The position numbers and the translations under genes were made by a program. 57,165 nucleotides of DNA from a virus (lineage: Duplodnaviria; Caudoviricetes), in IMG/VR virus record IMGVR_UViG_3300032087_006388, positions 1 through 57,165 of that record; one strand, 5' to 3'. The notes under the pieces were generated by a model. The model did not search any database, was not told where the DNA came from, and saw only the letters and a program-made list of their open reading frames with translations. Below are positions 1 to 57,165 of the stretch, piece by piece; the first letter of the stretch is position 1, and every line of letters starts with the position of its first letter.

Positions 1-56
1 AAACTGATGTTTAACTATATAATTATCAATTATTTACAACTTTTTCATCATAATGC

Positions 57-85
57 TTGACATATCATGCAAATTAGCCTAGTTT
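57..85 (+). promoter_or_regulatory. sigma70-type promoter, probably leaderless
   Basis: TTGACA(57)-17-TAGTTT(80), ATG at 93. Confidence 0.7.
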
Positions 86-92
86 AGTTGAC

Positions 93-353
93 ATGAAGAA
101 AATTGACTTACAATCACACATGAGAAAATTATTTAAAGAACAAGGTCTTTTAGATCATTTACCAACATACGAAGAATATACTAAAGATATGCCATTGGTA
201 GAGCAAATTAAATTCTATTATGATGTTGACATTGATAACTTCGTAGGTGACCCTTGGGAAGTGGTTGCAGAAGTTGCAGAAAATCCATTATGGTTAAATG
301 AATTTCACGATAACTTTGAAGAATATTTAAGAGAAAGGGATTATATCAAATGA
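93..353 (+). CDS. hypothetical early protein
   Basis: 86 aa ORF directly behind a promoter; ATGA overlap with next gene. Confidence 0.8.
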   Translation: MKKIDLQSHMRKLFKEQGLLDHLPTYEEYTKDMPLVEQIKFYYDVDIDNFVGDPWEVVAEVAENPLWLNEFHDNFEEYLRERDYIK

Positions 354-580
354 GTAAAATTGTTCACATGGTTTGGAATGTTAAAGATCAAGATATGTTA
401 GACACTATCATTAGAATGGATAGAGAGCAAGGGTATTCTGCTCCCGACTATGGTGCGTCTTTTTATATAGGAAAAAGTGTTGAATATATTCGTGAGGTTT
501 ATGAGCAATATTTAGGTCTTGAGTCTTTAAGCAATAATGAATTAATTGAAAATGGTTATTATAGATTGGAAATAGCATGA
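350..580 (+). CDS. hypothetical early protein
   Basis: 76 aa; ATGA overlaps on both sides. Confidence 0.8.
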   Translation: MSKIVHMVWNVKDQDMLDTIIRMDREQGYSAPDYGASFYIGKSVEYIREVYEQYLGLESLSNNELIENGYYRLEIA

Positions 581-789
581 AAGTAACAAGTGTTAGATAT
601 TTTGAAACAAATAGAGGCATTGGTTATCAATGCAAGACAAATATAAAAGGCATAGAGGTGCTTAATGATGGAAATGGCGGGGGAACTTATGTTGATGGTG
701 CATATAAAGATATTAAATTACTTAAAGACTATACAGAGGATGATTTAGAGAAATTAATAGATCAATATGAAAGTAATAATAATGATTGA
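577..789 (+). CDS. hypothetical early protein (NDGxGG motif)
   Basis: 70 aa, translationally coupled; YFETxRG and NDGNGG motifs of the kind seen in small phage proteins. Confidence 0.8.
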   Translation: MKVTSVRYFETNRGIGYQCKTNIKGIEVLNDGNGGGTYVDGAYKDIKLLKDYTEDDLEKLIDQYESNNND

Positions 790-888
790 TGAAGAAAATG
801 AAGATTTATGGTTGACAGGCATGAGTTAATGTGTTTATATTGAGTACATATTATTAATTATACGTTTACAAAAGGAGAAAATATCGAC

Positions 889-1221
889 ATGAACATTACA
901 ACATTATCAGCAGATGAAGTTTGGAATAAAACAAATGGAACTCGTTATCAAGATACAATCGAAACAAGTTATTTTAATTTAATTAATTTATTTGGTTTGC
1001 CAACATTCGGCAAAGGAGATAAGACATTATGCGAGTGGGTTTTACAAAATACTTTGGGTGATATTGTAACTATTTACGATTGGAAATCCAATACAAATGA
1101 TCCCGAACTCGTAAGTCGTTGGAACTTAGGGGGTAACGGAGATACTTATTCAAATGTTTTTCTCGATCATGTTATGGAAAAAATTAAAAAAAGTGTTGAC
1201 GCAGAGAATCTTGTATGCTAA
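889..1221 (+). CDS. conserved phage hypothetical protein (TIYDWK motif)
   Basis: 110 aa; SD AAGGAG at 872-877; promoter TTGACA at 812. Confidence 0.85.
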   Translation: MNITTLSADEVWNKTNGTRYQDTIETSYFNLINLFGLPTFGKGDKTLCEWVLQNTLGDIVTIYDWKSNTNDPELVSRWNLGGNGDTYSNVFLDHVMEKIKKSVDAENLVC

Positions 1222-1278
1222 TTTATGAGATATTCAACAATAGAGGGAGTAATTAGACAAACAATAGGAGAACCAATT

Positions 1279-1509
1279 ATGCAGTATCAAACAGAAAAAA
1301 TGATTTTTCGTATTCCATCAAATGGTGGATATAATTATAGATTTAACGAATGTGTAGATCAAATTGCTGATCTTATAGATCGTTATTTTGACACTCAAAT
1401 AGAAGATGTTAGCAGAATAAGTGATTTACTTGACAGGGAAATTTGTGATGCAATAGATAGACAAGCAAAACAAAACGAATTAGATAATATAAATGGTGGT
1501 TCAAAATGA
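1279..1509 (+). CDS. hypothetical protein
   Basis: ORF 1225..1509; start moved to 1279 because of SD AGGAG and a promoter (TTGACG 1196) overlapping the upstream ATG. Confidence 0.7.
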   Translation: MQYQTEKMIFRIPSNGGYNYRFNECVDQIADLIDRYFDTQIEDVSRISDLLDREICDAIDRQAKQNELDNINGGSK

Positions 1510-1718
1510 GCAATTCATATTTTCAAAAATTACAAGAGTCTATGCAAGAAGAACTTGACAATGATGCAATGACAATTAAATTATATCATTATACAGATAA
1601 TGGTGATAAAGTATATGATACAGATTCAATCAGAGCAGAGTTTGAAGATAAATTAAATGTTTTGGATGTTAAAAATTCTATATATTATGGAAAAAATCCC
1701 GAAATCGAATTAAGATAA
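1506..1718 (+). CDS. hypothetical acidic protein
   Basis: 70 aa, ATGA-coupled. Confidence 0.75.
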   Translation: MSNSYFQKLQESMQEELDNDAMTIKLYHYTDNGDKVYDTDSIRAEFEDKLNVLDVKNSIYYGKNPEIELR

Positions 1719-1737
1719 TTAAACTAATTAAATAATT

Positions 1738-1890
1738 ATGGCAAAATCAGAAATCGCAGGAGCAAAAGGAGTGCCTTTAAAGAAACGTGTATCTCATGGT
1801 GGAAAAAAACCACTTGTTGAGTCATTAACCAATAAGGGTTGTATGGTTCGTCCGAAAGTTAGAAAAGCACAAGAAAGAGGTCGTAATTGA
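1738..1890 (+). CDS. small basic protein, 50 aa (not in ORF track)
   Basis: MAKSEIAGAKGVPLKKRVSHGGKK...RGRN; TGATG overlap with SET gene. Confidence 0.7.
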   Translation: MAKSEIAGAKGVPLKKRVSHGGKKPLVESLTNKGCMVRPKVRKAQERGRN

Positions 1891-2291
1891 TGGATATTAT
1901 AAACTATGTAAATCAACATAAAGTTCATTTAGGTTGTTCTGAAATTCATGGGGTTGGATTGTTTGCTTCAACTAAAATATATGAAGGTGAATTGATTTAT
2001 CGAAACGATTTAGAAAAAGAAGTTTATGCTTTTGAAATATTTGATCTTTTATCTCATGGTGCTAACGCAGATATTATTGAGCAATTAAAAATGTCTCGTT
2101 GTCAAGATAATGATGTATTACATATTCGTCAACCTAATTTTGTAGCATTTTCTGATTATATAAATCATTCTAAAAATTCAAATTGCAAATTGGTAGGTAA
2201 GGATTGGATTGCGACAAAGGAAATAGCAAAAAGTCAAGAGATTTTATTTAATTACAAATCCTTAAATATTGAATACAAGAAAGATTTTTAA
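1890..2291 (+). CDS. SET-domain protein-lysine methyltransferase
   Basis: SEIHGVGLFA (motif I), YINHSKNSN (NHS motif), ATKEIAKSQEILFNY (EL/IxxxY motif). Confidence 0.9.
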   Translation: MDIINYVNQHKVHLGCSEIHGVGLFASTKIYEGELIYRNDLEKEVYAFEIFDLLSHGANADIIEQLKMSRCQDNDVLHIRQPNFVAFSDYINHSKNSNCKLVGKDWIATKEIAKSQEILFNYKSLNIEYKKDF

Positions 2292-2372
2292 AAAAAAATT
2301 TGACAATATTAAATTTATTTGCTAGTTTTAAATTATAACAAAAATTATTAACCTTAAAAATTATATTGCGAA

Positions 2373-2561
2373 ATGAGTAGTAAATCCTTAAAATCAAACA
2401 TAGCAAACAATGTTCTCAATGGCACTTATATTATGCAAAGAAAATGGAACAATTTTGGTTCTGTAATCGAAGATTCAATTTTCGCGCAACAAAGAGAGTT
2501 TCAAAGAAAATTAGTTATAATCCAACAAGCGAAACAAGATAAATTAAACAAAAAGAAATGA
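2373..2561 (+). CDS. hypothetical basic protein
   Basis: 62 aa behind promoter TTGACA(2300)-17-TAGTTT. Confidence 0.7.
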   Translation: MSSKSLKSNIANNVLNGTYIMQRKWNNFGSVIEDSIFAQQREFQRKLVIIQQAKQDKLNKKK

Positions 2562-2839
2562 GGGTAGAAGATTTAGATGATTTAAAATGGTCTACAAAAT
2601 ATGAAATTGGCGATACAACCATTTCTATTATTCAAGGTAAGGGTTGTTTCGGGAAAAGACACTCAAACACCTTTGAGGTGCTTGTATGGGACTCAGATGG
2701 CAATATTCCGTTAGGGTTCAATGAAATTGGCGAGTATATGTCAGAAGACGAGATTATCGAATTAATTCATTCAATTAAGAATTGGAAGTATGGAGATAAA
2801 ACTTGGGCAGAATACCAAAGACATATTTGGGAGAATTAA
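2558..2839 (+). CDS. hypothetical protein, paralogue of next gene
   Basis: shares DxLxWS, SIxQGxGCxGK, NTxEV, GxIPL, WAE with 2845..3261. Confidence 0.85.
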   Translation: MRVEDLDDLKWSTKYEIGDTTISIIQGKGCFGKRHSNTFEVLVWDSDGNIPLGFNEIGEYMSEDEIIELIHSIKNWKYGDKTWAEYQRHIWEN

Positions 2840-2844
2840 TTTAT

Positions 2845-3261
2845 ATGAGCTTTGTTCCGACAGAAGGGTATGTTGATAAAATAGATCAATTATCTTGGTC
2901 AGCAAGGCATCGAGTAGGTAATATTGTTCTTTCTATTTTACAAGGAGAGGGTTGCGTAGGCAAGAAAAAATTAAATACTTATGAAGTATATGCTTCAGAT
3001 CATTTTGGCGAAATACCTTTGTTTAAATCTTCCGTTGGTGCAAGTTATACAGAAAAAGAATTAATTAGTTTAATTAAAATGATAGCTAACTTTGATGGAG
3101 ATTGGGCAGAACACATGAGAACCATAAGTGAAGCAAATGGAATTTATGCTAATTTCAAGCAATTTAAAAGTTTGGGTCAACAAGATATTAAAGATTTAGT
3201 TAAATCAATTAAAGCAGATAAAGCAAATACTAGAAAGAAAACTGATGGATTTATTGAATAA
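2845..3261 (+). CDS. hypothetical protein, paralogue of previous gene
   Basis: ORF 2803..3261; ATG 2845 avoids overlap and matches paralogue N-terminus. Confidence 0.85.
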   Translation: MSFVPTEGYVDKIDQLSWSARHRVGNIVLSILQGEGCVGKKKLNTYEVYASDHFGEIPLFKSSVGASYTEKELISLIKMIANFDGDWAEHMRTISEANGIYANFKQFKSLGQQDIKDLVKSIKADKANTRKKTDGFIE

Positions 3262-3472
3262 TCAAGAAGATTTTATACAAAATGTTTTGTCTTTCGCAGA
3301 ACAAGCGGATAAATTAACGCAACAATACTTAAACGAACAATTCATTGAGATGAATAAAGATTTGACAAATTGGGATAATTTAGATACAAAGGATAAAATG
3401 AATTTAAGACTTGCATTTAAAGAAATTATTAATATGAGCGAGATAGGCAAATTAATAAAAGAAAACTCTTGA
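3245..3472 (+). CDS. hypothetical protein
   Basis: 75 aa in operon. Confidence 0.7.
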   Translation: MDLLNNQEDFIQNVLSFAEQADKLTQQYLNEQFIEMNKDLTNWDNLDTKDKMNLRLAFKEIINMSEIGKLIKENS

Positions 3473-3527
3473 CAAATTATAAATTATAAGGTATATTACA
3501 AACATATTATAAATTATTACAACATAT

Positions 3528-3788
3528 ATGAGATATTCAGTATTCGATAAGTATGGAAATTGGCAAGCAAGCTATTCACATAGCTTCCCGAATGTACCGC
3601 TCAAAACGATCAAGGAATGGGCGATTCATACAGGAAAACTATGTGCAGGGAAAGTCTTTGAGACTATCGTTCCCAAGGATCAACGATACGAACGCAAGGA
3701 ACATTTACTCTATGATTTTACCCATCTTCATAGTAAATTACAAGAACCTTCTAAATACAAGAAGAAACAAGCATCTAATAAACAATAA
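3528..3788 (+). CDS. hypothetical protein
   Basis: 86 aa behind TTGACA(3469)-17-TATATT. Confidence 0.75.
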   Translation: MRYSVFDKYGNWQASYSHSFPNVPLKTIKEWAIHTGKLCAGKVFETIVPKDQRYERKEHLLYDFTHLHSKLQEPSKYKKKQASNKQ

Positions 3789-3918
3789 CTATATATAAAG
3801 AATATAAGGGAATATATACAATAACTTATACAGAGTTTATATACAAATTAAGTTGTTGATTATTATGAGTAATTAGTTTATTTGCAGTAGTGCGCGACTT
3901 AAATATATCCAAATATTA

Positions 3919-3947
3919 ATTATATCACACATTTACAAATTAGTCAA
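3919..3947 (-). promoter_or_regulatory. antisense-oriented sigma70 promoter
   Basis: minus strand TTGACT-17-TATAAT with TGn extended -10. Confidence 0.6.
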
Positions 3948-3956
3948 GCAAAAAAA

Positions 3957-4292
3957 ATGGGAAATGATTTAGAAGAATTTAATAAAGAAAAAGAAGAATA
4001 CATAGAAGAATTAAATATATTAAAGAATGAAATAGATTTAGATTATTTTAATTTAGATACAGAAGATAAAAAAGACTTAAATAAATTGCTTGACATTCAT
4101 ATTAACTTTCTATCTAATGTAGGTAATGAAATATATGATTTGAAATATAAATTAAATAATAATAAACTAAATAAACAAGAAAGAAAAGAAATAGAAGACA
4201 AAGCAAATAGAATATTATTATTTTTTATAGAAGAATTAGAAGAAAGATCAGAAAAATTAACAAAAGAAATAAATAAATACATATTTAAATAA
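3957..4292 (+). CDS. hypothetical coiled-coil protein
   Basis: 111 aa, E/K/L-rich low complexity. Confidence 0.65.
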   Translation: MGNDLEEFNKEKEEYIEELNILKNEIDLDYFNLDTEDKKDLNKLLDIHINFLSNVGNEIYDLKYKLNNNKLNKQERKEIEDKANRILLFFIEELEERSEKLTKEINKYIFK

Positions 4293-4296
4293 ATAA

Positions 4297-4370
4297 GGGT
4301 TCTTAGCTCAGTTGGTTAGAGCATCCGACTCATAATCGGCAGGTCGAGAGTTCAAGTCTCTCAGAACCCA
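4297..4370 (+). tRNA. tRNA with CAU anticodon, most likely tRNA-Ile2 (lysidine type); CCA not encoded
   Basis: cloverleaf: GGGTTCT/AGAACCC acceptor, GCTC/GAGC D arm, loop CTCATAA, T arm GAGAG-TTCAAGT-CTCTC, discriminator A; lacks initiator features. Confidence 0.92.
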
Positions 4371-4421
4371 CTATTAAATTAAATAAATAAAAAACAAAAA
4401 TAAACTAAATAAATAAGAGTT

Positions 4422-4607
4422 ATGAATGAATTAAATAAAACGGCAAACATTGATGTGTTAGAAATGTGGAGAGACGGCAAATATTATGAGGTCGGCAAAG
4501 TAATTAATAGCGAGGCATGGACTCCATCTGAGGTTGCACACTTTGCTTTCTATATGATGAAATATGAAGGCACAAAACAATTAGAAACCTTTTACAAGTT
4601 TTTATAA
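4422..4607 (+). CDS. hypothetical protein
   Basis: 61 aa ORF after tRNA. Confidence 0.7.
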   Translation: MNELNKTANIDVLEMWRDGKYYEVGKVINSEAWTPSEVAHFAFYMMKYEGTKQLETFYKFL

Positions 4608-4696
4608 TATCTAGCGGAATTTAAAATAATTTAATTAATTTTAAAATAATTTAAAAAAGATTTGACATATCCAACTTATTCTAGTATTGTTATAGT

Positions 4697-4858
4697 ATGA
4701 ATGAAAATAAAGAATTATTAGCGGAAATCAAAAATACTTATGAACAAAATATTAAATGGGCAGAAGATGATATTCAATCTGCGTTAGAAGTATTGGGTGA
4801 TTTAATATATGATTTACAAAAATTAGAAGAGGAGTCAGTAGAGTGCGATGTGTTTTAA
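4697..4858 (+). CDS. leaderless small acidic protein, 53 aa (not in ORF track)
   Basis: MNENKELLAEIK...ECDVF; ATG 35 nt from TTGACA(4662). Confidence 0.75.
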   Translation: MNENKELLAEIKNTYEQNIKWAEDDIQSALEVLGDLIYDLQKLEEESVECDVF

Positions 4859-5061
4859 TATTATTTATTCTATTTAATATAGGATGTAATACAAATAATT
4901 ATATAAATAAAGAGTGCCCGATATTATCTCATGTTAAATATACAGATCATAGTTGTCCCGAAGCAGGACATGGAGTGTGTTATGTCTGCTATGATCCAAA
5001 TTTAAATCAATTTAATAAACAAGAAAATATTTCAAAAAATAATTTGACAAATATTAAATAA
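4843..5061 (+). CDS. putative small Cys-rich lipoprotein
   Basis: GTG start with SD GAGGAG; hydrophobic signal then NIG-C lipobox-like; four further Cys incl. CYVC. Confidence 0.6.
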   Translation: MRCVLILFILFNIGCNTNNYINKECPILSHVKYTDHSCPEAGHGVCYVCYDPNLNQFNKQENISKNNLTNIK

Positions 5062-5072
5062 TAGTATATAAT
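5044..5072 (+). promoter_or_regulatory. consensus sigma70 promoter driving ncRNA
   Basis: TTGACA-17-TATAAT, perfect consensus. Confidence 0.85.
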
Positions 5073-5132
5073 AAATAAATAATTGAGAAATAAACTCAAT
5101 CTAAACAAATAAATTGATCTTTTACATTTTAA

Positions 5133-5430
5133 ATAAAACCTAAAGGCATAGGGTCTGTGGATGTCGCAGAACAAAATTGCTCGGTTGCATAATTGTGTTA
5201 AAAAAATAACACTTTAGGTTTTATGACTTTGGAAGGGCTTATAATCCTTCCTGTGGGTGACCCGAATGTCTCTTCGTGTTCGAGATAAGGTATATGCTTC
5301 TTCATGGTGAAGTGCTGATGGACAAATGTCTGAGGTAGGACGACCAATCCAAGTGTAGTGCGAGTAGGTTACACTATTGAACTGATGTTCACGCCGAAAG
5401 TTGAGGGTATTCAGTAGTCCCTCCCCACAT
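5133..5430 (+). ncRNA. large structured non-coding RNA of unknown family
   Basis: no ORF in track; GC-richer than flanks; 13-bp helix 5133-5145/5212-5224, long-range helix 5252-5257/5424-5429, many local hairpins; own promoter and terminator. Confidence 0.75.
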
Positions 5431-5459
5431 CTATTTTATTCCGTGGTTTATCCCCTCCT

Positions 5460-5504
5460 TCCTCCTCTGAGTTCTCCTTTTGGCTCAGGGGAGGATTTTT
5501 TTTT
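5460..5504 (+). terminator. intrinsic terminator
   Basis: TCCTCCTCTGAG/CTCAGGGGAGGA stem plus T9. Confidence 0.85.
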
Positions 5505-5549
5505 GCATTTTATTTGACAGGCATTTGGGTTTTTGTATATATTGTCTGC

Positions 5550-5939
5550 ATGAAATTAACAAAAGCCAACGACCCAAGATATAAAATCAATTTGGATAAA
5601 CCAATTAAAGTGTATCGTAATCTACATAAACAATGTTGGAGTGTTCAACAGGATGGATTAGTTAAAGCCCACACTAATCTAATTAAATTATTTGATTGCG
5701 AATTTATTGTAAATCAAGCGGGCAGGGAAAAAGTAATTAAAGAGAGGAGAAAAAATGTTCATGCATTTATCAAAGGATATCTAAGTGAATTGTTTGATTC
5801 TTTACTAGATTCCAACAGTGGAACCGAAGTAACATACAATCCGTACAAAAACGAATTCTTTTACGAGAAAGAAAGTGGCAACTCAGTGCACAGTGCTGAT
5901 GCAGTACTTCTCGATGATAGAAAAGTTTTTTCATTTTAA
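5550..5939 (+). CDS. conserved phage hypothetical protein (VYRNLH / RKNVHAF motifs)
   Basis: ORF 5514..5939; the TTG at 5514 is the -35 box, leaderless ATG at 5550. Confidence 0.85.
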   Translation: MKLTKANDPRYKINLDKPIKVYRNLHKQCWSVQQDGLVKAHTNLIKLFDCEFIVNQAGREKVIKERRKNVHAFIKGYLSELFDSLLDSNSGTEVTYNPYKNEFFYEKESGNSVHSADAVLLDDRKVFSF

Positions 5940-6011
5940 ATTTGACTTATGGAACTTTTACTTATAATTTTATTTATATTCTTATTATCAACAACATTAC
6001 CTTAATACATT

Positions 6012-6290
6012 ATGAATAATATTACAGCAATCAAAGCAATGACATCATGGATCAACACCAACGGCAGAACTCCTGCTCCCGAAAACTATATAGATTTATA
6101 TTTAGATAAAATAGGTTTTGATAATTTTGTTGAAACAGAAGATGTTGACAATGAAGTAGATTATGTTCTTGATTATGATGAACAAGATGTTTACGAAGAA
6201 ATAGAATTAATGGAAAATAGTGTAAATACATTTTATACGGAAGACTGCGAAAATATGCAAGAATTTGTCAATACATTAATGGAGGGTTAA
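6012..6290 (+). CDS. highly acidic hypothetical protein
   Basis: 92 aa, D/E-rich C-terminal two thirds. Confidence 0.75.
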   Translation: MNNITAIKAMTSWINTNGRTPAPENYIDLYLDKIGFDNFVETEDVDNEVDYVLDYDEQDVYEEIELMENSVNTFYTEDCENMQEFVNTLMEG

Positions 6291-6293
6291 AAT

Positions 6294-6542
6294 ATGGATT
6301 TTGGAGAAGAAAATTTTTCAGCGTGGGGAATTCCCAAGAAAAAAAGAAGAAGCAAGAATGATTATCCCGAACCTGTCGAGCATAAAACTCGATTGGGTGA
6401 AATAAATGAGTTATTAGATAAAAGGATAGATCAAAAGAAAGCATTAGATGAAGCAAATAAAATAAAAGGATCAAATAAGTTGATTTCTGAGATAAATAAG
6501 ACTATAATAGAAATAGACAAAGAATTATATAAACTTAGATAA
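6294..6542 (+). CDS. hypothetical protein
   Basis: 82 aa, SD GGAGG. Confidence 0.75.
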   Translation: MDFGEENFSAWGIPKKKRRSKNDYPEPVEHKTRLGEINELLDKRIDQKKALDEANKIKGSNKLISEINKTIIEIDKELYKLR

Positions 6543-6871
6543 TGTATTTTAATAATGAAAATTCAGGTGAATCAGATGAATTAAATGAATTCTATAAAAA
6601 ATTAGATGAGTCTGTTGATTTTCATTCAAGAAATTTACAAAGCAAAAGTCACGAAGAAGTCGCTAGGTTTATTGCAACAGTAACAAATAGTATAATTGAC
6701 TTGTTAGATCAAATAGATGATGATCAGTTGGCAATTACTCTAACTCAATTAGTTGGCGCCACAATAGGTGGCATGGGTCAAGCAGTATTAGAATTGAGAG
6801 AAGAGAATGATATGTTGAAGCACGATATATTATATAAACTACAAGGGGACATTGATCCCGAATTAAATTAA
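6542..6871 (+). CDS. hypothetical helical protein
   Basis: 109 aa, TAATG coupling. Confidence 0.75.
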   Translation: MYFNNENSGESDELNEFYKKLDESVDFHSRNLQSKSHEEVARFIATVTNSIIDLLDQIDDDQLAITLTQLVGATIGGMGQAVLELREENDMLKHDILYKLQGDIDPELN

Positions 6872-6925
6872 TTAAAAAAAAATTTGACTTTATTTGAATG
6901 TCTGATTAAGGTATTGGTATAGATT

Positions 6926-7807
6926 ATGATTAACCCTCAAACAAAAGGAATAAAAATGAATGTATCAAGTTGTGAATCAGTAAGTGAAGTATTAACCGCA
7001 ATCGGAGCAGAGAATGATTACTCTCTTCGTCCGATTCATGATTTCCCAACCTATCGTGGAGTATTCGATGGCAACGATAATCCTGTCGCTATTGTAAACA
7101 AAACATATAAATTAATGCAACCTGCTAAAGCATTTAGTTATGTAAATGATCTTCGTGAAGAATTAGACATGAAGTTTGATACTGCAGGTTTTACCAAAGG
7201 TGGTCGCAGAATGTATCTTACCTTACGCAAGGAAAATGCTATTGAGATTGACCCTAAAGTTGGCGACACTATGGATGAATTGATTTATTTTTGGACATCA
7301 TTCGATGGTTCTATTCAGCATACTTTAAACAAAATGTTAGAAAGATTGGTCTGCACAAATGGTATGGTAGCTAAAGATGTTCAATCTAGTGTAAAGGTTA
7401 AACATTCTTCTCAAATGGAGTCTAAGTTAGATTCTTATATTTCTAGTGAGATTGAAAACATTAAAGCAACCTACGAAGAAACTAAACAAATTATTTATAG
7501 TTTAGCAGATACTAAGGTTTCTAAGTCTCAAGCTAAGGAAACTATCAATCGCTTATTCGCAGGTGAGAGCAAGAGAGCAGAGAAGACTAGAGAAGATATT
7601 CTTCAGAGATTTACCAATGGTATGGGTAACAGAGGTGAAACTGCTTGGGATTTGCTCAATGGTATTACCGAATACCAAAATCATGGCAAGACATTTCGCT
7701 CAACTGATGGTTCTAGCGCTTCAGAGAATAGATTGACTTCTTTAACTATGGGTCAAGACTCTAACTTGATGCACAGAGTTTGGAGCGAGTTAGTTAGTTT
7801 AAATTAA
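6926..7807 (+). CDS. DUF932-family (phage/plasmid-like) protein, copy 1
   Basis: YKLMQP, TAGFTKGGRR, TSFDGS, RLVCTNG, VKHS, TAWDLLNGITEY; start may be 6956 (SD AAGGA). Confidence 0.85.
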   Translation: MINPQTKGIKMNVSSCESVSEVLTAIGAENDYSLRPIHDFPTYRGVFDGNDNPVAIVNKTYKLMQPAKAFSYVNDLREELDMKFDTAGFTKGGRRMYLTLRKENAIEIDPKVGDTMDELIYFWTSFDGSIQHTLNKMLERLVCTNGMVAKDVQSSVKVKHSSQMESKLDSYISSEIENIKATYEETKQIIYSLADTKVSKSQAKETINRLFAGESKRAEKTREDILQRFTNGMGNRGETAWDLLNGITEYQNHGKTFRSTDGSSASENRLTSLTMGQDSNLMHRVWSELVSLN

Positions 7808-7818
7808 TTTGTTTGGGG

Positions 7819-8070
7819 TTATTGTTGGTACCCCCCCTCCTTCGGGAGGGGGGTTTTTTTGTTTCTGTTTAAATAACGCTCACGCAGGTAATATGGCCAA
7901 AAGAAATAGAAAGCAACATCATCACCATGAAATAAAGCGCGTTCTAATTCAATAGCATACAACTCTTCCCAATTTTTATCTTCTTCTTTAAATAAAGTAT
8001 CACTAGGTTTTAATTTATTTGAATTATTACAAGAGCAAATAAAAAATAATAAAATAAGTAATAACCTCAC
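7819..8070 (-). CDS. putative lipoprotein
   Basis: MRLLLILLFFICSC signal/lipobox; GTGTA motif 9 nt upstream of GTG start. Confidence 0.7.
   Translation of the reverse strand: MRLLLILLFFICSCNNSNKLKPSDTLFKEEDKNWEELYAIELERALFHGDDVAFYFFWPYYLRERYLNRNKKTPLPKEGGYQQ
7830..7860 (+). terminator. intrinsic terminator
   Basis: C-rich/G-rich stem with TTCG loop plus T7. Confidence 0.9.
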
Positions 8071-8263
8071 AAATGTATTTACACTAAATAAAATTTCACA
8101 AATTATAATAAATTGTATAAATAAAACTTGATACCCTTTGGTTAAAATAGTCTAGTACATAACAGGTTGGTATCGGGTGGGTAAGTGGGAATTATATTTT
8201 TTTAAACTTTTAGTTTGACATCAAATAAACTATATGGTTTATTGGTATCAGTTCTTTAATATA

Positions 8264-8366
8264 TGCCAACGTGTTCAACCTTAACTGCAATTAAGGGGAG
8301 ATGAGAGAGGTTTGCTTTGCAGAGTTAACTATCCTCTTGCAGGTTCGACTCCTGCCACGTATGGCA
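8264..8366 (+). ncRNA. tRNA-like small RNA (non-canonical)
   Basis: terminal helix TGCCAACGTG/CACGT-A-TGGCA, canonical T arm GCAGG-TTCGACT-CCTGC, two internal hairpins, own promoter (TTGACA 8215). Confidence 0.7.
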
Positions 8367-8429
8367 CGCCTTTTAAAAAAAATTAAAATTTTATTTGACA
8401 CCGATTAAACTATATGCTTTATTAGGATT

Positions 8430-8600
8430 ATGAACAGAAGAAAGATAACTCTACATCACACTAGCGCCGAGGATTATAAGAAGAGTTTTGAGGAACTTGC
8501 CGATGATCCAAATTTACTTTTAGCACATAATTATGCAGGAAAGTATTACATCATCACTTTTTACGACAGATGGTATTGCGGAAAGTTAATTGAAAATTAA
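8430..8600 (+). CDS. leaderless small protein, 56 aa (not in ORF track)
   Basis: MNRRKITLHH...GKLIEN; ATG 35 nt from TTGACA(8395). Confidence 0.7.
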   Translation: MNRRKITLHHTSAEDYKKSFEELADDPNLLLAHNYAGKYYIITFYDRWYCGKLIEN

Positions 8601-8636
8601 TTTGACATCACCTTAACTATATGGTTTATTAGTATT

Positions 8637-8831
8637 ATGAACAAAACAATATACTACAAAGAAAAAAACAACTTCGGCACAACTCACTTCTATATTGTAT
8701 CCGAGCATAAAGATGCAATTAAGAGATTGACAGGTCGTTTAACTATAACTTCAGAAGATGCAAAGGCATTGCAGGAATTAGGTTTCAACTTTCAGTTGCA
8801 ACAATCTTTTGCAAAATTACTTGACAACTAA
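8637..8831 (+). CDS. leaderless hypothetical protein
   Basis: 64 aa; ATG 35 nt from TTGACA(8602). Confidence 0.8.
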   Translation: MNKTIYYKEKNNFGTTHFYIVSEHKDAIKRLTGRLTITSEDAKALQELGFNFQLQQSFAKLLDN

Positions 8832-8855
8832 AAACAACTCAACTATATTATTATC

Positions 8856-9170
8856 ATGTACCAAACAATATCACAGTGGGATTTCGTTAGAGCATTTACA
8901 GAAATGAACAGAGAAAGCAATTTCTCCGAAGAAGGCAGGATTGCTTTGTTTGATTTCTTGGAAGAGGTTAATCCCGATTCCGAATTAGATGTTATCGCAA
9001 TTTGTTGCGATTTTACAGAGTATTCTAATTTAAATGAATTAAAGCAAGAATATTCTCATTTATTAGAAGATGAAGATTTAAGCGATGACGATGAAGTGCT
9101 TGATTTCTTCAGAGATGAAACTGTCGTGCTAGAATTGAGCAATGGCGGGATAATAATTCAACAGTTTTAA
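8856..9170 (+). CDS. leaderless acidic phage protein (ELDVIAICCDF motif)
   Basis: 104 aa; ATG 35 nt from TTGACA(8821). Confidence 0.85.
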   Translation: MYQTISQWDFVRAFTEMNRESNFSEEGRIALFDFLEEVNPDSELDVIAICCDFTEYSNLNELKQEYSHLLEDEDLSDDDEVLDFFRDETVVLELSNGGIIIQQF

Positions 9171-9206
9171 ATAGAATAAAATAATATCATACATATTATA
9201 AATAAT

Positions 9207-9449
9207 ATGAAAGATTTAGATTTAGCTCTTAAATATATACAATATAGATTAAAAGAAAACGAAGAAGTAATAATAAATAAACAAGGCATACAAGTTAATT
9301 TAATTAAAGCGAAAAATAGTATGCCACCAATGGATGCAGAAGATGCTAGAGACATGATTAATGGATTAATGGAAGATGCAGACAGAGGAATTCCAAGAGG
9401 TGTGGACGGCATAGATGTCGAGATGTATCAAAGGATGTACGAAGTTTAG
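9207..9449 (+). CDS. hypothetical protein
   Basis: 80 aa, co-oriented with region. Confidence 0.65.
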   Translation: MKDLDLALKYIQYRLKENEEVIINKQGIQVNLIKAKNSMPPMDAEDARDMINGLMEDADRGIPRGVDGIDVEMYQRMYEV

Positions 9450-9466
9450 TTGTAGTTGGTGTTCAT

Positions 9467-9505
9467 CGGAGTTTTAGAAGTTTTCTCCGTTATCAAAAAA
9501 ACTTC
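9467..9505 (+). ncRNA. predicted H-type pseudoknot (3' UTR element)
   Basis: CGGAG/CTCCG stem 1; GAAGTTTT/AAAACTTC stem 2. Confidence 0.5.
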
Positions 9506-9548
9506 GATTTTTATTTGACTCGAGTTGTTTCTTATGGTTATGTAAGGC

Positions 9549-9737
9549 ATGACAACATTACAAGACATTAAAAATTATCTCGTTATTTACTCCGATGGAG
9601 AAAATGAATACTCAACAAAAATCAAAGCAGTTTCCAAAGAAGATGCTTATTTAAAATTTGATCCATGGGAAGAGTTTGAAATTGTACAGGTAACTAAAAT
9701 AGTTACTTTAGAAGAAGATTTAAATTTTATTAAATAG
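9549..9737 (+). CDS. leaderless hypothetical protein
   Basis: 62 aa; ATG 34 nt from TTGACT(9515). Confidence 0.75.
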   Translation: MTTLQDIKNYLVIYSDGENEYSTKIKAVSKEDAYLKFDPWEEFEIVQVTKIVTLEEDLNFIK

Positions 9738-9749
9738 GAGGGAAATAAA

Positions 9750-9941
9750 ATGATTAAAATAATTAGAAATAATTTTGATAATTGGATAGATATTAGAATA
9801 TTTGATAAATTGATTGACAATGCAAGAACAGAAGCACAGGCAATTGCGCTAGCGCAGGAAATTCAATTAAAACAAAGGGAAGAAGGAAACTTATTAGCTA
9901 TTTCAAACAGATTAAAAAAAAGTAAAAAAAAGTTTGCATGA
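9750..9941 (+). CDS. hypothetical protein
   Basis: 63 aa, SD AGGAGG. Confidence 0.75.
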   Translation: MIKIIRNNFDNWIDIRIFDKLIDNARTEAQAIALAQEIQLKQREEGNLLAISNRLKKSKKKFA

Positions 9942-9968
9942 TATCTATTTATGCGCGATAGTATGATT

Positions 9969-10694
9969 ATGAACAACAAAACAATCAACTTATTATCCTC
10001 TCCAAGCAAGATGCCTTGCGTTGGTTTCAATCTTCCTGCATTAAAATTTTGTCCTGCCGCGACTATCTTATTAAAGAAAGCAAAAGATAATTTAGATAAA
10101 TTAATTTGTTCAAGTTGCTATGCCTGCAAAGGATTTTATCAATTTTCTAACACAAAACAATCGTTGCAAAACAAAGCGGATTTTGTTTTATCTAGTTTAA
10201 GACAAGACAACGGCAAAACTTTTGTTAAAGCAATGGCAAGCCAAATCTTTAAAAAGTATTATAACAAGGACGGAACACGCAAGACATTAAAGAATATAAA
10301 CACAAAACTTTTTCGTGTTCATGATAGTGGTGACTTGTTTAGTGTTGCATATATCAAAGCTTGGATAAACATATGCAAAATTTTTCCTACTATTCGCTTT
10401 TGGTTTCCTACTAGGGAATGGATTAGAGAAAGCCAATTGGATGCATTAAAAGAATTAGCAAGTTTGCCCAATGTATCACTTAAACCAAGCGCGTTAGAAA
10501 TTGATCAGCCTGCACCAAAGATTGAAGGTTTAGATTCAGGAACAGCAGTTTATAGTTGCGCAGAAAAAGCCAAACAGGACGGGCATTTTGTTTGTCCTGC
10601 CACAGCGACAGATGATCATACTTGCGCAGGTAACAATTGTCAAAATTGCTTTATCAAAAATTTCAAAAAACCTATAGCCTATCTTGCCCACTAA
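9969..10694 (+). CDS. GP88-like (gene product 88) Cys-rich phage protein
   Basis: SKMP..FNLPA..CP, CSSCYA, FRVHDSGD, FWFPTRE, C-terminal CPA..C..C..C; ORF from 9951, leaderless ATG 9969. Confidence 0.8.
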   Translation: MNNKTINLLSSPSKMPCVGFNLPALKFCPAATILLKKAKDNLDKLICSSCYACKGFYQFSNTKQSLQNKADFVLSSLRQDNGKTFVKAMASQIFKKYYNKDGTRKTLKNINTKLFRVHDSGDLFSVAYIKAWINICKIFPTIRFWFPTREWIRESQLDALKELASLPNVSLKPSALEIDQPAPKIEGLDSGTAVYSCAEKAKQDGHFVCPATATDDHTCAGNNCQNCFIKNFKKPIAYLAH

Positions 10695-10744
10695 GGGGCA
10701 AGATTTAAATAATCTAAATAAAATAATAAATAAACTAAATAAAT

Positions 10745-10801
10745 ATGTTATTAATATTTTTAATTTGTTTCATTTGTCTTGTAGGATTAACATTACCTTA
10801 A
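10745..10801 (+). CDS. 18-aa hydrophobic peptide (twin of 15531..15587)
   Basis: MLLIFLICFICLVGLTLP. Confidence 0.5.
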   Translation: MLLIFLICFICLVGLTLP

Positions 10802-10827
10802 TTTAATTTGGTGTTCATAGTAGTGGT

Positions 10828-10871
10828 CTCCTGCTCAGGTTTTTGGGTTACCTGGGCAGGAGTTTTTTTTT
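10828..10871 (+). terminator. intrinsic terminator
   Basis: CTCCTGCTCAGGT/ACCTGGGCAGGAG stem plus T run. Confidence 0.85.
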
Positions 10872-10916
10872 GGTTTAGGTGTTGACGTGGGTTCATTCCT
10901 TTGCTTTATTGTTTGT

Positions 10917-11093
10917 ATGAACACTATACAACAAGATTTAAAGTTCGTTGCAAAAAGGAAAGACTCTCCTGCATTCGAACAAATTTGGAGAGCATTCAAG
11001 AAAAGCAAATTCAATCCTTCTCTTAGTCAAGGCAATGGAAACAAGGCATGGAAAAGATTAAGAAAAATTAAAAAAGAATTGAATTTAATTTGA
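10917..11093 (+). CDS. leaderless basic protein
   Basis: ORF 10887..11093; ATG 10917 is 35 nt from TTGACG(10882). Confidence 0.75.
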   Translation: MNTIQQDLKFVAKRKDSPAFEQIWRAFKKSKFNPSLSQGNGNKAWKRLRKIKKELNLI

Positions 11094-11124
11094 CACCACC
11101 ACCAACACGTGCAAAGTTATATTT

Positions 11125-11331
11125 ATGAGCAGTAAACATATATCCAACGGCATGAAGAAAGTCATGAAACAACTAAAGAAAAATGGAGTAGCATTTCGGG
11201 AAACCAAGAAAGGAGTTTTCCTCACACATCCGAAAGCAAAAACTCAGTATCTTATGCATTTTTCGGAGAAAGCTATTCATCCCGTCCGTAGGTGGGCAAG
11301 ATTAGAATTAGGTTTAGATTTAAAATTCTAA
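11125..11331 (+). CDS. possible HicA-like (dsRBD-fold) small basic protein
   Basis: 68 aa; helix-LKKNG-strands-THP-H-helix pattern resembles HicA, canonical GSH not intact. Confidence 0.45.
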   Translation: MSSKHISNGMKKVMKQLKKNGVAFRETKKGVFLTHPKAKTQYLMHFSEKAIHPVRRWARLELGLDLKF

Positions 11332-11447
11332 TGAAAGCGCTTGCAATAAGAAAGAAAGTTTTCTTTATTAGTTCAATACCTCATAAGAATAAAAAGAAAA
11401 TAATACCCAGGAAAGCTAAATACAAAAGAAATGAAAAAGATTGCTGA
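11331..11447 (+). CDS. 38-aa very basic peptide, ArfA-like pattern (not in ORF track)
   Basis: PHKNKKKIIPRKAKYK; TAATG-coupled to upstream gene. Confidence 0.5.
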   Translation: MKALAIRKKVFFISSIPHKNKKKIIPRKAKYKRNEKDC

Positions 11448-11544
11448 AATACTATACCATTATAAATTATTTAATTTAGATGTAAAAGAATATATCTCTC
11501 TCATAAAGAGAAGTAAATCAATCAAATCATTTAAAACAAAATAA
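11431..11544 (+). CDS. small basic protein, 37 aa
   Basis: MKKIAEILYHYK...; fills gap before next promoter. Confidence 0.4.
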   Translation: MKKIAEILYHYKLFNLDVKEYISLIKRSKSIKSFKTK

Positions 11545-11582
11545 AATTTGACTAAATAGGTGAAAGGAATTAATTTGTTTAT

Positions 11583-11714
11583 ATGAATAGAAAAGACAGA
11601 ATCATCCGAGCAATGCAAAAAGCGACCAAGAGGAAAAGCAAGAGCGCTTGGTTACTTTATACTTTAATTGATTTATTTGATATTGAATTCAAAAAAACTT
11701 TAAAAAAGATTTGA
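11583..11714 (+). CDS. leaderless small basic protein, 43 aa
   Basis: ATG 35 nt from TTGACT(11548). Confidence 0.65.
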   Translation: MNRKDRIIRAMQKATKRKSKSAWLLYTLIDLFDIEFKKTLKKI

Positions 11715-11746
11715 CTCAGAGAACCAACTAGCATTATATTAACCTT

Positions 11747-12070
11747 ATGAATACAACACCAATCATTGAAATTGAGGAGTTCGACGCTGAAACGTTTGAA
11801 CTGAATTATCATTGCGCAAACTCTTACGATTCCTTTTATTTAAAAGGAACAATTGTATTAGAAGAAGAGGAAAGTCTTTGGGGAGATCAAGTCAGCGCTT
11901 GCCACTTGGTGGCAAAAGTTAACGAGATCACTGAAGTATTTCAGTTTGACGAAGAAGGGGAAGAAATGAATCATGTAAATTTAGAACTTGCAAGGGAAGC
12001 AATGCAAGCGATAGAAAGAAAAGAGGAAGTACTTGACACCAAGTATTATTCAATAAATTATAACTTATAA
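11747..12070 (+). CDS. leaderless acidic protein
   Basis: 107 aa; ATG 36 nt from TTGACT(11711). Confidence 0.8.
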   Translation: MNTTPIIEIEEFDAETFELNYHCANSYDSFYLKGTIVLEEEESLWGDQVSACHLVAKVNEITEVFQFDEEGEEMNHVNLELAREAMQAIERKEEVLDTKYYSINYNL

Positions 12071-12087
12071 CGATAGAAGAAAAAAAG

Positions 12088-12127
12088 AATCAGTTTTCTC
12101 TCGCTTTCTGATTTGACAAAAAAGCGA
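12088..12127 (+). ncRNA. predicted H-type pseudoknot (intergenic element)
   Basis: AATCAG/CTGATT stem 1; TCGCTTT/AAAGCGA stem 2. Confidence 0.5.
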
Positions 12128-12176
12128 ATATCTTTTAAATAAAATAAATAATAATAATTATTAAATAAATTAAGTT

Positions 12177-12311
12177 ATGACAACATTAGATATTAAAAAC
12201 AAAATTAAACAAATTAAAATTAAGATGCGGGAAGCAGAATCATGGGATGAGCTCGCCAATCTCGCAATTCGATTAAAAGGCTGGCAATTAGAACTCGCCA
12301 AAAAAAAGTAA
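12177..12311 (+). CDS. small protein, 44 aa (not in ORF track)
   Basis: MTTLDIKNKIKQ...ELAKKK. Confidence 0.6.
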   Translation: MTTLDIKNKIKQIKIKMREAESWDELANLAIRLKGWQLELAKKK

Positions 12312-12392
12312 AAAAAGATTTGACAGGGTTTGGTTTATATAGTTTATTAAGGTTACAGTTTATTTATTTTAATCTAAAGAGAAAGGAAAACC

Positions 12393-12683
12393 ATGAAAGA
12401 ACAAGAGTTATATAATCAACCTCACCTGTTATTTAATACAGGTTGTCGTTATACAGAACACGGTCAAAGAATCCTAGCGCTTCAGCTGGGCAATGACGTT
12501 CTTTGTCACGATTACGATAGATCAATTAGTTATTTCTTTAAAGATTGCCCACTTGACGCGCGGAAAATCGAAGCAAGAGAAAAAGCGAGTGGATCTCATA
12601 CTTCAATTTATGATTTTAAAGAGGATATTATACTTTGGAGAGTTTGGGATCATTGGGCAGAAAAATTAAATTTAGAGTTTTAA
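12393..12683 (+). CDS. hypothetical protein (FNTGxxYTEHGQRI motif)
   Basis: 96 aa, SD AAGGA, promoter TTGACA(12320). Confidence 0.8.
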   Translation: MKEQELYNQPHLLFNTGCRYTEHGQRILALQLGNDVLCHDYDRSISYFFKDCPLDARKIEAREKASGSHTSIYDFKEDIILWRVWDHWAEKLNLEF

Positions 12684-12689
12684 TAAAAC

Positions 12690-12720
12690 AAAGGGGGGGA
12701 AGAAATTCCTCCCCTTTTTT
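12690..12720 (+). terminator. intrinsic terminator
   Basis: G-rich/C-rich stem, GAAA loop, T tail. Confidence 0.75.
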
Positions 12721-12779
12721 AATAAATAAAACAAATAGAACAAAAATAAAATAAATAAAATAAATAGGAGGAAATAAAA

Positions 12780-12971
12780 TTGAAAGATAGAGAAATATTA
12801 AAAACAGAATTAAATAGATTAGTTAAAGAGGAAGGTTTCAATCTTCAGTATGCAAATGATATACTTTTATTATTTGATGACGAGATCGAAGACGGGCACA
12901 GCGCAAACACAGCCTACGACAAGGCAATGCAAGACATCGACAACGTAAAGGCTGGAGAATGGGATTTATAA
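12780..12971 (+). CDS. hypothetical acidic protein
   Basis: 63 aa, TTG start with SD AGGAGG. Confidence 0.75.
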   Translation: MKDREILKTELNRLVKEEGFNLQYANDILLLFDDEIEDGHSANTAYDKAMQDIDNVKAGEWDL

Positions 12972-13033
12972 TTTAATTAAAAAAAAGTAAAAAAAAGTTT
13001 GCAATTTGATTTCACCTGTAGGATAGTAAGGTT

Positions 13034-13288
13034 ATGAGAAACAGCACCACCACCTACCACGAAACACTTCACACCTTAGTTCAAGACGTACAGGAGAATT
13101 ACCTGGATCTGAACAGCGCAACCAGTGAAGAGTTTGCAAATCACTTCTGGCAACCAGTTGGATATAACGAGACAGTGCGCGAGTCTTTCAAGTTGGATTC
13201 CATAAAGGGAAAGGGCACACGTCGTTATTTACAAGTTGTGATTTATCGATTTGAAACAGGAAGATACGAACTAGTTTGCTACTCCTAA
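13034..13288 (+). CDS. leaderless phage protein (YRxETGRYEL motif)
   Basis: 84 aa; ATG 35 nt from TTGCAA(12999). Confidence 0.8.
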   Translation: MRNSTTTYHETLHTLVQDVQENYLDLNSATSEEFANHFWQPVGYNETVRESFKLDSIKGKGTRRYLQVVIYRFETGRYELVCYS

Positions 13289-13338
13289 GGGGTAGCAAAC
13301 GTTTAAATTAAATAAAATAAAATAGGAGATAAAAGAAA

Positions 13339-13509
13339 ATGACAAGGAAACACTTCACCATCGTAGCAAAAGAATTAAACTTCTCATTGCGTAATGCGCC
13401 TAACAGCGCTCCAATCATTCGGGATCTCGCCACAGCGCTAGCAAACGAGTTCGAGCAATTAAATCCAAACTTTAACAGGTCGAAATTCCTAGCAGTTGCG
13501 CTAGGATAA
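13339..13509 (+). CDS. small phage protein, 56 aa, MTRK..NPxFxxxKF type (not in ORF track)
   Basis: SD AGGAG; MTRKHFTIVA...NPNFNRSKFLAVALG. Confidence 0.75.
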   Translation: MTRKHFTIVAKELNFSLRNAPNSAPIIRDLATALANEFEQLNPNFNRSKFLAVALG

Positions 13510-13561
13510 AAAAAGTAAAAAAAGATTTGCAATTTAAGCAAAAGAATGAGATCTTAATTTT

Positions 13562-13726
13562 ATGTTTGAAAACGACGTAGACCTCACACCAACTTGGGAG
13601 TTCGCTGTAAAGATTTACATCGAAGTTCTCGAAAATGCAAACGCCTCTTTTGAGGGAAAACAAGCTGCGCGGGAGGAGCTTTTAAAGCTTGCGCAACTTG
13701 TAGACAGGCAAAACAAGGAAGCCTGA
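13562..13726 (+). CDS. leaderless small protein, 54 aa (not in ORF track)
   Basis: MFENDVDLTPTW...AREELLKLAQLVD; ATG 35 nt from TTGCAA(13527); terminator follows. Confidence 0.75.
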   Translation: MFENDVDLTPTWEFAVKIYIEVLENANASFEGKQAAREELLKLAQLVDRQNKEA

Positions 13727-13732
13727 AATTTC

Positions 13733-13761
13733 AGCCCCCTAGAAATAGGGGGCTTTTTTTT
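13733..13761 (+). terminator. intrinsic terminator
   Basis: AGCCCCCT/AGGGGGCT plus T run. Confidence 0.9.
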
Positions 13762-13895
13762 ACCTACAAATAGAAATAATTTATTTAAATAGAAATAAAA
13801 AATAGAAATAAAAATAATTTATTGAAATAGAAATAGTAAAGATCTTATTTTAATTTATTTATTTAATTTGTATATTTAGTTTATTTATAGCGGCT

Positions 13896-13932
13896 ATTAG
13901 CTGAACTAATGGATCTTATTAGTAAAACTTCT
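13896..13932. repeat. pair of ATTAG-N5-CTAAT palindromic boxes
   Basis: boxes start at 13896 and 13918 (22 bp apart). Confidence 0.6.
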
Positions 13933-13961
13933 GTGAATAACTTTTTTAATTTTGTGAATAA
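13932..13961 (-). promoter_or_regulatory. two DnaA boxes (TTATTCACA)
   Basis: TGTGAATAA at 13932 and 13953, matching TTATNCACA on the minus strand. Confidence 0.65.
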
Positions 13962-14050
13962 CTAGCGTTGACAATTTTGATTTTTTCCTTTTGATTAGTT
14001 TTATCGTTCTTTTAATTCTTTTAAACTTAAACTCTTAAATTCTTATTATT

Positions 14051-14347
14051 ATGAAAGATTATAGCAACCTCACACGTGAAGAAATGGCAAACCTTACAAG
14101 TAAAGAAATGGCAAACCTTACAAACGAACAAATGAAAAAAATTCACACTGACATACTTTGCGCTTTAGCGGATAAATTTCAACGTGAAGAACCACCACAT
14201 GAGCGCTTGGTTTGTGAGAATGGTTGCAACTCATGGGCGGACGAAGATATAAAACTTTTTTGTGATGATGAGAATTATGCGCCAAGTGATGATTATCATT
14301 ATGGCAACGATTATTTCAAACAAGAATGGATAGATGACGAGTTTTAA
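14051..14347 (+). CDS. hypothetical protein with 8-aa N-terminal repeats
   Basis: NLTxxxMA-type repeat x3; acidic Cys-containing C-terminus. Confidence 0.75.
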   Translation: MKDYSNLTREEMANLTSKEMANLTNEQMKKIHTDILCALADKFQREEPPHERLVCENGCNSWADEDIKLFCDDENYAPSDDYHYGNDYFKQEWIDDEF

Positions 14348-14434
14348 ACTTGTCGTTTTTTTTACTTGCTTTTTATTCAAACCTCGCTTTTATTATAATC
14401 TCACACTTATTAACTCAAACAAAGGAAAACTAAA

Positions 14435-14518
14435 ATGATTCTTGAAATTTTATTCGTTGCAAACTTCGCTTTTGCTTTTTATATCATCACTAAATTAGGA
14501 AAATTGGATTGTGAATAA
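14435..14518 (+). CDS. 27-aa single-TM peptide (not in ORF track)
   Basis: MILEILFVANFAFAFYIITKLGKLDCE; leader AAAGGAAAACTAAA nearly identical to that of 14599. Confidence 0.6.
   Translation: MILEILFVANFAFAFYIITKLGKLDCE
14510..14518 (-). promoter_or_regulatory. DnaA box upstream of DUF932 promoter
   Basis: TGTGAATAA 7 nt before TTGACA(14526). Confidence 0.6.
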
Positions 14519-14598
14519 CTTTTTTTTGACAATTTCAAAAAACTCCTTTTAATTAAATTAAATTCTTATTATTAACCAACCAACCAAAGGAAACTAAA

Positions 14599-15534
14599 AT
14601 GTACCTAATCAATCCAACTGAAGTATCAAACCTTGCCAACGTAGTACAAACTACCGCACGGGAATTCAAATTGCATGACGTTAGCGAATGTGATGACGTA
14701 AACGACGTATTGAATCACTTGAACGTCGGGCGCTATTCTAAAGTAGATATTCCACACGTTTGCAAGGGCTATTCTGTTATTAAAGACGATTTCGGGAATC
14801 CTTTAAGTATCGTTCAAGATACTTATGATTTGCTCCAACCACAAAGGGCTTTTGCTTTCATGGACTCACTACGTGAGCAAGTGGGCTTTACATATAGCAA
14901 AGCGGGCTTCTTACAGAATGGACGTCAGCTTTTCATTCAAGGCAAACTTGGCGATTTCGAAGTACCAACCACTAGCGCAAGACGTAAGGGCGATATACTG
15001 AACAAAATCATCACCGCAAAAACTTCATTTGATGGAAGTATTGCAACCACAATCGCCATTGAAATCTTAAGAGTTTGGTGTGACAATGGTTGCGCATCAT
15101 GGGAAAACGATTCCATAATTGGCAAGGTAAAGCATACCAAGAATCAAACCGCAAGAATGAATCTTGCCCTTTCCCATGCAACGGGCTTGCGTCAAGTGGT
15201 TCAAGATTTGGAAAACGATATTTCCACACTTTCCAATGTACAAATGACGGGCGAACAATTCGAGCAGATTGCCAATCGTGTATTTGCGGGCGATTCGACA
15301 AGGGCAGAAAATCAGCGCGATGCGGTAAAGGCTCAATTTGCAAACGAGCGTTTAGGCGCATTTGGAAGTACCGCGTGGGATGCAATGAATGCTTTCACCG
15401 CATGGGCGACTCATGAGCGCACGTCTCGCAATACAGAACAAACCACACGTGAAGAGAATCACTTTCGCGCACAATCCGATTCTGCTTTTCCTCGCAAGGT
15501 TCGCAAGGCAATTCAAGAGGTAATGGCGGTATGA
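14599..15534 (+). CDS. DUF932-family protein, copy 2
   Basis: YDLLQP, KAGFLQNGR, TSFDGS, RVWCDNG, VKHT, TAWDAMNAFT. Confidence 0.85.
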   Translation: MYLINPTEVSNLANVVQTTAREFKLHDVSECDDVNDVLNHLNVGRYSKVDIPHVCKGYSVIKDDFGNPLSIVQDTYDLLQPQRAFAFMDSLREQVGFTYSKAGFLQNGRQLFIQGKLGDFEVPTTSARRKGDILNKIITAKTSFDGSIATTIAIEILRVWCDNGCASWENDSIIGKVKHTKNQTARMNLALSHATGLRQVVQDLENDISTLSNVQMTGEQFEQIANRVFAGDSTRAENQRDAVKAQFANERLGAFGSTAWDAMNAFTAWATHERTSRNTEQTTREENHFRAQSDSAFPRKVRKAIQEVMAV

Positions 15535-15587
15535 TACTACTTGCCATAATAGCGGGCGCGTTCCTTATCAGTTTGACGTTGCCATAA
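15531..15587 (+). CDS. 18-aa hydrophobic peptide (twin of 10745..10801)
   Basis: MILLAIIAGAFLISLTLP; ATGA-coupled to DUF932 stop. Confidence 0.55.
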   Translation: MILLAIIAGAFLISLTLP

Positions 15588-15595
15588 TCTAAACC

Positions 15596-15621
15596 AAGCG
15601 CCCGAAAGGGCGCTTTTTTTT
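15596..15621 (+). terminator. intrinsic terminator
   Basis: AAGCGCCC-GAAA-GGGCGCTT plus T run. Confidence 0.9.
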
Positions 15622-15725
15622 GCGCTTAATCAAATACAAAAAACATTTGCAGGAAATACTTAAATAAAACAAATACTTACATACATACATATACATATAT
15701 ATACCAACAACACCAACAAAGCGGT

Positions 15726-15810
15726 ATTATCTCAACTAATGAAGGCTATTAGTTCGGCTTATGTCATCATGCTATAAAACAAACTAATGAGATTGATTAG
15801 TTAAACTTAT
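15726..15810. repeat. two pairs of ATTAG-N5-CTAAT-like boxes
   Basis: boxes at 15726, 15748, 15774, 15796. Confidence 0.6.
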
Positions 15811-15879
15811 GAAAAAAAACTAAAAAAAAAGAGTCTATTTGCTTGCAATCGTTTCCATATGTGCTTACTTTGTTTGTAT

Positions 15880-16401
15880 ATGAAAATTCAAATCGACTCA
15901 CAACTCGCCTCGCGCATCAGGGATGCACTTATCAATTCAAACGCAATCGGATTTGCTCGCCTAGTATCTTTTACTGATGCAAAGGTTTTGAAACGTAACA
16001 ATCCGAACCCTATCGTTTACAAACTATCGGATAGTTTGGTAAACCTAGGTTTTCATTATATCAATTCACTAAAGGCTCAGGCTAAGCGCGAGGGTAAAAC
16101 TTGCGAGTTTGACGTAAAGCCTCGCCAATGGGGAAGACGTATTGACGGCACAAGCCTAGTTCATCACGTGCTTAAAGACGGCACAGAAAAGTATTATCTA
16201 GAGGCTAAGGTTGAAAAAACCTTTTCAACTCGCTATTTCACCCCTGAAGGCTTGGAATTGACAAAGGATGAAGTTGAGCCTTATTTGCGCAAACCAAGCC
16301 ATAGCTCAACGCAAGAGCCTTTAGAAAAGAAAATTTTCTTACGTGATTATTCTCTAGAGAATATCGTTTCGATTAAGTTTGGCAAAAATGAGTTGAGTTG
16401 A
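15880..16401 (+). CDS. conserved phage hypothetical protein
   Basis: ORF 15859..16401; ATG 15880 lies behind TTGCAA(15843)-17-TACTTT; PRQWG and RDYSLENI motifs. Confidence 0.8.
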   Translation: MKIQIDSQLASRIRDALINSNAIGFARLVSFTDAKVLKRNNPNPIVYKLSDSLVNLGFHYINSLKAQAKREGKTCEFDVKPRQWGRRIDGTSLVHHVLKDGTEKYYLEAKVEKTFSTRYFTPEGLELTKDEVEPYLRKPSHSSTQEPLEKKIFLRDYSLENIVSIKFGKNELS

Positions 16402-16407
16402 AAACCA

Positions 16408-16434
16408 AGGGGGGGGGAAACCCCCCCCTATTTT
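16408..16434 (+). terminator. intrinsic terminator ending the early region
   Basis: G9-AAA-C8 hairpin then TATTTT. Confidence 0.75.
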
Positions 16435-16703
16435 CCAAAATTTTAAAATTTTCTAAAATTTTTTTTTGAAGCGGGGGGCCCTATTTTCAATATCGAAACA
16501 AAAAATCACATTTTTAATAAATAAAAGAAAATTAAACTATATAAGACTATATATCGATTTATATATACCCCCCCCTATTAAAAGAAAACAAAAGAATGAA
16601 TATTTGTATTGAAATATATAAAAACTTAAAAAAAATCCAAGGGGTATTTTTCGAAAAGGTGTAATATATAGTATATATTAAAAGATAAAAGGAGGGAAAA
16701 CAA

Positions 16704-17285
16704 ATGCTTAGAATAATTTGCTTAATATTTATATTGGTTATGCCTGCATGCTTAAATAAGGACTTTAACGAGCTCAAGGACATACCTAGAACTGGAGATG
16801 AACAAAAATACAGGATAATAGACAGAAATCGACTTGGATTTCATTTTAACTACCAAAAAGGACACAATTCAGTAAATATTGAAGTTCCTAGGGATGTTCA
16901 AATGATTTTGCTTGATAATAGATATCAAGAGGTTGATTACTTCTTCTTCTTAAAATTCAATAAATGGTTTAAAGATTTAGTCTTTCATAATGGAATTATG
17001 CCAATTATGCAAAACGAGACAATTGATTGTGATAATTTCGCAATGTTGTATAAGTCTTTATTTGGCGTGGCCGCCTATGCGTCGAAAAATAGTCAAGAAT
17101 TTGCTGTAGCAAGTATGGTTGTTGTGCAAATGCATGAATTTGGAGGAATTCCAAAAGGGGGAGTTCATATGCTAAATTTAGTATTTACAAATAAAGACTG
17201 GTATGTATTTGAGCCTCAAACTGGAGAATTTATAGAATTGCACAAATACCCAAACCAAAAATATATAAAATATATTATACTATAA
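16704..17285 (+). CDS. lipoprotein with papain/transglutaminase-like Cys-protease domain
   Basis: signal peptide ending MPA-C; DCDNFA (Cys), HMLN (His), FEPQ (Glu). Confidence 0.7.
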   Translation: MLRIICLIFILVMPACLNKDFNELKDIPRTGDEQKYRIIDRNRLGFHFNYQKGHNSVNIEVPRDVQMILLDNRYQEVDYFFFLKFNKWFKDLVFHNGIMPIMQNETIDCDNFAMLYKSLFGVAAYASKNSQEFAVASMVVVQMHEFGGIPKGGVHMLNLVFTNKDWYVFEPQTGEFIELHKYPNQKYIKYIIL

Positions 17286-17867
17286 TTAAAAAGAATATTG
17301 GAATCGGTCTATTATGTCTTGAAATTTTGATCTAATAATTTGTATAGATTCATCATTATAAAGAGTGCGATAATCGTCTGGTCTAATAAAGTTTTTATTG
17401 AAATTTCTTAATTTTGCTTTTGGTATATTGCATATATTGCAAAATTTATCAAATCCTGATTGTAATTCTTCAAATTTAATTATATAGTGATATCTATCAT
17501 AGTAATGAGAAGGAAGTGGCTCTATCAGCTTTACAAATTCATTAAAATCTTTATTTATCTTTTTTTTATATATTTTTTTTGTTTTTTCTTCTATTGTTTT
17601 GATGTAGCCATTTTCAGCATCTAATATATAGTGATAAAGAGATACCGCCCGATCCCAAGGATTTCTTACTGATACTAACCTCCTGAATTCTAGTGGATTT
17701 GCATTATTGGATTTAATTTCTTTGAAAAGAAAATCTAAACCGCAGTGGGGATTACATCTATAAAAATCAGAACCTATAGATTCTTGCAGGCCAGCCATAA
17801 TTGTACTTCCTGCACATTTGGCCACATGAGAAAATATAATTTTGTGTTTTATACTATAAGCTCCCAT
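17286..17867 (-). CDS. sulfotransferase (Sulfotransfer_2 family)
   Basis: 5'-PSB HVAKCAGST; 3'-PB RNPWDRAVSLY. Confidence 0.9.
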   Translation of the reverse strand: MGAYSIKHKIIFSHVAKCAGSTIMAGLQESIGSDFYRCNPHCGLDFLFKEIKSNNANPLEFRRLVSVRNPWDRAVSLYHYILDAENGYIKTIEEKTKKIYKKKINKDFNEFVKLIEPLPSHYYDRYHYIIKFEELQSGFDKFCNICNIPKAKLRNFNKNFIRPDDYRTLYNDESIQIIRSKFQDIIDRFQYSF

Positions 17868-18067
17868 TAAAAAACCTCATATTCAATTGATAAAAGATAA
17901 AAAACGTGCAAAGTCCTCTTGATTTCTATATAACAATAATAGTTTGATAATTTGTCCTTAAGTTCGTCAAAGTATTTTTGATTAATTAGCATTAAAATAG
18001 CACCAGAATCGGTGTATTTTATTTCATCTGAAAATTCATAGCATATATTGTATATAGAATCATTCAT
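17867..18067 (-). CDS. hypothetical protein
   Basis: 66 aa, overlaps both neighbours. Confidence 0.6.
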   Translation of the reverse strand: MNDSIYNICYEFSDEIKYTDSGAILMLINQKYFDELKDKLSNYYCYIEIKRTLHVFYLLSIEYEVF

Positions 18068-18779
18068 TTGAGGTCAAAAAGGCCCTTAAAGTCTTAATTA
18101 ATTTGCCAAAGCTTGCTCCATCAAGAACAACATGTTTAGCGCTGCAAAGAGATATAAAGTCATTATCTATATCAATGAGATCAATGCCAGTACTTTTATT
18201 AACTAAAACTTGCATGTTGAAAATATTACTAATATCATTAAAAATATTATTTAATCTCAATTTGTTTTCATCCACAGCTTCTTGACTAAACCTCCAGGTA
18301 TTATTTTTTTCATTATCGCCAAAATGCATTGCTCCAATAAATTTTATTTTATTTATTTCTGGGAAATTTTGAATTTTTTCTTTTATTTTTGCAATCAATT
18401 GATCTGGATAAAAAATAAATAACTTATGAACATGAGCATATGCTCTATCAGAATTTATTTCACCAAAAGGTTCCATTACGCAATCTCCTATTCGCATATT
18501 AATGTAAAGAGTTTCATCATCTAAATTAAGATTTTTTTTAGACTTGGAAATTAATTTTGCTATAGCTTTTTTATTTATCGATTCATCATCGTCAACGGAA
18601 AGCAAATATTTTTTCAAAAAAGTATTATCGTAATCAGGACTTCTAAGTATTTTGTCTCTATCTAAATGCCATCTCAAGCCTTTTTTAAATATCAGATCTC
18701 CAATTCTATAATGTTTATTTGAATTTAAGACAGGAATTAAACTAGCTAAATCTAATTCTTTTTTTTGAAAATTCTTCAT
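18060..18779 (-). CDS. putative glycosyltransferase, fucosyltransferase (GT11)-like
   Basis: YINMRIGD (HxRxGD-like) and DNDFISLCSAKHVV..ASFG motifs. Confidence 0.55.
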   Translation of the reverse strand: MKNFQKKELDLASLIPVLNSNKHYRIGDLIFKKGLRWHLDRDKILRSPDYDNTFLKKYLLSVDDDESINKKAIAKLISKSKKNLNLDDETLYINMRIGDCVMEPFGEINSDRAYAHVHKLFIFYPDQLIAKIKEKIQNFPEINKIKFIGAMHFGDNEKNNTWRFSQEAVDENKLRLNNIFNDISNIFNMQVLVNKSTGIDLIDIDNDFISLCSAKHVVLDGASFGKLIKTLRAFLTSNE

Positions 18780-19386
18780 AACCTAACCGCGAAATATCGC
18801 CCAAATATTTTTCGTATACAATATTGTAACTTGTATGATTGTAATATTTTTTATAATCATCATGATTGCTTGTGTTTAGCTTTTTAAGCAAAGGCCTGTT
18901 GATTCCAATTTTTTCACATATTATACTAAAAGAAGATTCTATTTCCTCAAGTGGAAATACATCTATATTTGTTAGATCATGATCTAGCCATCTAAGTTGA
19001 GGCATTAAATGTTGATATCTCTTGGATATATCTAAATCTTTCAAACGAAGAACAAACTCATAAAATGAAATTTCATTCAGATTCAATTCGTGCATTACAC
19101 GCAAGTCATCTTCTACCATGCCACCACATTTTAAATAATGATATGCACTGACTACCCTATCAAATGGATTTCTAGAAATAGCAAACTGGTAGTAATCCTG
19201 AACTTCTGGGAATTCTTTGTAATATTGACTTTGAAATGCATGTCCATACTTAAAAACATCTTCATCGCAAAAAGGATGTAATGCATCAATAATTGAACAT
19301 CCTCCATTTTTAGGTATATGAACAAAAACAAATTTATATCTATGACTTATCACAATATATGATATATTGTGTTTCATGAATATCAA
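18742..19386 (-). CDS. sulfotransferase (Sulfotransfer_2 family)
   Basis: HIPKNGGCS; RNPFDRVVSAY; HLMPQ; true start may be GTG at 19353. Confidence 0.92.
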   Translation of the reverse strand: MIFMKHNISYIVISHRYKFVFVHIPKNGGCSIIDALHPFCDEDVFKYGHAFQSQYYKEFPEVQDYYQFAISRNPFDRVVSAYHYLKCGGMVEDDLRVMHELNLNEISFYEFVLRLKDLDISKRYQHLMPQLRWLDHDLTNIDVFPLEEIESSFSIICEKIGINRPLLKKLNTSNHDDYKKYYNHTSYNIVYEKYLGDISRLGYEEFSKKRIRFS

Positions 19387-19412
19387 AATTTAAGCCATAC
19401 TTCTCGACAAAT

Positions 19413-20039
19413 TCATCCATAGCCAAATCTTTCAAAATCCTCTTTATATTTAGATATTACCAAGTTTTTAGATTCTTCATTATAATAATCAAGATAATTA
19501 TCTTTTATCGTTCGATTAAAGTGCGGCAAGCTCAACCCTTCTATTTTTGCTTTTTCAAATACATGGTCAATATCATTAGATATATCTTCAAGTTTTCCCA
19601 CAAAATCTACATCCAGGGGTATGAAGTCGCTTTGAGGTTGCCAATGATGGTTGTCTTTTTCATTGGTAAAATTCAAAAAATCAATAAAAGTTAATTCGTT
19701 AGGTTTATCCAAAAATTCTTTCATTTGCTCAACTTTTATTTTTTCATTTTCATTGATGGATTTTCCTGTAAACATTTTGAAATTAGATACCGCTCTCGCA
19801 AAAGGATTTCTGACAAAAGAGAACTTGAAGTATTCGCCAATGGGTCTTTTTGGAGTGGTTAGGCATTGAGCTCTTGAGAATAATAATTTTGTGATTGATG
19901 TAGATGCAACCTTGGGCACATTATAATAAATAATATTTAATTCTTCATCAATATATCTAAATGTATATTTCTTATCTTGTTTTTTTAGATGTTGTGCTGA
20001 AGGACAGGAGCACTTGATAAATTCACATTTTGGATTCAT
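19413..20039 (-). CDS. sulfotransferase (Sulfotransfer_2 family)
   Basis: NVPKVASTS; RNPFARAVSNF; HWQPQ; DFVGKLE. Confidence 0.92.
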   Translation of the reverse strand: MNPKCEFIKCSCPSAQHLKKQDKKYTFRYIDEELNIIYYNVPKVASTSITKLLFSRAQCLTTPKRPIGEYFKFSFVRNPFARAVSNFKMFTGKSINENEKIKVEQMKEFLDKPNELTFIDFLNFTNEKDNHHWQPQSDFIPLDVDFVGKLEDISNDIDHVFEKAKIEGLSLPHFNRTIKDNYLDYYNEESKNLVISKYKEDFERFGYG

Positions 20040-20074
20040 TTATAATAATAAATAAATTACGAATAAAATCTATT

Positions 20075-22336
20075 TCAAAAATCAAAATTTGGAAGCTCTG
20101 AAAAATCTCCAGAGAAGTTATACTTTAATTTTTCAAAATCTTTCTTGTAAACATTGTATACAATTTCCTTTTCTTCATTTGAATAATCGTACATCAATGA
20201 CTCAGAGCCTGTTTTTCTGATTTCGGATGTGTTTTTGTATTCAGAAATATTATTCATAATCTTTATATCTCTATCTATAGATTCAACCCTACCTATATAG
20301 TCAAAATCGCCACCTTCTAGAAAATAAATTTGAGGAAAAAAGTGTATTATATTTGTACTAGCATCCCTTATCCCATGATGTAGAAAATCAGAAAATGTGG
20401 CAAAATTATTTAAAAGATGACCTGCATATGCCAAATCATAATTATTAGAAGATCCTCCGTTAATTAAATATTTGTAGGCACTATAACATCTATCAAAAGG
20501 ATTTCTTACTAATGCAAAAACTTTTTTATCTTTAAGATCCTCTTTGCTTAAATCCAAAAATTTACAATGAGAATCTCCAGAGAAAACTCCTATATTTTTT
20601 TTTGTAAAATTCCCTGCACATTTAGGTATATGTATATATACTAATCCATTTTCGGAATCTATCGCATTCTTGATACTTTCTTCTTGACTTGATGTGTTTT
20701 TATTTTTTGAAAGAGATGCGATCAAGGGCTCTCTTTTCTTGCAAGAAGTTTGATATAAATTTGAAATTTCATAAAAATGATCTTTCACAAAAACATCTAT
20801 ATTTTTATTTGTAGAAATTTTTAGATTAAAATCTTTGCAAGAGTCGACGAAATCTATCCCCAGGAATGCTTTTCCAATTTCTGAAAAAATAAAATCTAAT
20901 AGAGGGGGCTCGTATATATTTATATAATTTAATATTTTTAATGTTTTCTTGTAAGCTTCTTGTTTTGGAAAAAAATAACCAGAAAAAATATAAAAAATAG
21001 AATTAATATTTATATATGGGTATGTTTTATTCAAACAACCCATTTTTTGATATTTAAATGCTGCAGAGACTATAGGATTCTCAAGAAAAATAAACGGCCA
21101 AAACCCAACCTTAAATGCTAAAGCTATCTTTTCTAGGTAAAGAGGTACGTCATTATCGAATTTATCGATAAAAAATTGATTGCATTCGATAAATAAAATA
21201 TGAATTTCTTGCTCTAAGTCGATCAATAAATTTAAATCTAAAAAATTCTTTATTTTATATTGATCAACAAGTTTTTGAGAAATAATCAAGTTTAAAAAAA
21301 TAGGTGTATGAGAATTATTCGACGTTAAATTCAATTTAAGAAAAACTGAATCAGGAGCCACTTCAGAATCGTTTGAATAAAATTCATCACAGACTCTATA
21401 AATATTTTTTTGACAAGAGATGTCTGTTTCTTGGTTTAAGTTGAAATAGAGGGGTATTTTAAACTTAGAATTATTTTCAAAATAGTGAATATTATATTCA
21501 TTTATATCAGGCTCTCTGGAAAAGCTTTTCTTTTGATGTAAAATCTTTCCATTATTGTATTGTTTTAAAATATCTTCACTTGAGATAACAAAGTCCCTAG
21601 GGTCACTAATATTCAAAATAAAATCTGTATCTAATGAGATAAAGTGTTTCTCATCCAGATCTTTTGTTACAAGATGTAAAGCAATATCAAAATTAAGATA
21701 TCCGTAATTATTATGCAAATTGTTTTTTATATATTTTTTAGAATTTAATATGGCTTTTTTTGTGGCCAAACTGTTTTTATAAATTGCCACTCCATTTAAA
21801 TGTTCTTTATATGGAGATTGATAGTGACTTTCGACCCGCCCTTTATATTTACTTCCAGCAATATTGAATTCATTTTTAATGCAAAAATCTTCGCAAGTAT
21901 CAAACCAAAAATCACTTAGTGGTCTGGTATCACACTCAAGCATTAAGAAGTATTCATGTTTGCTTTCGAACATTTTTTCCATTGCTTTATAGAAAAGCAA
22001 ATTAGCACCAGAAGTATAACCTAGATCTGGGATATTATCAGGCAATCTTTTTCTAACCCAAGGATACCAAAATAAATCTTCATCCTTTTCGATATTACAA
22101 TTAATTATTGTTAGAGAATTACAGTTCTTTTTATTGTTTATTGATTTTTTAAAAACTTCTAATTTAGAAACTAGTTTTTTTTCATCAAAATTATTTACAA
22201 AAACATATATATCAAAAGATTTTTTTTTACTAGGTTTAGCTTCTAAAAATTCACCCAAACTTTCACTTAGGTCTCCGCTTAAGATTTCTTCTATTGTGCA
22301 TATATAAAACACACATAATGTATCAGACGCAATCAT
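20075..22336 (-). CDS. multidomain protein: glycosyltransferase-like N-terminus plus C-terminal sulfotransferase
   Basis: N-term FLMLECD and HLNGVAIY; C-term HIPKCAGN, RNPFDRCYSAY, HFFPQ. Confidence 0.8.
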   Translation of the reverse strand: MIASDTLCVFYICTIEEILSGDLSESLGEFLEAKPSKKKSFDIYVFVNNFDEKKLVSKLEVFKKSINNKKNCNSLTIINCNIEKDEDLFWYPWVRKRLPDNIPDLGYTSGANLLFYKAMEKMFESKHEYFLMLECDTRPLSDFWFDTCEDFCIKNEFNIAGSKYKGRVESHYQSPYKEHLNGVAIYKNSLATKKAILNSKKYIKNNLHNNYGYLNFDIALHLVTKDLDEKHFISLDTDFILNISDPRDFVISSEDILKQYNNGKILHQKKSFSREPDINEYNIHYFENNSKFKIPLYFNLNQETDISCQKNIYRVCDEFYSNDSEVAPDSVFLKLNLTSNNSHTPIFLNLIISQKLVDQYKIKNFLDLNLLIDLEQEIHILFIECNQFFIDKFDNDVPLYLEKIALAFKVGFWPFIFLENPIVSAAFKYQKMGCLNKTYPYININSIFYIFSGYFFPKQEAYKKTLKILNYINIYEPPLLDFIFSEIGKAFLGIDFVDSCKDFNLKISTNKNIDVFVKDHFYEISNLYQTSCKKREPLIASLSKNKNTSSQEESIKNAIDSENGLVYIHIPKCAGNFTKKNIGVFSGDSHCKFLDLSKEDLKDKKVFALVRNPFDRCYSAYKYLINGGSSNNYDLAYAGHLLNNFATFSDFLHHGIRDASTNIIHFFPQIYFLEGGDFDYIGRVESIDRDIKIMNNISEYKNTSEIRKTGSESLMYDYSNEEKEIVYNVYKKDFEKLKYNFSGDFSELPNFDF

Positions 22337-22908
22337 TCAAAATTGTAGTCACAGACTTCGATTAAATCTTTATTTTTTTCAAAAACATCGATGAATAGTT
22401 TTTCGTTATACATATTTTTATAATTAAATTTGACAAAATTTAAGGGTGGGATAGATTTAAAATGAACTCCAATTACTTCTCCTAGAGCCTTAATATCTTC
22501 TTTGTAATTTTCGGCCCTAATAAAATATTTATCCATGTACAAGTAGGGAGGCTTCCAGTGTTCCGTTGTTTTATATTTTATATAATCATCAAAGCTTGAA
22601 ATTTTTAATTTAACTTGTTTTTTACCAGTATTATACCCAATGTATCCATTTCCATTTTTGCGAAAAAAATTATAATTATAAGCTATATACTTCCAGGGAT
22701 TTCCTACTATATAAACAAGTCTATAATTTCGGAAATCTTTGATTTTTTCTTTTATAAAATTTAATGTTATGTAATCATCTGGAAAGTTTGAAAATGTGAT
22801 TTGATTGTTTATAGATGAAGATATATAAGAAATTATGTTCAAACTTCGATTATCAAAAGGAATCTTGTTAATCAAGATAATTTTGTATTGTTCGGAAAAT
22901 AAAATCAT
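22333..22908 (-). CDS. degenerate sulfotransferase-like protein
   Basis: same layout as 17286 (VGNPWKY, FIRAENYKED, YKNMY) but PAPS-binding K and R motifs eroded. Confidence 0.65.
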   Translation of the reverse strand: MILFSEQYKIILINKIPFDNRSLNIISYISSSINNQITFSNFPDDYITLNFIKEKIKDFRNYRLVYIVGNPWKYIAYNYNFFRKNGNGYIGYNTGKKQVKLKISSFDDYIKYKTTEHWKPPYLYMDKYFIRAENYKEDIKALGEVIGVHFKSIPPLNFVKFNYKNMYNEKLFIDVFEKNKDLIEVCDYNFE

Positions 22909-22909
22909 A

Positions 22910-23650
22910 CTAAAATAAACCTCTTTCTATGGAGTCATGTATTATAACTGAATTGATCATTCTTTCAAGACAAAATGGAAGGCATGGAAAATATTCCAAG
23001 CCAGTAGATTGAATGAAAGAATTGCTGGGTTTAAAAGTTTCAAAATTTTCATCACCCTCGTGAGGATTCACATAATAAGACTCCTTGTTCATTATAAAAT
23101 TCACACGCGAATCTGAATAGTACAGTTCAAGAATAGGGCCGATAATTTTTTTAAAAAAATTAATATAGAAATCAGATCTAGCGACCCAGAAGTTACAATA
23201 AATTGGGTTTTTGATTAAAGTCAGTTCTCGCGTGATAAATTCTTTTTCAAATATATTATGTTGATATAATTTTTTTAATAAATCAAAATAGTGAATTCTG
23301 ATTTCGGGGTGGTCATCAAAAATGTCTTGAATTTTATCTGTTTTTTTATTTGGAAATATTTTGTAGTTATTTATCTTTGGTGAGATTATGGATGCTTGCG
23401 GGTTTTTATCTATAGCTTTTTCTATGGTTTTTAGAGAGTAATTCTTTAGCTTATTTCCCACAGAATGAGAGAAAAAACCTATCCATTCAGAATCAACATT
23501 CCATTTCTCATTTTTCAGGAAATGAAAAATAATTTCTGATTCAAATCCTGGAAAATGAAAGTCATTTCTGAGCCAAACAAAATCTTTATCAAGACTTGCC
23601 TCTTGGTCTTCCTTGTAATATATTTGATATATCTTTAACTTTTCTTTCAT
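22910..23650 (-). CDS. putative glycosyltransferase-related protein
   Basis: IYQIYY, WIGFFS, YCNFWVA, PFCLER motifs typical of phage glycan-cluster genes. Confidence 0.6.
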   Translation of the reverse strand: MKEKLKIYQIYYKEDQEASLDKDFVWLRNDFHFPGFESEIIFHFLKNEKWNVDSEWIGFFSHSVGNKLKNYSLKTIEKAIDKNPQASIISPKINNYKIFPNKKTDKIQDIFDDHPEIRIHYFDLLKKLYQHNIFEKEFITRELTLIKNPIYCNFWVARSDFYINFFKKIIGPILELYYSDSRVNFIMNKESYYVNPHEGDENFETFKPSNSFIQSTGLEYFPCLPFCLERMINSVIIHDSIERGLF

Positions 23651-24540
23651 TTTGATAATTCTTCAATTAATTTATAATCATACCTGCAATAATTCTTGAA
23701 ACTATTTTGAGTACTTTGACTCAATTCATTCCATTTAAAATCTATTTTTTGGGAGGTTTTGTTTTTGCTTAAATTTAAATAAGAGTCGGGAACCATCTTA
23801 GTTGAAATACCATAACAGATTGAGAATATTTCATCAATAAAATCATGCAGGTTATTTTTGCCTAAAACATGACATCTTATGCCCCTTAATACCTTCAATG
23901 TATGATTGAAGTCATCATCTGTAATTAGAAGATCGTCATGCAATCCGCAGACAGATCTTATGACATAAGAATCCTCAACTGCATAACTTCTTAAATATGT
24001 TTCAATGGTTAAACCATCATAAATATTGTGAGTTTTTTCATGAATTGAATCACTTGATTGCAAGTAAGAGAATAAAGAAAGCGCTCTATCAAAAGGGTCT
24101 CTCAATATTGTAAAGTAACAAAGCTTTTTCTTTACAATTTTAGCAATATTATCTGCAAAGATGAAGTTATTTAAAAATGAATTACCTACTGGATCAAATG
24201 TAATAGAAAATAAATGCAAATTTTTACATTTTAAATTCTCAAAAAACACATCCTCAGAAATTCTGTCTACATGAGGATTTGATTCAACCTCTAACTTGAA
24301 GTCATTAGAATTTGCATGTATATTATTAGGGCTAATAACACAACAAGTAGACTGGCCACCACCTTTTAAGTCTACTATACATTTTCTGATTTGTTTATTT
24401 GTTGACACAGACTGCTTATCGAATTTTCCATTTTCGCAGTGGTAAAAATTATTAAATGTTTGCATCCAGCTTAGCATATATGTACCCGCATTTTTAGGTA
24501 TATGAATGTATACAGGTAGAAATATAGGGCTAGAAATCAT
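23647..24540 (-). CDS. sulfotransferase (Sulfotransfer_2 family)
   Basis: HIPKNAGT; RDPFDRALSLF; DYKL. Confidence 0.9.
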   Translation of the reverse strand: MISSPIFLPVYIHIPKNAGTYMLSWMQTFNNFYHCENGKFDKQSVSTNKQIRKCIVDLKGGGQSTCCVISPNNIHANSNDFKLEVESNPHVDRISEDVFFENLKCKNLHLFSITFDPVGNSFLNNFIFADNIAKIVKKKLCYFTILRDPFDRALSLFSYLQSSDSIHEKTHNIYDGLTIETYLRSYAVEDSYVIRSVCGLHDDLLITDDDFNHTLKVLRGIRCHVLGKNNLHDFIDEIFSICYGISTKMVPDSYLNLSKNKTSQKIDFKWNELSQSTQNSFKNYCRYDYKLIEELSK

Positions 24541-26408
24541 TTTATAAACATAGGTGTAAATGAAGGTTGAGTTTTTTCTTCATTCAAATTCATCATATCA
24601 TGATAAATTTTACTCATCCAATTTCCAAGAACTAATGCAGAATAACTATCTTTTCTTGCCTTATTGGGGCCCGTAGTTCTTTTTAATGTATCAGGAAGGT
24701 CAAAGGTTTGAGTGCCCTGAGAAGTGGTTTTAATTTGTATTAATGCACATTCAGCTTTCGTGAGATTAATCATATCATTCTGATGCTCCACAAAGTCTAT
24801 CATTAAAGAACCGCTATTTTGTTTTTCTTCTAGTTCTGCAGTATTGATAAACTTTAAATCGGTGATTGGTATTTTTTTTCGTATTTGATTGGTGTAAGAT
24901 TCATTAATCGCTCTAGAAGCAAATAAAATTCGCTTATGGTCAAAGTTTGCCTGAAGCAATTCGTTCGCAATACGAATCCAAGAACTTGTAGGCTTTCTTA
25001 AGATGCAATATTTATATTGATTTGGATCATACTCATTTCTTGCATTCCTTAGGTCATCTGAATAATTTTCTGGTCGTTCAAAATCAGAAGATAGCATCTT
25101 GATCGAAATTTGACTCTGCTTAAAGATTTGGCTTTCATTACATGCATTAATAAATTGAACTCCTCCATTATAATCCCCAACCATAGCTACAATATTAAAA
25201 TGTTTTATTAAATAATGAAAATATTTTATATGATGTTTAAGGTTAGTTCCAGCAAGTGCATAGCTATGAACAAGGGTGCTAATTCCGCTCTCTTTATTTA
25301 ATTTAAAAACTTGGATAGCGAAATCATCTGAACTTTCTGACTCGGCCCAACTTGGGTCAAAGGCAAGCAAATACTGATCTCCAGGGTTACCCGAAACTTC
25401 CACAGAAGGTGCGTCTCCATCAGGTATTGTACATGCAGCCATCCTTGATGTTTTAAAGTAACCAGAACTATCATCTGTGAAAATTGCTCCAAACTCTCTA
25501 TCGAACTGAGATTGACTCATTGTGGCTTTTGATTGCATGATCAAATTTTCATCATATAACTTCTTAGGGGCACAATCATAACTAAACTGCATAATGCATC
25601 TAGTAGCATTGCCATCTTCTTCTATTTTTTTGTCAATCAGGAGTTCGAATTGTTCATATAGCTTATACAAATATTCAAATTTATAACTAGCAGAAGACAA
25701 GGCTATAAGTTTATTATTTGGCCACACGTACCTATCTTCTTCTTTCATTTTGCCTTTTTCTATTAATTCACTCTCTATATTATAAAGCCTTTCTCTTTCA
25801 ACAGGATTTTCTACAACAGAAAGAAATGGCACAATAACTTCGTTATAAATTCTTTCGGGCATCAACAGAAATTCGTCAATTATTATTCTATGAAATCTAA
25901 ATCCACGCAATTTTGATCCGTCACCAAGAGGCAGTGCTCTTATCCGCGATGAGCCGATTTCCATTAACCATTCATCATTGCTTTTTGACTTGTGAGTAAT
26001 GCATTGGGCTAAAAGACTTGCCTCTGGTTTTGCGGCTATATCTTCTATTTTTTTAAAAATCATTTTAGACTGCCTAAATGATTTTGATAGAATACCTATT
26101 TCAACCCCTTGGTTTAAAATGGCATCTAAAAAAGCATAAATGCCTGTGGTGAAAGATTTAGACATACCTCGTGACCATACCCCTAATGTATAGTCAGTCT
26201 CAAACATTGCCTTTATTGCCATATGTTGAAACGGGAATAATTCAACACCCGCTATAAGGCTAGTAGTGAATGTAATATTTTCTTTTAAAAATTTATAGAG
26301 AAGCACCTTGGCCTCTTCTTCGTCTTCAATGTATCCTTGAATCTTGGAAAGTTCTTCGTTGAATTTTTCCTTTTTTTTTCTGGATTGAAGACCTTCTTCC
26401 CAGCTCAT
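24537..26408 (-). CDS. terL: terminase large subunit
   Basis: Q motif LFPFQ, Walker A SRGMSKS, LRGFR-IIIDEF Walker B, motif III LSSA, RNase H-like AFDPS..D and KDSYSA. Confidence 0.93.
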   Translation of the reverse strand: MSWEEGLQSRKKKEKFNEELSKIQGYIEDEEEAKVLLYKFLKENITFTTSLIAGVELFPFQHMAIKAMFETDYTLGVWSRGMSKSFTTGIYAFLDAILNQGVEIGILSKSFRQSKMIFKKIEDIAAKPEASLLAQCITHKSKSNDEWLMEIGSSRIRALPLGDGSKLRGFRFHRIIIDEFLLMPERIYNEVIVPFLSVVENPVERERLYNIESELIEKGKMKEEDRYVWPNNKLIALSSASYKFEYLYKLYEQFELLIDKKIEEDGNATRCIMQFSYDCAPKKLYDENLIMQSKATMSQSQFDREFGAIFTDDSSGYFKTSRMAACTIPDGDAPSVEVSGNPGDQYLLAFDPSWAESESSDDFAIQVFKLNKESGISTLVHSYALAGTNLKHHIKYFHYLIKHFNIVAMVGDYNGGVQFINACNESQIFKQSQISIKMLSSDFERPENYSDDLRNARNEYDPNQYKYCILRKPTSSWIRIANELLQANFDHKRILFASRAINESYTNQIRKKIPITDLKFINTAELEEKQNSGSLMIDFVEHQNDMINLTKAECALIQIKTTSQGTQTFDLPDTLKRTTGPNKARKDSYSALVLGNWMSKIYHDMMNLNEEKTQPSFTPMFIK

Positions 26409-26773
26409 TATTCTCTATATATGCGTTTCCATGTAAAATGCTCAGGATCTACTTCGTTAACTAAGAATTCTAAAAATTCATTAGTTTTAAATCCAATACA
26501 TGAATGTATATTTAAATAAGCATTTTTTGTTTTTTGAACAAAATGACCTGTGATTAAAATGTTCTGACCTTCATGAACTACACGAAATCCTTTCATGTCT
26601 TCATTATGTTTTCCGAATTCAGTGACGACACCCATAACCTCTGTGTTAGGATCTAATTTTTCGTTTATTTTTTGAGCTAAATTTTTTATAGCTTTATCTT
26701 TAAAGAAAGAAGCTTTTATATTTTTTAGATCTACACAAAGGTCTATAGACCATAAGGTTTTATTTTCTTTCAT
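26408..26773 (-). CDS. S-adenosylmethionine decarboxylase-like protein, probably inactive
   Basis: FG..GF..ITGHF..AYLNIHSC pattern; self-cleavage E-x-S replaced by GQNI. Confidence 0.7.
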   Translation of the reverse strand: MKENKTLWSIDLCVDLKNIKASFFKDKAIKNLAQKINEKLDPNTEVMGVVTEFGKHNEDMKGFRVVHEGQNILITGHFVQKTKNAYLNIHSCIGFKTNEFLEFLVNEVDPEHFTWKRIYRE

Positions 26774-27692
26774 AATGTTTGTTTAAAAAATATTGCACAT
26801 CTACTTTCCATAGTTTTTTCCCATAGAATAATATTCGAGGAATCATATTTTTCAACTCAGAACGATTATTTAAAAATAAAATCTGCAAGCAATCTTGATA
26901 GTTTTGTGCCAAAACTTTTGTGTTATGCCAAATGTATGGCATCTTGGATTTATGCGGAGAAAATAGATTATTTTTATTTATAGATTCTATACTGCTTTCT
27001 ACAGCCATAAAGATATAAGAGTTGAAACTGCGAGCCCTATCAAGTTCTCGCTTAAATCTATCAAAATTATTCCCACTCATTGTGGACTTAAAGTCCTGCT
27101 CACTTTTTCTGTCAATAAAAGTGTAATCGTACAGTTCTCCGCCTACGGCATAATCTCCAAAATCAAGCTTCATAATTTGAGAATTTTTATATTTTATAGG
27201 CTTCTGCTCTCTACTGTCAATAAAAATATTAAACTCATCATTGTACTCAAAATCAAAAAAATCGCTTGGGATAGGTTTAGAAAAATTAAAATTTAAATTT
27301 AAATTTTTACAGTAAGAAACATAACTTTTAAAAAAATATTTGTATAAATTTATGTCAGGAAGACTTGACAAATTTAATTCGATAGAACATAAAGCATTTT
27401 TTATTTGCTTTTCTTTTATTCTTTTTTTATATAAATTATCTATGTAATCAGCGGCGACATTATTATCGGTGGTCATCAGCCATTCGTTCATTTCTTCATC
27501 GCTTGAAAAATTTGTATCAAAATAGTCTTTTATATTTTTGAATTTTATTTTTTTGTTATAAAGTTTTGAAAATCTAGGGTAGAATTTCTCATAATATTTT
27601 TTTTGAGAGATTTTATGAGTTCGTGAAAGGTGAGCGTGCAAACCCTTATGCGAAGAAAAAGATTTATCACAAAGTTTGCATTCGAGATTCAT
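26760..27692 (-). CDS. C2H2 zinc finger plus ERCC4/XPF-like nuclease
   Basis: CKLC..HLSRTH; DSREQKP, GDY, IDRKS, RFKRELDR. Confidence 0.8.
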   Translation of the reverse strand: MNLECKLCDKSFSSHKGLHAHLSRTHKISQKKYYEKFYPRFSKLYNKKIKFKNIKDYFDTNFSSDEEMNEWLMTTDNNVAADYIDNLYKKRIKEKQIKNALCSIELNLSSLPDINLYKYFFKSYVSYCKNLNLNFNFSKPIPSDFFDFEYNDEFNIFIDSREQKPIKYKNSQIMKLDFGDYAVGGELYDYTFIDRKSEQDFKSTMSGNNFDRFKRELDRARSFNSYIFMAVESSIESINKNNLFSPHKSKMPYIWHNTKVLAQNYQDCLQILFLNNRSELKNMIPRILFYGKKLWKVDVQYFLNKHYERK

Positions 27693-28747
27693 TATATGAC
27701 ATCTTCCCTCCTTAATCCCATAACTCTTGCCTTCCAGGAGTCCATAGTTTCAAGTCTGTCCGCCTCGTTTTCTACGAGTATCTTTTGTTTTTCAGCAATG
27801 TCTATCATTCTTTGCCTTTCTTCGAATTCTTGAAATGATTGTACTATATTTAAAACAGAGGCGAATTGGCCCTCCCTATTCTTCATTCTAACAGCTCTGT
27901 CTCCATTTAATTTTTTAATCAAGGACTCCTGCCTTTGTTCGCATTGATGATATTCCGCACTTTTGGCTTTTAATATCTCAGCTAACTTTACAGACATTTC
28001 TGTTTGGTCTTCACACGAATCAAACATTGCGTTTAATTTTTCCATGTTTTTTTGAATGGTTTTTAAGTTGATATAATCAACGCAAACATTGATATAAAGA
28101 TTTACTTCATCTACTGTAAGATCAGGCTTGTTCCATATGGCTCTAATAAATTCTGACTCAAATAAAATGGCGTCTTCATTATTATAGGTATTCATTAAGC
28201 TTATAAACCTTGGAGAAGATAAGCATTTTTTTAAATTTTCTACACAATCCTTTTCGTTCTTTTTTAAGTTCGAAATATCTGGGCCGATGTCAGCTTGCGC
28301 ATGATCATTTATTTTTTTTATTACTTTAACATCTGACTTGGGTGGACAATATAAATCTTTTTCGACCTCTTTATCAAAAGTGGGTTTGACAAAGTCTGGA
28401 GAATTTGTTTTAAGAAAATCAGCCACAGTTCTTTGCTCCATACTTAAATTTTTAACATTCCTGTCTTGAAATATTAATTGGGCTATTTGAAGGCTGTTAA
28501 GATCATCCATTGCATATTCTTTGATCAGATTTTCTTGATCTTCTGTAAGGGTAATTTTAGCTACTTTTTTGTGAACTTTGGTTTTGTAGCCATACCCTTT
28601 TTCGAGCATGTATGAAGCAACAGCCTTGCCTTCTTTGTTTCTACCATCTAGAGAGTCGTCATTAAATAAAGACCTTGTTAACTGATCAATATCTGGTATG
28701 TGAAGATAATTTTTATCAATAAAATCTTTTTGAGCGTCATTTAACAT
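27692..28747 (-). CDS. hypothetical protein, candidate terminase small subunit or DNA-binding protein
   Basis: 351 aa; HTH-like N-terminus, coiled-coil C-terminus; upstream of terL. Confidence 0.55.
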   Translation of the reverse strand: MLNDAQKDFIDKNYLHIPDIDQLTRSLFNDDSLDGRNKEGKAVASYMLEKGYGYKTKVHKKVAKITLTEDQENLIKEYAMDDLNSLQIAQLIFQDRNVKNLSMEQRTVADFLKTNSPDFVKPTFDKEVEKDLYCPPKSDVKVIKKINDHAQADIGPDISNLKKNEKDCVENLKKCLSSPRFISLMNTYNNEDAILFESEFIRAIWNKPDLTVDEVNLYINVCVDYINLKTIQKNMEKLNAMFDSCEDQTEMSVKLAEILKAKSAEYHQCEQRQESLIKKLNGDRAVRMKNREGQFASVLNIVQSFQEFEERQRMIDIAEKQKILVENEADRLETMDSWKARVMGLRREDVI

Positions 28748-28749
28748 AA

Positions 28750-29451
28750 TTAATGTAATATATCCTTTTTCTCAATTAAATTTGAAATTATTTTCTTGTA
28801 TTTAACTTTTAAATTTTTAATCTGTTTGTATCCAGCTTTTCTCCCCTTTTCTGTAGTCTTATAGCCAAGTGATTCAGCAACTTCTTCTTCTCCCATTTCA
28901 TCTATAAATAACATTTTGTATATTAAATACTGTTTCTCTGTCAAATTCTCTTTGAGAAGTTTATTGATTTTTTGAACAAAAAAATCTATATTATCAATGC
29001 TGTTTTCATTCTCTACTCGACTATTTCCTGCCGCATCAATAGAAACTGGTATTTTTATATTGCAAGCGTACTTTTTTGATTTTTCCCATTTTTTATATAA
29101 TGGACAGCTTTTGTCCTGGATTCCACTTTTTGTCCAATCGCAAGATATATCCTCTTCTGCATAACCAGTATTAAAGGGGCATCCTACGCATGGTTTTACA
29201 AAGCTATGATAATGGTTTCTTAATAAATTTTTAAGTTGATTTGTTATTAATTTATTTACCCAAGGTAAAAGAGGTCTCGATTGGTCCCATTGATCCCATT
29301 TTTTATGTATATGAACGGCTATTATTTGCGAAACATCTTCAAAGTCCATCCAGCAAATGGAGGTTAATCTCCATTTGTTTTTTCTTTTTTTTATCTCAAT
29401 AGATATATCTTCATACATGTCTTCAAAAGACAATTTCTTGTCTTCTCTCAT
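28750..29451 (-). CDS. phage-encoded RNA polymerase sigma factor-like protein
   Basis: region 2-like DFEDVSQII..KWDQWD..PWVNKLITNQLKNLLR; Cys4 insert; region 4-like LTEKQ..EEVAESLGY. Confidence 0.75.
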   Translation of the reverse strand: MREDKKLSFEDMYEDISIEIKKRKNKWRLTSICWMDFEDVSQIIAVHIHKKWDQWDQSRPLLPWVNKLITNQLKNLLRNHYHSFVKPCVGCPFNTGYAEEDISCDWTKSGIQDKSCPLYKKWEKSKKYACNIKIPVSIDAAGNSRVENENSIDNIDFFVQKINKLLKENLTEKQYLIYKMLFIDEMGEEEVAESLGYKTTEKGRKAGYKQIKNLKVKYKKIISNLIEKKDILH

Positions 29452-29454
29452 GAT

Positions 29455-29700
29455 TTATGAATCTATAAGATCAGAACCTTTGTATTTGTTTTTTTCGTAT
29501 TCTACTTCATATTCAAGATTTCTTATTCTAGGAACATGTGTAGAATCAGAAGAAGATTCATCCGCAAATGATTGCGGATTTGCATTTGGAGCAGTAGAGC
29601 TAACTCCCCCAAAGGGAGTTCCGCATGATGAACAAAAAGAAGGTCTACGAGAAGTGAATTCATTTTTGAATCCACAATTAGGACAGTATATTTTACCCAT
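29455..29700 (-). CDS. zinc-ribbon protein
   Basis: CPNCG..FCSSCG. Confidence 0.8.
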   Translation of the reverse strand: MGKIYCPNCGFKNEFTSRRPSFCSSCGTPFGGVSSTAPNANPQSFADESSSDSTHVPRIRNLEYEVEYEKNKYKGSDLIDS

Positions 29701-30010
29701 ATATTAACCTTTCTATTGATTTAGTTAAAGTGTTCATTTTGGATTCATCAAATTCATTTAAATTTAAATTTTCAGCCCAATCTATAGAATAGTCTATATT
29801 AATTTTAGATTCATTTTTATTAAAACTAGCAGAAGCCTTGTCGTTTTTTAAAGGTTTATTTTTTATATAAAGTTTAATTGTATGGAAGTTTGGATTAGAA
29901 ATGATTTCAAGCAATTCTTTTTGTTTATTTTTTGATTTAAATTTTAAAACAAAAAATGTTGATAGAATAGTTGTTACAGAAGAGATTAGAGCTATAATTA
30001 TTTCTGTCAT
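29693..30010 (-). CDS. membrane-anchored hypothetical protein
   Basis: N-terminal TM helix followed by basic residues; GTGTA motif upstream. Confidence 0.7.
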   Translation of the reverse strand: MTEIIIALISSVTTILSTFFVLKFKSKNKQKELLEIISNPNFHTIKLYIKNKPLKNDKASASFNKNESKINIDYSIDWAENLNLNEFDESKMNTLTKSIERLIYG

Positions 30011-30061
30011 TTAATATACACTAAATAGTATAAATTTAATAATGTATATTTCTATATTTTT

Positions 30062-31285
30062 TTATTTTTTTAAAAATTTTTCCAATTCATATTTTTTATC
30101 CCAATCTACATTACCATCTTGATCTATATAAGGAGGGGTTTCTTTATCGCAAGATTTCAAGAAAACTGCCACAAGAAATATTAAAAAACCCATCGATAAT
30201 GCAGCTATCCATGCAAAATATTTCTTAAACCAATGTGGCTCAGGTTTAGGCTCAGGTTTGGGCTCTGGTTTAGGATCAGGTTTGGGTTCAGGTTTGGGCT
30301 CTGGTTTAGGATCAGGTTTGGGTTCAGGTTTGGGTTCAGGTTTAGGATCAGGCTTGGGCTCAGGCTTGGGCTCAGGTTTGGGTTCGGGGTCCGAAACATT
30401 TATAACCATTTGGTCTGCGTCAATAATTCCGTAACCCCAGTCATTATCTTTGCCAGGAGCCCCCATTTCATCGGCAGTTGTTTTTATTAATTCTCTAATT
30501 TCCTCAACAGATAATTTTATTTTTTCTTTTTTGTTTTTTGATATTAATAAAGCTACAACTCCCGCCACAAAAGGACATGCCATGGAAGTACCACTTAGCT
30601 TTGCATAAGATTTGTTTGTATATGTGCTAAGAATAGAAACTCCAGGAGCGGCAATTTCAACCTGTTTACCTCTCGAAGAGAAATACGCTATCTTTTTATT
30701 TTGAGAGTATGCAGCAACTGCAATACATTCATCAAAAGCAGCTGGATAATTTACGCCAGAGAGACCGCTGTTTCCTGCCGCGCAAATAACTGGAATATTT
30801 TTCAGGTAAGCCTTTCTGATAGCTTCTTGTATTTCTGGACTAGGACTTGGCGAACCAAGAGACATGCTAATTAAATCAACATTTTGGGATATGCAATAAT
30901 AAATAGCCTCAGATATCCCCTTGCTGCTTCCACTGCCTTGATTACTTAAACCTTTAACACATAAGCATTTTGCTTTGGGTGCAACTCCAACCACTCCGAA
31001 CTCGTTATTTTTAGCACATATAATGCCCACGCAATGAGTTTGGTGTCCATGTTTATCTAATATAGATTCATTACTTATAAAACTTTTGCCCTCTATTAAA
31101 TTACCTTCGAGATCAGGATGTTCAGGCAAACCAGTATCTATGACACCAATTATGGTATCCTCTCCCATAGTTTCCTTCCATATAGATGGAATATTTAAAG
31201 AAGATATTCCCCAGTCTTGAGATTGACTATATGTTGAAAAAGTTTCTTCAACGACAAATTCTGGCAATTTATATTCATTTTTCAT
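30062..31285 (-). CDS. subtilisin-like serine protease (S8) with PEPK linker and C-terminal TM
   Basis: [26 protein letters not shown]. Confidence 0.93.
30237..30391 (-). repeat. 12-bp coding tandem repeat, (P-E/D-P-K) x12 plus partial
   Basis: GGTTTRGGYTCA-type units with 36-bp higher-order period. Confidence 0.9.
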
Positions 31286-32000
31286 TTTTGTGATTACTTA
31301 ATTTTTTAATTATAAACTTTAAGATTTTACTTCTTTTAATATCTGATATATTAAATCGAAAACAATGAATCCCAGATTCTTCGCTTTCACTGTCGTCGAA
31401 TAAATCCATCATATCACCAAAACCACTTCTTCCATTAATATCACTTTGAAGCAGGTCTCCACAAATAAAAAGTTTGCAGTTTTCGCCTATTCTAGTTACT
31501 AAGGTTGTAAGTTCTTTAAATGTTGCATTTTGAGCTTCGTCCATTATGATAATTTTGTCTTTCCATGAAACTCCCCTAAGGAAATTTATGGGCATTGCCT
31601 CAACCCTGCCGCTTTCAATCAATTCTTTTTTGGAGGTATTGTTCCTTGGTAAAACTTCGTCAAGTTTTTCAATCAAAGGTATCATATAGGGGTTAAATTT
31701 TTCATTTAAGTCTCCAGGTAAAGCTCCCAGACCTTTTTCAGCACTCTCAATAATAGTCCTTACATATATTAGATCAAGTTCTGCACTAGAGGAAAGCATT
31801 CTTAGGGCACTGTATACAGATATGAATGTTTTAGAACTTCCCGCAGGGCCAGAAATAAACATTATTTTCGTATTTTCATCTGATGCTATATCATAAAATT
31901 TTTTCTGTTTCTCTGTGAATGAAACTTTGTTTAGATGAAACTTGTCGACGTTAGAATTTAAAATTAAGCTTTCGTTTTTTTTAGTTCTTTTTTTATTCAT
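31275..32000 (-). CDS. phoH: PhoH-family ATPase
   Basis: [31 protein letters not shown], GDxxQSD. Confidence 0.95.
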
Positions 32001-32071
32001 TAAATAAATTATTGTTACTCAAATAGACTTTTGAGTTAAAGACTGTAATATATTTATATTACACATGATAT

Positions 32072-33127
32072 ATGAATATAATAGGCAAAACAGAAGAAAA
32101 TTACAACGAAAAAGAAGTTATTAAAAATCTGAACGAAGTCAAAAAAAATTATTCAAAAAAACCTAATTTCAAAAAAGAATCTTTAATATTTGATCACGAA
32201 ACAGCTGTGAGAGTATGGAAAAATGAAACGAAAAGTTCCAGTGTTTTATCAATTTCATTAGAGCAAAAATGGAGAAGAACTCCAACAGGAATAGGTTTTT
32301 TTGATAATGTTTGTATTTTAAATTTAAAATTTAACAAAACATTTTCTCATTGCTGGACTGACTCTTTAAGAACTCTATTAAAGTTCGATGCGGAATCCAA
32401 TTACGATGCAATATTTGTTCCGAAAACAAAACAATTTGACGAATTAATTCATAGCATAAAAATTAAATTTAAAAAAATAATTTTTATTTCAAATTCAGAA
32501 TGTTTTTTTGCAAAAAAAATAACATTCGAACTTGAAGGTGTGTTCAGGAGAAATATCAATGATGTAAAAAGAATTAAAAATTTGGTTGATTCAATCGGTG
32601 AGCCTTGTCAGGCAAGGTTCTTCTTATATTGCACAAGAAACAAGGGTGGAAATGCTTCGAATGGAAGATTAATGAAAGAAGATAACGAGGAGAAAATAAT
32701 AAATTTATCTAAAGAGTATTGTGAAAATCAAAATTTGATTTTTAAAATATTTGATGGAAATAATGGGAGAGGCGAGAAAATGAGTATAAGACAACAAATA
32801 GATGTCTTCAAAAAGGCCAAGGTAGTTGTTGGGCCACATGGAGGTGCATTTTCTAATATAATATCTATGCAAAAAGATCGGGATGCTGTCGTGTGCGAAT
32901 TTACGAGTGGATCAAACACGTGCCTTCAAGACATTGCTCATTTCGGAAAAAACTATAATCAAATATTAGGGTTTTTACCTGAAACCTATTTAAATTACTA
33001 TCTTATACCTTTCGAAAGCGGATCAAATCAAGAAAGAACATTTATAGATATAAATAATTATAGAAAATTCTTGGAAGATATAAAGATTAATTCAATGAAT
33101 TTAAAAACTCAAAAAACTATTTCTTAG
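32072..33127 (+). CDS. glycosyltransferase family 61-like protein
   Basis: FSHCWTD; MSIRQQIDVFKKAKVVVGPHGGAFSN. Confidence 0.85.
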   Translation: MNIIGKTEENYNEKEVIKNLNEVKKNYSKKPNFKKESLIFDHETAVRVWKNETKSSSVLSISLEQKWRRTPTGIGFFDNVCILNLKFNKTFSHCWTDSLRTLLKFDAESNYDAIFVPKTKQFDELIHSIKIKFKKIIFISNSECFFAKKITFELEGVFRRNINDVKRIKNLVDSIGEPCQARFFLYCTRNKGGNASNGRLMKEDNEEKIINLSKEYCENQNLIFKIFDGNNGRGEKMSIRQQIDVFKKAKVVVGPHGGAFSNIISMQKDRDAVVCEFTSGSNTCLQDIAHFGKNYNQILGFLPETYLNYYLIPFESGSNQERTFIDINNYRKFLEDIKINSMNLKTQKTIS

Positions 33128-33666
33128 GTTTTTTTCATTTGATTAATTATATTCGATATAATCAAATTTCTATTTTTGTTGTTTTCATGGTACCAAAGCC
33201 AGTGGACAGAGCCTCTTATCTCATTTATTTCAGCCTCCAGATCTTCCAGGTTTTTCTCTAGCATATCGAGATGAGAAATTGTTAGTTCATCAATATCGAC
33301 AGATTCTTTTTTTCCTATATCAATAATTGTTGCTAAATCCCCAGAATCTTTCGCTTCAATTAATTTATTAAAAACTTCATGCGAATCTGACTTAGTTGCA
33401 TCTGGGTGGCATTGCTTAGCCACATTTCGAAACGCTTTTTTGAATTCATCTTCATCGACAATTGAATCTTTTTTTTTGTGTTTTTTGGGTTTAGCTGAAA
33501 ACGGGCTTTCTAGTCCCAGTTTATTAACTTCTATCATTAATGAATCATAAAAACATTTAAAAGCAATTTTTTCTATTTTTTTAAGCTCAGATAGCTCTTG
33601 AGAACATTTTTTCCAATTGAATCTTAATTTGTTGTAAGAATTGTTTATGTAATTATTTATTACCAT
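33124..33666 (-). CDS. J-domain (DnaJ-like) protein
   Basis: FKKAFRNVAKQCHPD. Confidence 0.8.
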   Translation of the reverse strand: MVINNYINNSYNKLRFNWKKCSQELSELKKIEKIAFKCFYDSLMIEVNKLGLESPFSAKPKKHKKKDSIVDEDEFKKAFRNVAKQCHPDATKSDSHEVFNKLIEAKDSGDLATIIDIGKKESVDIDELTISHLDMLEKNLEDLEAEINEIRGSVHWLWYHENNKNRNLIISNIINQMKKT

Positions 33667-33874
33667 TTTTTTTCATCAATAGGCATAGTGTTAATGTGAA
33701 TATAATAATCCCAAAGGTAGACGCAATTGGAGTTTTATAGTTATATGTTTTTGCCTCAAAATTTTGATCAAATCTATCATTTTCTTTAATTTTTGCAATA
33801 TTTGGTTTTGGGATAGAATTGCAACCAAGCATTAATGCAAATACGATTAATAAAAAAGATTTATGGAATTTCAT
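33653..33874 (-). CDS. small lipoprotein with C-terminal TM
   Basis: MLG-C lipobox; hydrophobic C-terminal helix; GTGTA upstream. Confidence 0.65.
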   Translation of the reverse strand: MKFHKSFLLIVFALMLGCNSIPKPNIAKIKENDRFDQNFEAKTYNYKTPIASTFGIIIFTLTLCLLMKKNGNK

Positions 33875-33953
33875 ACAAAAAATATATACACCCTTTTTTT
33901 AAAAAAAAAAACAGAATTAAAAACCTAACCGTGTAATACATTAGTAGGATACT

Positions 33954-36497
33954 ATGGCGAATAATAATTTAGTTTTTAAGACTGTTGACAACACTGATTT
34001 TGTGGCGATACCATTGGGAAAGCCAAAATACTTTAACGGGGATTCGTTTTTAATTTGGGTTAACTGGGGAGATGGATCGACCGCAGAAGTAATTGACAGC
34101 TATGATCACGATTCCGTGGCATGGGACAGGCAAAATGGCACATTGCCCGAAGGAGAATGTGTGACAATTTGGAAAAAGTACGAATTTCCTGGTCAATATT
34201 CTATTAGAATAGAAGGCGGGTTTGGTCAGGCAGCAGATGTAGTGCAAGATCCTTTCTTGTTAGCAAATGGAACTTTAAGTATATCAAAATTTAGAAAAGG
34301 TCACAATTTAGAATTATGCCTCGCCGACTCGAGGGAAAGAGGTCAATGTGCAACTCCAGAAGCATTCGAAGAATTAAGTATGGTTCGTACATTTATTCAT
34401 GGGCAAGGCGATTTTGAAGGCTTTAAATATTTAAAAAAATTAACTGGCCAGCAGGTGCTTAGGTTAACATCAAACTATGTAGATTCCAATTACGAAGACG
34501 GGTATATTCCTTACGAGAATGCAAGTATAGCTTATGATCCAGACGGAGTCTGTTTTTTTGTGAATACTTTTAAAAATTGCCAGAGTCTAGAGTCTTTTGA
34601 TAGCTCAATAAATTGGAATCCAGGAACAGAGTACACAATTAATCAAAAGGTATATTATAATGGAATAACTTGGAAGGCTGTGGCTGTAAATACAGGAGAA
34701 ACACCGTCCACTAGTAATGCAAATTGGACGAAAGATAATATTGCTGGTGGAGTAGGACCCTATACATACAGAGAACTATGGAGTCTTTTTAGGGGCCTAA
34801 ACTCTTTGGTTAGGCTGGATTCCTGCTTCGAGAACTGTCCATTAGATTACAATAATTGCATGTCATGGACTACCCAGACATCATTAGTAAGTGCTGACAG
34901 AACTTTCTCTTTTCTATATCCATTAGACGAAGCAACTGATGTTGTAAATACTGGAATTAAAAGTGAAACCAATAATGACGAAGATATATTTAATTGGCCA
35001 GTTTGGTTTCAGCCAAACAATATTATATCAGCAAAACAGATGCTTGCAGGAAGAATGATCGGAACCCCTTCAGTGAGAGAATTGACCATGCACAATAAAT
35101 TCATGAGGCATTTTGATAATTGCAAATATTTTGATGGAATTTTCGAAGGATGCTATGTTAATTCAATTTTGCAAAATATGTTCGGAAACACAAATGTAGC
35201 TAATACTTTTACTGGACAAAGAAAATCTAGTCTGAAAAATATGTTTAAAGATGCTACCATAAAATATTCTGACATGAGAAAATGGTCTGATACAGGAATA
35301 GGAAATATCGCCCCAACATCTCTTTCTGGATTTTTTGAAAATGTAAAAGTTTTGGCTGGGGGAAATGTACACATGTTCTTTCCTCATACCACAAGAACTT
35401 CATTAAAGTTTTGTCCTGATTTTTCTAGATATGCATATAATGCTGACCTAAACAATTTGGGATCTAGTTTAAATATAAAAATACCTAATAGAAATAATTT
35501 AGATGGATCCATTGATACTATAGACTTATCTTACGCGTTCGCCGAGACATCGGAAAAAATAAAAAGTCAATATTTGTTTTCCCTATGGAATGCTGGAACC
35601 GCGACGATAAAGGCAAAAATAGATGGAATATATATGGGCAATACAAGTGGAGTATATGACATGAATTGGGCCAAAGTGATTCCAGAGAGTTTTAATTATT
35701 TATTTGTTAATGCTATATCTCCACAAGCAGACACAGTTATAAATTTTAGATTTGCAGACACAAGTTTAATAGAAGAAGCTAACTATACATTCGCAGCAAC
35801 CAATATTAAAGTTAAAATTACAAATGCAAATATAACCCCCTATGTTAGCCAATTAACAAGCATTACATTACCTTCAGTAAAGAGTGCTAAATCTATGTTT
35901 GAGAATGCCGTTAATTTTAATGAAAGAATACTCAACATGTTCAGGAATGCGTCCGCATTGGAAGATGCATCAAGAATGTTTGCTGGATCCTGTGGAATAG
36001 AATCTGGGTTGATTAAATTCTGGGGTCCACAACTTAGAACATCATTAAAAAAATGCAGGGCGATGTTTCAAGGAAATACGACCATGGATTTCGCTCAAGT
36101 TGGAGAGTGGTTTTTGAGTACCACAGAAACTCCTACTACAAATGTATTAACAGACATTACTGAAATGTTTGCGGATTCAGGGCTGGATGACATAAGTCAT
36201 CAATATTACTTCAGAAGGTGGAATTTGGCTAATTTGTATCAACAATCTCTAAGAAGCTATAATGTTGTAAAAAATACTAGTTATACCACAATGTTTGGAG
36301 ATTTGTCCGATCAACCTGATTATGCATTAAATTACACAGGTATAACCACCCCATCGGTATTATGCCCAAATGCAATACTAAACCCAACAGATATTTACGA
36401 AAATTTAGATGTAAAAGTAAAAGATGAATTGAACTGTTCTGATCTGCACCCATACCAACCGTATGATACAGTTTTTGTTAATTATGCTACAATATAA
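33954..36497 (+). CDS. 847-aa adhesin-like protein (PKD-like, CBM5/12-like, BspA/DUF285-like repeats)
   Basis: VNWGDGS; WNPGTEYTINQKVYYNGITWKA; recurring SMF/RMF/AMF/EMF repeats. Confidence 0.7.
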   Translation: MANNNLVFKTVDNTDFVAIPLGKPKYFNGDSFLIWVNWGDGSTAEVIDSYDHDSVAWDRQNGTLPEGECVTIWKKYEFPGQYSIRIEGGFGQAADVVQDPFLLANGTLSISKFRKGHNLELCLADSRERGQCATPEAFEELSMVRTFIHGQGDFEGFKYLKKLTGQQVLRLTSNYVDSNYEDGYIPYENASIAYDPDGVCFFVNTFKNCQSLESFDSSINWNPGTEYTINQKVYYNGITWKAVAVNTGETPSTSNANWTKDNIAGGVGPYTYRELWSLFRGLNSLVRLDSCFENCPLDYNNCMSWTTQTSLVSADRTFSFLYPLDEATDVVNTGIKSETNNDEDIFNWPVWFQPNNIISAKQMLAGRMIGTPSVRELTMHNKFMRHFDNCKYFDGIFEGCYVNSILQNMFGNTNVANTFTGQRKSSLKNMFKDATIKYSDMRKWSDTGIGNIAPTSLSGFFENVKVLAGGNVHMFFPHTTRTSLKFCPDFSRYAYNADLNNLGSSLNIKIPNRNNLDGSIDTIDLSYAFAETSEKIKSQYLFSLWNAGTATIKAKIDGIYMGNTSGVYDMNWAKVIPESFNYLFVNAISPQADTVINFRFADTSLIEEANYTFAATNIKVKITNANITPYVSQLTSITLPSVKSAKSMFENAVNFNERILNMFRNASALEDASRMFAGSCGIESGLIKFWGPQLRTSLKKCRAMFQGNTTMDFAQVGEWFLSTTETPTTNVLTDITEMFADSGLDDISHQYYFRRWNLANLYQQSLRSYNVVKNTSYTTMFGDLSDQPDYALNYTGITTPSVLCPNAILNPTDIYENLDVKVKDELNCSDLHPYQPYDTVFVNYATI

Positions 36498-36509
36498 AAT
36501 ATTTTTAAT

Positions 36510-39500
36510 ATGAATCAAGAATTAAAATCCAATCAACTAATAAAACGACAGCAAGCATTGTTTGATCAAATTATTGCAAAATATGGAGATCAGTTTCATT
36601 CTATATGTTTAGATAAAGCTCAAAAAGGAAGCAGTATAGAAAATTGTGTGGTTTTTGGCTTGCCCAAGAAAAAGCCATTGTCGGAACTTAAAGATTCAGA
36701 AGTTTTACCTACGGAAATAGATGTTCCAGGAATTGGAGTAATGAAGGTGGATGTCCAAGAAACCAGAATAGCTACACTAGATGGAAATTTTATAGATGGA
36801 TATTTAAATCAAGAGATCAATAGTTCGATAGATCAAGCCCAAGAGCAAGCAAGTTTATCAAAAAATTATCCACATTATCTATTGGATGGATTTCTTGATC
36901 CATCATCAGGGGTTAATTATGAAGCATCAATAGAGACAATGGGGCATTCTGAAGAAAGTCCCACCCCAATTGAAAACTGGAAATATGCTGAAGTAAACCA
37001 AACAGACGATGGGTCTTTATTATGGACTCAAATTTATACAAGATGTGCATCTGAAAGCTCAAGAGATCTCTCTCCCCAAAATCAAAAAAATGATTTTATA
37101 AAAAGCGGTATAGTGATTAGCGCTGAAGGCATGGGAGGGGCCATAGGAACCCTTGGTGCATTAGTTGTTGATAAAGATGATAATTCTTTATGTGCATTAA
37201 CTAATGGACATGTCGTTTCAAAAAATTTATTTGTAACCAAAAAAAGAGTTGGAGAATACTCAGAAAATATATTGGGCAAAAAAGTTTATCACGGAGACCT
37301 AGTTCAGCAAAATCGAGATGCATGGACCGAGGACGACCAGATTGGAATCATAAAAAAATCAGTGCCCCTAGGTATTGTTGGGACAGATACTAGCGCAGAT
37401 CTTTTTACAGCGGAAGATGTTTCATGTGACGCCGCATTGATTGCAATAAAAGCATCAAAGGTAAATGTTGATTCATGGAAGCTTGCGGGAGATGATGCGA
37501 ATGCATTAATGAACCAAGCTGCAAAATTTATGGATGCAGAAGATTTTTCATTTTTCCTCGAAGATAGCATGGCATATAACTACATCTCAGACATTGGGGG
37601 AGGAAAAAAAGATGAGCCTCTAATGGTTTTCTCTGGAAGAAGTTCTGGGTTTCATAATAGTCACGAAAACAACAACAGAATTAGGAGTCTTGGGCCTGCA
37701 TATGGAGTTAAAGTTGGTTATTCACAAGGAGGGGTAACGAAATATTTATGGATAAGGGGAGCATTTGTTATTGCAGATCAAGATTGGGATTTTAGATATG
37801 CAGACCATGTTGATGGTGCTGAAGGGGATCCACAAATTTCTCAAGGTTCTTTATTTTGCCAGAATACAATAATGGCGGGAGATTCGGGATCTGTAATTTA
37901 TGCATATACAAATACATTTGCAAAAAATAGCGACGGCTCTCCTCACAAAATAGCTGTGCCTCAAAACGAAGCTGTATTAAATGAATTGAATCGAACTGCA
38001 GATGCAAATGGAAAATGGACAAAAACATTAACCGAGGTTATGGAAGATTTGGGAATAAACTCGGTAGTATCACACATTTATTATGATTTTGGACCACACA
38101 TTGCTCAAAAATTAGATACAAGCTTATTGTCCGAAGATAATGTTCTAAAAGCTTTGCAGGGTCAAACACTCGACCCAAATGGAGATAATGGAACCGAGAA
38201 ACGTTGGAGAATGGCTGGACAGGCTTTTGCAGCAGAGATTGTTACACAAGACATTATTAATGAGGAAGGCGAGTCCGAGACGATCCAATACTCTACAAGA
38301 GGATTTTGCCAACCAATGCACAGAATCGCCGATCTTTTAAATATTAAAGAATGGGACGGAGGTTTAGATAATATAAATTACAATATAAGAGAAGACAACT
38401 CTTATACAGAAAGTTTGGTTTTTTCAAAGGGGCAAAGTGATGTATACAATATATCTTTAAATGAGAAAAATTATTATCAAGCGGGAGGTATTACAAAAGC
38501 AGAAGGTAGGGAATACACTGCAGCTATAGAAGCAAAAACAAATTTAACAAAAAGCAATTATCCATTCGATGAAACCATGCCTCCATTGTCAGAATGGATG
38601 ACATTTGATAGTTTTGATATAGAAGTCGCAGAGGGGGGATCCGTTCAGTCTGGACTAAATAATCCCAGAAAGTACCCAATTTGGCTAAAATTAAATAATC
38701 TATCTATTGATTTATCAAAGCTGCCAGAAGAAGTTTTGAGAATGCCCACGGGGGCCATGCATATGGATGCCGTATTAATGGATGCAAATGCAGTATTCAA
38801 TGTAGAGGATTGGTACACCGATACAAAATTATCAGGAATGCCCGACCAGGGCCTATTTTATCATCAAGAAAATTCTACTACAAAAGCCTATGCTTCTTGG
38901 AGAATTTTTTCTCGTGCGGGAGAGATAGCATCCAAAGATACCGTAAAGAAAAGTTACCCTTTATACTTAAAAGAGTTTGATGGAAAAACTAAATTCAAAG
39001 GTTATCAAATAAAATTTCCATTAGGGGGCGGAATTGGATATGATTTCGACTTAGATCAAACTTCTCAAACTTATAGTTTTAACAAAGAGAAAACAGAACT
39101 TTCGGCATATTTTGAGTATTTACCATGGACTGTTTCTGGAAACTCTATTTCATTTAATGCTACACCTAACGACATTGAGTCTTGGCTAGGAACCAAGAGT
39201 CTGAAATTAGTTTTTGTCTTGTGGAAAAACGATACATTTGATGTGGGAAATTCTACAAGAATAGGAAGAAGTGTAAATTTCAGCAGACAAACCCAATCAT
39301 ACCTGATACAAACTACAGCAATTGCTGATGATATAACTTCGGCAGATGTGGTATCTTATACTCCTGGAATACAAGAATCAGATGACAAATTAAGCAGGTA
39401 TGAATCCTTAGATCAAGCCCAAAGAAAGTTAAGAATTTTATTCGATTCAGATCATTTAGGTGGCCCAAATCCGCATAAAGGAATTAAAGACTCAAACGGT

Positions 39501-42500
39501 TTGAGTGTTGGCAATAAATTTAAGTGTCAACAAATAAAATTAAGCCAAAGTGCCAGCAAGTATACATACAAATTTGAGACAACTGCAATAGCGACAAAAG
39601 GCTTTCAGGAGTTAATGCCTGGAGCTGTATTAACAATAGATTGGAGTGATGCTCCAGATCATCCAGTTGGAATCAGTACAACTCCTGATGGAACGCACGG
39701 AGGCGGAGATTTATATAGCGAAGTAGAAATAGATTTGGCAACAAAAACTACAAAATGTTATTTTAAGATGGCTGATACTTTGGGCGGAGAATACTATGTT
39801 CCAGATTCAGCAGCTCCTGGGCTTAAGGAATTTAGGACGACAACAAAGCTAGATTTTTATGTATATTGCACAAGTCATTCAGGAATGGGTTTTCCATTAC
39901 AATTTATAGATATTCGAGATGACCACAAAGAGCTATATATAAACTCTTGGCTACCTAAGAAAATATTCTTGCCAATTAATCATGTGGGCCCAGGCGGAGC
40001 AACAATATTATGGAATTCATTAGATAGAACTAGTGATGTTTTACCTGTTGTGAATTTAGAGGGCAACACAAAATTTAGTGCAAGACAAATGTATTGGACT
40101 GCAACAGAACTTACTGGAGCCTCAACATACAATGGATGGAGGCATCCATATAATCCATGGAGAGATGATTGGACCCTGGAATCTAGCGATGCCAATTTAG
40201 CAAAATGCCTTAATTACGGAGACTGTGAAGATTTACAACAAGCACAAAGAACTACTTATGTAGATGAGGCAGAGATTGGAACTGATGATGCATACAGCAA
40301 TCAAGAAAAGTTTAATTTGCACGGTCAAGGCTGGGAGATGAATGATAAAGTCAATGATTTGACTTATTCTTTAGACAATCAATGGATTATACTTGAAGAA
40401 AATCAAGTTCAAAGAGGTGATGTTTTTGAGGTTGTTGTACTTGGAGATGTCAGAAGTTTTGGATTGCATGAAGATTGGTTCAATGAAAATAATGAATTAA
40501 AATCTTTTTCTAGAAATAAAGATAAATGGGCGAAAAAATATTTAGCCGCATATAAAAGCTCATTTTCTTTTGGAATCAAAAACATTTCCTATCCATCATG
40601 GATTGACTGTAAATGGTATCATACTTTTGACGGATCTTCGCTTGATACAATATCTGGTCTCAATAAGCCGATTAGTAATCCAAGCGTAATGGTTAATACA
40701 TTTTCAAATTTAGTTAATGTTCTAGACCATACAAGTTTCAATCTTGCATTTAGTGATTTTTCCAATGCTCAAATTATGGAACAAATTTTTGCAAACTCAA
40801 GAATAAGCTCAGATTTGCAAAAAATTGTTTTTGATAGTAATTATCAAATCACAAATGGTATAGCAGAAAATTTGGCAGAATTAGCTGAGAGGTCTGGATG
40901 TCAATTGGAAATAAAACAAGCAAATTTAGCTAAATATAATGCTAGATTTAATGAATTTGCAATAGTAGAAAGAGCACTAGATCCTGCAGATACAACAGTT
41001 GTTTTCGCGGAAAGTTTAGTTGATTTTGCGGTGGGAGTAGAAATTAAATTTTTAAGAGACAGAACCTTTGGAAACGGTGATACAATAACAGCGGGAACAG
41101 TTATAGAAATATCTGGATACACCGAAGGAAATCTTAACTTTCAGATAAATTATCTAGATGTTATTAGAGATATCTCTACTTCTGAGTTAGATGATTTATA
41201 TGAGTTTGTGAACGGAGATAAGCCTGTATTATATTTTAATGGAGGCAGTCTGCCATCTGTGGATTTACAACAAAGGCTTCTAGCCGCTGGAGTCGTGGCT
41301 CATATTGGAAGGTCTAGTTCTTTGGGTAAGATAAAAGATCTTACGAAATATTTTGCAGGTAAAAGTGTAAACGGTCAAGATTTAAATTATTTAATAGGAT
41401 TAATTAATCAGAGAGGAATAGATCCGAACGCTAATTTCACAAAATTTTGTTATAATGCAAATATATCTAATGCAGATTTCTCAAGTATAACATTAGAATC
41501 TCCTGATTTTACAAAAATGTTTCAAGGAAGTATTATTTCTGGTTTGAAGTTACCTACAGTACTTAACGGAGCGTATTCTGTAAAAGATATGTTTGAGTCT
41601 TCAACTATAACAGGAACTTTAGATTTGGATGCCATTGTTGATGTAGGAACTGAAAGTGTAGAGAGTTGTTTTTACAATACAACAACATCTACTTCAATTG
41701 ATATAACATCTTGGAAATTCAGCGAAATTAAATTGTTTGAATACATGGATGAGTTCATTTTAAATTCTTATCTACACGACTTTAAAGTATCACAAACTTC
41801 CCAATCCATTATTTTAAATTCTGCTGATTTTTGGTTTAGAAGTTTAAACATAACAGACGTAAGAAAAGTTGGGCGATCCGAATACAGAACTTACGAAGAT
41901 ACATCAAACGGGGTTTATATTCCTTATGAAGATGATACTGAATGGAATAATTTCAATAGAATTGGAGTAGAACCAGGAGAAGAAGACTTTTCGGATCCAG
42001 ACTGGACATGGAAGCCAGTAGGAAAAATTAAAAATAGTTGGTTTGAGATGGATCATTCTCCAGATTATTCCACATGGTCATGGAGGAATGATGGAGGCCA
42101 AGATCTTTATGACGGCGACGGCCAATGGTATAATGGAAAATTTTTAACGAATTTAACCTTTGACGATGTAACTACAGATTATGATAGTGCAATCAGAGGC
42201 TTTGGCAGATTTGACTTTGAGGTAGATGAGGTTGAATGGAATCATCTTAATGGATCACCCACAAATACGTTTGCTACTAGATCTGCCCATCTACGTTTAA
42301 ATTGGGAAACTAATAATTTTGAAATAGTTAATGGATACAGAGATATATTGACTATAATTTCTGATGCAGGAAATTACACAGGAGGAATTAATGGGAATTT
42401 TTCGGCAACTCCTGATTTATTTCCAAGCGGAAAAGGTGTTCAAAAGTATATCACACAAACAAACGGGCTAGAAGTTTTTACATCTCATATAAAACTGGAA

Positions 42501-45500
42501 CTCACCTTGGATGTTTATAGATTGCACTTTTTTGTTCATTTAGGAAAATATTATAATAGTGAATCAAAATTATTTAGTTATGATAAATATAAAGGAGTGA
42601 ATGGAAAATTCCCCATGGTTCATTTTTACTTTGAAAAACAAGTAAACGATTTTACCGAATCCGAGAAATCAGAAATATATAATTATATAGAAACATTAAA
42701 TATAAAAGATTATGCAGTTTCTCCAACAAATCCACGTTATAATATTACTAACAAGAAATATGCGAATGAATCTCCATTTTTATTTGGACCAAAAATCGCA
42801 GATAAATATCTCACAATTTCAGAGCAATATTCAAATACAGGAGGAACTGGAACCCCAGCAAGATTCTACAGTAAAAATGTAAGCTTTGGGGAAGGTGGTA
42901 GTGGAGATGTTGAAGTGTTAGATGTTAGGGCTAAATTTTACCCTTATAATTTATTGTCAGAAAATAAATTGACTGAAAATAATGAGCTTCACATCCCCGT
43001 TCCATTTGTTGAGTATAACAGCTGGAATCATGGAACGCAAAATTCATATGCTTATCCATTGATGCTTAGATGGGGTGGTGTAGAAGAAGATGTTCATCTA
43101 AGATTTCTAGGAAGTTACATCCAGTCAATGGGGAATCATCCAATGTACGACCTTTCGATTAGAAATAAAAATGTAAAGTCCGAGCCTGCTCAAATATATG
43201 TTATCGCTGATGGTACCGAAGTTCTTGGTGAAACATATTATATTACAAATGGATCATCAGTTCAAGCTATAGAATTAGAAGAGCAAAATATTTTAATATT
43301 AGTATTGGGTATTGAAATATTAGATGTAAATAGTATAGAGTCGAACCAAATCACACAAAGATTAGAGGCGTGGGTTGATAGTATGATCACAATCAATCAG
43401 CCTTATCCAGATATGGACCCAAGTTATTATGTGATTGATTATTCAGGGCTAGAGACTGCTCTACAAGACGCTGTAAGTTCAACAAATAACTTTGAAGTTT
43501 TTATTCCTGGATGGACTGTAGATCCTCAACAAGTATTTTTAACTCTTTTTTATCCAAGATGGAATACTGATTTTAATAAAGGCACAAGTGCATTAAGCAG
43601 CTTGAGTTTGTATAAAGACGCGGATCGAACCATTCCAGCAAATAGCGACGGTGGTTATGTATACGCAGGAAACGGCCAACATTTGCTTAATTTGTATTAC
43701 AAATGGTCTTATTCTTACGACACTCAAGATTTCTTGAGACCTGGGTCATTGATAGTGCTAGACCCTTCAGAAACTGATATTACATATACAACAAACACTA
43801 CAAATAATTCTACCACAACTATTACTCCAAGCAATATATGCATGGTTGTTAAAGTGGATAAAAATAATATTTATTTTGTAAAAACTGGAGATACAGTAAA
43901 TGTAAGCAATGATTCTATCAATTATGGCGTGCATGATAACAACGATTTTTCTGGATTTGCCTTCAGGGCTCCAAATATAGGAATGTCTCCTACTGTCGAT
44001 TTGATAGTTACTGGTGGAACAACAGAAGAGCCAACATATGCAAAGCATTCAGAATACCCTTCATTGTCAAAGTCGCTGAGAAACACGACTTTCCACAAAA
44101 TAACTCCTAGGATAATGCATACAGACCAATCATGGACTTCTGTAACAAACAATGACTGGGAAGAAAACAAAGTATACTTTACAGCCCAGAAGACTAATGG
44201 AGAAACTTTAGATGGAACAATAATATTGCATCCAATAAGAGAAGGAGAAGATGAGGGCAAGCTTATCGATCAATATCCAATTGGAGAAACTGAAAAATTG
44301 TTTGGTGTAAAGGGAACATATGCAATTTATATTGACAGCAATGATTTTCAAGATACCAATTTTTATAAAGCAGAATTGGAATCTGAATATGAATCAGTAT
44401 TGGATATTCCAACAATTGATTCGAGCAAATACGATGAATATCCTGTCCCAAAATCAAACTTGGGGCATTACAAAGGAGCTGTAGGAAGCAAATGGGTTAT
44501 CTTGAATTACGATCCATTAGAAGATGGTTTTACAAAAATTCGAGGAAAATATACCAACGGAAACAATGAGGTTTTAAGCACCGCTCCTTTTCAAAAATTC
44601 AATCATATAATAGGATTAGTCCCTAATGGAGAGTATAATAATCCATATGATCCAGGCAAAGACTCTCTTAGAGATAGTCTCGATAGTGACTTCGATGGAT
44701 ATCCAGACATAATTGACCCAGCACCTTTTGATCAAAGTATACCAGGAAATACAATTATTACTGTAGAGTATCACGATGCAACTGAGTACCAAAATGCATA
44801 TGCTAGCTTTGGTCTTGGGTCGCATAAAGGAGATTTTGGATCGTCAGGTAGACTGAGTTCAGATGTGCAAACAATAAATATGTTCAATGACGACCCTTCC
44901 AATATTACACAATTGTATAATTGGAACGCGGGTGCAAATCAAGTCACAATAGCATTGGTTGCGGGCGATGTTGAAATTGAAGATGATTGGCAAAATCATG
45001 ATTTGCCAGTTACATACCCTTGGACCTCGCCAACTTATACTCAAACCCATGATGGATTTGGTATACCAGATGGAGTTTTAATTAATTGGGGGGATGGGCA
45101 GGTAACATCCGCTCATGTAAACAATGCAGATTCCTATGTAGAAGAGACTAAAGAATTACTGGGGTATTCTCAGAATTTTTATTCAGGAAGTGTGCCTCAA
45201 GATCAATGGAAAAACCTTGAGCCAGGAACATATCGAATATATTTCTTTAAACACACATATCTAGATGCGGGCGACAAGACTGTGAATATAACAGGTCCCT
45301 TAAAGCATTTTACAATAATGGCTGATGATATCGGACAAATGGGTGTGGACGAGAGAGATAGGTCCAGAAATCTAGGACTTGTTTCGAAAAGCTTGCTGAG
45401 TAACAGCGAATATTTAAATTGGACAGAATCTAATTTTAGAATAAAAGGGTTTAGTGTCGTTGGTGGAGCAGATACATTCACTTTAGGATCTCCTTTCTAT

Positions 45501-48500
45501 TCTCTATTTCCAAGAGATTTCTTTGATGATGATAGGGATGAAGTTATCGAAGCGCATATTGATGGGATTTCATGGATAAAAGAACCTATTTTATACCAAC
45601 ACGCGAGACCAAGTGCATGGACACTTCCTTCGGATATAACTTTTAGATCTTATGTGTGGGAAACGAATTGGGGCGAAAATAGTCAAGAGGGTGTTTCTAA
45701 TGATTATATAGATCAAACATGGCATGCTAATAATTATAAATTTTCATCATATTTCATAAATGACCTGGGAGTACCTGCAGGGCTAAATAACAATCAATGG
45801 ACACAAGGATTTTATGAGGGAGAATTTTTCTGGAGCTCATTTTCCAGCCCCATCACTCCTTTGGGTATAATGACATCTTTGTTAAGTACTTATCCTTACG
45901 GATCGGAATCTGATAGGTATTCCAATAGCGATTTGCAGTCAATATGGGTAAAGAATCCAAACCATCTACCACAAAGCGACTTTTTTGATTGGGATGAAAC
46001 TAGTCCTGTAGTTGCAGGAGATATGATTGGATGTTTGGGCCAGGAACTTAGCTTGACACCCCAAATATTGATTGATAATATTTCTGACAATAACGAAGAA
46101 TTTTTAGAAAAAATTAAAGATGCTGTGGGCAGTGGCAATACTCACAATTTAGAAACTGAGTTCGGATATCTTTATTATGAGATGCACATTGACAGAAACA
46201 ACAAAGCTCCAGATGGAATTATCAGAGATGATACTGGACAAATTGCAGACACAATGACAGCATATGGGGTCTATCAGTCCAGGGTCCACCAGCCACCTAC
46301 AGAAACAGATTTTATTGATTTCGATGGAACACAAACAGATGGCACATACCTAGCCTATGGAGATTGGCAATTTACTGGAAATATGCAATACGAATATGAC
46401 GTGAGAGGGTCCACCAAAACATTAAAATCTGCGGATCATAAAAATGATAGATTTAGGGTACTATGGTTGCCATCTATAGGAGACCAAGAAAAAATAACAG
46501 TTACATTAACTGGAGACGGAACCTCAACTGTAGCCACTCTTTTTATAGCAGCGGCTGCTAGTCAAGTCTATCAAAATAGTAATATTCAATCAACCGTTCC
46601 ATCTGAAATTAGCGGTCATAACCCTTTGTTTAATGTTCCTATAATATATTCTGAAATTATACTTCCTTCTGGTTGGACATGGGAATTGGAATTAAAGATA
46701 GATTTATACTTGAATGAAAAGCATATGTTCAAGACTAGAAAATTAATTAATGGAAATCATGTAGAAACCAAAACATGTCCATCTGAAACTTGGTTGGTGG
46801 TAGAAAGAAATGATACTGAAATTACAGTAGTTCCAAACAATCTAAAATCTATATTCAATAGAGAGCAAGATGAACTTTTAAATGATTCTTTACACCAAAG
46901 AGTAATGACTCAAATTGATGGAGCTAATTCTACTGGATTTATAGGAAAAGATTTATATTATGATGTATTACTAGACCATGAAAAAGCAAGCAATGCAGAT
47001 TACGGTCATGCTACTGACGGATCACTTGTTCTAAATCATGATATATCAAGCTTGCCTTTGGTTAAACTTTTGGGTTCTAATAATCATACTGATTTCAGGC
47101 AATGGAACAGAAATTCATCTAATCCAATATCGAGTTTTGTCTCATCGAATGACAGTCCAGTATTATTAAATAATGTTCATTATCTGGAAGCTACAGGAAC
47201 TGCATTAACGAATTCGTATGGTCAAACTAGAACTACGGTAACTAGAGATTCGGAACTTGCCGTATTGGCTTGGAATAAATTGAATGCTAATGGAAATGTT
47301 CCTAGCAGCATTAGCTATACCTTTGAAGACATTGGATATGCAAATAGCACAACATATCAAGCTGGAGAGCATCCATTAAATGAAAAATTTGAGGGTTTGA
47401 TCAGGAATGACCTTAATTTGGGAAAAAAGATTATAAAATACCATAATTATGGTAATCCTCACACGGGATTTGGTGTATTTTTTAATCACACAAGAAAAGA
47501 GATTGTTGATTGGAGCTGGGGAAGTTACTCGGCGCAAAATAAACATATAGATGGAACCACTGGTCATATTTCACCTTTGATGTTTTCTGATGTAGGAATG
47601 TTTGAACCTGTTTTAACAAGCTACCATACTGGAGGATTGAGAAATAGATTTGTGCCGAATTCCAGAGTTTACAATGAAATTCAAAACCCATTTTTTAATC
47701 CTTCAGCATTATTAAAAGAGCAAAATATTTTAAAAAGAGTTGAAATTGCCGTTCCTTCATTCTCATGGACAGATCCAGAAAGCGAGTGGGCCGAACCAAG
47801 CGCGTCTTTAAAATTTCTTGATGTTATTGATAGATATAAGGGCGGCGAAGAAGGGGTGATGAAATTACTTGAGGATTCTCAGTTAGCTGGCGTTTTTAAT
47901 GGTGACGGTCATTATGCTACGAGTCGTTTTGGAAGTACTCATCAATTTAGATTTAAGGATTTAATTAAAAGCGAATCCATCCAAAACAAACCTCAATTAA
48001 TTAAAATTACTACCATCCAAGAAGGTGGTAGTTATGGAAGATCTCAATTAGCTATGCCAGTTGGATTAATAGAAGGTGGAAGCAAGATTGTTTTAGGTTT
48101 AATTACACAAGACACAGGCAATAGCCTCTATTTTTACGATTCTGTTCAGGGCTCATACCATTTATACAACAGCTTAAACTCATTAACTCCGAAAGTATCT
48201 CATAGAAATTGGCTAGTTTATCATTCAATGTATTACAATAGAATCGAAGGAATTGCTGCATTCGCTGTATTTAATGTTTCTGACAGGGGGACCGTTTGGG
48301 ACGTTTATAAAGAAGATTTGTACGAATGGAATCTAAAATATACTAATTCTAAAAACCCACTCAAGTTAAAATTAAAATTTTCCGAAAGAGGGTCATTTTG
48401 GGAAAAAACGAAGCCAAAACATCATGATCCAGACATTGTAAACACAAATCAAACCAGAAAATATTTTGGATTAGATTGTTCTCAGCCGATGAAAGTTTTG

Positions 48501-51131
48501 GCACCAACAGTTGGAGCAAGCAATAGATACAATGAAAATGAATATATACAAGATTATACATGGAGTAATGTGTCCGCAGATTTAAGCTCAATAACACTGC
48601 CTGCAAAATCTTCTAATAATGATGGATCAGGCTCTCATTACACAATGAATTACATGGTAAATTTAGGTCAAGGAAATCTAATTCCAGCTGGTGCATTTAA
48701 TTGTTATGGATGTAATGATATGGTTACATTGAAAGATGATCTTTGGGCGAACCCTCCAATACCTTTTGGCCCTAGCAGTTACAGCTTCTCATCGTTTGGT
48801 TTCATGAGAAGGAATGATGGATTTGTATATAGCAATGCATTTGAACAAAGGGTATATTCCAGCGGCAGGAGCTTTACGACAGCGCCTCAATATAATAACA
48901 TTAATACAGGATTGCCTCCGTTTTTTGTAGGAAGATTTCCTGCAAGAAAAATTTCTGAATTGCAAGGGACATCCGTAATTTTTAGATGTGAGTCAGCTAG
49001 TGAAAACGGAAAATTTATACAAAAACCCCTTTCTATTCTAGAGAGAATTCCTTCCAGGAAAAACATGACAGTTTATGGCAGATATGGTGATTTGATGCGG
49101 GGTGGAGACAAAAGTTTATTAGAAAATAATTACAATGATCATAATTTATCAAATTTTTCGGAAAGCTTGATGTTTTTTGCAGACAACCTTTCCAATCCAT
49201 CAGGCAGTGGAATAGGATCTGGACTTAACAAGAAAAACAAAATAGAATATATCGATCTTAGTAAAATGGTAGTCTTTAATGGAGCAAGCAGAATGCTGGG
49301 AGGATTTTTCAATAATTTAATTGTTGATGACCTTGATTTAAGTTCTATAGATTTGACAAACAATTCTATTACTACTCCTTGTATAGAGGGTGCGAAAATA
49401 AAAAACCTTAAGTATTTTACGATCAATGATGACAACTTGTCAGTCGAAACATTACTGGGATCTCGTTTAGACATGACATCCAAACTTGAAGAGCTTCACA
49501 CAAACCTAAATAAACCTTCTTCTTTACCTATAGAAGACAGATATTGGTACAAAATATTAAGACCTCACTTGAGTGGAGATAAAAATTGGGGAGCTGATGC
49601 AAGTCCATATATATATGGTACTACAAATTACCCTGATGGCGTTTCATCATGGCCGCAGCCCGAAATGGGACAACTTTATAAACATAGTACCGATGCTTAT
49701 GGATACATAAACTCATACGGCAATAACATAAGACTCGGTATTGTTAAAATGGATAGTGGTCCGAAAAATTTTTATAATGGAGACTGGAGTGCAGGCGATA
49801 TAGTTTGGATGGGAATGTCAGTTGCAGAAGATATAGATGAAAGCGGAGAGCTTTACATTGAAGGATCAACTCTTCCTGGAGGAAAAATTATTCTAAAAAA
49901 AGCAGGTTCAACAGATGCGGTATCTCATGGAGGACAAACTTATACATATACAGCAATAGCTCCAGAGCTTGAACATAGCATACCTTCATACAATTATAAT
50001 TGGAGTGATTCGAAAAATCGAAGGTTTAGATTTACTAACCAATTTATAAAAATGGATTTTGATTTGCGAGATGATGTACAGCTAAAATGCGATTATACAC
50101 ATTATCAAAACAAGTCATTAACCCAGATTATTAACGAATTGCCTAAAAAGTATTATAAAGATGGAGAATACTATTATGATTTTGAAAAGGCTAGAAAATT
50201 GATGCCCTTTTTGTTATACAGAATGATCTGTACAGATCACTTGCATTCAACAAGGGGATCTCATACATTTGACTCTACTACCGCTCTGGAAGTTGAGGCA
50301 TCAATACTAGGTAGTCAAAAAACAATTAGATCATTTGGTACAATTTGCGCCTCTGAATTTTCCTCTTTAGAAAATTTAGATATGTCTAATGTTAAGGCCA
50401 GATATGCTGGTATTCACAATCTTTCAGTCCATGGAATGAATATCAAAAAGGGCGCTAATTTAGATATTGGTTGGATGAAGCATTTGCCTCAGTTCGGAGG
50501 TAATCCAGCTCATAATAGAAGGTCGGGCAATCCTTTGGTTTTCAATATAGATTGCTATGTCAACTCTCAATCTAAATTTTTAGATTGGATCGAATCTTTT
50601 GAGAAATTAAAAGATAGTGAAATACAAATGCCGTCTTGGTTTATAGGATCCAGAAATGAAAAATATTTAAATGAGTTTTATGATTACTTAAAGAGTACAG
50701 GTGAGTATTCTGCTAATACTGGCGATATGAGCACAACTGTTGCTGGAAGCCCGCCGATAGATTCAGATGCCCTAGGTTCTTTTTCGAATGCTAGATATGC
50801 CAAATCACTTTATTTTCTTTCAGATACGGAAAATGCAGACGATAATCAAATTCCCTTGCCTGATCATTTAAATGTCACAATTAGCAATTATGATTTTGTT
50901 ATTGAGCGAGGAGCGCGGTATAAGTATTCTTTGCTCTTTAATTACGAACCAATTGTTTTGAAATCTTTTATGGATAATAATTCTTGGCCAAATTCTCAAG
51001 ACTACATAAAAGAAGGAAGAAATAAATTAGGACCATTAAGTTCTTATTCAATTGCTAGGCCACACATAAATATTGGTAGAGCAGATCTGGAAAATTATGG
51101 TTATTATAGTAGATTGTGGATGCAAAAATAA
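36510..51131 (+). CDS. 4873-aa giant protein with N-terminal trypsin-like (Nal1-type) protease, probable virion or adhesin protein
   Basis: uninterrupted 14.6-kb ORF; TNGHV/DAALI/GDSGS triad; YCTSHSGMG; DSDFDGYPD; INWGDG. Confidence 0.8.
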   Translation: MNQELKSNQLIKRQQALFDQIIAKYGDQFHSICLDKAQKGSSIENCVVFGLPKKKPLSELKDSEVLPTEIDVPGIGVMKVDVQETRIATLDGNFIDGYLNQEINSSIDQAQEQASLSKNYPHYLLDGFLDPSSGVNYEASIETMGHSEESPTPIENWKYAEVNQTDDGSLLWTQIYTRCASESSRDLSPQNQKNDFIKSGIVISAEGMGGAIGTLGALVVDKDDNSLCALTNGHVVSKNLFVTKKRVGEYSENILGKKVYHGDLVQQNRDAWTEDDQIGIIKKSVPLGIVGTDTSADLFTAEDVSCDAALIAIKASKVNVDSWKLAGDDANALMNQAAKFMDAEDFSFFLEDSMAYNYISDIGGGKKDEPLMVFSGRSSGFHNSHENNNRIRSLGPAYGVKVGYSQGGVTKYLWIRGAFVIADQDWDFRYADHVDGAEGDPQISQGSLFCQNTIMAGDSGSVIYAYTNTFAKNSDGSPHKIAVPQNEAVLNELNRTADANGKWTKTLTEVMEDLGINSVVSHIYYDFGPHIAQKLDTSLLSEDNVLKALQGQTLDPNGDNGTEKRWRMAGQAFAAEIVTQDIINEEGESETIQYSTRGFCQPMHRIADLLNIKEWDGGLDNINYNIREDNSYTESLVFSKGQSDVYNISLNEKNYYQAGGITKAEGREYTAAIEAKTNLTKSNYPFDETMPPLSEWMTFDSFDIEVAEGGSVQSGLNNPRKYPIWLKLNNLSIDLSKLPEEVLRMPTGAMHMDAVLMDANAVFNVEDWYTDTKLSGMPDQGLFYHQENSTTKAYASWRIFSRAGEIASKDTVKKSYPLYLKEFDGKTKFKGYQIKFPLGGGIGYDFDLDQTSQTYSFNKEKTELSAYFEYLPWTVSGNSISFNATPNDIESWLGTKSLKLVFVLWKNDTFDVGNSTRIGRSVNFSRQTQSYLIQTTAIADDITSADVVSYTPGIQESDDKLSRYESLDQAQRKLRILFDSDHLGGPNPHKGIKDSNGLSVGNKFKCQQIKLSQSASKYTYKFETTAIATKGFQELMPGAVLTIDWSDAPDHPVGISTTPDGTHGGGDLYSEVEIDLATKTTKCYFKMADTLGGEYYVPDSAAPGLKEFRTTTKLDFYVYCTSHSGMGFPLQFIDIRDDHKELYINSWLPKKIFLPINHVGPGGATILWNSLDRTSDVLPVVNLEGNTKFSARQMYWTATELTGASTYNGWRHPYNPWRDDWTLESSDANLAKCLNYGDCEDLQQAQRTTYVDEAEIGTDDAYSNQEKFNLHGQGWEMNDKVNDLTYSLDNQWIILEENQVQRGDVFEVVVLGDVRSFGLHEDWFNENNELKSFSRNKDKWAKKYLAAYKSSFSFGIKNISYPSWIDCKWYHTFDGSSLDTISGLNKPISNPSVMVNTFSNLVNVLDHTSFNLAFSDFSNAQIMEQIFANSRISSDLQKIVFDSNYQITNGIAENLAELAERSGCQLEIKQANLAKYNARFNEFAIVERALDPADTTVVFAESLVDFAVGVEIKFLRDRTFGNGDTITAGTVIEISGYTEGNLNFQINYLDVIRDISTSELDDLYEFVNGDKPVLYFNGGSLPSVDLQQRLLAAGVVAHIGRSSSLGKIKDLTKYFAGKSVNGQDLNYLIGLINQRGIDPNANFTKFCYNANISNADFSSITLESPDFTKMFQGSIISGLKLPTVLNGAYSVKDMFESSTITGTLDLDAIVDVGTESVESCFYNTTTSTSIDITSWKFSEIKLFEYMDEFILNSYLHDFKVSQTSQSIILNSADFWFRSLNITDVRKVGRSEYRTYEDTSNGVYIPYEDDTEWNNFNRIGVEPGEEDFSDPDWTWKPVGKIKNSWFEMDHSPDYSTWSWRNDGGQDLYDGDGQWYNGKFLTNLTFDDVTTDYDSAIRGFGRFDFEVDEVEWNHLNGSPTNTFATRSAHLRLNWETNNFEIVNGYRDILTIISDAGNYTGGINGNFSATPDLFPSGKGVQKYITQTNGLEVFTSHIKLELTLDVYRLHFFVHLGKYYNSESKLFSYDKYKGVNGKFPMVHFYFEKQVNDFTESEKSEIYNYIETLNIKDYAVSPTNPRYNITNKKYANESPFLFGPKIADKYLTISEQYSNTGGTGTPARFYSKNVSFGEGGSGDVEVLDVRAKFYPYNLLSENKLTENNELHIPVPFVEYNSWNHGTQNSYAYPLMLRWGGVEEDVHLRFLGSYIQSMGNHPMYDLSIRNKNVKSEPAQIYVIADGTEVLGETYYITNGSSVQAIELEEQNILILVLGIEILDVNSIESNQITQRLEAWVDSMITINQPYPDMDPSYYVIDYSGLETALQDAVSSTNNFEVFIPGWTVDPQQVFLTLFYPRWNTDFNKGTSALSSLSLYKDADRTIPANSDGGYVYAGNGQHLLNLYYKWSYSYDTQDFLRPGSLIVLDPSETDITYTTNTTNNSTTTITPSNICMVVKVDKNNIYFVKTGDTVNVSNDSINYGVHDNNDFSGFAFRAPNIGMSPTVDLIVTGGTTEEPTYAKHSEYPSLSKSLRNTTFHKITPRIMHTDQSWTSVTNNDWEENKVYFTAQKTNGETLDGTIILHPIREGEDEGKLIDQYPIGETEKLFGVKGTYAIYIDSNDFQDTNFYKAELESEYESVLDIPTIDSSKYDEYPVPKSNLGHYKGAVGSKWVILNYDPLEDGFTKIRGKYTNGNNEVLSTAPFQKFNHIIGLVPNGEYNNPYDPGKDSLRDSLDSDFDGYPDIIDPAPFDQSIPGNTIITVEYHDATEYQNAYASFGLGSHKGDFGSSGRLSSDVQTINMFNDDPSNITQLYNWNAGANQVTIALVAGDVEIEDDWQNHDLPVTYPWTSPTYTQTHDGFGIPDGVLINWGDGQVTSAHVNNADSYVEETKELLGYSQNFYSGSVPQDQWKNLEPGTYRIYFFKHTYLDAGDKTVNITGPLKHFTIMADDIGQMGVDERDRSRNLGLVSKSLLSNSEYLNWTESNFRIKGFSVVGGADTFTLGSPFYSLFPRDFFDDDRDEVIEAHIDGISWIKEPILYQHARPSAWTLPSDITFRSYVWETNWGENSQEGVSNDYIDQTWHANNYKFSSYFINDLGVPAGLNNNQWTQGFYEGEFFWSSFSSPITPLGIMTSLLSTYPYGSESDRYSNSDLQSIWVKNPNHLPQSDFFDWDETSPVVAGDMIGCLGQELSLTPQILIDNISDNNEEFLEKIKDAVGSGNTHNLETEFGYLYYEMHIDRNNKAPDGIIRDDTGQIADTMTAYGVYQSRVHQPPTETDFIDFDGTQTDGTYLAYGDWQFTGNMQYEYDVRGSTKTLKSADHKNDRFRVLWLPSIGDQEKITVTLTGDGTSTVATLFIAAAASQVYQNSNIQSTVPSEISGHNPLFNVPIIYSEIILPSGWTWELELKIDLYLNEKHMFKTRKLINGNHVETKTCPSETWLVVERNDTEITVVPNNLKSIFNREQDELLNDSLHQRVMTQIDGANSTGFIGKDLYYDVLLDHEKASNADYGHATDGSLVLNHDISSLPLVKLLGSNNHTDFRQWNRNSSNPISSFVSSNDSPVLLNNVHYLEATGTALTNSYGQTRTTVTRDSELAVLAWNKLNANGNVPSSISYTFEDIGYANSTTYQAGEHPLNEKFEGLIRNDLNLGKKIIKYHNYGNPHTGFGVFFNHTRKEIVDWSWGSYSAQNKHIDGTTGHISPLMFSDVGMFEPVLTSYHTGGLRNRFVPNSRVYNEIQNPFFNPSALLKEQNILKRVEIAVPSFSWTDPESEWAEPSASLKFLDVIDRYKGGEEGVMKLLEDSQLAGVFNGDGHYATSRFGSTHQFRFKDLIKSESIQNKPQLIKITTIQEGGSYGRSQLAMPVGLIEGGSKIVLGLITQDTGNSLYFYDSVQGSYHLYNSLNSLTPKVSHRNWLVYHSMYYNRIEGIAAFAVFNVSDRGTVWDVYKEDLYEWNLKYTNSKNPLKLKLKFSERGSFWEKTKPKHHDPDIVNTNQTRKYFGLDCSQPMKVLAPTVGASNRYNENEYIQDYTWSNVSADLSSITLPAKSSNNDGSGSHYTMNYMVNLGQGNLIPAGAFNCYGCNDMVTLKDDLWANPPIPFGPSSYSFSSFGFMRRNDGFVYSNAFEQRVYSSGRSFTTAPQYNNINTGLPPFFVGRFPARKISELQGTSVIFRCESASENGKFIQKPLSILERIPSRKNMTVYGRYGDLMRGGDKSLLENNYNDHNLSNFSESLMFFADNLSNPSGSGIGSGLNKKNKIEYIDLSKMVVFNGASRMLGGFFNNLIVDDLDLSSIDLTNNSITTPCIEGAKIKNLKYFTINDDNLSVETLLGSRLDMTSKLEELHTNLNKPSSLPIEDRYWYKILRPHLSGDKNWGADASPYIYGTTNYPDGVSSWPQPEMGQLYKHSTDAYGYINSYGNNIRLGIVKMDSGPKNFYNGDWSAGDIVWMGMSVAEDIDESGELYIEGSTLPGGKIILKKAGSTDAVSHGGQTYTYTAIAPELEHSIPSYNYNWSDSKNRRFRFTNQFIKMDFDLRDDVQLKCDYTHYQNKSLTQIINELPKKYYKDGEYYYDFEKARKLMPFLLYRMICTDHLHSTRGSHTFDSTTALEVEASILGSQKTIRSFGTICASEFSSLENLDMSNVKARYAGIHNLSVHGMNIKKGANLDIGWMKHLPQFGGNPAHNRRSGNPLVFNIDCYVNSQSKFLDWIESFEKLKDSEIQMPSWFIGSRNEKYLNEFYDYLKSTGEYSANTGDMSTTVAGSPPIDSDALGSFSNARYAKSLYFLSDTENADDNQIPLPDHLNVTISNYDFVIERGARYKYSLLFNYEPIVLKSFMDNNSWPNSQDYIKEGRNKLGPLSSYSIARPHINIGRADLENYGYYSRLWMQK

Positions 51132-51187
51132 AAGTAAAGTATAAAGTTAACTTTTAGACTTTTATAATTTGCCGTGTATAATATTAC

Positions 51188-53200
51188 ATGGGAGAAAAAA
51201 GAAAATACATCAAGAAGTCTAATTATTGGTCTAAATTCAAAGATAAACCTATTGAAAAATCTATAGCAAATACTGTGGAGCCAGTGAGTGCTGGAGATAC
51301 ATACTATGTTTCTTCTGCGGCTTGCTATACAGGGGGACAATCGGGGTCTACGCGTGGAAGATCATCGCATAATCCATCAAGAGTAAAAAACAACAAATAT
51401 ACCAACATAAGAGAGGGTATGCTTCCATATACAACTTCAAGAGATGGGGTTGACGTAAGAGATGCAATAGAACTTTGTCAAAAAGCATATGCAAATGTTC
51501 CTATATTTAGGAACGCAATAGATATTATGGCGGAGCTGGCAAATTCTCCAATTTATGTAGAAGGAGGAAATGAAGCTGCTAGAAATTTTGTGGAAAAATG
51601 GTTTTCTAAAATTAATCTATGGGCATTAAAAGATCAGTATTTTAGAGAGTACTATAGGAGCGGAAACGTATTTCTTTATAGATTGGACGGGAAATTTACA
51701 ACCGAAGATTTTATTAAATTAAATAAAATATATGGATCTACGAATTTAATTAAACCTAATCATATACCAGTTAGATATGTTTTACTTAATCCTTATGATA
51801 TAATCGCAACACGCAGCACATCTTTTAAAACAAATTCTTACAAGAAAATACTTTCTGAATATGAACTAGAAAGACTTCAAACTCCCAAAACAGAAGAAGA
51901 TAAAGAAATATTTAATAGTTTGCCTGAGGAAGTCAAAAAAAGAATAAAAGAAGGTGGTTGGGCACAGCAAGGAATTAATGTAGATTTAGATCCAGCAAAA
52001 TTAAGCCATTCTTTTTATAAGAAGCAAGATTACGAACCATTTGCAATACCTTTTGGATTTCCTGTGCTTGATGATATAAATTGGAAAATAGAATTAAAAA
52101 AGGTTGACCAAGCAATCAGCAGAACCATAGAGAATGTTATTCTTTTAATAACAATGGGTAATGATCCAGATAAAGGAGGAATCAATCCAAATAATTTAAA
52201 TGCCATGCAATCTCTATTTCAGAACGAAAGTGTGGGAAGAGTTTTAGTTGCAGATTACACAACCAAAGCAGAATTTATTTTACCTGACATAAGCAAGATT
52301 ATTGGCCCGCAAAAATATGAAATTGTAAATGAAGATATTCGTCAAGGATTGCAAAATGTCATAGTTGGGGATGAAAAATACAAAAACACCCAAGTTAAAG
52401 CAGAAATTTTTCTAGAAAGATTAAAAGAAGCGAGACAATCATTTGTTCATAATTTTTTACAGCCTCAAATTAAATTAGTTTGCCAGCATATGGGATTTAA
52501 GTCTTATCCGACTGCAAAATTTGAGGAAATTGACATCAAGGACGAAGTTCAATTACAGCGGGTTGTAACTAGATTAATAGAGATGGGGATCTTAACTCCA
52601 GAGCAAGGAATAAATGCGATTAAAACTGGAATATATCCAAGAGCTGAAGATATTGAACCTGCACAAGAAAGATATCTTGAAAAAAGAAAAGAAGGAATGT
52701 ACAATCCATTAGTTGGCGGACTTCCAATGATTGATGTTGATGGAGATGGAACTGTCGACACCGCTGGCCCAAGTCAAGATGAAACGCCAAATAGCAATAA
52801 AACTCCAACAAAAAAGAGTGGGGGTAGACCAGTCGGGAGACCGAAGGGAACTACTGGAATTCCTCGCAGCGTTAATGCTAAAGAAATATATTCAAGAAAA
52901 GATATTCAAAACATTGTTTACAAGATAGAAGAATTGAAAAGCTATATCGATGCATCTTTAATAGAAAAATACAAAGTTAAACAATTAAATGATGATCAAA
53001 AAGATTTGAGTCAAAATTTATGTACATCCATTGTTTTATCTAAAGAAAAGAATATGTGGAAAAGAACTGCAACCAGCTGTTTAAAGAATTTTGAAAACAT
53101 AGAAAAGCTTTCTTTTATTAGTGATATTGTGGAAATATCTGAAGACCATCAACTTGAGACTTATCCAGCCGCATTGCTATATCATAGTAAAAATAAGTAA
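51188..53200 (+). CDS. portal protein
   Basis: 670 aa first gene of head module; YANVPIFRNAID, EYYRSGNVF, LLNP portal-like motifs. Confidence 0.8.
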   Translation: MGEKRKYIKKSNYWSKFKDKPIEKSIANTVEPVSAGDTYYVSSAACYTGGQSGSTRGRSSHNPSRVKNNKYTNIREGMLPYTTSRDGVDVRDAIELCQKAYANVPIFRNAIDIMAELANSPIYVEGGNEAARNFVEKWFSKINLWALKDQYFREYYRSGNVFLYRLDGKFTTEDFIKLNKIYGSTNLIKPNHIPVRYVLLNPYDIIATRSTSFKTNSYKKILSEYELERLQTPKTEEDKEIFNSLPEEVKKRIKEGGWAQQGINVDLDPAKLSHSFYKKQDYEPFAIPFGFPVLDDINWKIELKKVDQAISRTIENVILLITMGNDPDKGGINPNNLNAMQSLFQNESVGRVLVADYTTKAEFILPDISKIIGPQKYEIVNEDIRQGLQNVIVGDEKYKNTQVKAEIFLERLKEARQSFVHNFLQPQIKLVCQHMGFKSYPTAKFEEIDIKDEVQLQRVVTRLIEMGILTPEQGINAIKTGIYPRAEDIEPAQERYLEKRKEGMYNPLVGGLPMIDVDGDGTVDTAGPSQDETPNSNKTPTKKSGGRPVGRPKGTTGIPRSVNAKEIYSRKDIQNIVYKIEELKSYIDASLIEKYKVKQLNDDQKDLSQNLCTSIVLSKEKNMWKRTATSCLKNFENIEKLSFISDIVEISEDHQLETYPAALLYHSKNK

Positions 53201-53229
53201 TTAAGTTTTTTTTGTGTATATAATATAAT

Positions 53230-54861
53230 ATGCGCAAGCCATTTAAATATACAACATCGTTTGATAGCGAAATAGTAGCGTCAGATGAAAACATAAAAGA
53301 GTCTCCTCAGATTCTGCAGGCATCATTAGATTCATTAAAAAGTTTAATGCCTGCTGATATTGACTTAGAGGCTAATATTGATTTGCTTGCTGTAGCATTT
53401 AACGCCGCAGTAGTCAATGTTTTTAATAGAAATCATGATGGTATAAATACAGATGTGGCGAAAGCAGTATACAAATACTTTTTACATAAGCCAACTAATA
53501 TAGAACACAAAAAAGAAAAAGTAGTTGGGCATATTGTATCTTCTGGTCTTTCTTCTTTTGGTGATAATAAATTAATTTCAGAAGAGGCAATTGGAGGAGA
53601 GTATGATCCATTTAATATAGCGTTATCCGCCGTTATATATAAAACTGTAAATAAAGATTTCGCTAATTTAGTAGAAAGATCTTTAAATAAAGAAGATTCA
53701 TTATTTAACGCAATATCCGCAAGCTGGGAAATTGGATTTAATGATTTTGTTATTGCAGTGGGAAGCAAGAACCTAAAAGAGGCTGAAATTATATCTGACC
53801 CAAAACACATAGAAGAATTCAAGGGATACTTAAAAGCTTTTGACGGAGAAGGGTTGATGGATGACGGAACCGAAATATACCGCTTGGTTTCTGGGGATGT
53901 ATATCCTCTGGGAATCGGATTTACTACCAATCCAGCAGCTAATGTAAAGGGATTAGTACAGTTAGAAAATAAAAAAAAAGAGGAAGAAGTTGTTGAGGCC
54001 GAACATGAAGAACCAGAAAAAATAGAGATCGATTTGAGTAATTTTTTAAAAAAAATAATAAAAAGTAAAAAAAATTTTTCACATAACACAAAAGAAACTG
54101 TAATTTCAAACAAAGATAATTTTAATTCAGACATTAATACAATGGAAATGAAAGACCTAATCAAAGAACTAAAAGAAACCATTCAGGCTTCTACTTCTGA
54201 TAAATTTTCGGAAGAAGCTGTCGCGAATGTAATTAAAGTAGTAACTGAAGCCATCAAGGATCGCAGTGAATCTTATGTTGCTGAGCGCGCAGAAATCGAA
54301 AAACAAAAAGAAGAATTGGCTCAAGCCAAAACTGAAGCTGAAGAAAAAGTTAAACAAATGGAAGAGCAACTTGCTTCCACTCAAGAGAAACTCACTCAAA
54401 TCGAGTCAGAACAACAAGCCGCTAAGGCATCTCAGTTGTTTAATGATCGAATGGATTCGCTTGATTCAGAATACGAATTATCAGACGAAGATCGTAAGAT
54501 CATCGCTTCTGACATAAAAGATCTTGATGATTCTGAAGAAGGTTTTGCTTCTTATCAAGAGAGAATGGCTGTTGTATATAGCCACAAGAGCAAAAAGTTC
54601 CTCGAAGAGCAAGAAAAACAATTTAACGAAAAAGTAGAAGCTGCTGTACAGGAAAAGATTTCTAAAATGTCTTCATCTGAGGCCTCTACTGAAGAAGTTA
54701 CCGAAGAAGTTGTCGAAGAAAGCGTAGAAGAAGTTCTTGACAGCGTTGAAGCTTCGGAAGATATTTCCTCGAACAACGGTGAGTCGACGGAAAAAGAACT
54801 TACGCTGGCGGAAAAGTTCCAACAAGCGTTTTCAAAAGAATCTATAACAATTAAATATTAA
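53230..54861 (+). CDS. prohead protease / scaffold fusion
   Basis: NRNHD, PTNIEH..VVGH, ISASWE, GFTTNPAA protease-like N-terminus; acidic coiled-coil C-terminus. Confidence 0.75.
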   Translation: MRKPFKYTTSFDSEIVASDENIKESPQILQASLDSLKSLMPADIDLEANIDLLAVAFNAAVVNVFNRNHDGINTDVAKAVYKYFLHKPTNIEHKKEKVVGHIVSSGLSSFGDNKLISEEAIGGEYDPFNIALSAVIYKTVNKDFANLVERSLNKEDSLFNAISASWEIGFNDFVIAVGSKNLKEAEIISDPKHIEEFKGYLKAFDGEGLMDDGTEIYRLVSGDVYPLGIGFTTNPAANVKGLVQLENKKKEEEVVEAEHEEPEKIEIDLSNFLKKIIKSKKNFSHNTKETVISNKDNFNSDINTMEMKDLIKELKETIQASTSDKFSEEAVANVIKVVTEAIKDRSESYVAERAEIEKQKEELAQAKTEAEEKVKQMEEQLASTQEKLTQIESEQQAAKASQLFNDRMDSLDSEYELSDEDRKIIASDIKDLDDSEEGFASYQERMAVVYSHKSKKFLEEQEKQFNEKVEAAVQEKISKMSSSEASTEEVTEEVVEESVEEVLDSVEASEDISSNNGESTEKELTLAEKFQQAFSKESITIKY

Positions 54862-54867
54862 TACATC

Positions 54868-55500
54868 ATGGCACACAGATTATTACCATTCAGACAGTAT
54901 GACGAAAACGATGTTGTAAATCTTTTTGCGCTGGACATTTCTAGTATCTCAGATTTTCAAACAAAGTTGCCATCATCTGACGGCATTAACGCAGACGGAG
55001 TTCTGGTAAAAGTTTCCAATGGAGACGGTACTGGAGGAGACGTTAACGATTACGGAACAGAAAATGGCGACATTTTCGCTACTTATAGTTCCCCTATCGG
55101 ACGCAACCCTTATCCATTCAATCCATTGCGAGTACAACCAGCAGCTGCTGGAGACACAGCAGCTATTGGACTTACATTGAACCAAACTCTTCACGTTGAC
55201 GAAAACGGAGAAAAACTTCTTTTCAATCCTGTAAAGAAAGATGAGCTTCAAGCAGTTCTTTCTGGTCAAACAGTACCTGTTCTTTCCAAAGGGATAGTTA
55301 CATTAAGCGAGGTAGCATTTGAGGTAGCACCAACAACTGCTGGAGATGGACTTTATCCTGGCGCTGAAGGAAAACTAACCACAGTTGACGGTGGTGGATC
55401 AAAAGTAGCAACAGTATTGAGTTCTGGAACTCGTACATCTTCTGCAGTTGGAACCGACAGCTTGGCTGGAAACTACTTTGTAATCAAGCTCGATTGCTAA
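54868..55500 (+). CDS. putative capsid decoration/cement protein
   Basis: 210 aa Gly-rich beta protein between scaffold and capsid genes. Confidence 0.6.
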   Translation: MAHRLLPFRQYDENDVVNLFALDISSISDFQTKLPSSDGINADGVLVKVSNGDGTGGDVNDYGTENGDIFATYSSPIGRNPYPFNPLRVQPAAAGDTAAIGLTLNQTLHVDENGEKLLFNPVKKDELQAVLSGQTVPVLSKGIVTLSEVAFEVAPTTAGDGLYPGAEGKLTTVDGGGSKVATVLSSGTRTSSAVGTDSLAGNYFVIKLDC

Positions 55501-55533
55501 ACGATAACAATTTAACAAAAAAAAGGTTAAACA

Positions 55534-56613
55534 ATGAATATTACACTTAAAAGAACCGAAGAGCAAGTAGAGTTGGTTAAAGCTATGGCTTCCCGCGACC
55601 GCGACGTCGCTTATGAGGCACAACAAGCACTGGCCGCATTTATCGGACCAGTACTTGCTGAAGTTATTGACCAAGCTCCAACAATTAGTAATCTTTTCAC
55701 CTCGTTCAGTTTTGCTGCAGACGACAATCCAAGCATTCCTTTGGATCTGTACTATGACGTAACTGATGACGAGTACATCAAGGTTTACACAACCAATCGT
55801 CCTGGCGGATTGCCCTCCAGTCATGTAACTCCAACACATAGCGAAATGAAACTCGCCACTTACCGTTTGGAAAGTGCCGTTGATTTTGACAAACGCTATG
55901 CTTCTCGTTCCCGACTTGATGTGGTCAGCAAGACCATGACTCGTTTGGCTCAAGAAATTCTTCTTCAACAAGAAAGTGCTTCTGCAGGCTTGTTGTTTGG
56001 AACACTTGCGGATGCTGGCGCTACACACTTTTTAGATAGTGCAAATGCTGGAACTCTTACTCTTGACGATTTCAACAATCTTTTAACTCAAGCAAAACGC
56101 AACAATCCTGCATGGACAGGTGGCACACCCGAGCGTTCTCGTGGCATTACTGATCTGATTGTATCTCCAGAGGTCATTCAAAGCCTTCGTGAGCTCGCTT
56201 ACAATCCTATCAATACCAAGGGAGCTAATGATAGCACTGGTGCTGATACTTCAGGAGTAATTGCAGCAAATGATTCCCTACGTCAAGCATTGTTCTCTCA
56301 AGCTGGCATGCCTGAGTTCTATGGTGTTTCCCTTATGGAAATCTATGAACTTGGTAAGGGTCAAAAATACACTAATGTTGCTAAAAAGCTTATTGGCAGC
56401 AGCTTTACTCGTGATGATATTGTAGTGGGTCTCGACCGCTCTCGCGAATCTATGCTTCGTGCAGTTGCAGTTGACGCTGAGTCGGGCACAACCCTCACAG
56501 TTTCCGCTGACGATCAATATGTAACACGATCCAAGAAGATTGGTTACTACTGCGAACTTGAAGAAGGTCGTACAGTAATTAGTGATCGTGGATTGCTCGC
56601 TATGCAAGTATAA
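55534..56613 (+). CDS. major capsid protein
   Basis: 359 aa, canonical position, high-expression codon bias, DLIVSPE motif, strong terminator downstream. Confidence 0.82.
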   Translation: MNITLKRTEEQVELVKAMASRDRDVAYEAQQALAAFIGPVLAEVIDQAPTISNLFTSFSFAADDNPSIPLDLYYDVTDDEYIKVYTTNRPGGLPSSHVTPTHSEMKLATYRLESAVDFDKRYASRSRLDVVSKTMTRLAQEILLQQESASAGLLFGTLADAGATHFLDSANAGTLTLDDFNNLLTQAKRNNPAWTGGTPERSRGITDLIVSPEVIQSLRELAYNPINTKGANDSTGADTSGVIAANDSLRQALFSQAGMPEFYGVSLMEIYELGKGQKYTNVAKKLIGSSFTRDDIVVGLDRSRESMLRAVAVDAESGTTLTVSADDQYVTRSKKIGYYCELEEGRTVISDRGLLAMQV

Positions 56614-56640
56614 TTTATACTTTAAATTATATTTCTTTTC

Positions 56641-56668
56641 AAAAAATCCACCTTCGGGTGGATTTTTT
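56641..56668 (+). terminator. intrinsic terminator (could be bidirectional)
   Basis: AAAAAATCCACC-TTCG-GGTGGATTTTTT. Confidence 0.92.
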
Positions 56669-56718
56669 GTTTCTATAAATTACTATAAAAGTGTATTTAA
56701 AAATAAGGAGCAAATAAT

Positions 56719-57105
56719 ATGGCCAAGAAAAAAACAAAACAAATGAAATTGGAGGAACTAGAGTTTATGGACGGAAAAAATCATGATGAAAGTAATCATC
56801 AACTTGCGAAAGATATAGAAGACTTGTTAATGCCAGATACAAATCCATTTGGAACAAATTCAATGGAAGATCTGGAAAGCATGCTAGAAGGCATGAATTT
56901 AAGGCAAGTACAAGAAGTTGCTGTAAAAGCTAGTGTATTTCCATCTGGAAATAAAACCTCTTTAAAAAACAAAATTAAAAAAGAGTTTAAGATGAAATAT
57001 CTCACTAAAGATGGAGGTAGACGCAATTATGCAACCTCTGAAAGTCCAGTAGTGAAAGATAAAATTTTAGCTGAAGAGATTTCAAATATACTTAATGGGC
57101 GATGA
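56719..57105 (+). CDS. hypothetical late protein
   Basis: 128 aa, SD AAGGAG, GTGTA at 56691. Confidence 0.8.
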   Translation: MAKKKTKQMKLEELEFMDGKNHDESNHQLAKDIEDLLMPDTNPFGTNSMEDLESMLEGMNLRQVQEVAVKASVFPSGNKTSLKNKIKKEFKMKYLTKDGGRRNYATSESPVVKDKILAEEISNILNGR

Positions 57106-57165
57106 CCTACCAATTCGATTCCTCTATAAATGAATATGGGAATCTGGCTTCTGGAATATTTCTAT
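57102..57165 (+). CDS. 5' fragment of next gene (possibly head completion)
   Basis: ATGA overlap; MTYQFDSSINEYGNLASGIFY open to window end. Confidence 0.55.
   Translation, partial: MTYQFDSSINEYGNLASGIFL

What the first reader, a model, noticed from the sequence alone, without database searches (positions are those of the whole stretch)
8264..8374. tRNA-like RNA with canonical T arm but rebuilt D and anticodon arms
Seen: 103-nt element behind its own promoter; 10-bp terminal helix with a 3' bulged A; perfect T arm GCAGG-TTCGACT-CCTGC stacked directly on it as in tRNA; hairpin CCTTAA-CTGCAA-TTAAGG where the D arm would be; long arm AGAGG...CCTCT; 3' end CGCC-TTTT, no CCA. Known: acceptor/T-arm mimics exist in tmRNA and bacterial Y RNAs. 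Inference: tRNA decoy for anticodon nucleases, RNase P/Z, EF-Tu, synthetases or RelA sensing.
Basis: partly seen in the sequence, partly recalled or inferred. Interest (0 to 1): 0.74.

Follow-up and report, generated by a model that had tools for sequence, protein, structure and literature searches.

The report
Phage tRNA-shaped RNA, tmRNA-derived
An uncultured marine phage carries a small, strongly conserved RNA gene that folds like a tRNA without an anticodon and seems to descend from phage tmRNA genes, so it most likely acts as a mimic that occupies host proteins which handle tRNA or tmRNA.

Summary
Window 8265-8365 (+) is a 101-nt RNA core behind a repeated promoter-like cassette. It has a 9-bp end helix with one bulged base, and a canonical T arm stacked directly on that helix. 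It also has a 6-bp hairpin, a long irregular arm and a U-run. ARAGORN and Rfam call nothing there.

It is a real gene. I found 16 full copies, 7 distinct, in related viral and metagenome contigs. Nucleotide diversity is 0.033 in the core and 0.010 in the leader, against 0.13-0.45 in the flanks. All 4 variable paired columns keep pairing.

Its kin are tmRNAs:
- Its 15-19-nt leader is the one that abuts tmRNA genes in 28 of 33 viral contigs.
- Its T arm plus inner acceptor (22 nt) is identical to that of tag-less mini-tmRNAs in 11 other phage contigs.
- Close relatives of this phage encode full tmRNAs.

It lacks G3:U70, CCA, the D-loop analogue and a tag. Two invariant hairpin loops are perfectly complementary (6 nt).

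The best reading is a non-chargeable tmRNA/tRNA mimic, meaning a decoy, with SmpB as the candidate target by precedent. I saw no expression data, and the function is inferred.

The parts
8215..8243 (+). Promoter-like cassette: TTGACA (8215-8220), a 17-nt spacer with TG at 8235-8236, and the -10-like hexamer TTTATT (8238-8243)
   Evidence: Read. The cassette is repeated at 8394 and 8601 in front of small ORFs. TTGAC(A/G) and ACTATATGGTTTATTG are kept in 14 of 14 aligned loci, while the bases between them vary. The generic sigma-70 scan did not list it because position 2 of the second hexamer is T.
8250..8264 (+). Leader AGTTCTTTAATATAT, running from the inferred transcription start to the first base of the end helix
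   Evidence: This is the most conserved segment, with pi 0.010 over 14 loci. The variant AGTTCTTTAAAATTTTAT in L052/L062 is identical to the leader of the tmRNA gene of the closest relative (20 of 20 bases; 0 of 300 shuffles reach the score). The same leader abuts tmRNA 5' ends in 28 of 33 viral contigs. The start site and the processing site are inferred, not measured.
8265..8273 (+). P1, 5' strand of the end (acceptor-like) helix: GCCAACGTG
   Evidence: 9 of 9 pairs are invariant in 7 distinct cores. One further contig, from run X1, has A at 8265.
8274..8278 (+). Junction J1/2, TTCAA. TTC is invariant and the last two bases vary.
   Evidence: Alignment A1, columns 10-14. CGTGTTCT is shared with GGGCGTG- and GGGGGTG-type phage tmRNAs.
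8279..8296 (+). P2 hairpin CCTTAA-CTGCAA-TTAAGG, in the D-arm position. The loop is at 8285-8290.
   Evidence: Pair 18/29 is U-A in 3 cores, U-G in 3 and C-G in 1. The loop is invariant.
8297..8302 (+). Junction J2/3, GGAGAT. It holds unpaired G residues that could dock on the T loop (inferred).
   Evidence: Alignment A1, columns 33-38. Only column 35 varies.
8303..8338 (+). P3, a long irregular arm that abuts the T arm with no linker. The apical loop segment TTGCAG is at 8317-8322.
   Evidence: Predicted by MFE and RNAalifold. Pairs 39/74 (G-U or A-U) and 50/61 (G-U or G-C) vary on one side only. The internal-loop columns 48, 49 and 62 vary freely. TTGCAG is the exact complement of the P2 loop CTGCAA. 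Complementarity of 6 nt or more between loops occurs in 6 of 2000 shuffles. The duplex energy is -6.1 kcal/mol.
8339..8355 (+). T arm GCAGG-TTCGACT-CCTGC
   Evidence: Read and invariant in 7 distinct cores. With the next 5 bases it forms a 22-mer found in 15 viral contigs but in only 1 of 185,579 cellular species genomes.
8356..8365 (+). P1, 3' strand CACGT-A-TGGC, with the bulge at 8361
   Evidence: The bulge is A in 6 distinct cores and C in 1.
8366..8374 (+). 3' tail: 5 variable bases followed by a run of 3-5 T. No CCA is encoded.
   Evidence: Diversity rises to 0.215 in the 15 bases after the helix. The terminator scan did not list it.

Best explanation
Window 8250-8374 is an independently transcribed small-RNA gene of an uncultured marine phage.

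Shown: the 101-nt core folds into a tRNA-shaped four-way junction. A genuine T arm stacks on a 9-bp end helix. A 6-bp hairpin sits where the D arm would be. A long arm sits where the anticodon arm of a tRNA, or helix 2 of a tmRNA, would be.

By descent it belongs to the tmRNA lineage and not to the tRNAs. It carries the 5' leader that precedes phage tmRNA genes. It shares its T arm and inner acceptor pairs with tag-less 'TLD-only' (tRNA-like domain only) mini-tmRNAs of other marine phages.

It has lost what makes a tmRNA work on the ribosome:
- The position equivalent to G3:U70 is A-U, so alanyl-tRNA synthetase should not charge it.
- No CCA is encoded.
- The unpaired D-loop analogue is replaced by a hairpin.
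- There is no conserved tag frame.

Inferred mechanism:
1. It is made early in infection.
2. It is probably cut at leader|G8265, like a tmRNA precursor.
3. It then acts as a non-chargeable structural mimic that occupies a host factor recognising the acceptor/T-arm elbow of tmRNA or tRNA.
4. SmpB is the best-precedented target, which would tune or block trans-translation.

The two invariant, mutually complementary loops either lock the two side arms together or serve as a second contact surface.
For: It is a real, selected gene.
- I found 16 full copies, giving 7 distinct cores and 12 distinct versions with flanks, plus one copy cut by a contig end.
- Diversity is 0.033 in the core and 0.010 in the leader. 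It is 0.131 in the promoter, 0.18-0.25 upstream and 0.215-0.45 downstream (14 loci).
- The conserved block starts exactly at the -35 element.

Structure.
- MFE and RNAalifold agree on the fold.
- 259 of 259 cells pair.
- Of 11 variable columns, 4 lie in pairs and all 4 keep pairing, including U-A/U-G/C-G at pair 18/29. The other 7 are unpaired.
- Fisher's test for variable columns avoiding paired positions gives p = 0.0074 if the two complementary loops are counted as paired.

tmRNA kinship.
- The leader is identical over 20 of 20 bases to the tmRNA leader of the closest relative.
- That 19-mer occurs in 33 viral contigs, and in 28 of them it abuts a tmRNA-type 5' end. ARAGORN calls a tmRNA at 6 of these. 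Rfam tmRNA scores above 100 bits in 4 of 4 contigs tested that ARAGORN missed. I read the 3' ends in 3 of them.
- The 22-mer of T arm plus CACGT is shared with 11 RNAs of the form GGGCGUG...CACGUCC-A. Of those, 5 of 5 loci tested match Rfam tmRNA end to end, with about 300 nt deleted (22-40 bits over their six elements, E 5e-5 to 8e-13, below the gathering score of 47).
- The 22-mer occurs in only 1 of 185,579 cellular species genomes.
- Relatives G001 and G004 encode full tmRNAs (124 and 148 bits).

Precedent. Mycobacteriophage DS6A carries a 'TLD only' tmRNA. A similar molecule strongly inhibits tmRNA whether or not it is chargeable, perhaps by titrating SmpB (PMC4131195, passages read). [quoted passage not shown]
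Against: - I saw no expression or end-mapping data.
- Rfam tmRNA and tRNA models give no match to the element, even at E <= 10 or E <= 0.001 genome-wide.
- The interior shows no detectable similarity to the first 75 nt of 14 distinct phage tmRNAs (nhmmer, no hit). Local alignment of the 5' part is no better than shuffles for the window copy (35 of 300). Kinship therefore rests on the leader and the ends only.
- Covariation is too thin for statistics: 270 of 500 shuffles reach the observed value, and Fisher p = 0.10 for nested pairs alone.
- The D-loop analogue and the GAC/GGAC junction that tmRNA models require are absent, so SmpB binding is not implied by sequence.
- The closest relative carries an intact tmRNA as well. 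A plain inhibitor of trans-translation would seem to work against that gene.
- None of the five related records encodes SmpB. This neither helps nor hurts the reading.
- The -10-like hexamer lacks the conserved A at position 2.
Confidence: 0.4

Rival explanations
1. It is a decoy or competitive substrate for a host nuclease or toxin that attacks tRNA or tmRNA, such as an anticodon nuclease or another tRNA-targeting defence. The hairpin loops would present U-GCA-R, which looks like an anticodon loop.
For: - It sits in an early region of small takeover-type genes, each with its own promoter cassette.
- Both side loops are invariant, and each contains UGCA preceded by U/C-U and followed by a purine.
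- Phages are known to use tRNA- and tmRNA-derived RNAs against nucleases: AcrIIIA1 with t(m)RNA fragments (PMC11662646, passages read).
Against: - Neither loop is a 7-nt anticodon loop on a 5-bp stem. ARAGORN and the tRNA model reject the element.
- No defence system or nuclease is linked to it in any locus.
- The tmRNA-type leader and ends are not explained by this reading.
Confidence: 0.15
2. It is a base-pairing regulator. The invariant loop UUGCAG, and/or the loop CUGCAA, kisses a target RNA. The tRNA-like body gives stability and processing.

One candidate target is the phage tmRNA itself. Its conserved segment CACUGCAAG is the complement of the P3 loop and is copied by the P2 loop.
For: - The two 6-nt loops are invariant in 7 distinct cores while stems and junctions vary.
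- Loop-loop complementarity of 6 nt is rare by chance (6 of 2000 shuffles).
- ACTGCAAG is present in the tmRNAs of G001, G004 and several other leader-bearing tmRNAs.
- The single-stranded leader is the most conserved part.
Against: - Six base pairs is a weak target signal.
- UGCA is self-complementary, which inflates apparent complementarity.
- No target search was possible because the host is unknown.
- The leader is shared with tmRNA genes, where it is presumably removed.
Confidence: 0.15
3. It is a decaying tmRNA or tRNA pseudogene, or the phage half of an attachment site that copies the 3' end of a host tmRNA or tRNA gene.
For: - tmRNA genes are common integration sites, and gene fragments occur in phages (PMC4131195 and PMC9004378, passages read).
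- The element has lost G3:U70, CCA and the tag.
Against: - The core is 4 to 14 times less diverse than its flanks.
- Both strands of the end helix are kept, and substitutions preserve pairing.
- It keeps its own promoter cassette.
- The 22-mer is found in 1 of 185,579 cellular species genomes, so no host gene matching it was seen.
- No integrase was noticed among the proteins scanned, but that scan covered only 9 + 10 ORFs.
Confidence: 0.05
4. It is still a working translation adaptor. That is, a chargeable tag-less tmRNA or odd tRNA that receives CCA after trimming and enters ribosomes.
For: - The T arm is canonical and stacks on the end helix.
- U(-1)/G(+1) at the leader junction suits RNase P (read; the enzyme's preference is recalled knowledge).
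- A short frame, GCU UUG CAG AG(U/C) UAA, is open in 5 of 7 distinct cores (read).
Against: - There is an A-U pair at the G3:U70 position.
- The helix is 9 bp with a bulge, not 7 bp.
- The 3' tail is variable and has no CCA.
- The short frame loses its stop in 2 of 7 distinct cores.
- Neither the tRNA nor the tmRNA model matches.
- The related records encode no CCA-adding enzyme.
Confidence: 0.05
5. It is a cis-acting element: a structured terminator or attenuator that sets read-through into the downstream small genes.
For: The end helix is followed by a U-run, and the next gene starts about 60 nt downstream.
Against: - The U-run lies 5 variable bases after the helix, and the terminator scan did not list it.
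- The downstream genes have their own copy of the promoter cassette.
- A T loop and a tmRNA leader have no role in such an element.
Confidence: 0.03

Closest known systems
Tag-less ('TLD only') tmRNA of mycobacteriophage DS6A, and CDS-less tmRNAs of some organelles (PMC4131195, PMC11915505; passages read)
   Same: Both are phage-encoded. Both are little more than an acceptor/T-arm stack with a short helix in place of the mRNA part, and neither has a tag. The inhibitory action reported for such a molecule does not depend on charging.
   Different: The window's RNA has A-U where G3:U70 should be. It has a 9-bp bulged end helix, no CCA, a hairpin in place of the unpaired D-loop analogue, and a second long arm. 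It is not matched by the Rfam tmRNA model. I did not fetch or compare the DS6A sequence itself.
Mini-tmRNA-like RNAs of 11 other marine viral contigs
   Same: They have an identical 22 nt of T arm plus inner acceptor. They have the same order of parts: end helix, 5' junction, variable central arm abutting the T arm. None is called by ARAGORN as tRNA or tmRNA, apart from one 'tRNA-???' call.
   Different: Group 2 keeps GGGCGUG/CACGUCC with G3:U70, the discriminator A, the D-loop analogue A(A/U)AUGGUUAG and the GAC...AAC junction. It matches Rfam tmRNA end to end (22-40 bits). Its leaders are unrelated to the window's. The fetched stretches of its phages share only 1 protein match with the window.
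Full-length one-piece tmRNA (Rfam RF00023), as encoded by relatives G001 and G004 and by 28 leader-bearing viral contigs
   Same: They share the 5' leader, the bases CGTGTTCT at the 5' junction, the T-arm type, and the direct stack of the T arm on the end helix.
   Different: The window's RNA has no pseudoknots, no tag frame, no G3:U70 and no ACCA. Its interior has no detectable similarity. It is about 101 nt against 360-440 nt.
Canonical tRNA (Rfam RF00005)
   Same: It has a T arm with a UUCGACU loop and the closing G-C pair, a four-way junction, and a hairpin in the D-arm position.
   Different: It has no 7-nt anticodon loop, no GG in the D-position loop, no variable loop (0 nt between P3 and the T arm), a 9-bp bulged acceptor-like helix, and no CCA. 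There is no ARAGORN or Rfam call.
Bacterial Y RNA YrlA (the tRNA-like module of Ro/Rsr-bound RNAs; PMC4201824, seen in a search listing only)
   Same: It is a non-coding RNA with a T-arm mimic, and examples are known from phages.
   Different: In YrlA the two ends form the Ro-binding stem and the tRNA-like part is distal (recalled). Here the ends form the acceptor-like helix. There is no Rfam match and no TROVE/Rsr gene in the five related records.

Membership tests
tRNA (RF00005) | Cloverleaf with a 5-bp anticodon stem and a 7-nt anticodon loop, recognised by tRNA finders | tested here: not met
   ARAGORN finds only tRNA-Met at 4297-4371. Rfam gives no match at the gathering score or at E <= 10. 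RF00005 on five related records hits only ordinary tRNAs.
tRNA (RF00005) | 5-bp T stem with a UUCRANY loop and a closing G53-C61 pair, stacked on the acceptor stem | tested here: met
   GCAGG-TTCGACT-CCTGC lies at 8339-8355 and directly abuts CACGT. It is invariant in 7 distinct cores.
tRNA (RF00005) | 7-bp acceptor stem, a discriminator base, and CCA either encoded or addable | tested here: not met
   The helix is 9 bp with a bulge. The tail is variable and has no CCA. Whether CCA is added after trimming cannot be told from DNA.
tRNA (RF00005) | D loop with G18 G19 that docks on the T loop | tested here: not met
   The loop of the D-position hairpin is CUGCAA. Unpaired G residues exist only in the junction after the hairpin.
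tmRNA / tag-less tmRNA (RF00023) | G3:U70 wobble pair in a 7-bp acceptor stem (alanine identity) | tested here: not met
   Counting from the T arm, the third pair is A8269-U8360. All 7 distinct cores have A-U there (pair 5/96).
tmRNA / tag-less tmRNA (RF00023) | A match to the covariance model, which includes the D-loop analogue GG..GAC and the GGAC junction before the T arm | tested here: not met
   There is no match at E <= 10 in 8100-8500. The same model finds the group-2 RNAs at 22-40 bits and full tmRNAs at 102-148 bits.
tmRNA / tag-less tmRNA (RF00023) | The 5' flank typical of phage tmRNA genes in this sequence space | tested here: met
   Identity is 20 of 20 between the L052 copy and the G001 tmRNA leader. 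The 19-mer abuts tmRNA-type 5' ends in 28 of 33 viral contigs. This feature is not in any published definition of the family.
tmRNA / tag-less tmRNA (RF00023) | A helix 2 equivalent that runs into the T arm | tested here: inconclusive
   P3 abuts the T arm with 0 nt between them. However, it is a closed hairpin arm with no sequence similarity to helix 2.
tmRNA / tag-less tmRNA (RF00023) | Tag reading frame with a resume codon and a stop codon | tested here: not met
   The only candidate, GCU UUG CAG AG(U/C) UAA, loses its stop in 2 of 7 distinct cores (read). A tag is not required for the tag-less forms.
tmRNA / tag-less tmRNA (RF00023) | Binding to SmpB and charging by alanyl-tRNA synthetase | not testable with these tools
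   This needs gel-shift and charging assays. None of the five related records encodes SmpB.
Bacterial Y RNA (YrlA) | A Ro/Rsr protein encoded in the same genome, usually nearby | tested here: not met
   There is no TROVE domain in G000-G004. The neighbours are DUF932, GP88, SET and L5 gp82 proteins. Two of the five records are only 39% complete.
Bacterial Y RNA (YrlA) | The ends form the Ro-binding stem and the tRNA-like module is distal; the RNA matches the Rfam model | tested here: not met
   Here the ends form the helix that stacks on the T arm. No Rfam family matches at E <= 10.

The most novel reading that the evidence does not exclude
A phage tmRNA gene was duplicated and remodelled into a non-chargeable, tRNA-shaped RNA. 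Its two side arms are locked by a 6-bp kissing contact.

It would work as an RNA-level switch on ribosome rescue, in one of two ways:
- It sponges host SmpB, or another tmRNA-handling factor. Host trans-translation is then shut down or redirected while the phage's own tmRNA, with its unusual tag, takes over.
- It pairs through its invariant loop with the conserved CUGCAA segment of tmRNA.

This would be the first natural regulator known to have evolved from tmRNA. It would also offer a handle on why phages carry tmRNA at all.
Probability: 0.2. Interest if true: 0.8.

Novelty: new variant of a known kind. Interest (0 to 1): 0.6.

Why it matters
Why phages carry tmRNA genes is an open question (about 2% of sequenced phages; PMC9004378, passages read). 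Tag-less tmRNA-like molecules are known from a single phage and a few organelles.

This finding adds a conserved derivative that cannot be charged by the known rule, yet is under strong purifying selection. It sits beside an intact tmRNA in at least one relative.

It also points to two wider patterns that can be mined. The first is a family of mini-tmRNAs in marine phages. The second is an 18-19-nt leader shared by many phage tmRNA genes.

If the RNA is a decoy for SmpB or another tRNA/tmRNA-handling factor, it gives a simple natural tool to switch off ribosome rescue. It is also a test case for how structured RNA mimics evolve from functional RNAs.

Tried and rejected
**Expression**
- The run search listed no RNA holder. 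One run was labelled metatranscriptomic but is probably DNA, with a word share of 0.07.
- Laying that run gave one 817-nt contig over 8226-8378 with 12 differences. It says nothing about ends or expression.

**Earlier notes**

**Searches for homologues and relatives**
- Phage isolate records: no near match to 7000-10000. Only T-arm-level hits to ordinary tRNAs for the element and for a group-2 RNA. The terminase is under 30% identical to any isolate. Host and phage family therefore stay unknown.
- Pattern with the two end-helix strands and a free interior: 13 contigs, of which 11 are chance matches in unrelated, mostly GC-rich sequence.
- Pattern with the P3 loop plus a T loop: the hits are unrelated class II tRNAs.
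- Pattern on the 5' half: only the three known viral contigs.

**The RNA at the same site in relative G004 (L035 7513-7616)**
- It shares the leader, GTGTTCA, GGGGAGA and a 10-bp end helix, but it has no T loop.
- It is a singleton, and model R1 does not match it. Homology stays open.

**Interior homology to tmRNA**
- nhmmer with 14 distinct tmRNA 5' regions gave no hit.
- The shared words ACTGCAA and GGAGATG were judged not significant. The second is present only in the window's copy.

**Alternative folds and frames**
- A long-range helix (CTGCAA with TTGCAG, extended by TTAA/TTAA) fits only the window's copy. It is disfavoured by substitutions at columns 61-62 and by the 18/29 covariation.
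- A tag-like frame was rejected (see the membership test).

**Phage-encoded partners**
- No SmpB, TROVE/Rsr, CCA-adding enzyme or peptidyl-tRNA hydrolase in five related records.

**Statistics and literature**
- Covariation statistics are not significant.
- My first script regex had a wrong spacing and found nothing. It was corrected.
- A literature search for T4 small stable RNAs gave nothing usable.
- Supplementary files of papers were not consulted. The tables of phage tmRNAs in PMC9004378 may list relatives.
Full report
**1. What is in the sequence**

The window is a 57-kb fragment of an uncultured virus record. CheckV puts it at 39% complete. GC is about 30-33%. It holds a terminase gene and many small plus-strand ORFs in its first 16 kb.

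- GCCAACGTG (8265-8273) pairs with CACGT-A-TGGC (8356-8365), with A8361 bulged.
- The T arm GCAGG-TTCGACT-CCTGC (8339-8355) abuts the 3' strand of that helix with no base between.
- CCTTAA-CTGCAA-TTAAGG (8279-8296) is a 6-bp hairpin.
- 8303-8338 is a long irregular arm that abuts the T arm.
- After the helix come 5 bases and then TTTT.

The MFE fold gives this four-way junction. The energy alone is not remarkable: -33.9 kcal/mol, z = -1.93, and 10 of 200 shuffles fold as well. ARAGORN finds only a tRNA-Met at 4297-4371. Rfam finds nothing at the element, either at gathering scores or at E <= 10.

**2. The transcription unit**

Upstream lies TTGACA, a 17-nt spacer with TG, then TTTATT. The same cassette stands before two small ORFs at 8394 and 8601. 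That is 4 matches against 0.18 expected, and 0 of 100 shuffles reach 4.

The generic sigma-70 scan does not list it, because the second hexamer has T at position 2. So this is a repeated promoter-like cassette, not a textbook promoter.

In 14 aligned loci the conserved block begins exactly at the -35 element. The sequence upstream of it differs between the window and the other copies. The inferred start, near A8250, leaves a 15-nt leader before the helix.

**3. Homologues and selection**

- Exact-pattern scans found the element in three related viral contigs, one of them cut by the contig end.
- They also found it in 13 metagenome contigs. One of these has the same length as a viral contig, and its locus (L054) carries the same core and flanks as L032 from that contig, so I treat it as the same record.
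- In all there are 16 full copies, 7 distinct 101-nt cores and 12 distinct versions with flanks.
- The neighbouring DUF932 protein places these contigs as relatives of the window's phage, at 97%, 71%, 69% and 69% identity.
- A covariance model built from the 7 cores finds one copy in each of four related records and none in the fifth, G004.
- Mean pairwise diversity over 14 loci is 0.033 in the core and 0.010 in the leader. It is 0.131 in the promoter, 0.18-0.25 further upstream, and 0.215, 0.287 and 0.450 downstream.
- The core has 48.5% GC against 32.8% for the window, the top 1.5% of 101-nt windows.

This is a gene under purifying selection, not a decayed relic.

**4. Structure in the homologues**

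RNAalifold predicts the same junction independently.

For the structure I named, which includes a loop-loop contact, 259 of 259 cells are standard pairs. Eleven columns vary. Four lie in pairs and all four keep pairing:
- pair 18/29 is U-A in 3 cores, U-G in 3 and C-G in 1;
- pair 39/74 is A-U or G-U;
- pair 50/61 is G-C or G-U.

The other seven lie in junctions, internal loops or the bulge.

With only 7 close sequences the controls are not significant. 270 of 500 shuffles reach the observed values, and Fisher p = 0.10 for nested pairs.

The three hairpin loops are invariant. The P2 loop CUGCAA and the P3 loop UUGCAG are exact complements.
- Among 2000 shuffles folded the same way, 6 had loop-loop complementarity of 6 nt or more.
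- The duplex energy is -6.1 kcal/mol.
- If the two loops are counted as paired, variable columns avoid paired positions (Fisher p = 0.0074).

This observation is post hoc. UGCA is self-complementary, which makes such matches easier. I have no covariation for the contact.

**5. Where it comes from**

Three results point to tmRNA.

(a) The 22-mer. The T arm plus CACGT occurs in 15 viral contigs.
- Two are copies of this element.
- One is a tRNA-Asn.
- One is an 85-nt RNA called tRNA-Arg.
- Eleven are RNAs of 47-117 nt of the form GGGCGUG, then A(A/U)AUGGUUAG, a variable helix, AAC, the same T arm, then CACGUCC-A.

These eleven have G3:U70. ARAGORN does not call them, apart from one 'tRNA-???'. 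In 5 of 5 loci tested they match the Rfam tmRNA model from position 1 to 374 with about 300 nt deleted. The scores are 22-40 bits over their six elements, below the gathering score of 47, with E from 5e-5 to 8e-13. They are tag-less mini-tmRNAs.

The same 22-mer occurs in only 1 of 185,579 cellular species genomes, in a permuted-looking arrangement.

(b) Full tmRNAs in relatives. The closest relative G001 and the complete relative G004 encode full one-piece tmRNAs of 124 and 148 bits, with unusual tags.

(c) The leader. The leader of the G001 tmRNA gene is identical over 20 of 20 bases to the leader of the L052 copy of this element (0 of 300 shuffles). That 19-mer occurs in 33 viral contigs. 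In 28 of them it directly abuts a tmRNA-type 5' end:
- GGGGATG in 18;
- GGGCGTG in 5;
- GGGGGTG in 4;
- GGGCGCG in 1.

In 2 contigs it abuts a tRNA-Val, and in 3 something else.

ARAGORN calls a tmRNA at 6 of these. Rfam tmRNA scores 102-113 bits in 4 of 4 contigs tested that ARAGORN missed. I read the ACCA-terminated 3' ends in three. For the rest I rely on their near-identical first 70 nt.

The window's tRNA-Met has a different leader.

**6. Limits of that kinship**

- The interior of the element shows no detectable similarity to tmRNA. nhmmer with 14 distinct tmRNA 5' regions gives no hit. Local alignment of the 5' part is no better than shuffles for the window's copy (35 of 300).
- The element fails the defining tests of tmRNA. 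It has A-U at the G3:U70 position, a 9-bp bulged helix, no CCA, a hairpin where the unpaired D-loop analogue should be, no conserved tag frame, and no model match.
- It equally fails as a tRNA, and as a Y RNA (no Rfam hit, other topology, no Ro/Rsr gene).

I therefore file it as a derived variant of the tag-less tmRNA kind, not as a member of RF00023.

**7. How it most likely works**

Shown:
- a conserved, separately promoted RNA gene;
- a tRNA-shaped fold with a true T arm;
- tmRNA-type flanks and ends;
- loss of the charging and tagging features.

Inferred:
- The transcript is cut at U8264|G8265, as tmRNA precursors are by RNase P (recalled knowledge).
- The RNA is not charged.
- It acts by occupying a factor that recognises the acceptor/T-arm elbow.

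The precedent is mycobacteriophage DS6A. Its tmRNA is 'little more than the TLD', and a similar molecule strongly inhibits tmRNA whether or not it is chargeable, perhaps by titrating SmpB (PMC4131195, passages read). The DS6A form inhibits the endogenous tmRNA in E. coli (PMC11915505, passage read; the original 2009 paper was not seen).

Two points count against a simple inhibitor. G001 carries an intact tmRNA as well. The sequence features that tmRNA models associate with the SmpB side of the domain are missing.

My confidence is 0.4 for the whole statement. It is higher, about 0.6, for the descent-and-mimic part, and lower for SmpB as the target.

**8. Rivals**

- A decoy for tRNA-targeting nucleases (0.15). 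The setting is an early region, the loops are invariant and UGCA-bearing, and t(m)RNA fragments have been used as anti-defence RNAs (PMC11662646). But there is no anticodon-loop geometry.
- A kissing or base-pairing regulator, possibly of tmRNA itself, whose conserved CACUGCAAG is the complement of the P3 loop (0.15).
- A pseudogene or attachment-site relic (0.05), contradicted by the conservation pattern and by the rarity of the 22-mer in cellular genomes.
- A still-chargeable adaptor (0.05).
- A cis terminator or attenuator (0.03).

**9. Novelty and score**

Tag-less tmRNA-like RNAs in phages are known from one case. This element is a further step away from that case: not chargeable by the known rule, with two added arms and a likely loop-loop lock.

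It is confined to a small clade: 4 viral contigs including the window, and 13 metagenome contigs. I rate it a new variant of a known kind, with interest 0.6.

The wider patterns found on the way may be of equal value: the mini-tmRNA family in marine phages, and the leader shared by phage tmRNA genes.

Noticed in passing
L007-L010 and L012-L018 (e.g. L010 3729-3834 minus strand; L018 holds two copies, at 123-210 and 436-511): A family of 47-117-nt mini-tmRNA-like RNAs in 11 low-GC viral contigs. They have GGGCGUG/CACGUCC with G3:U70, a D-loop analogue, a variable central helix that covaries (L010 against L018), the T arm, and no tag. Rfam tmRNA matches them end to end at 22-40 bits, below the gathering score. 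ARAGORN does not call them.
   Followed up: partly
L077-L109 (e.g. L083 6011-6028 plus strand): The 18-19-nt sequence AGTTCTTTAAAATTTTAT directly precedes tmRNA genes of at least four sequence types in 28 of 33 viral contigs. It often lies just after a tRNA gene. It also precedes a tRNA-Val in 2 contigs. It is more conserved than the tmRNAs themselves, and its role (processing signal or promoter part) is unknown.
   Followed up: partly
L066 1501-1911 minus strand (G001); L065 1501-1864 plus strand (G004): Relatives of the window's phage encode full one-piece tmRNAs. ARAGORN predicts the tags AREEYDNLVQFEQAEELEMVA and ANRYMATSHVSKLTRLKASRLL, which do not end in the usual LAA. None of the five records encodes SmpB.
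   Followed up: partly
L035 7513-7625 and 7631-7960: At the site of the element, relative G004 has a different 104-nt RNA. It shares the leader-like start, a 10-bp end helix, GTGTTCA and GGGGAGA, but it has no T loop (z = -2.76). It is followed by a tRNA-shaped RNA with a 46-nt insert in place of the anticodon loop, and then by more GC-rich structured sequence. None of these is called by ARAGORN or Rfam.
   Followed up: partly
window 5231-5433 plus strand: A manA RNA motif (RF01745) at 49.1 bits, below the gathering score of 55.2 (E = 1.2e-11). It lies upstream of a Phage_L5_gp82-family gene. Relatives L033-L035 have it above threshold at the matching position.
   Followed up: partly
window 8394-8440, 8601-8640 and 8821-8858: Promoter cassettes sit so close to the ATG of small ORFs (6-7 nt after the -10-like hexamer) that the mRNAs may be leaderless or nearly so.
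   Followed up: no
window 8128-8190; L035 6960-7030: An inverted repeat (GATACC...GGTATC in the window, CGACATC...GATGTCG in L035) is followed by TCGGG(T/A)GGG(T/C)AAGTGGG in both. It is a possible further conserved element upstream of the RNA gene. It is absent at this place in the other copies.
   Followed up: no
window 36510-51131 plus strand: A single ORF of 4873 aa, not examined. ORFs of 847, 670 and 543 aa beside it have no PHROG match.
   Followed up: no
L064 7700-7760 minus strand (a cyanobacterial MAG): This is the only cellular hit to the 22-mer. It has the T arm and acceptor 3' strand, about 10 nt, and then a complementary GCGCGTG with G:U at the third pair. That order is circularly permuted, as in two-piece tmRNA genes. 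Neither ARAGORN nor Rfam calls it.
   Followed up: partly
window 13085-13764 and 15222-15626: Further GC-rich islands (at least 48.5% GC per 101 nt) in the AT-rich early region. I did not check whether they are RNA genes or coding sequence.
   Followed up: no
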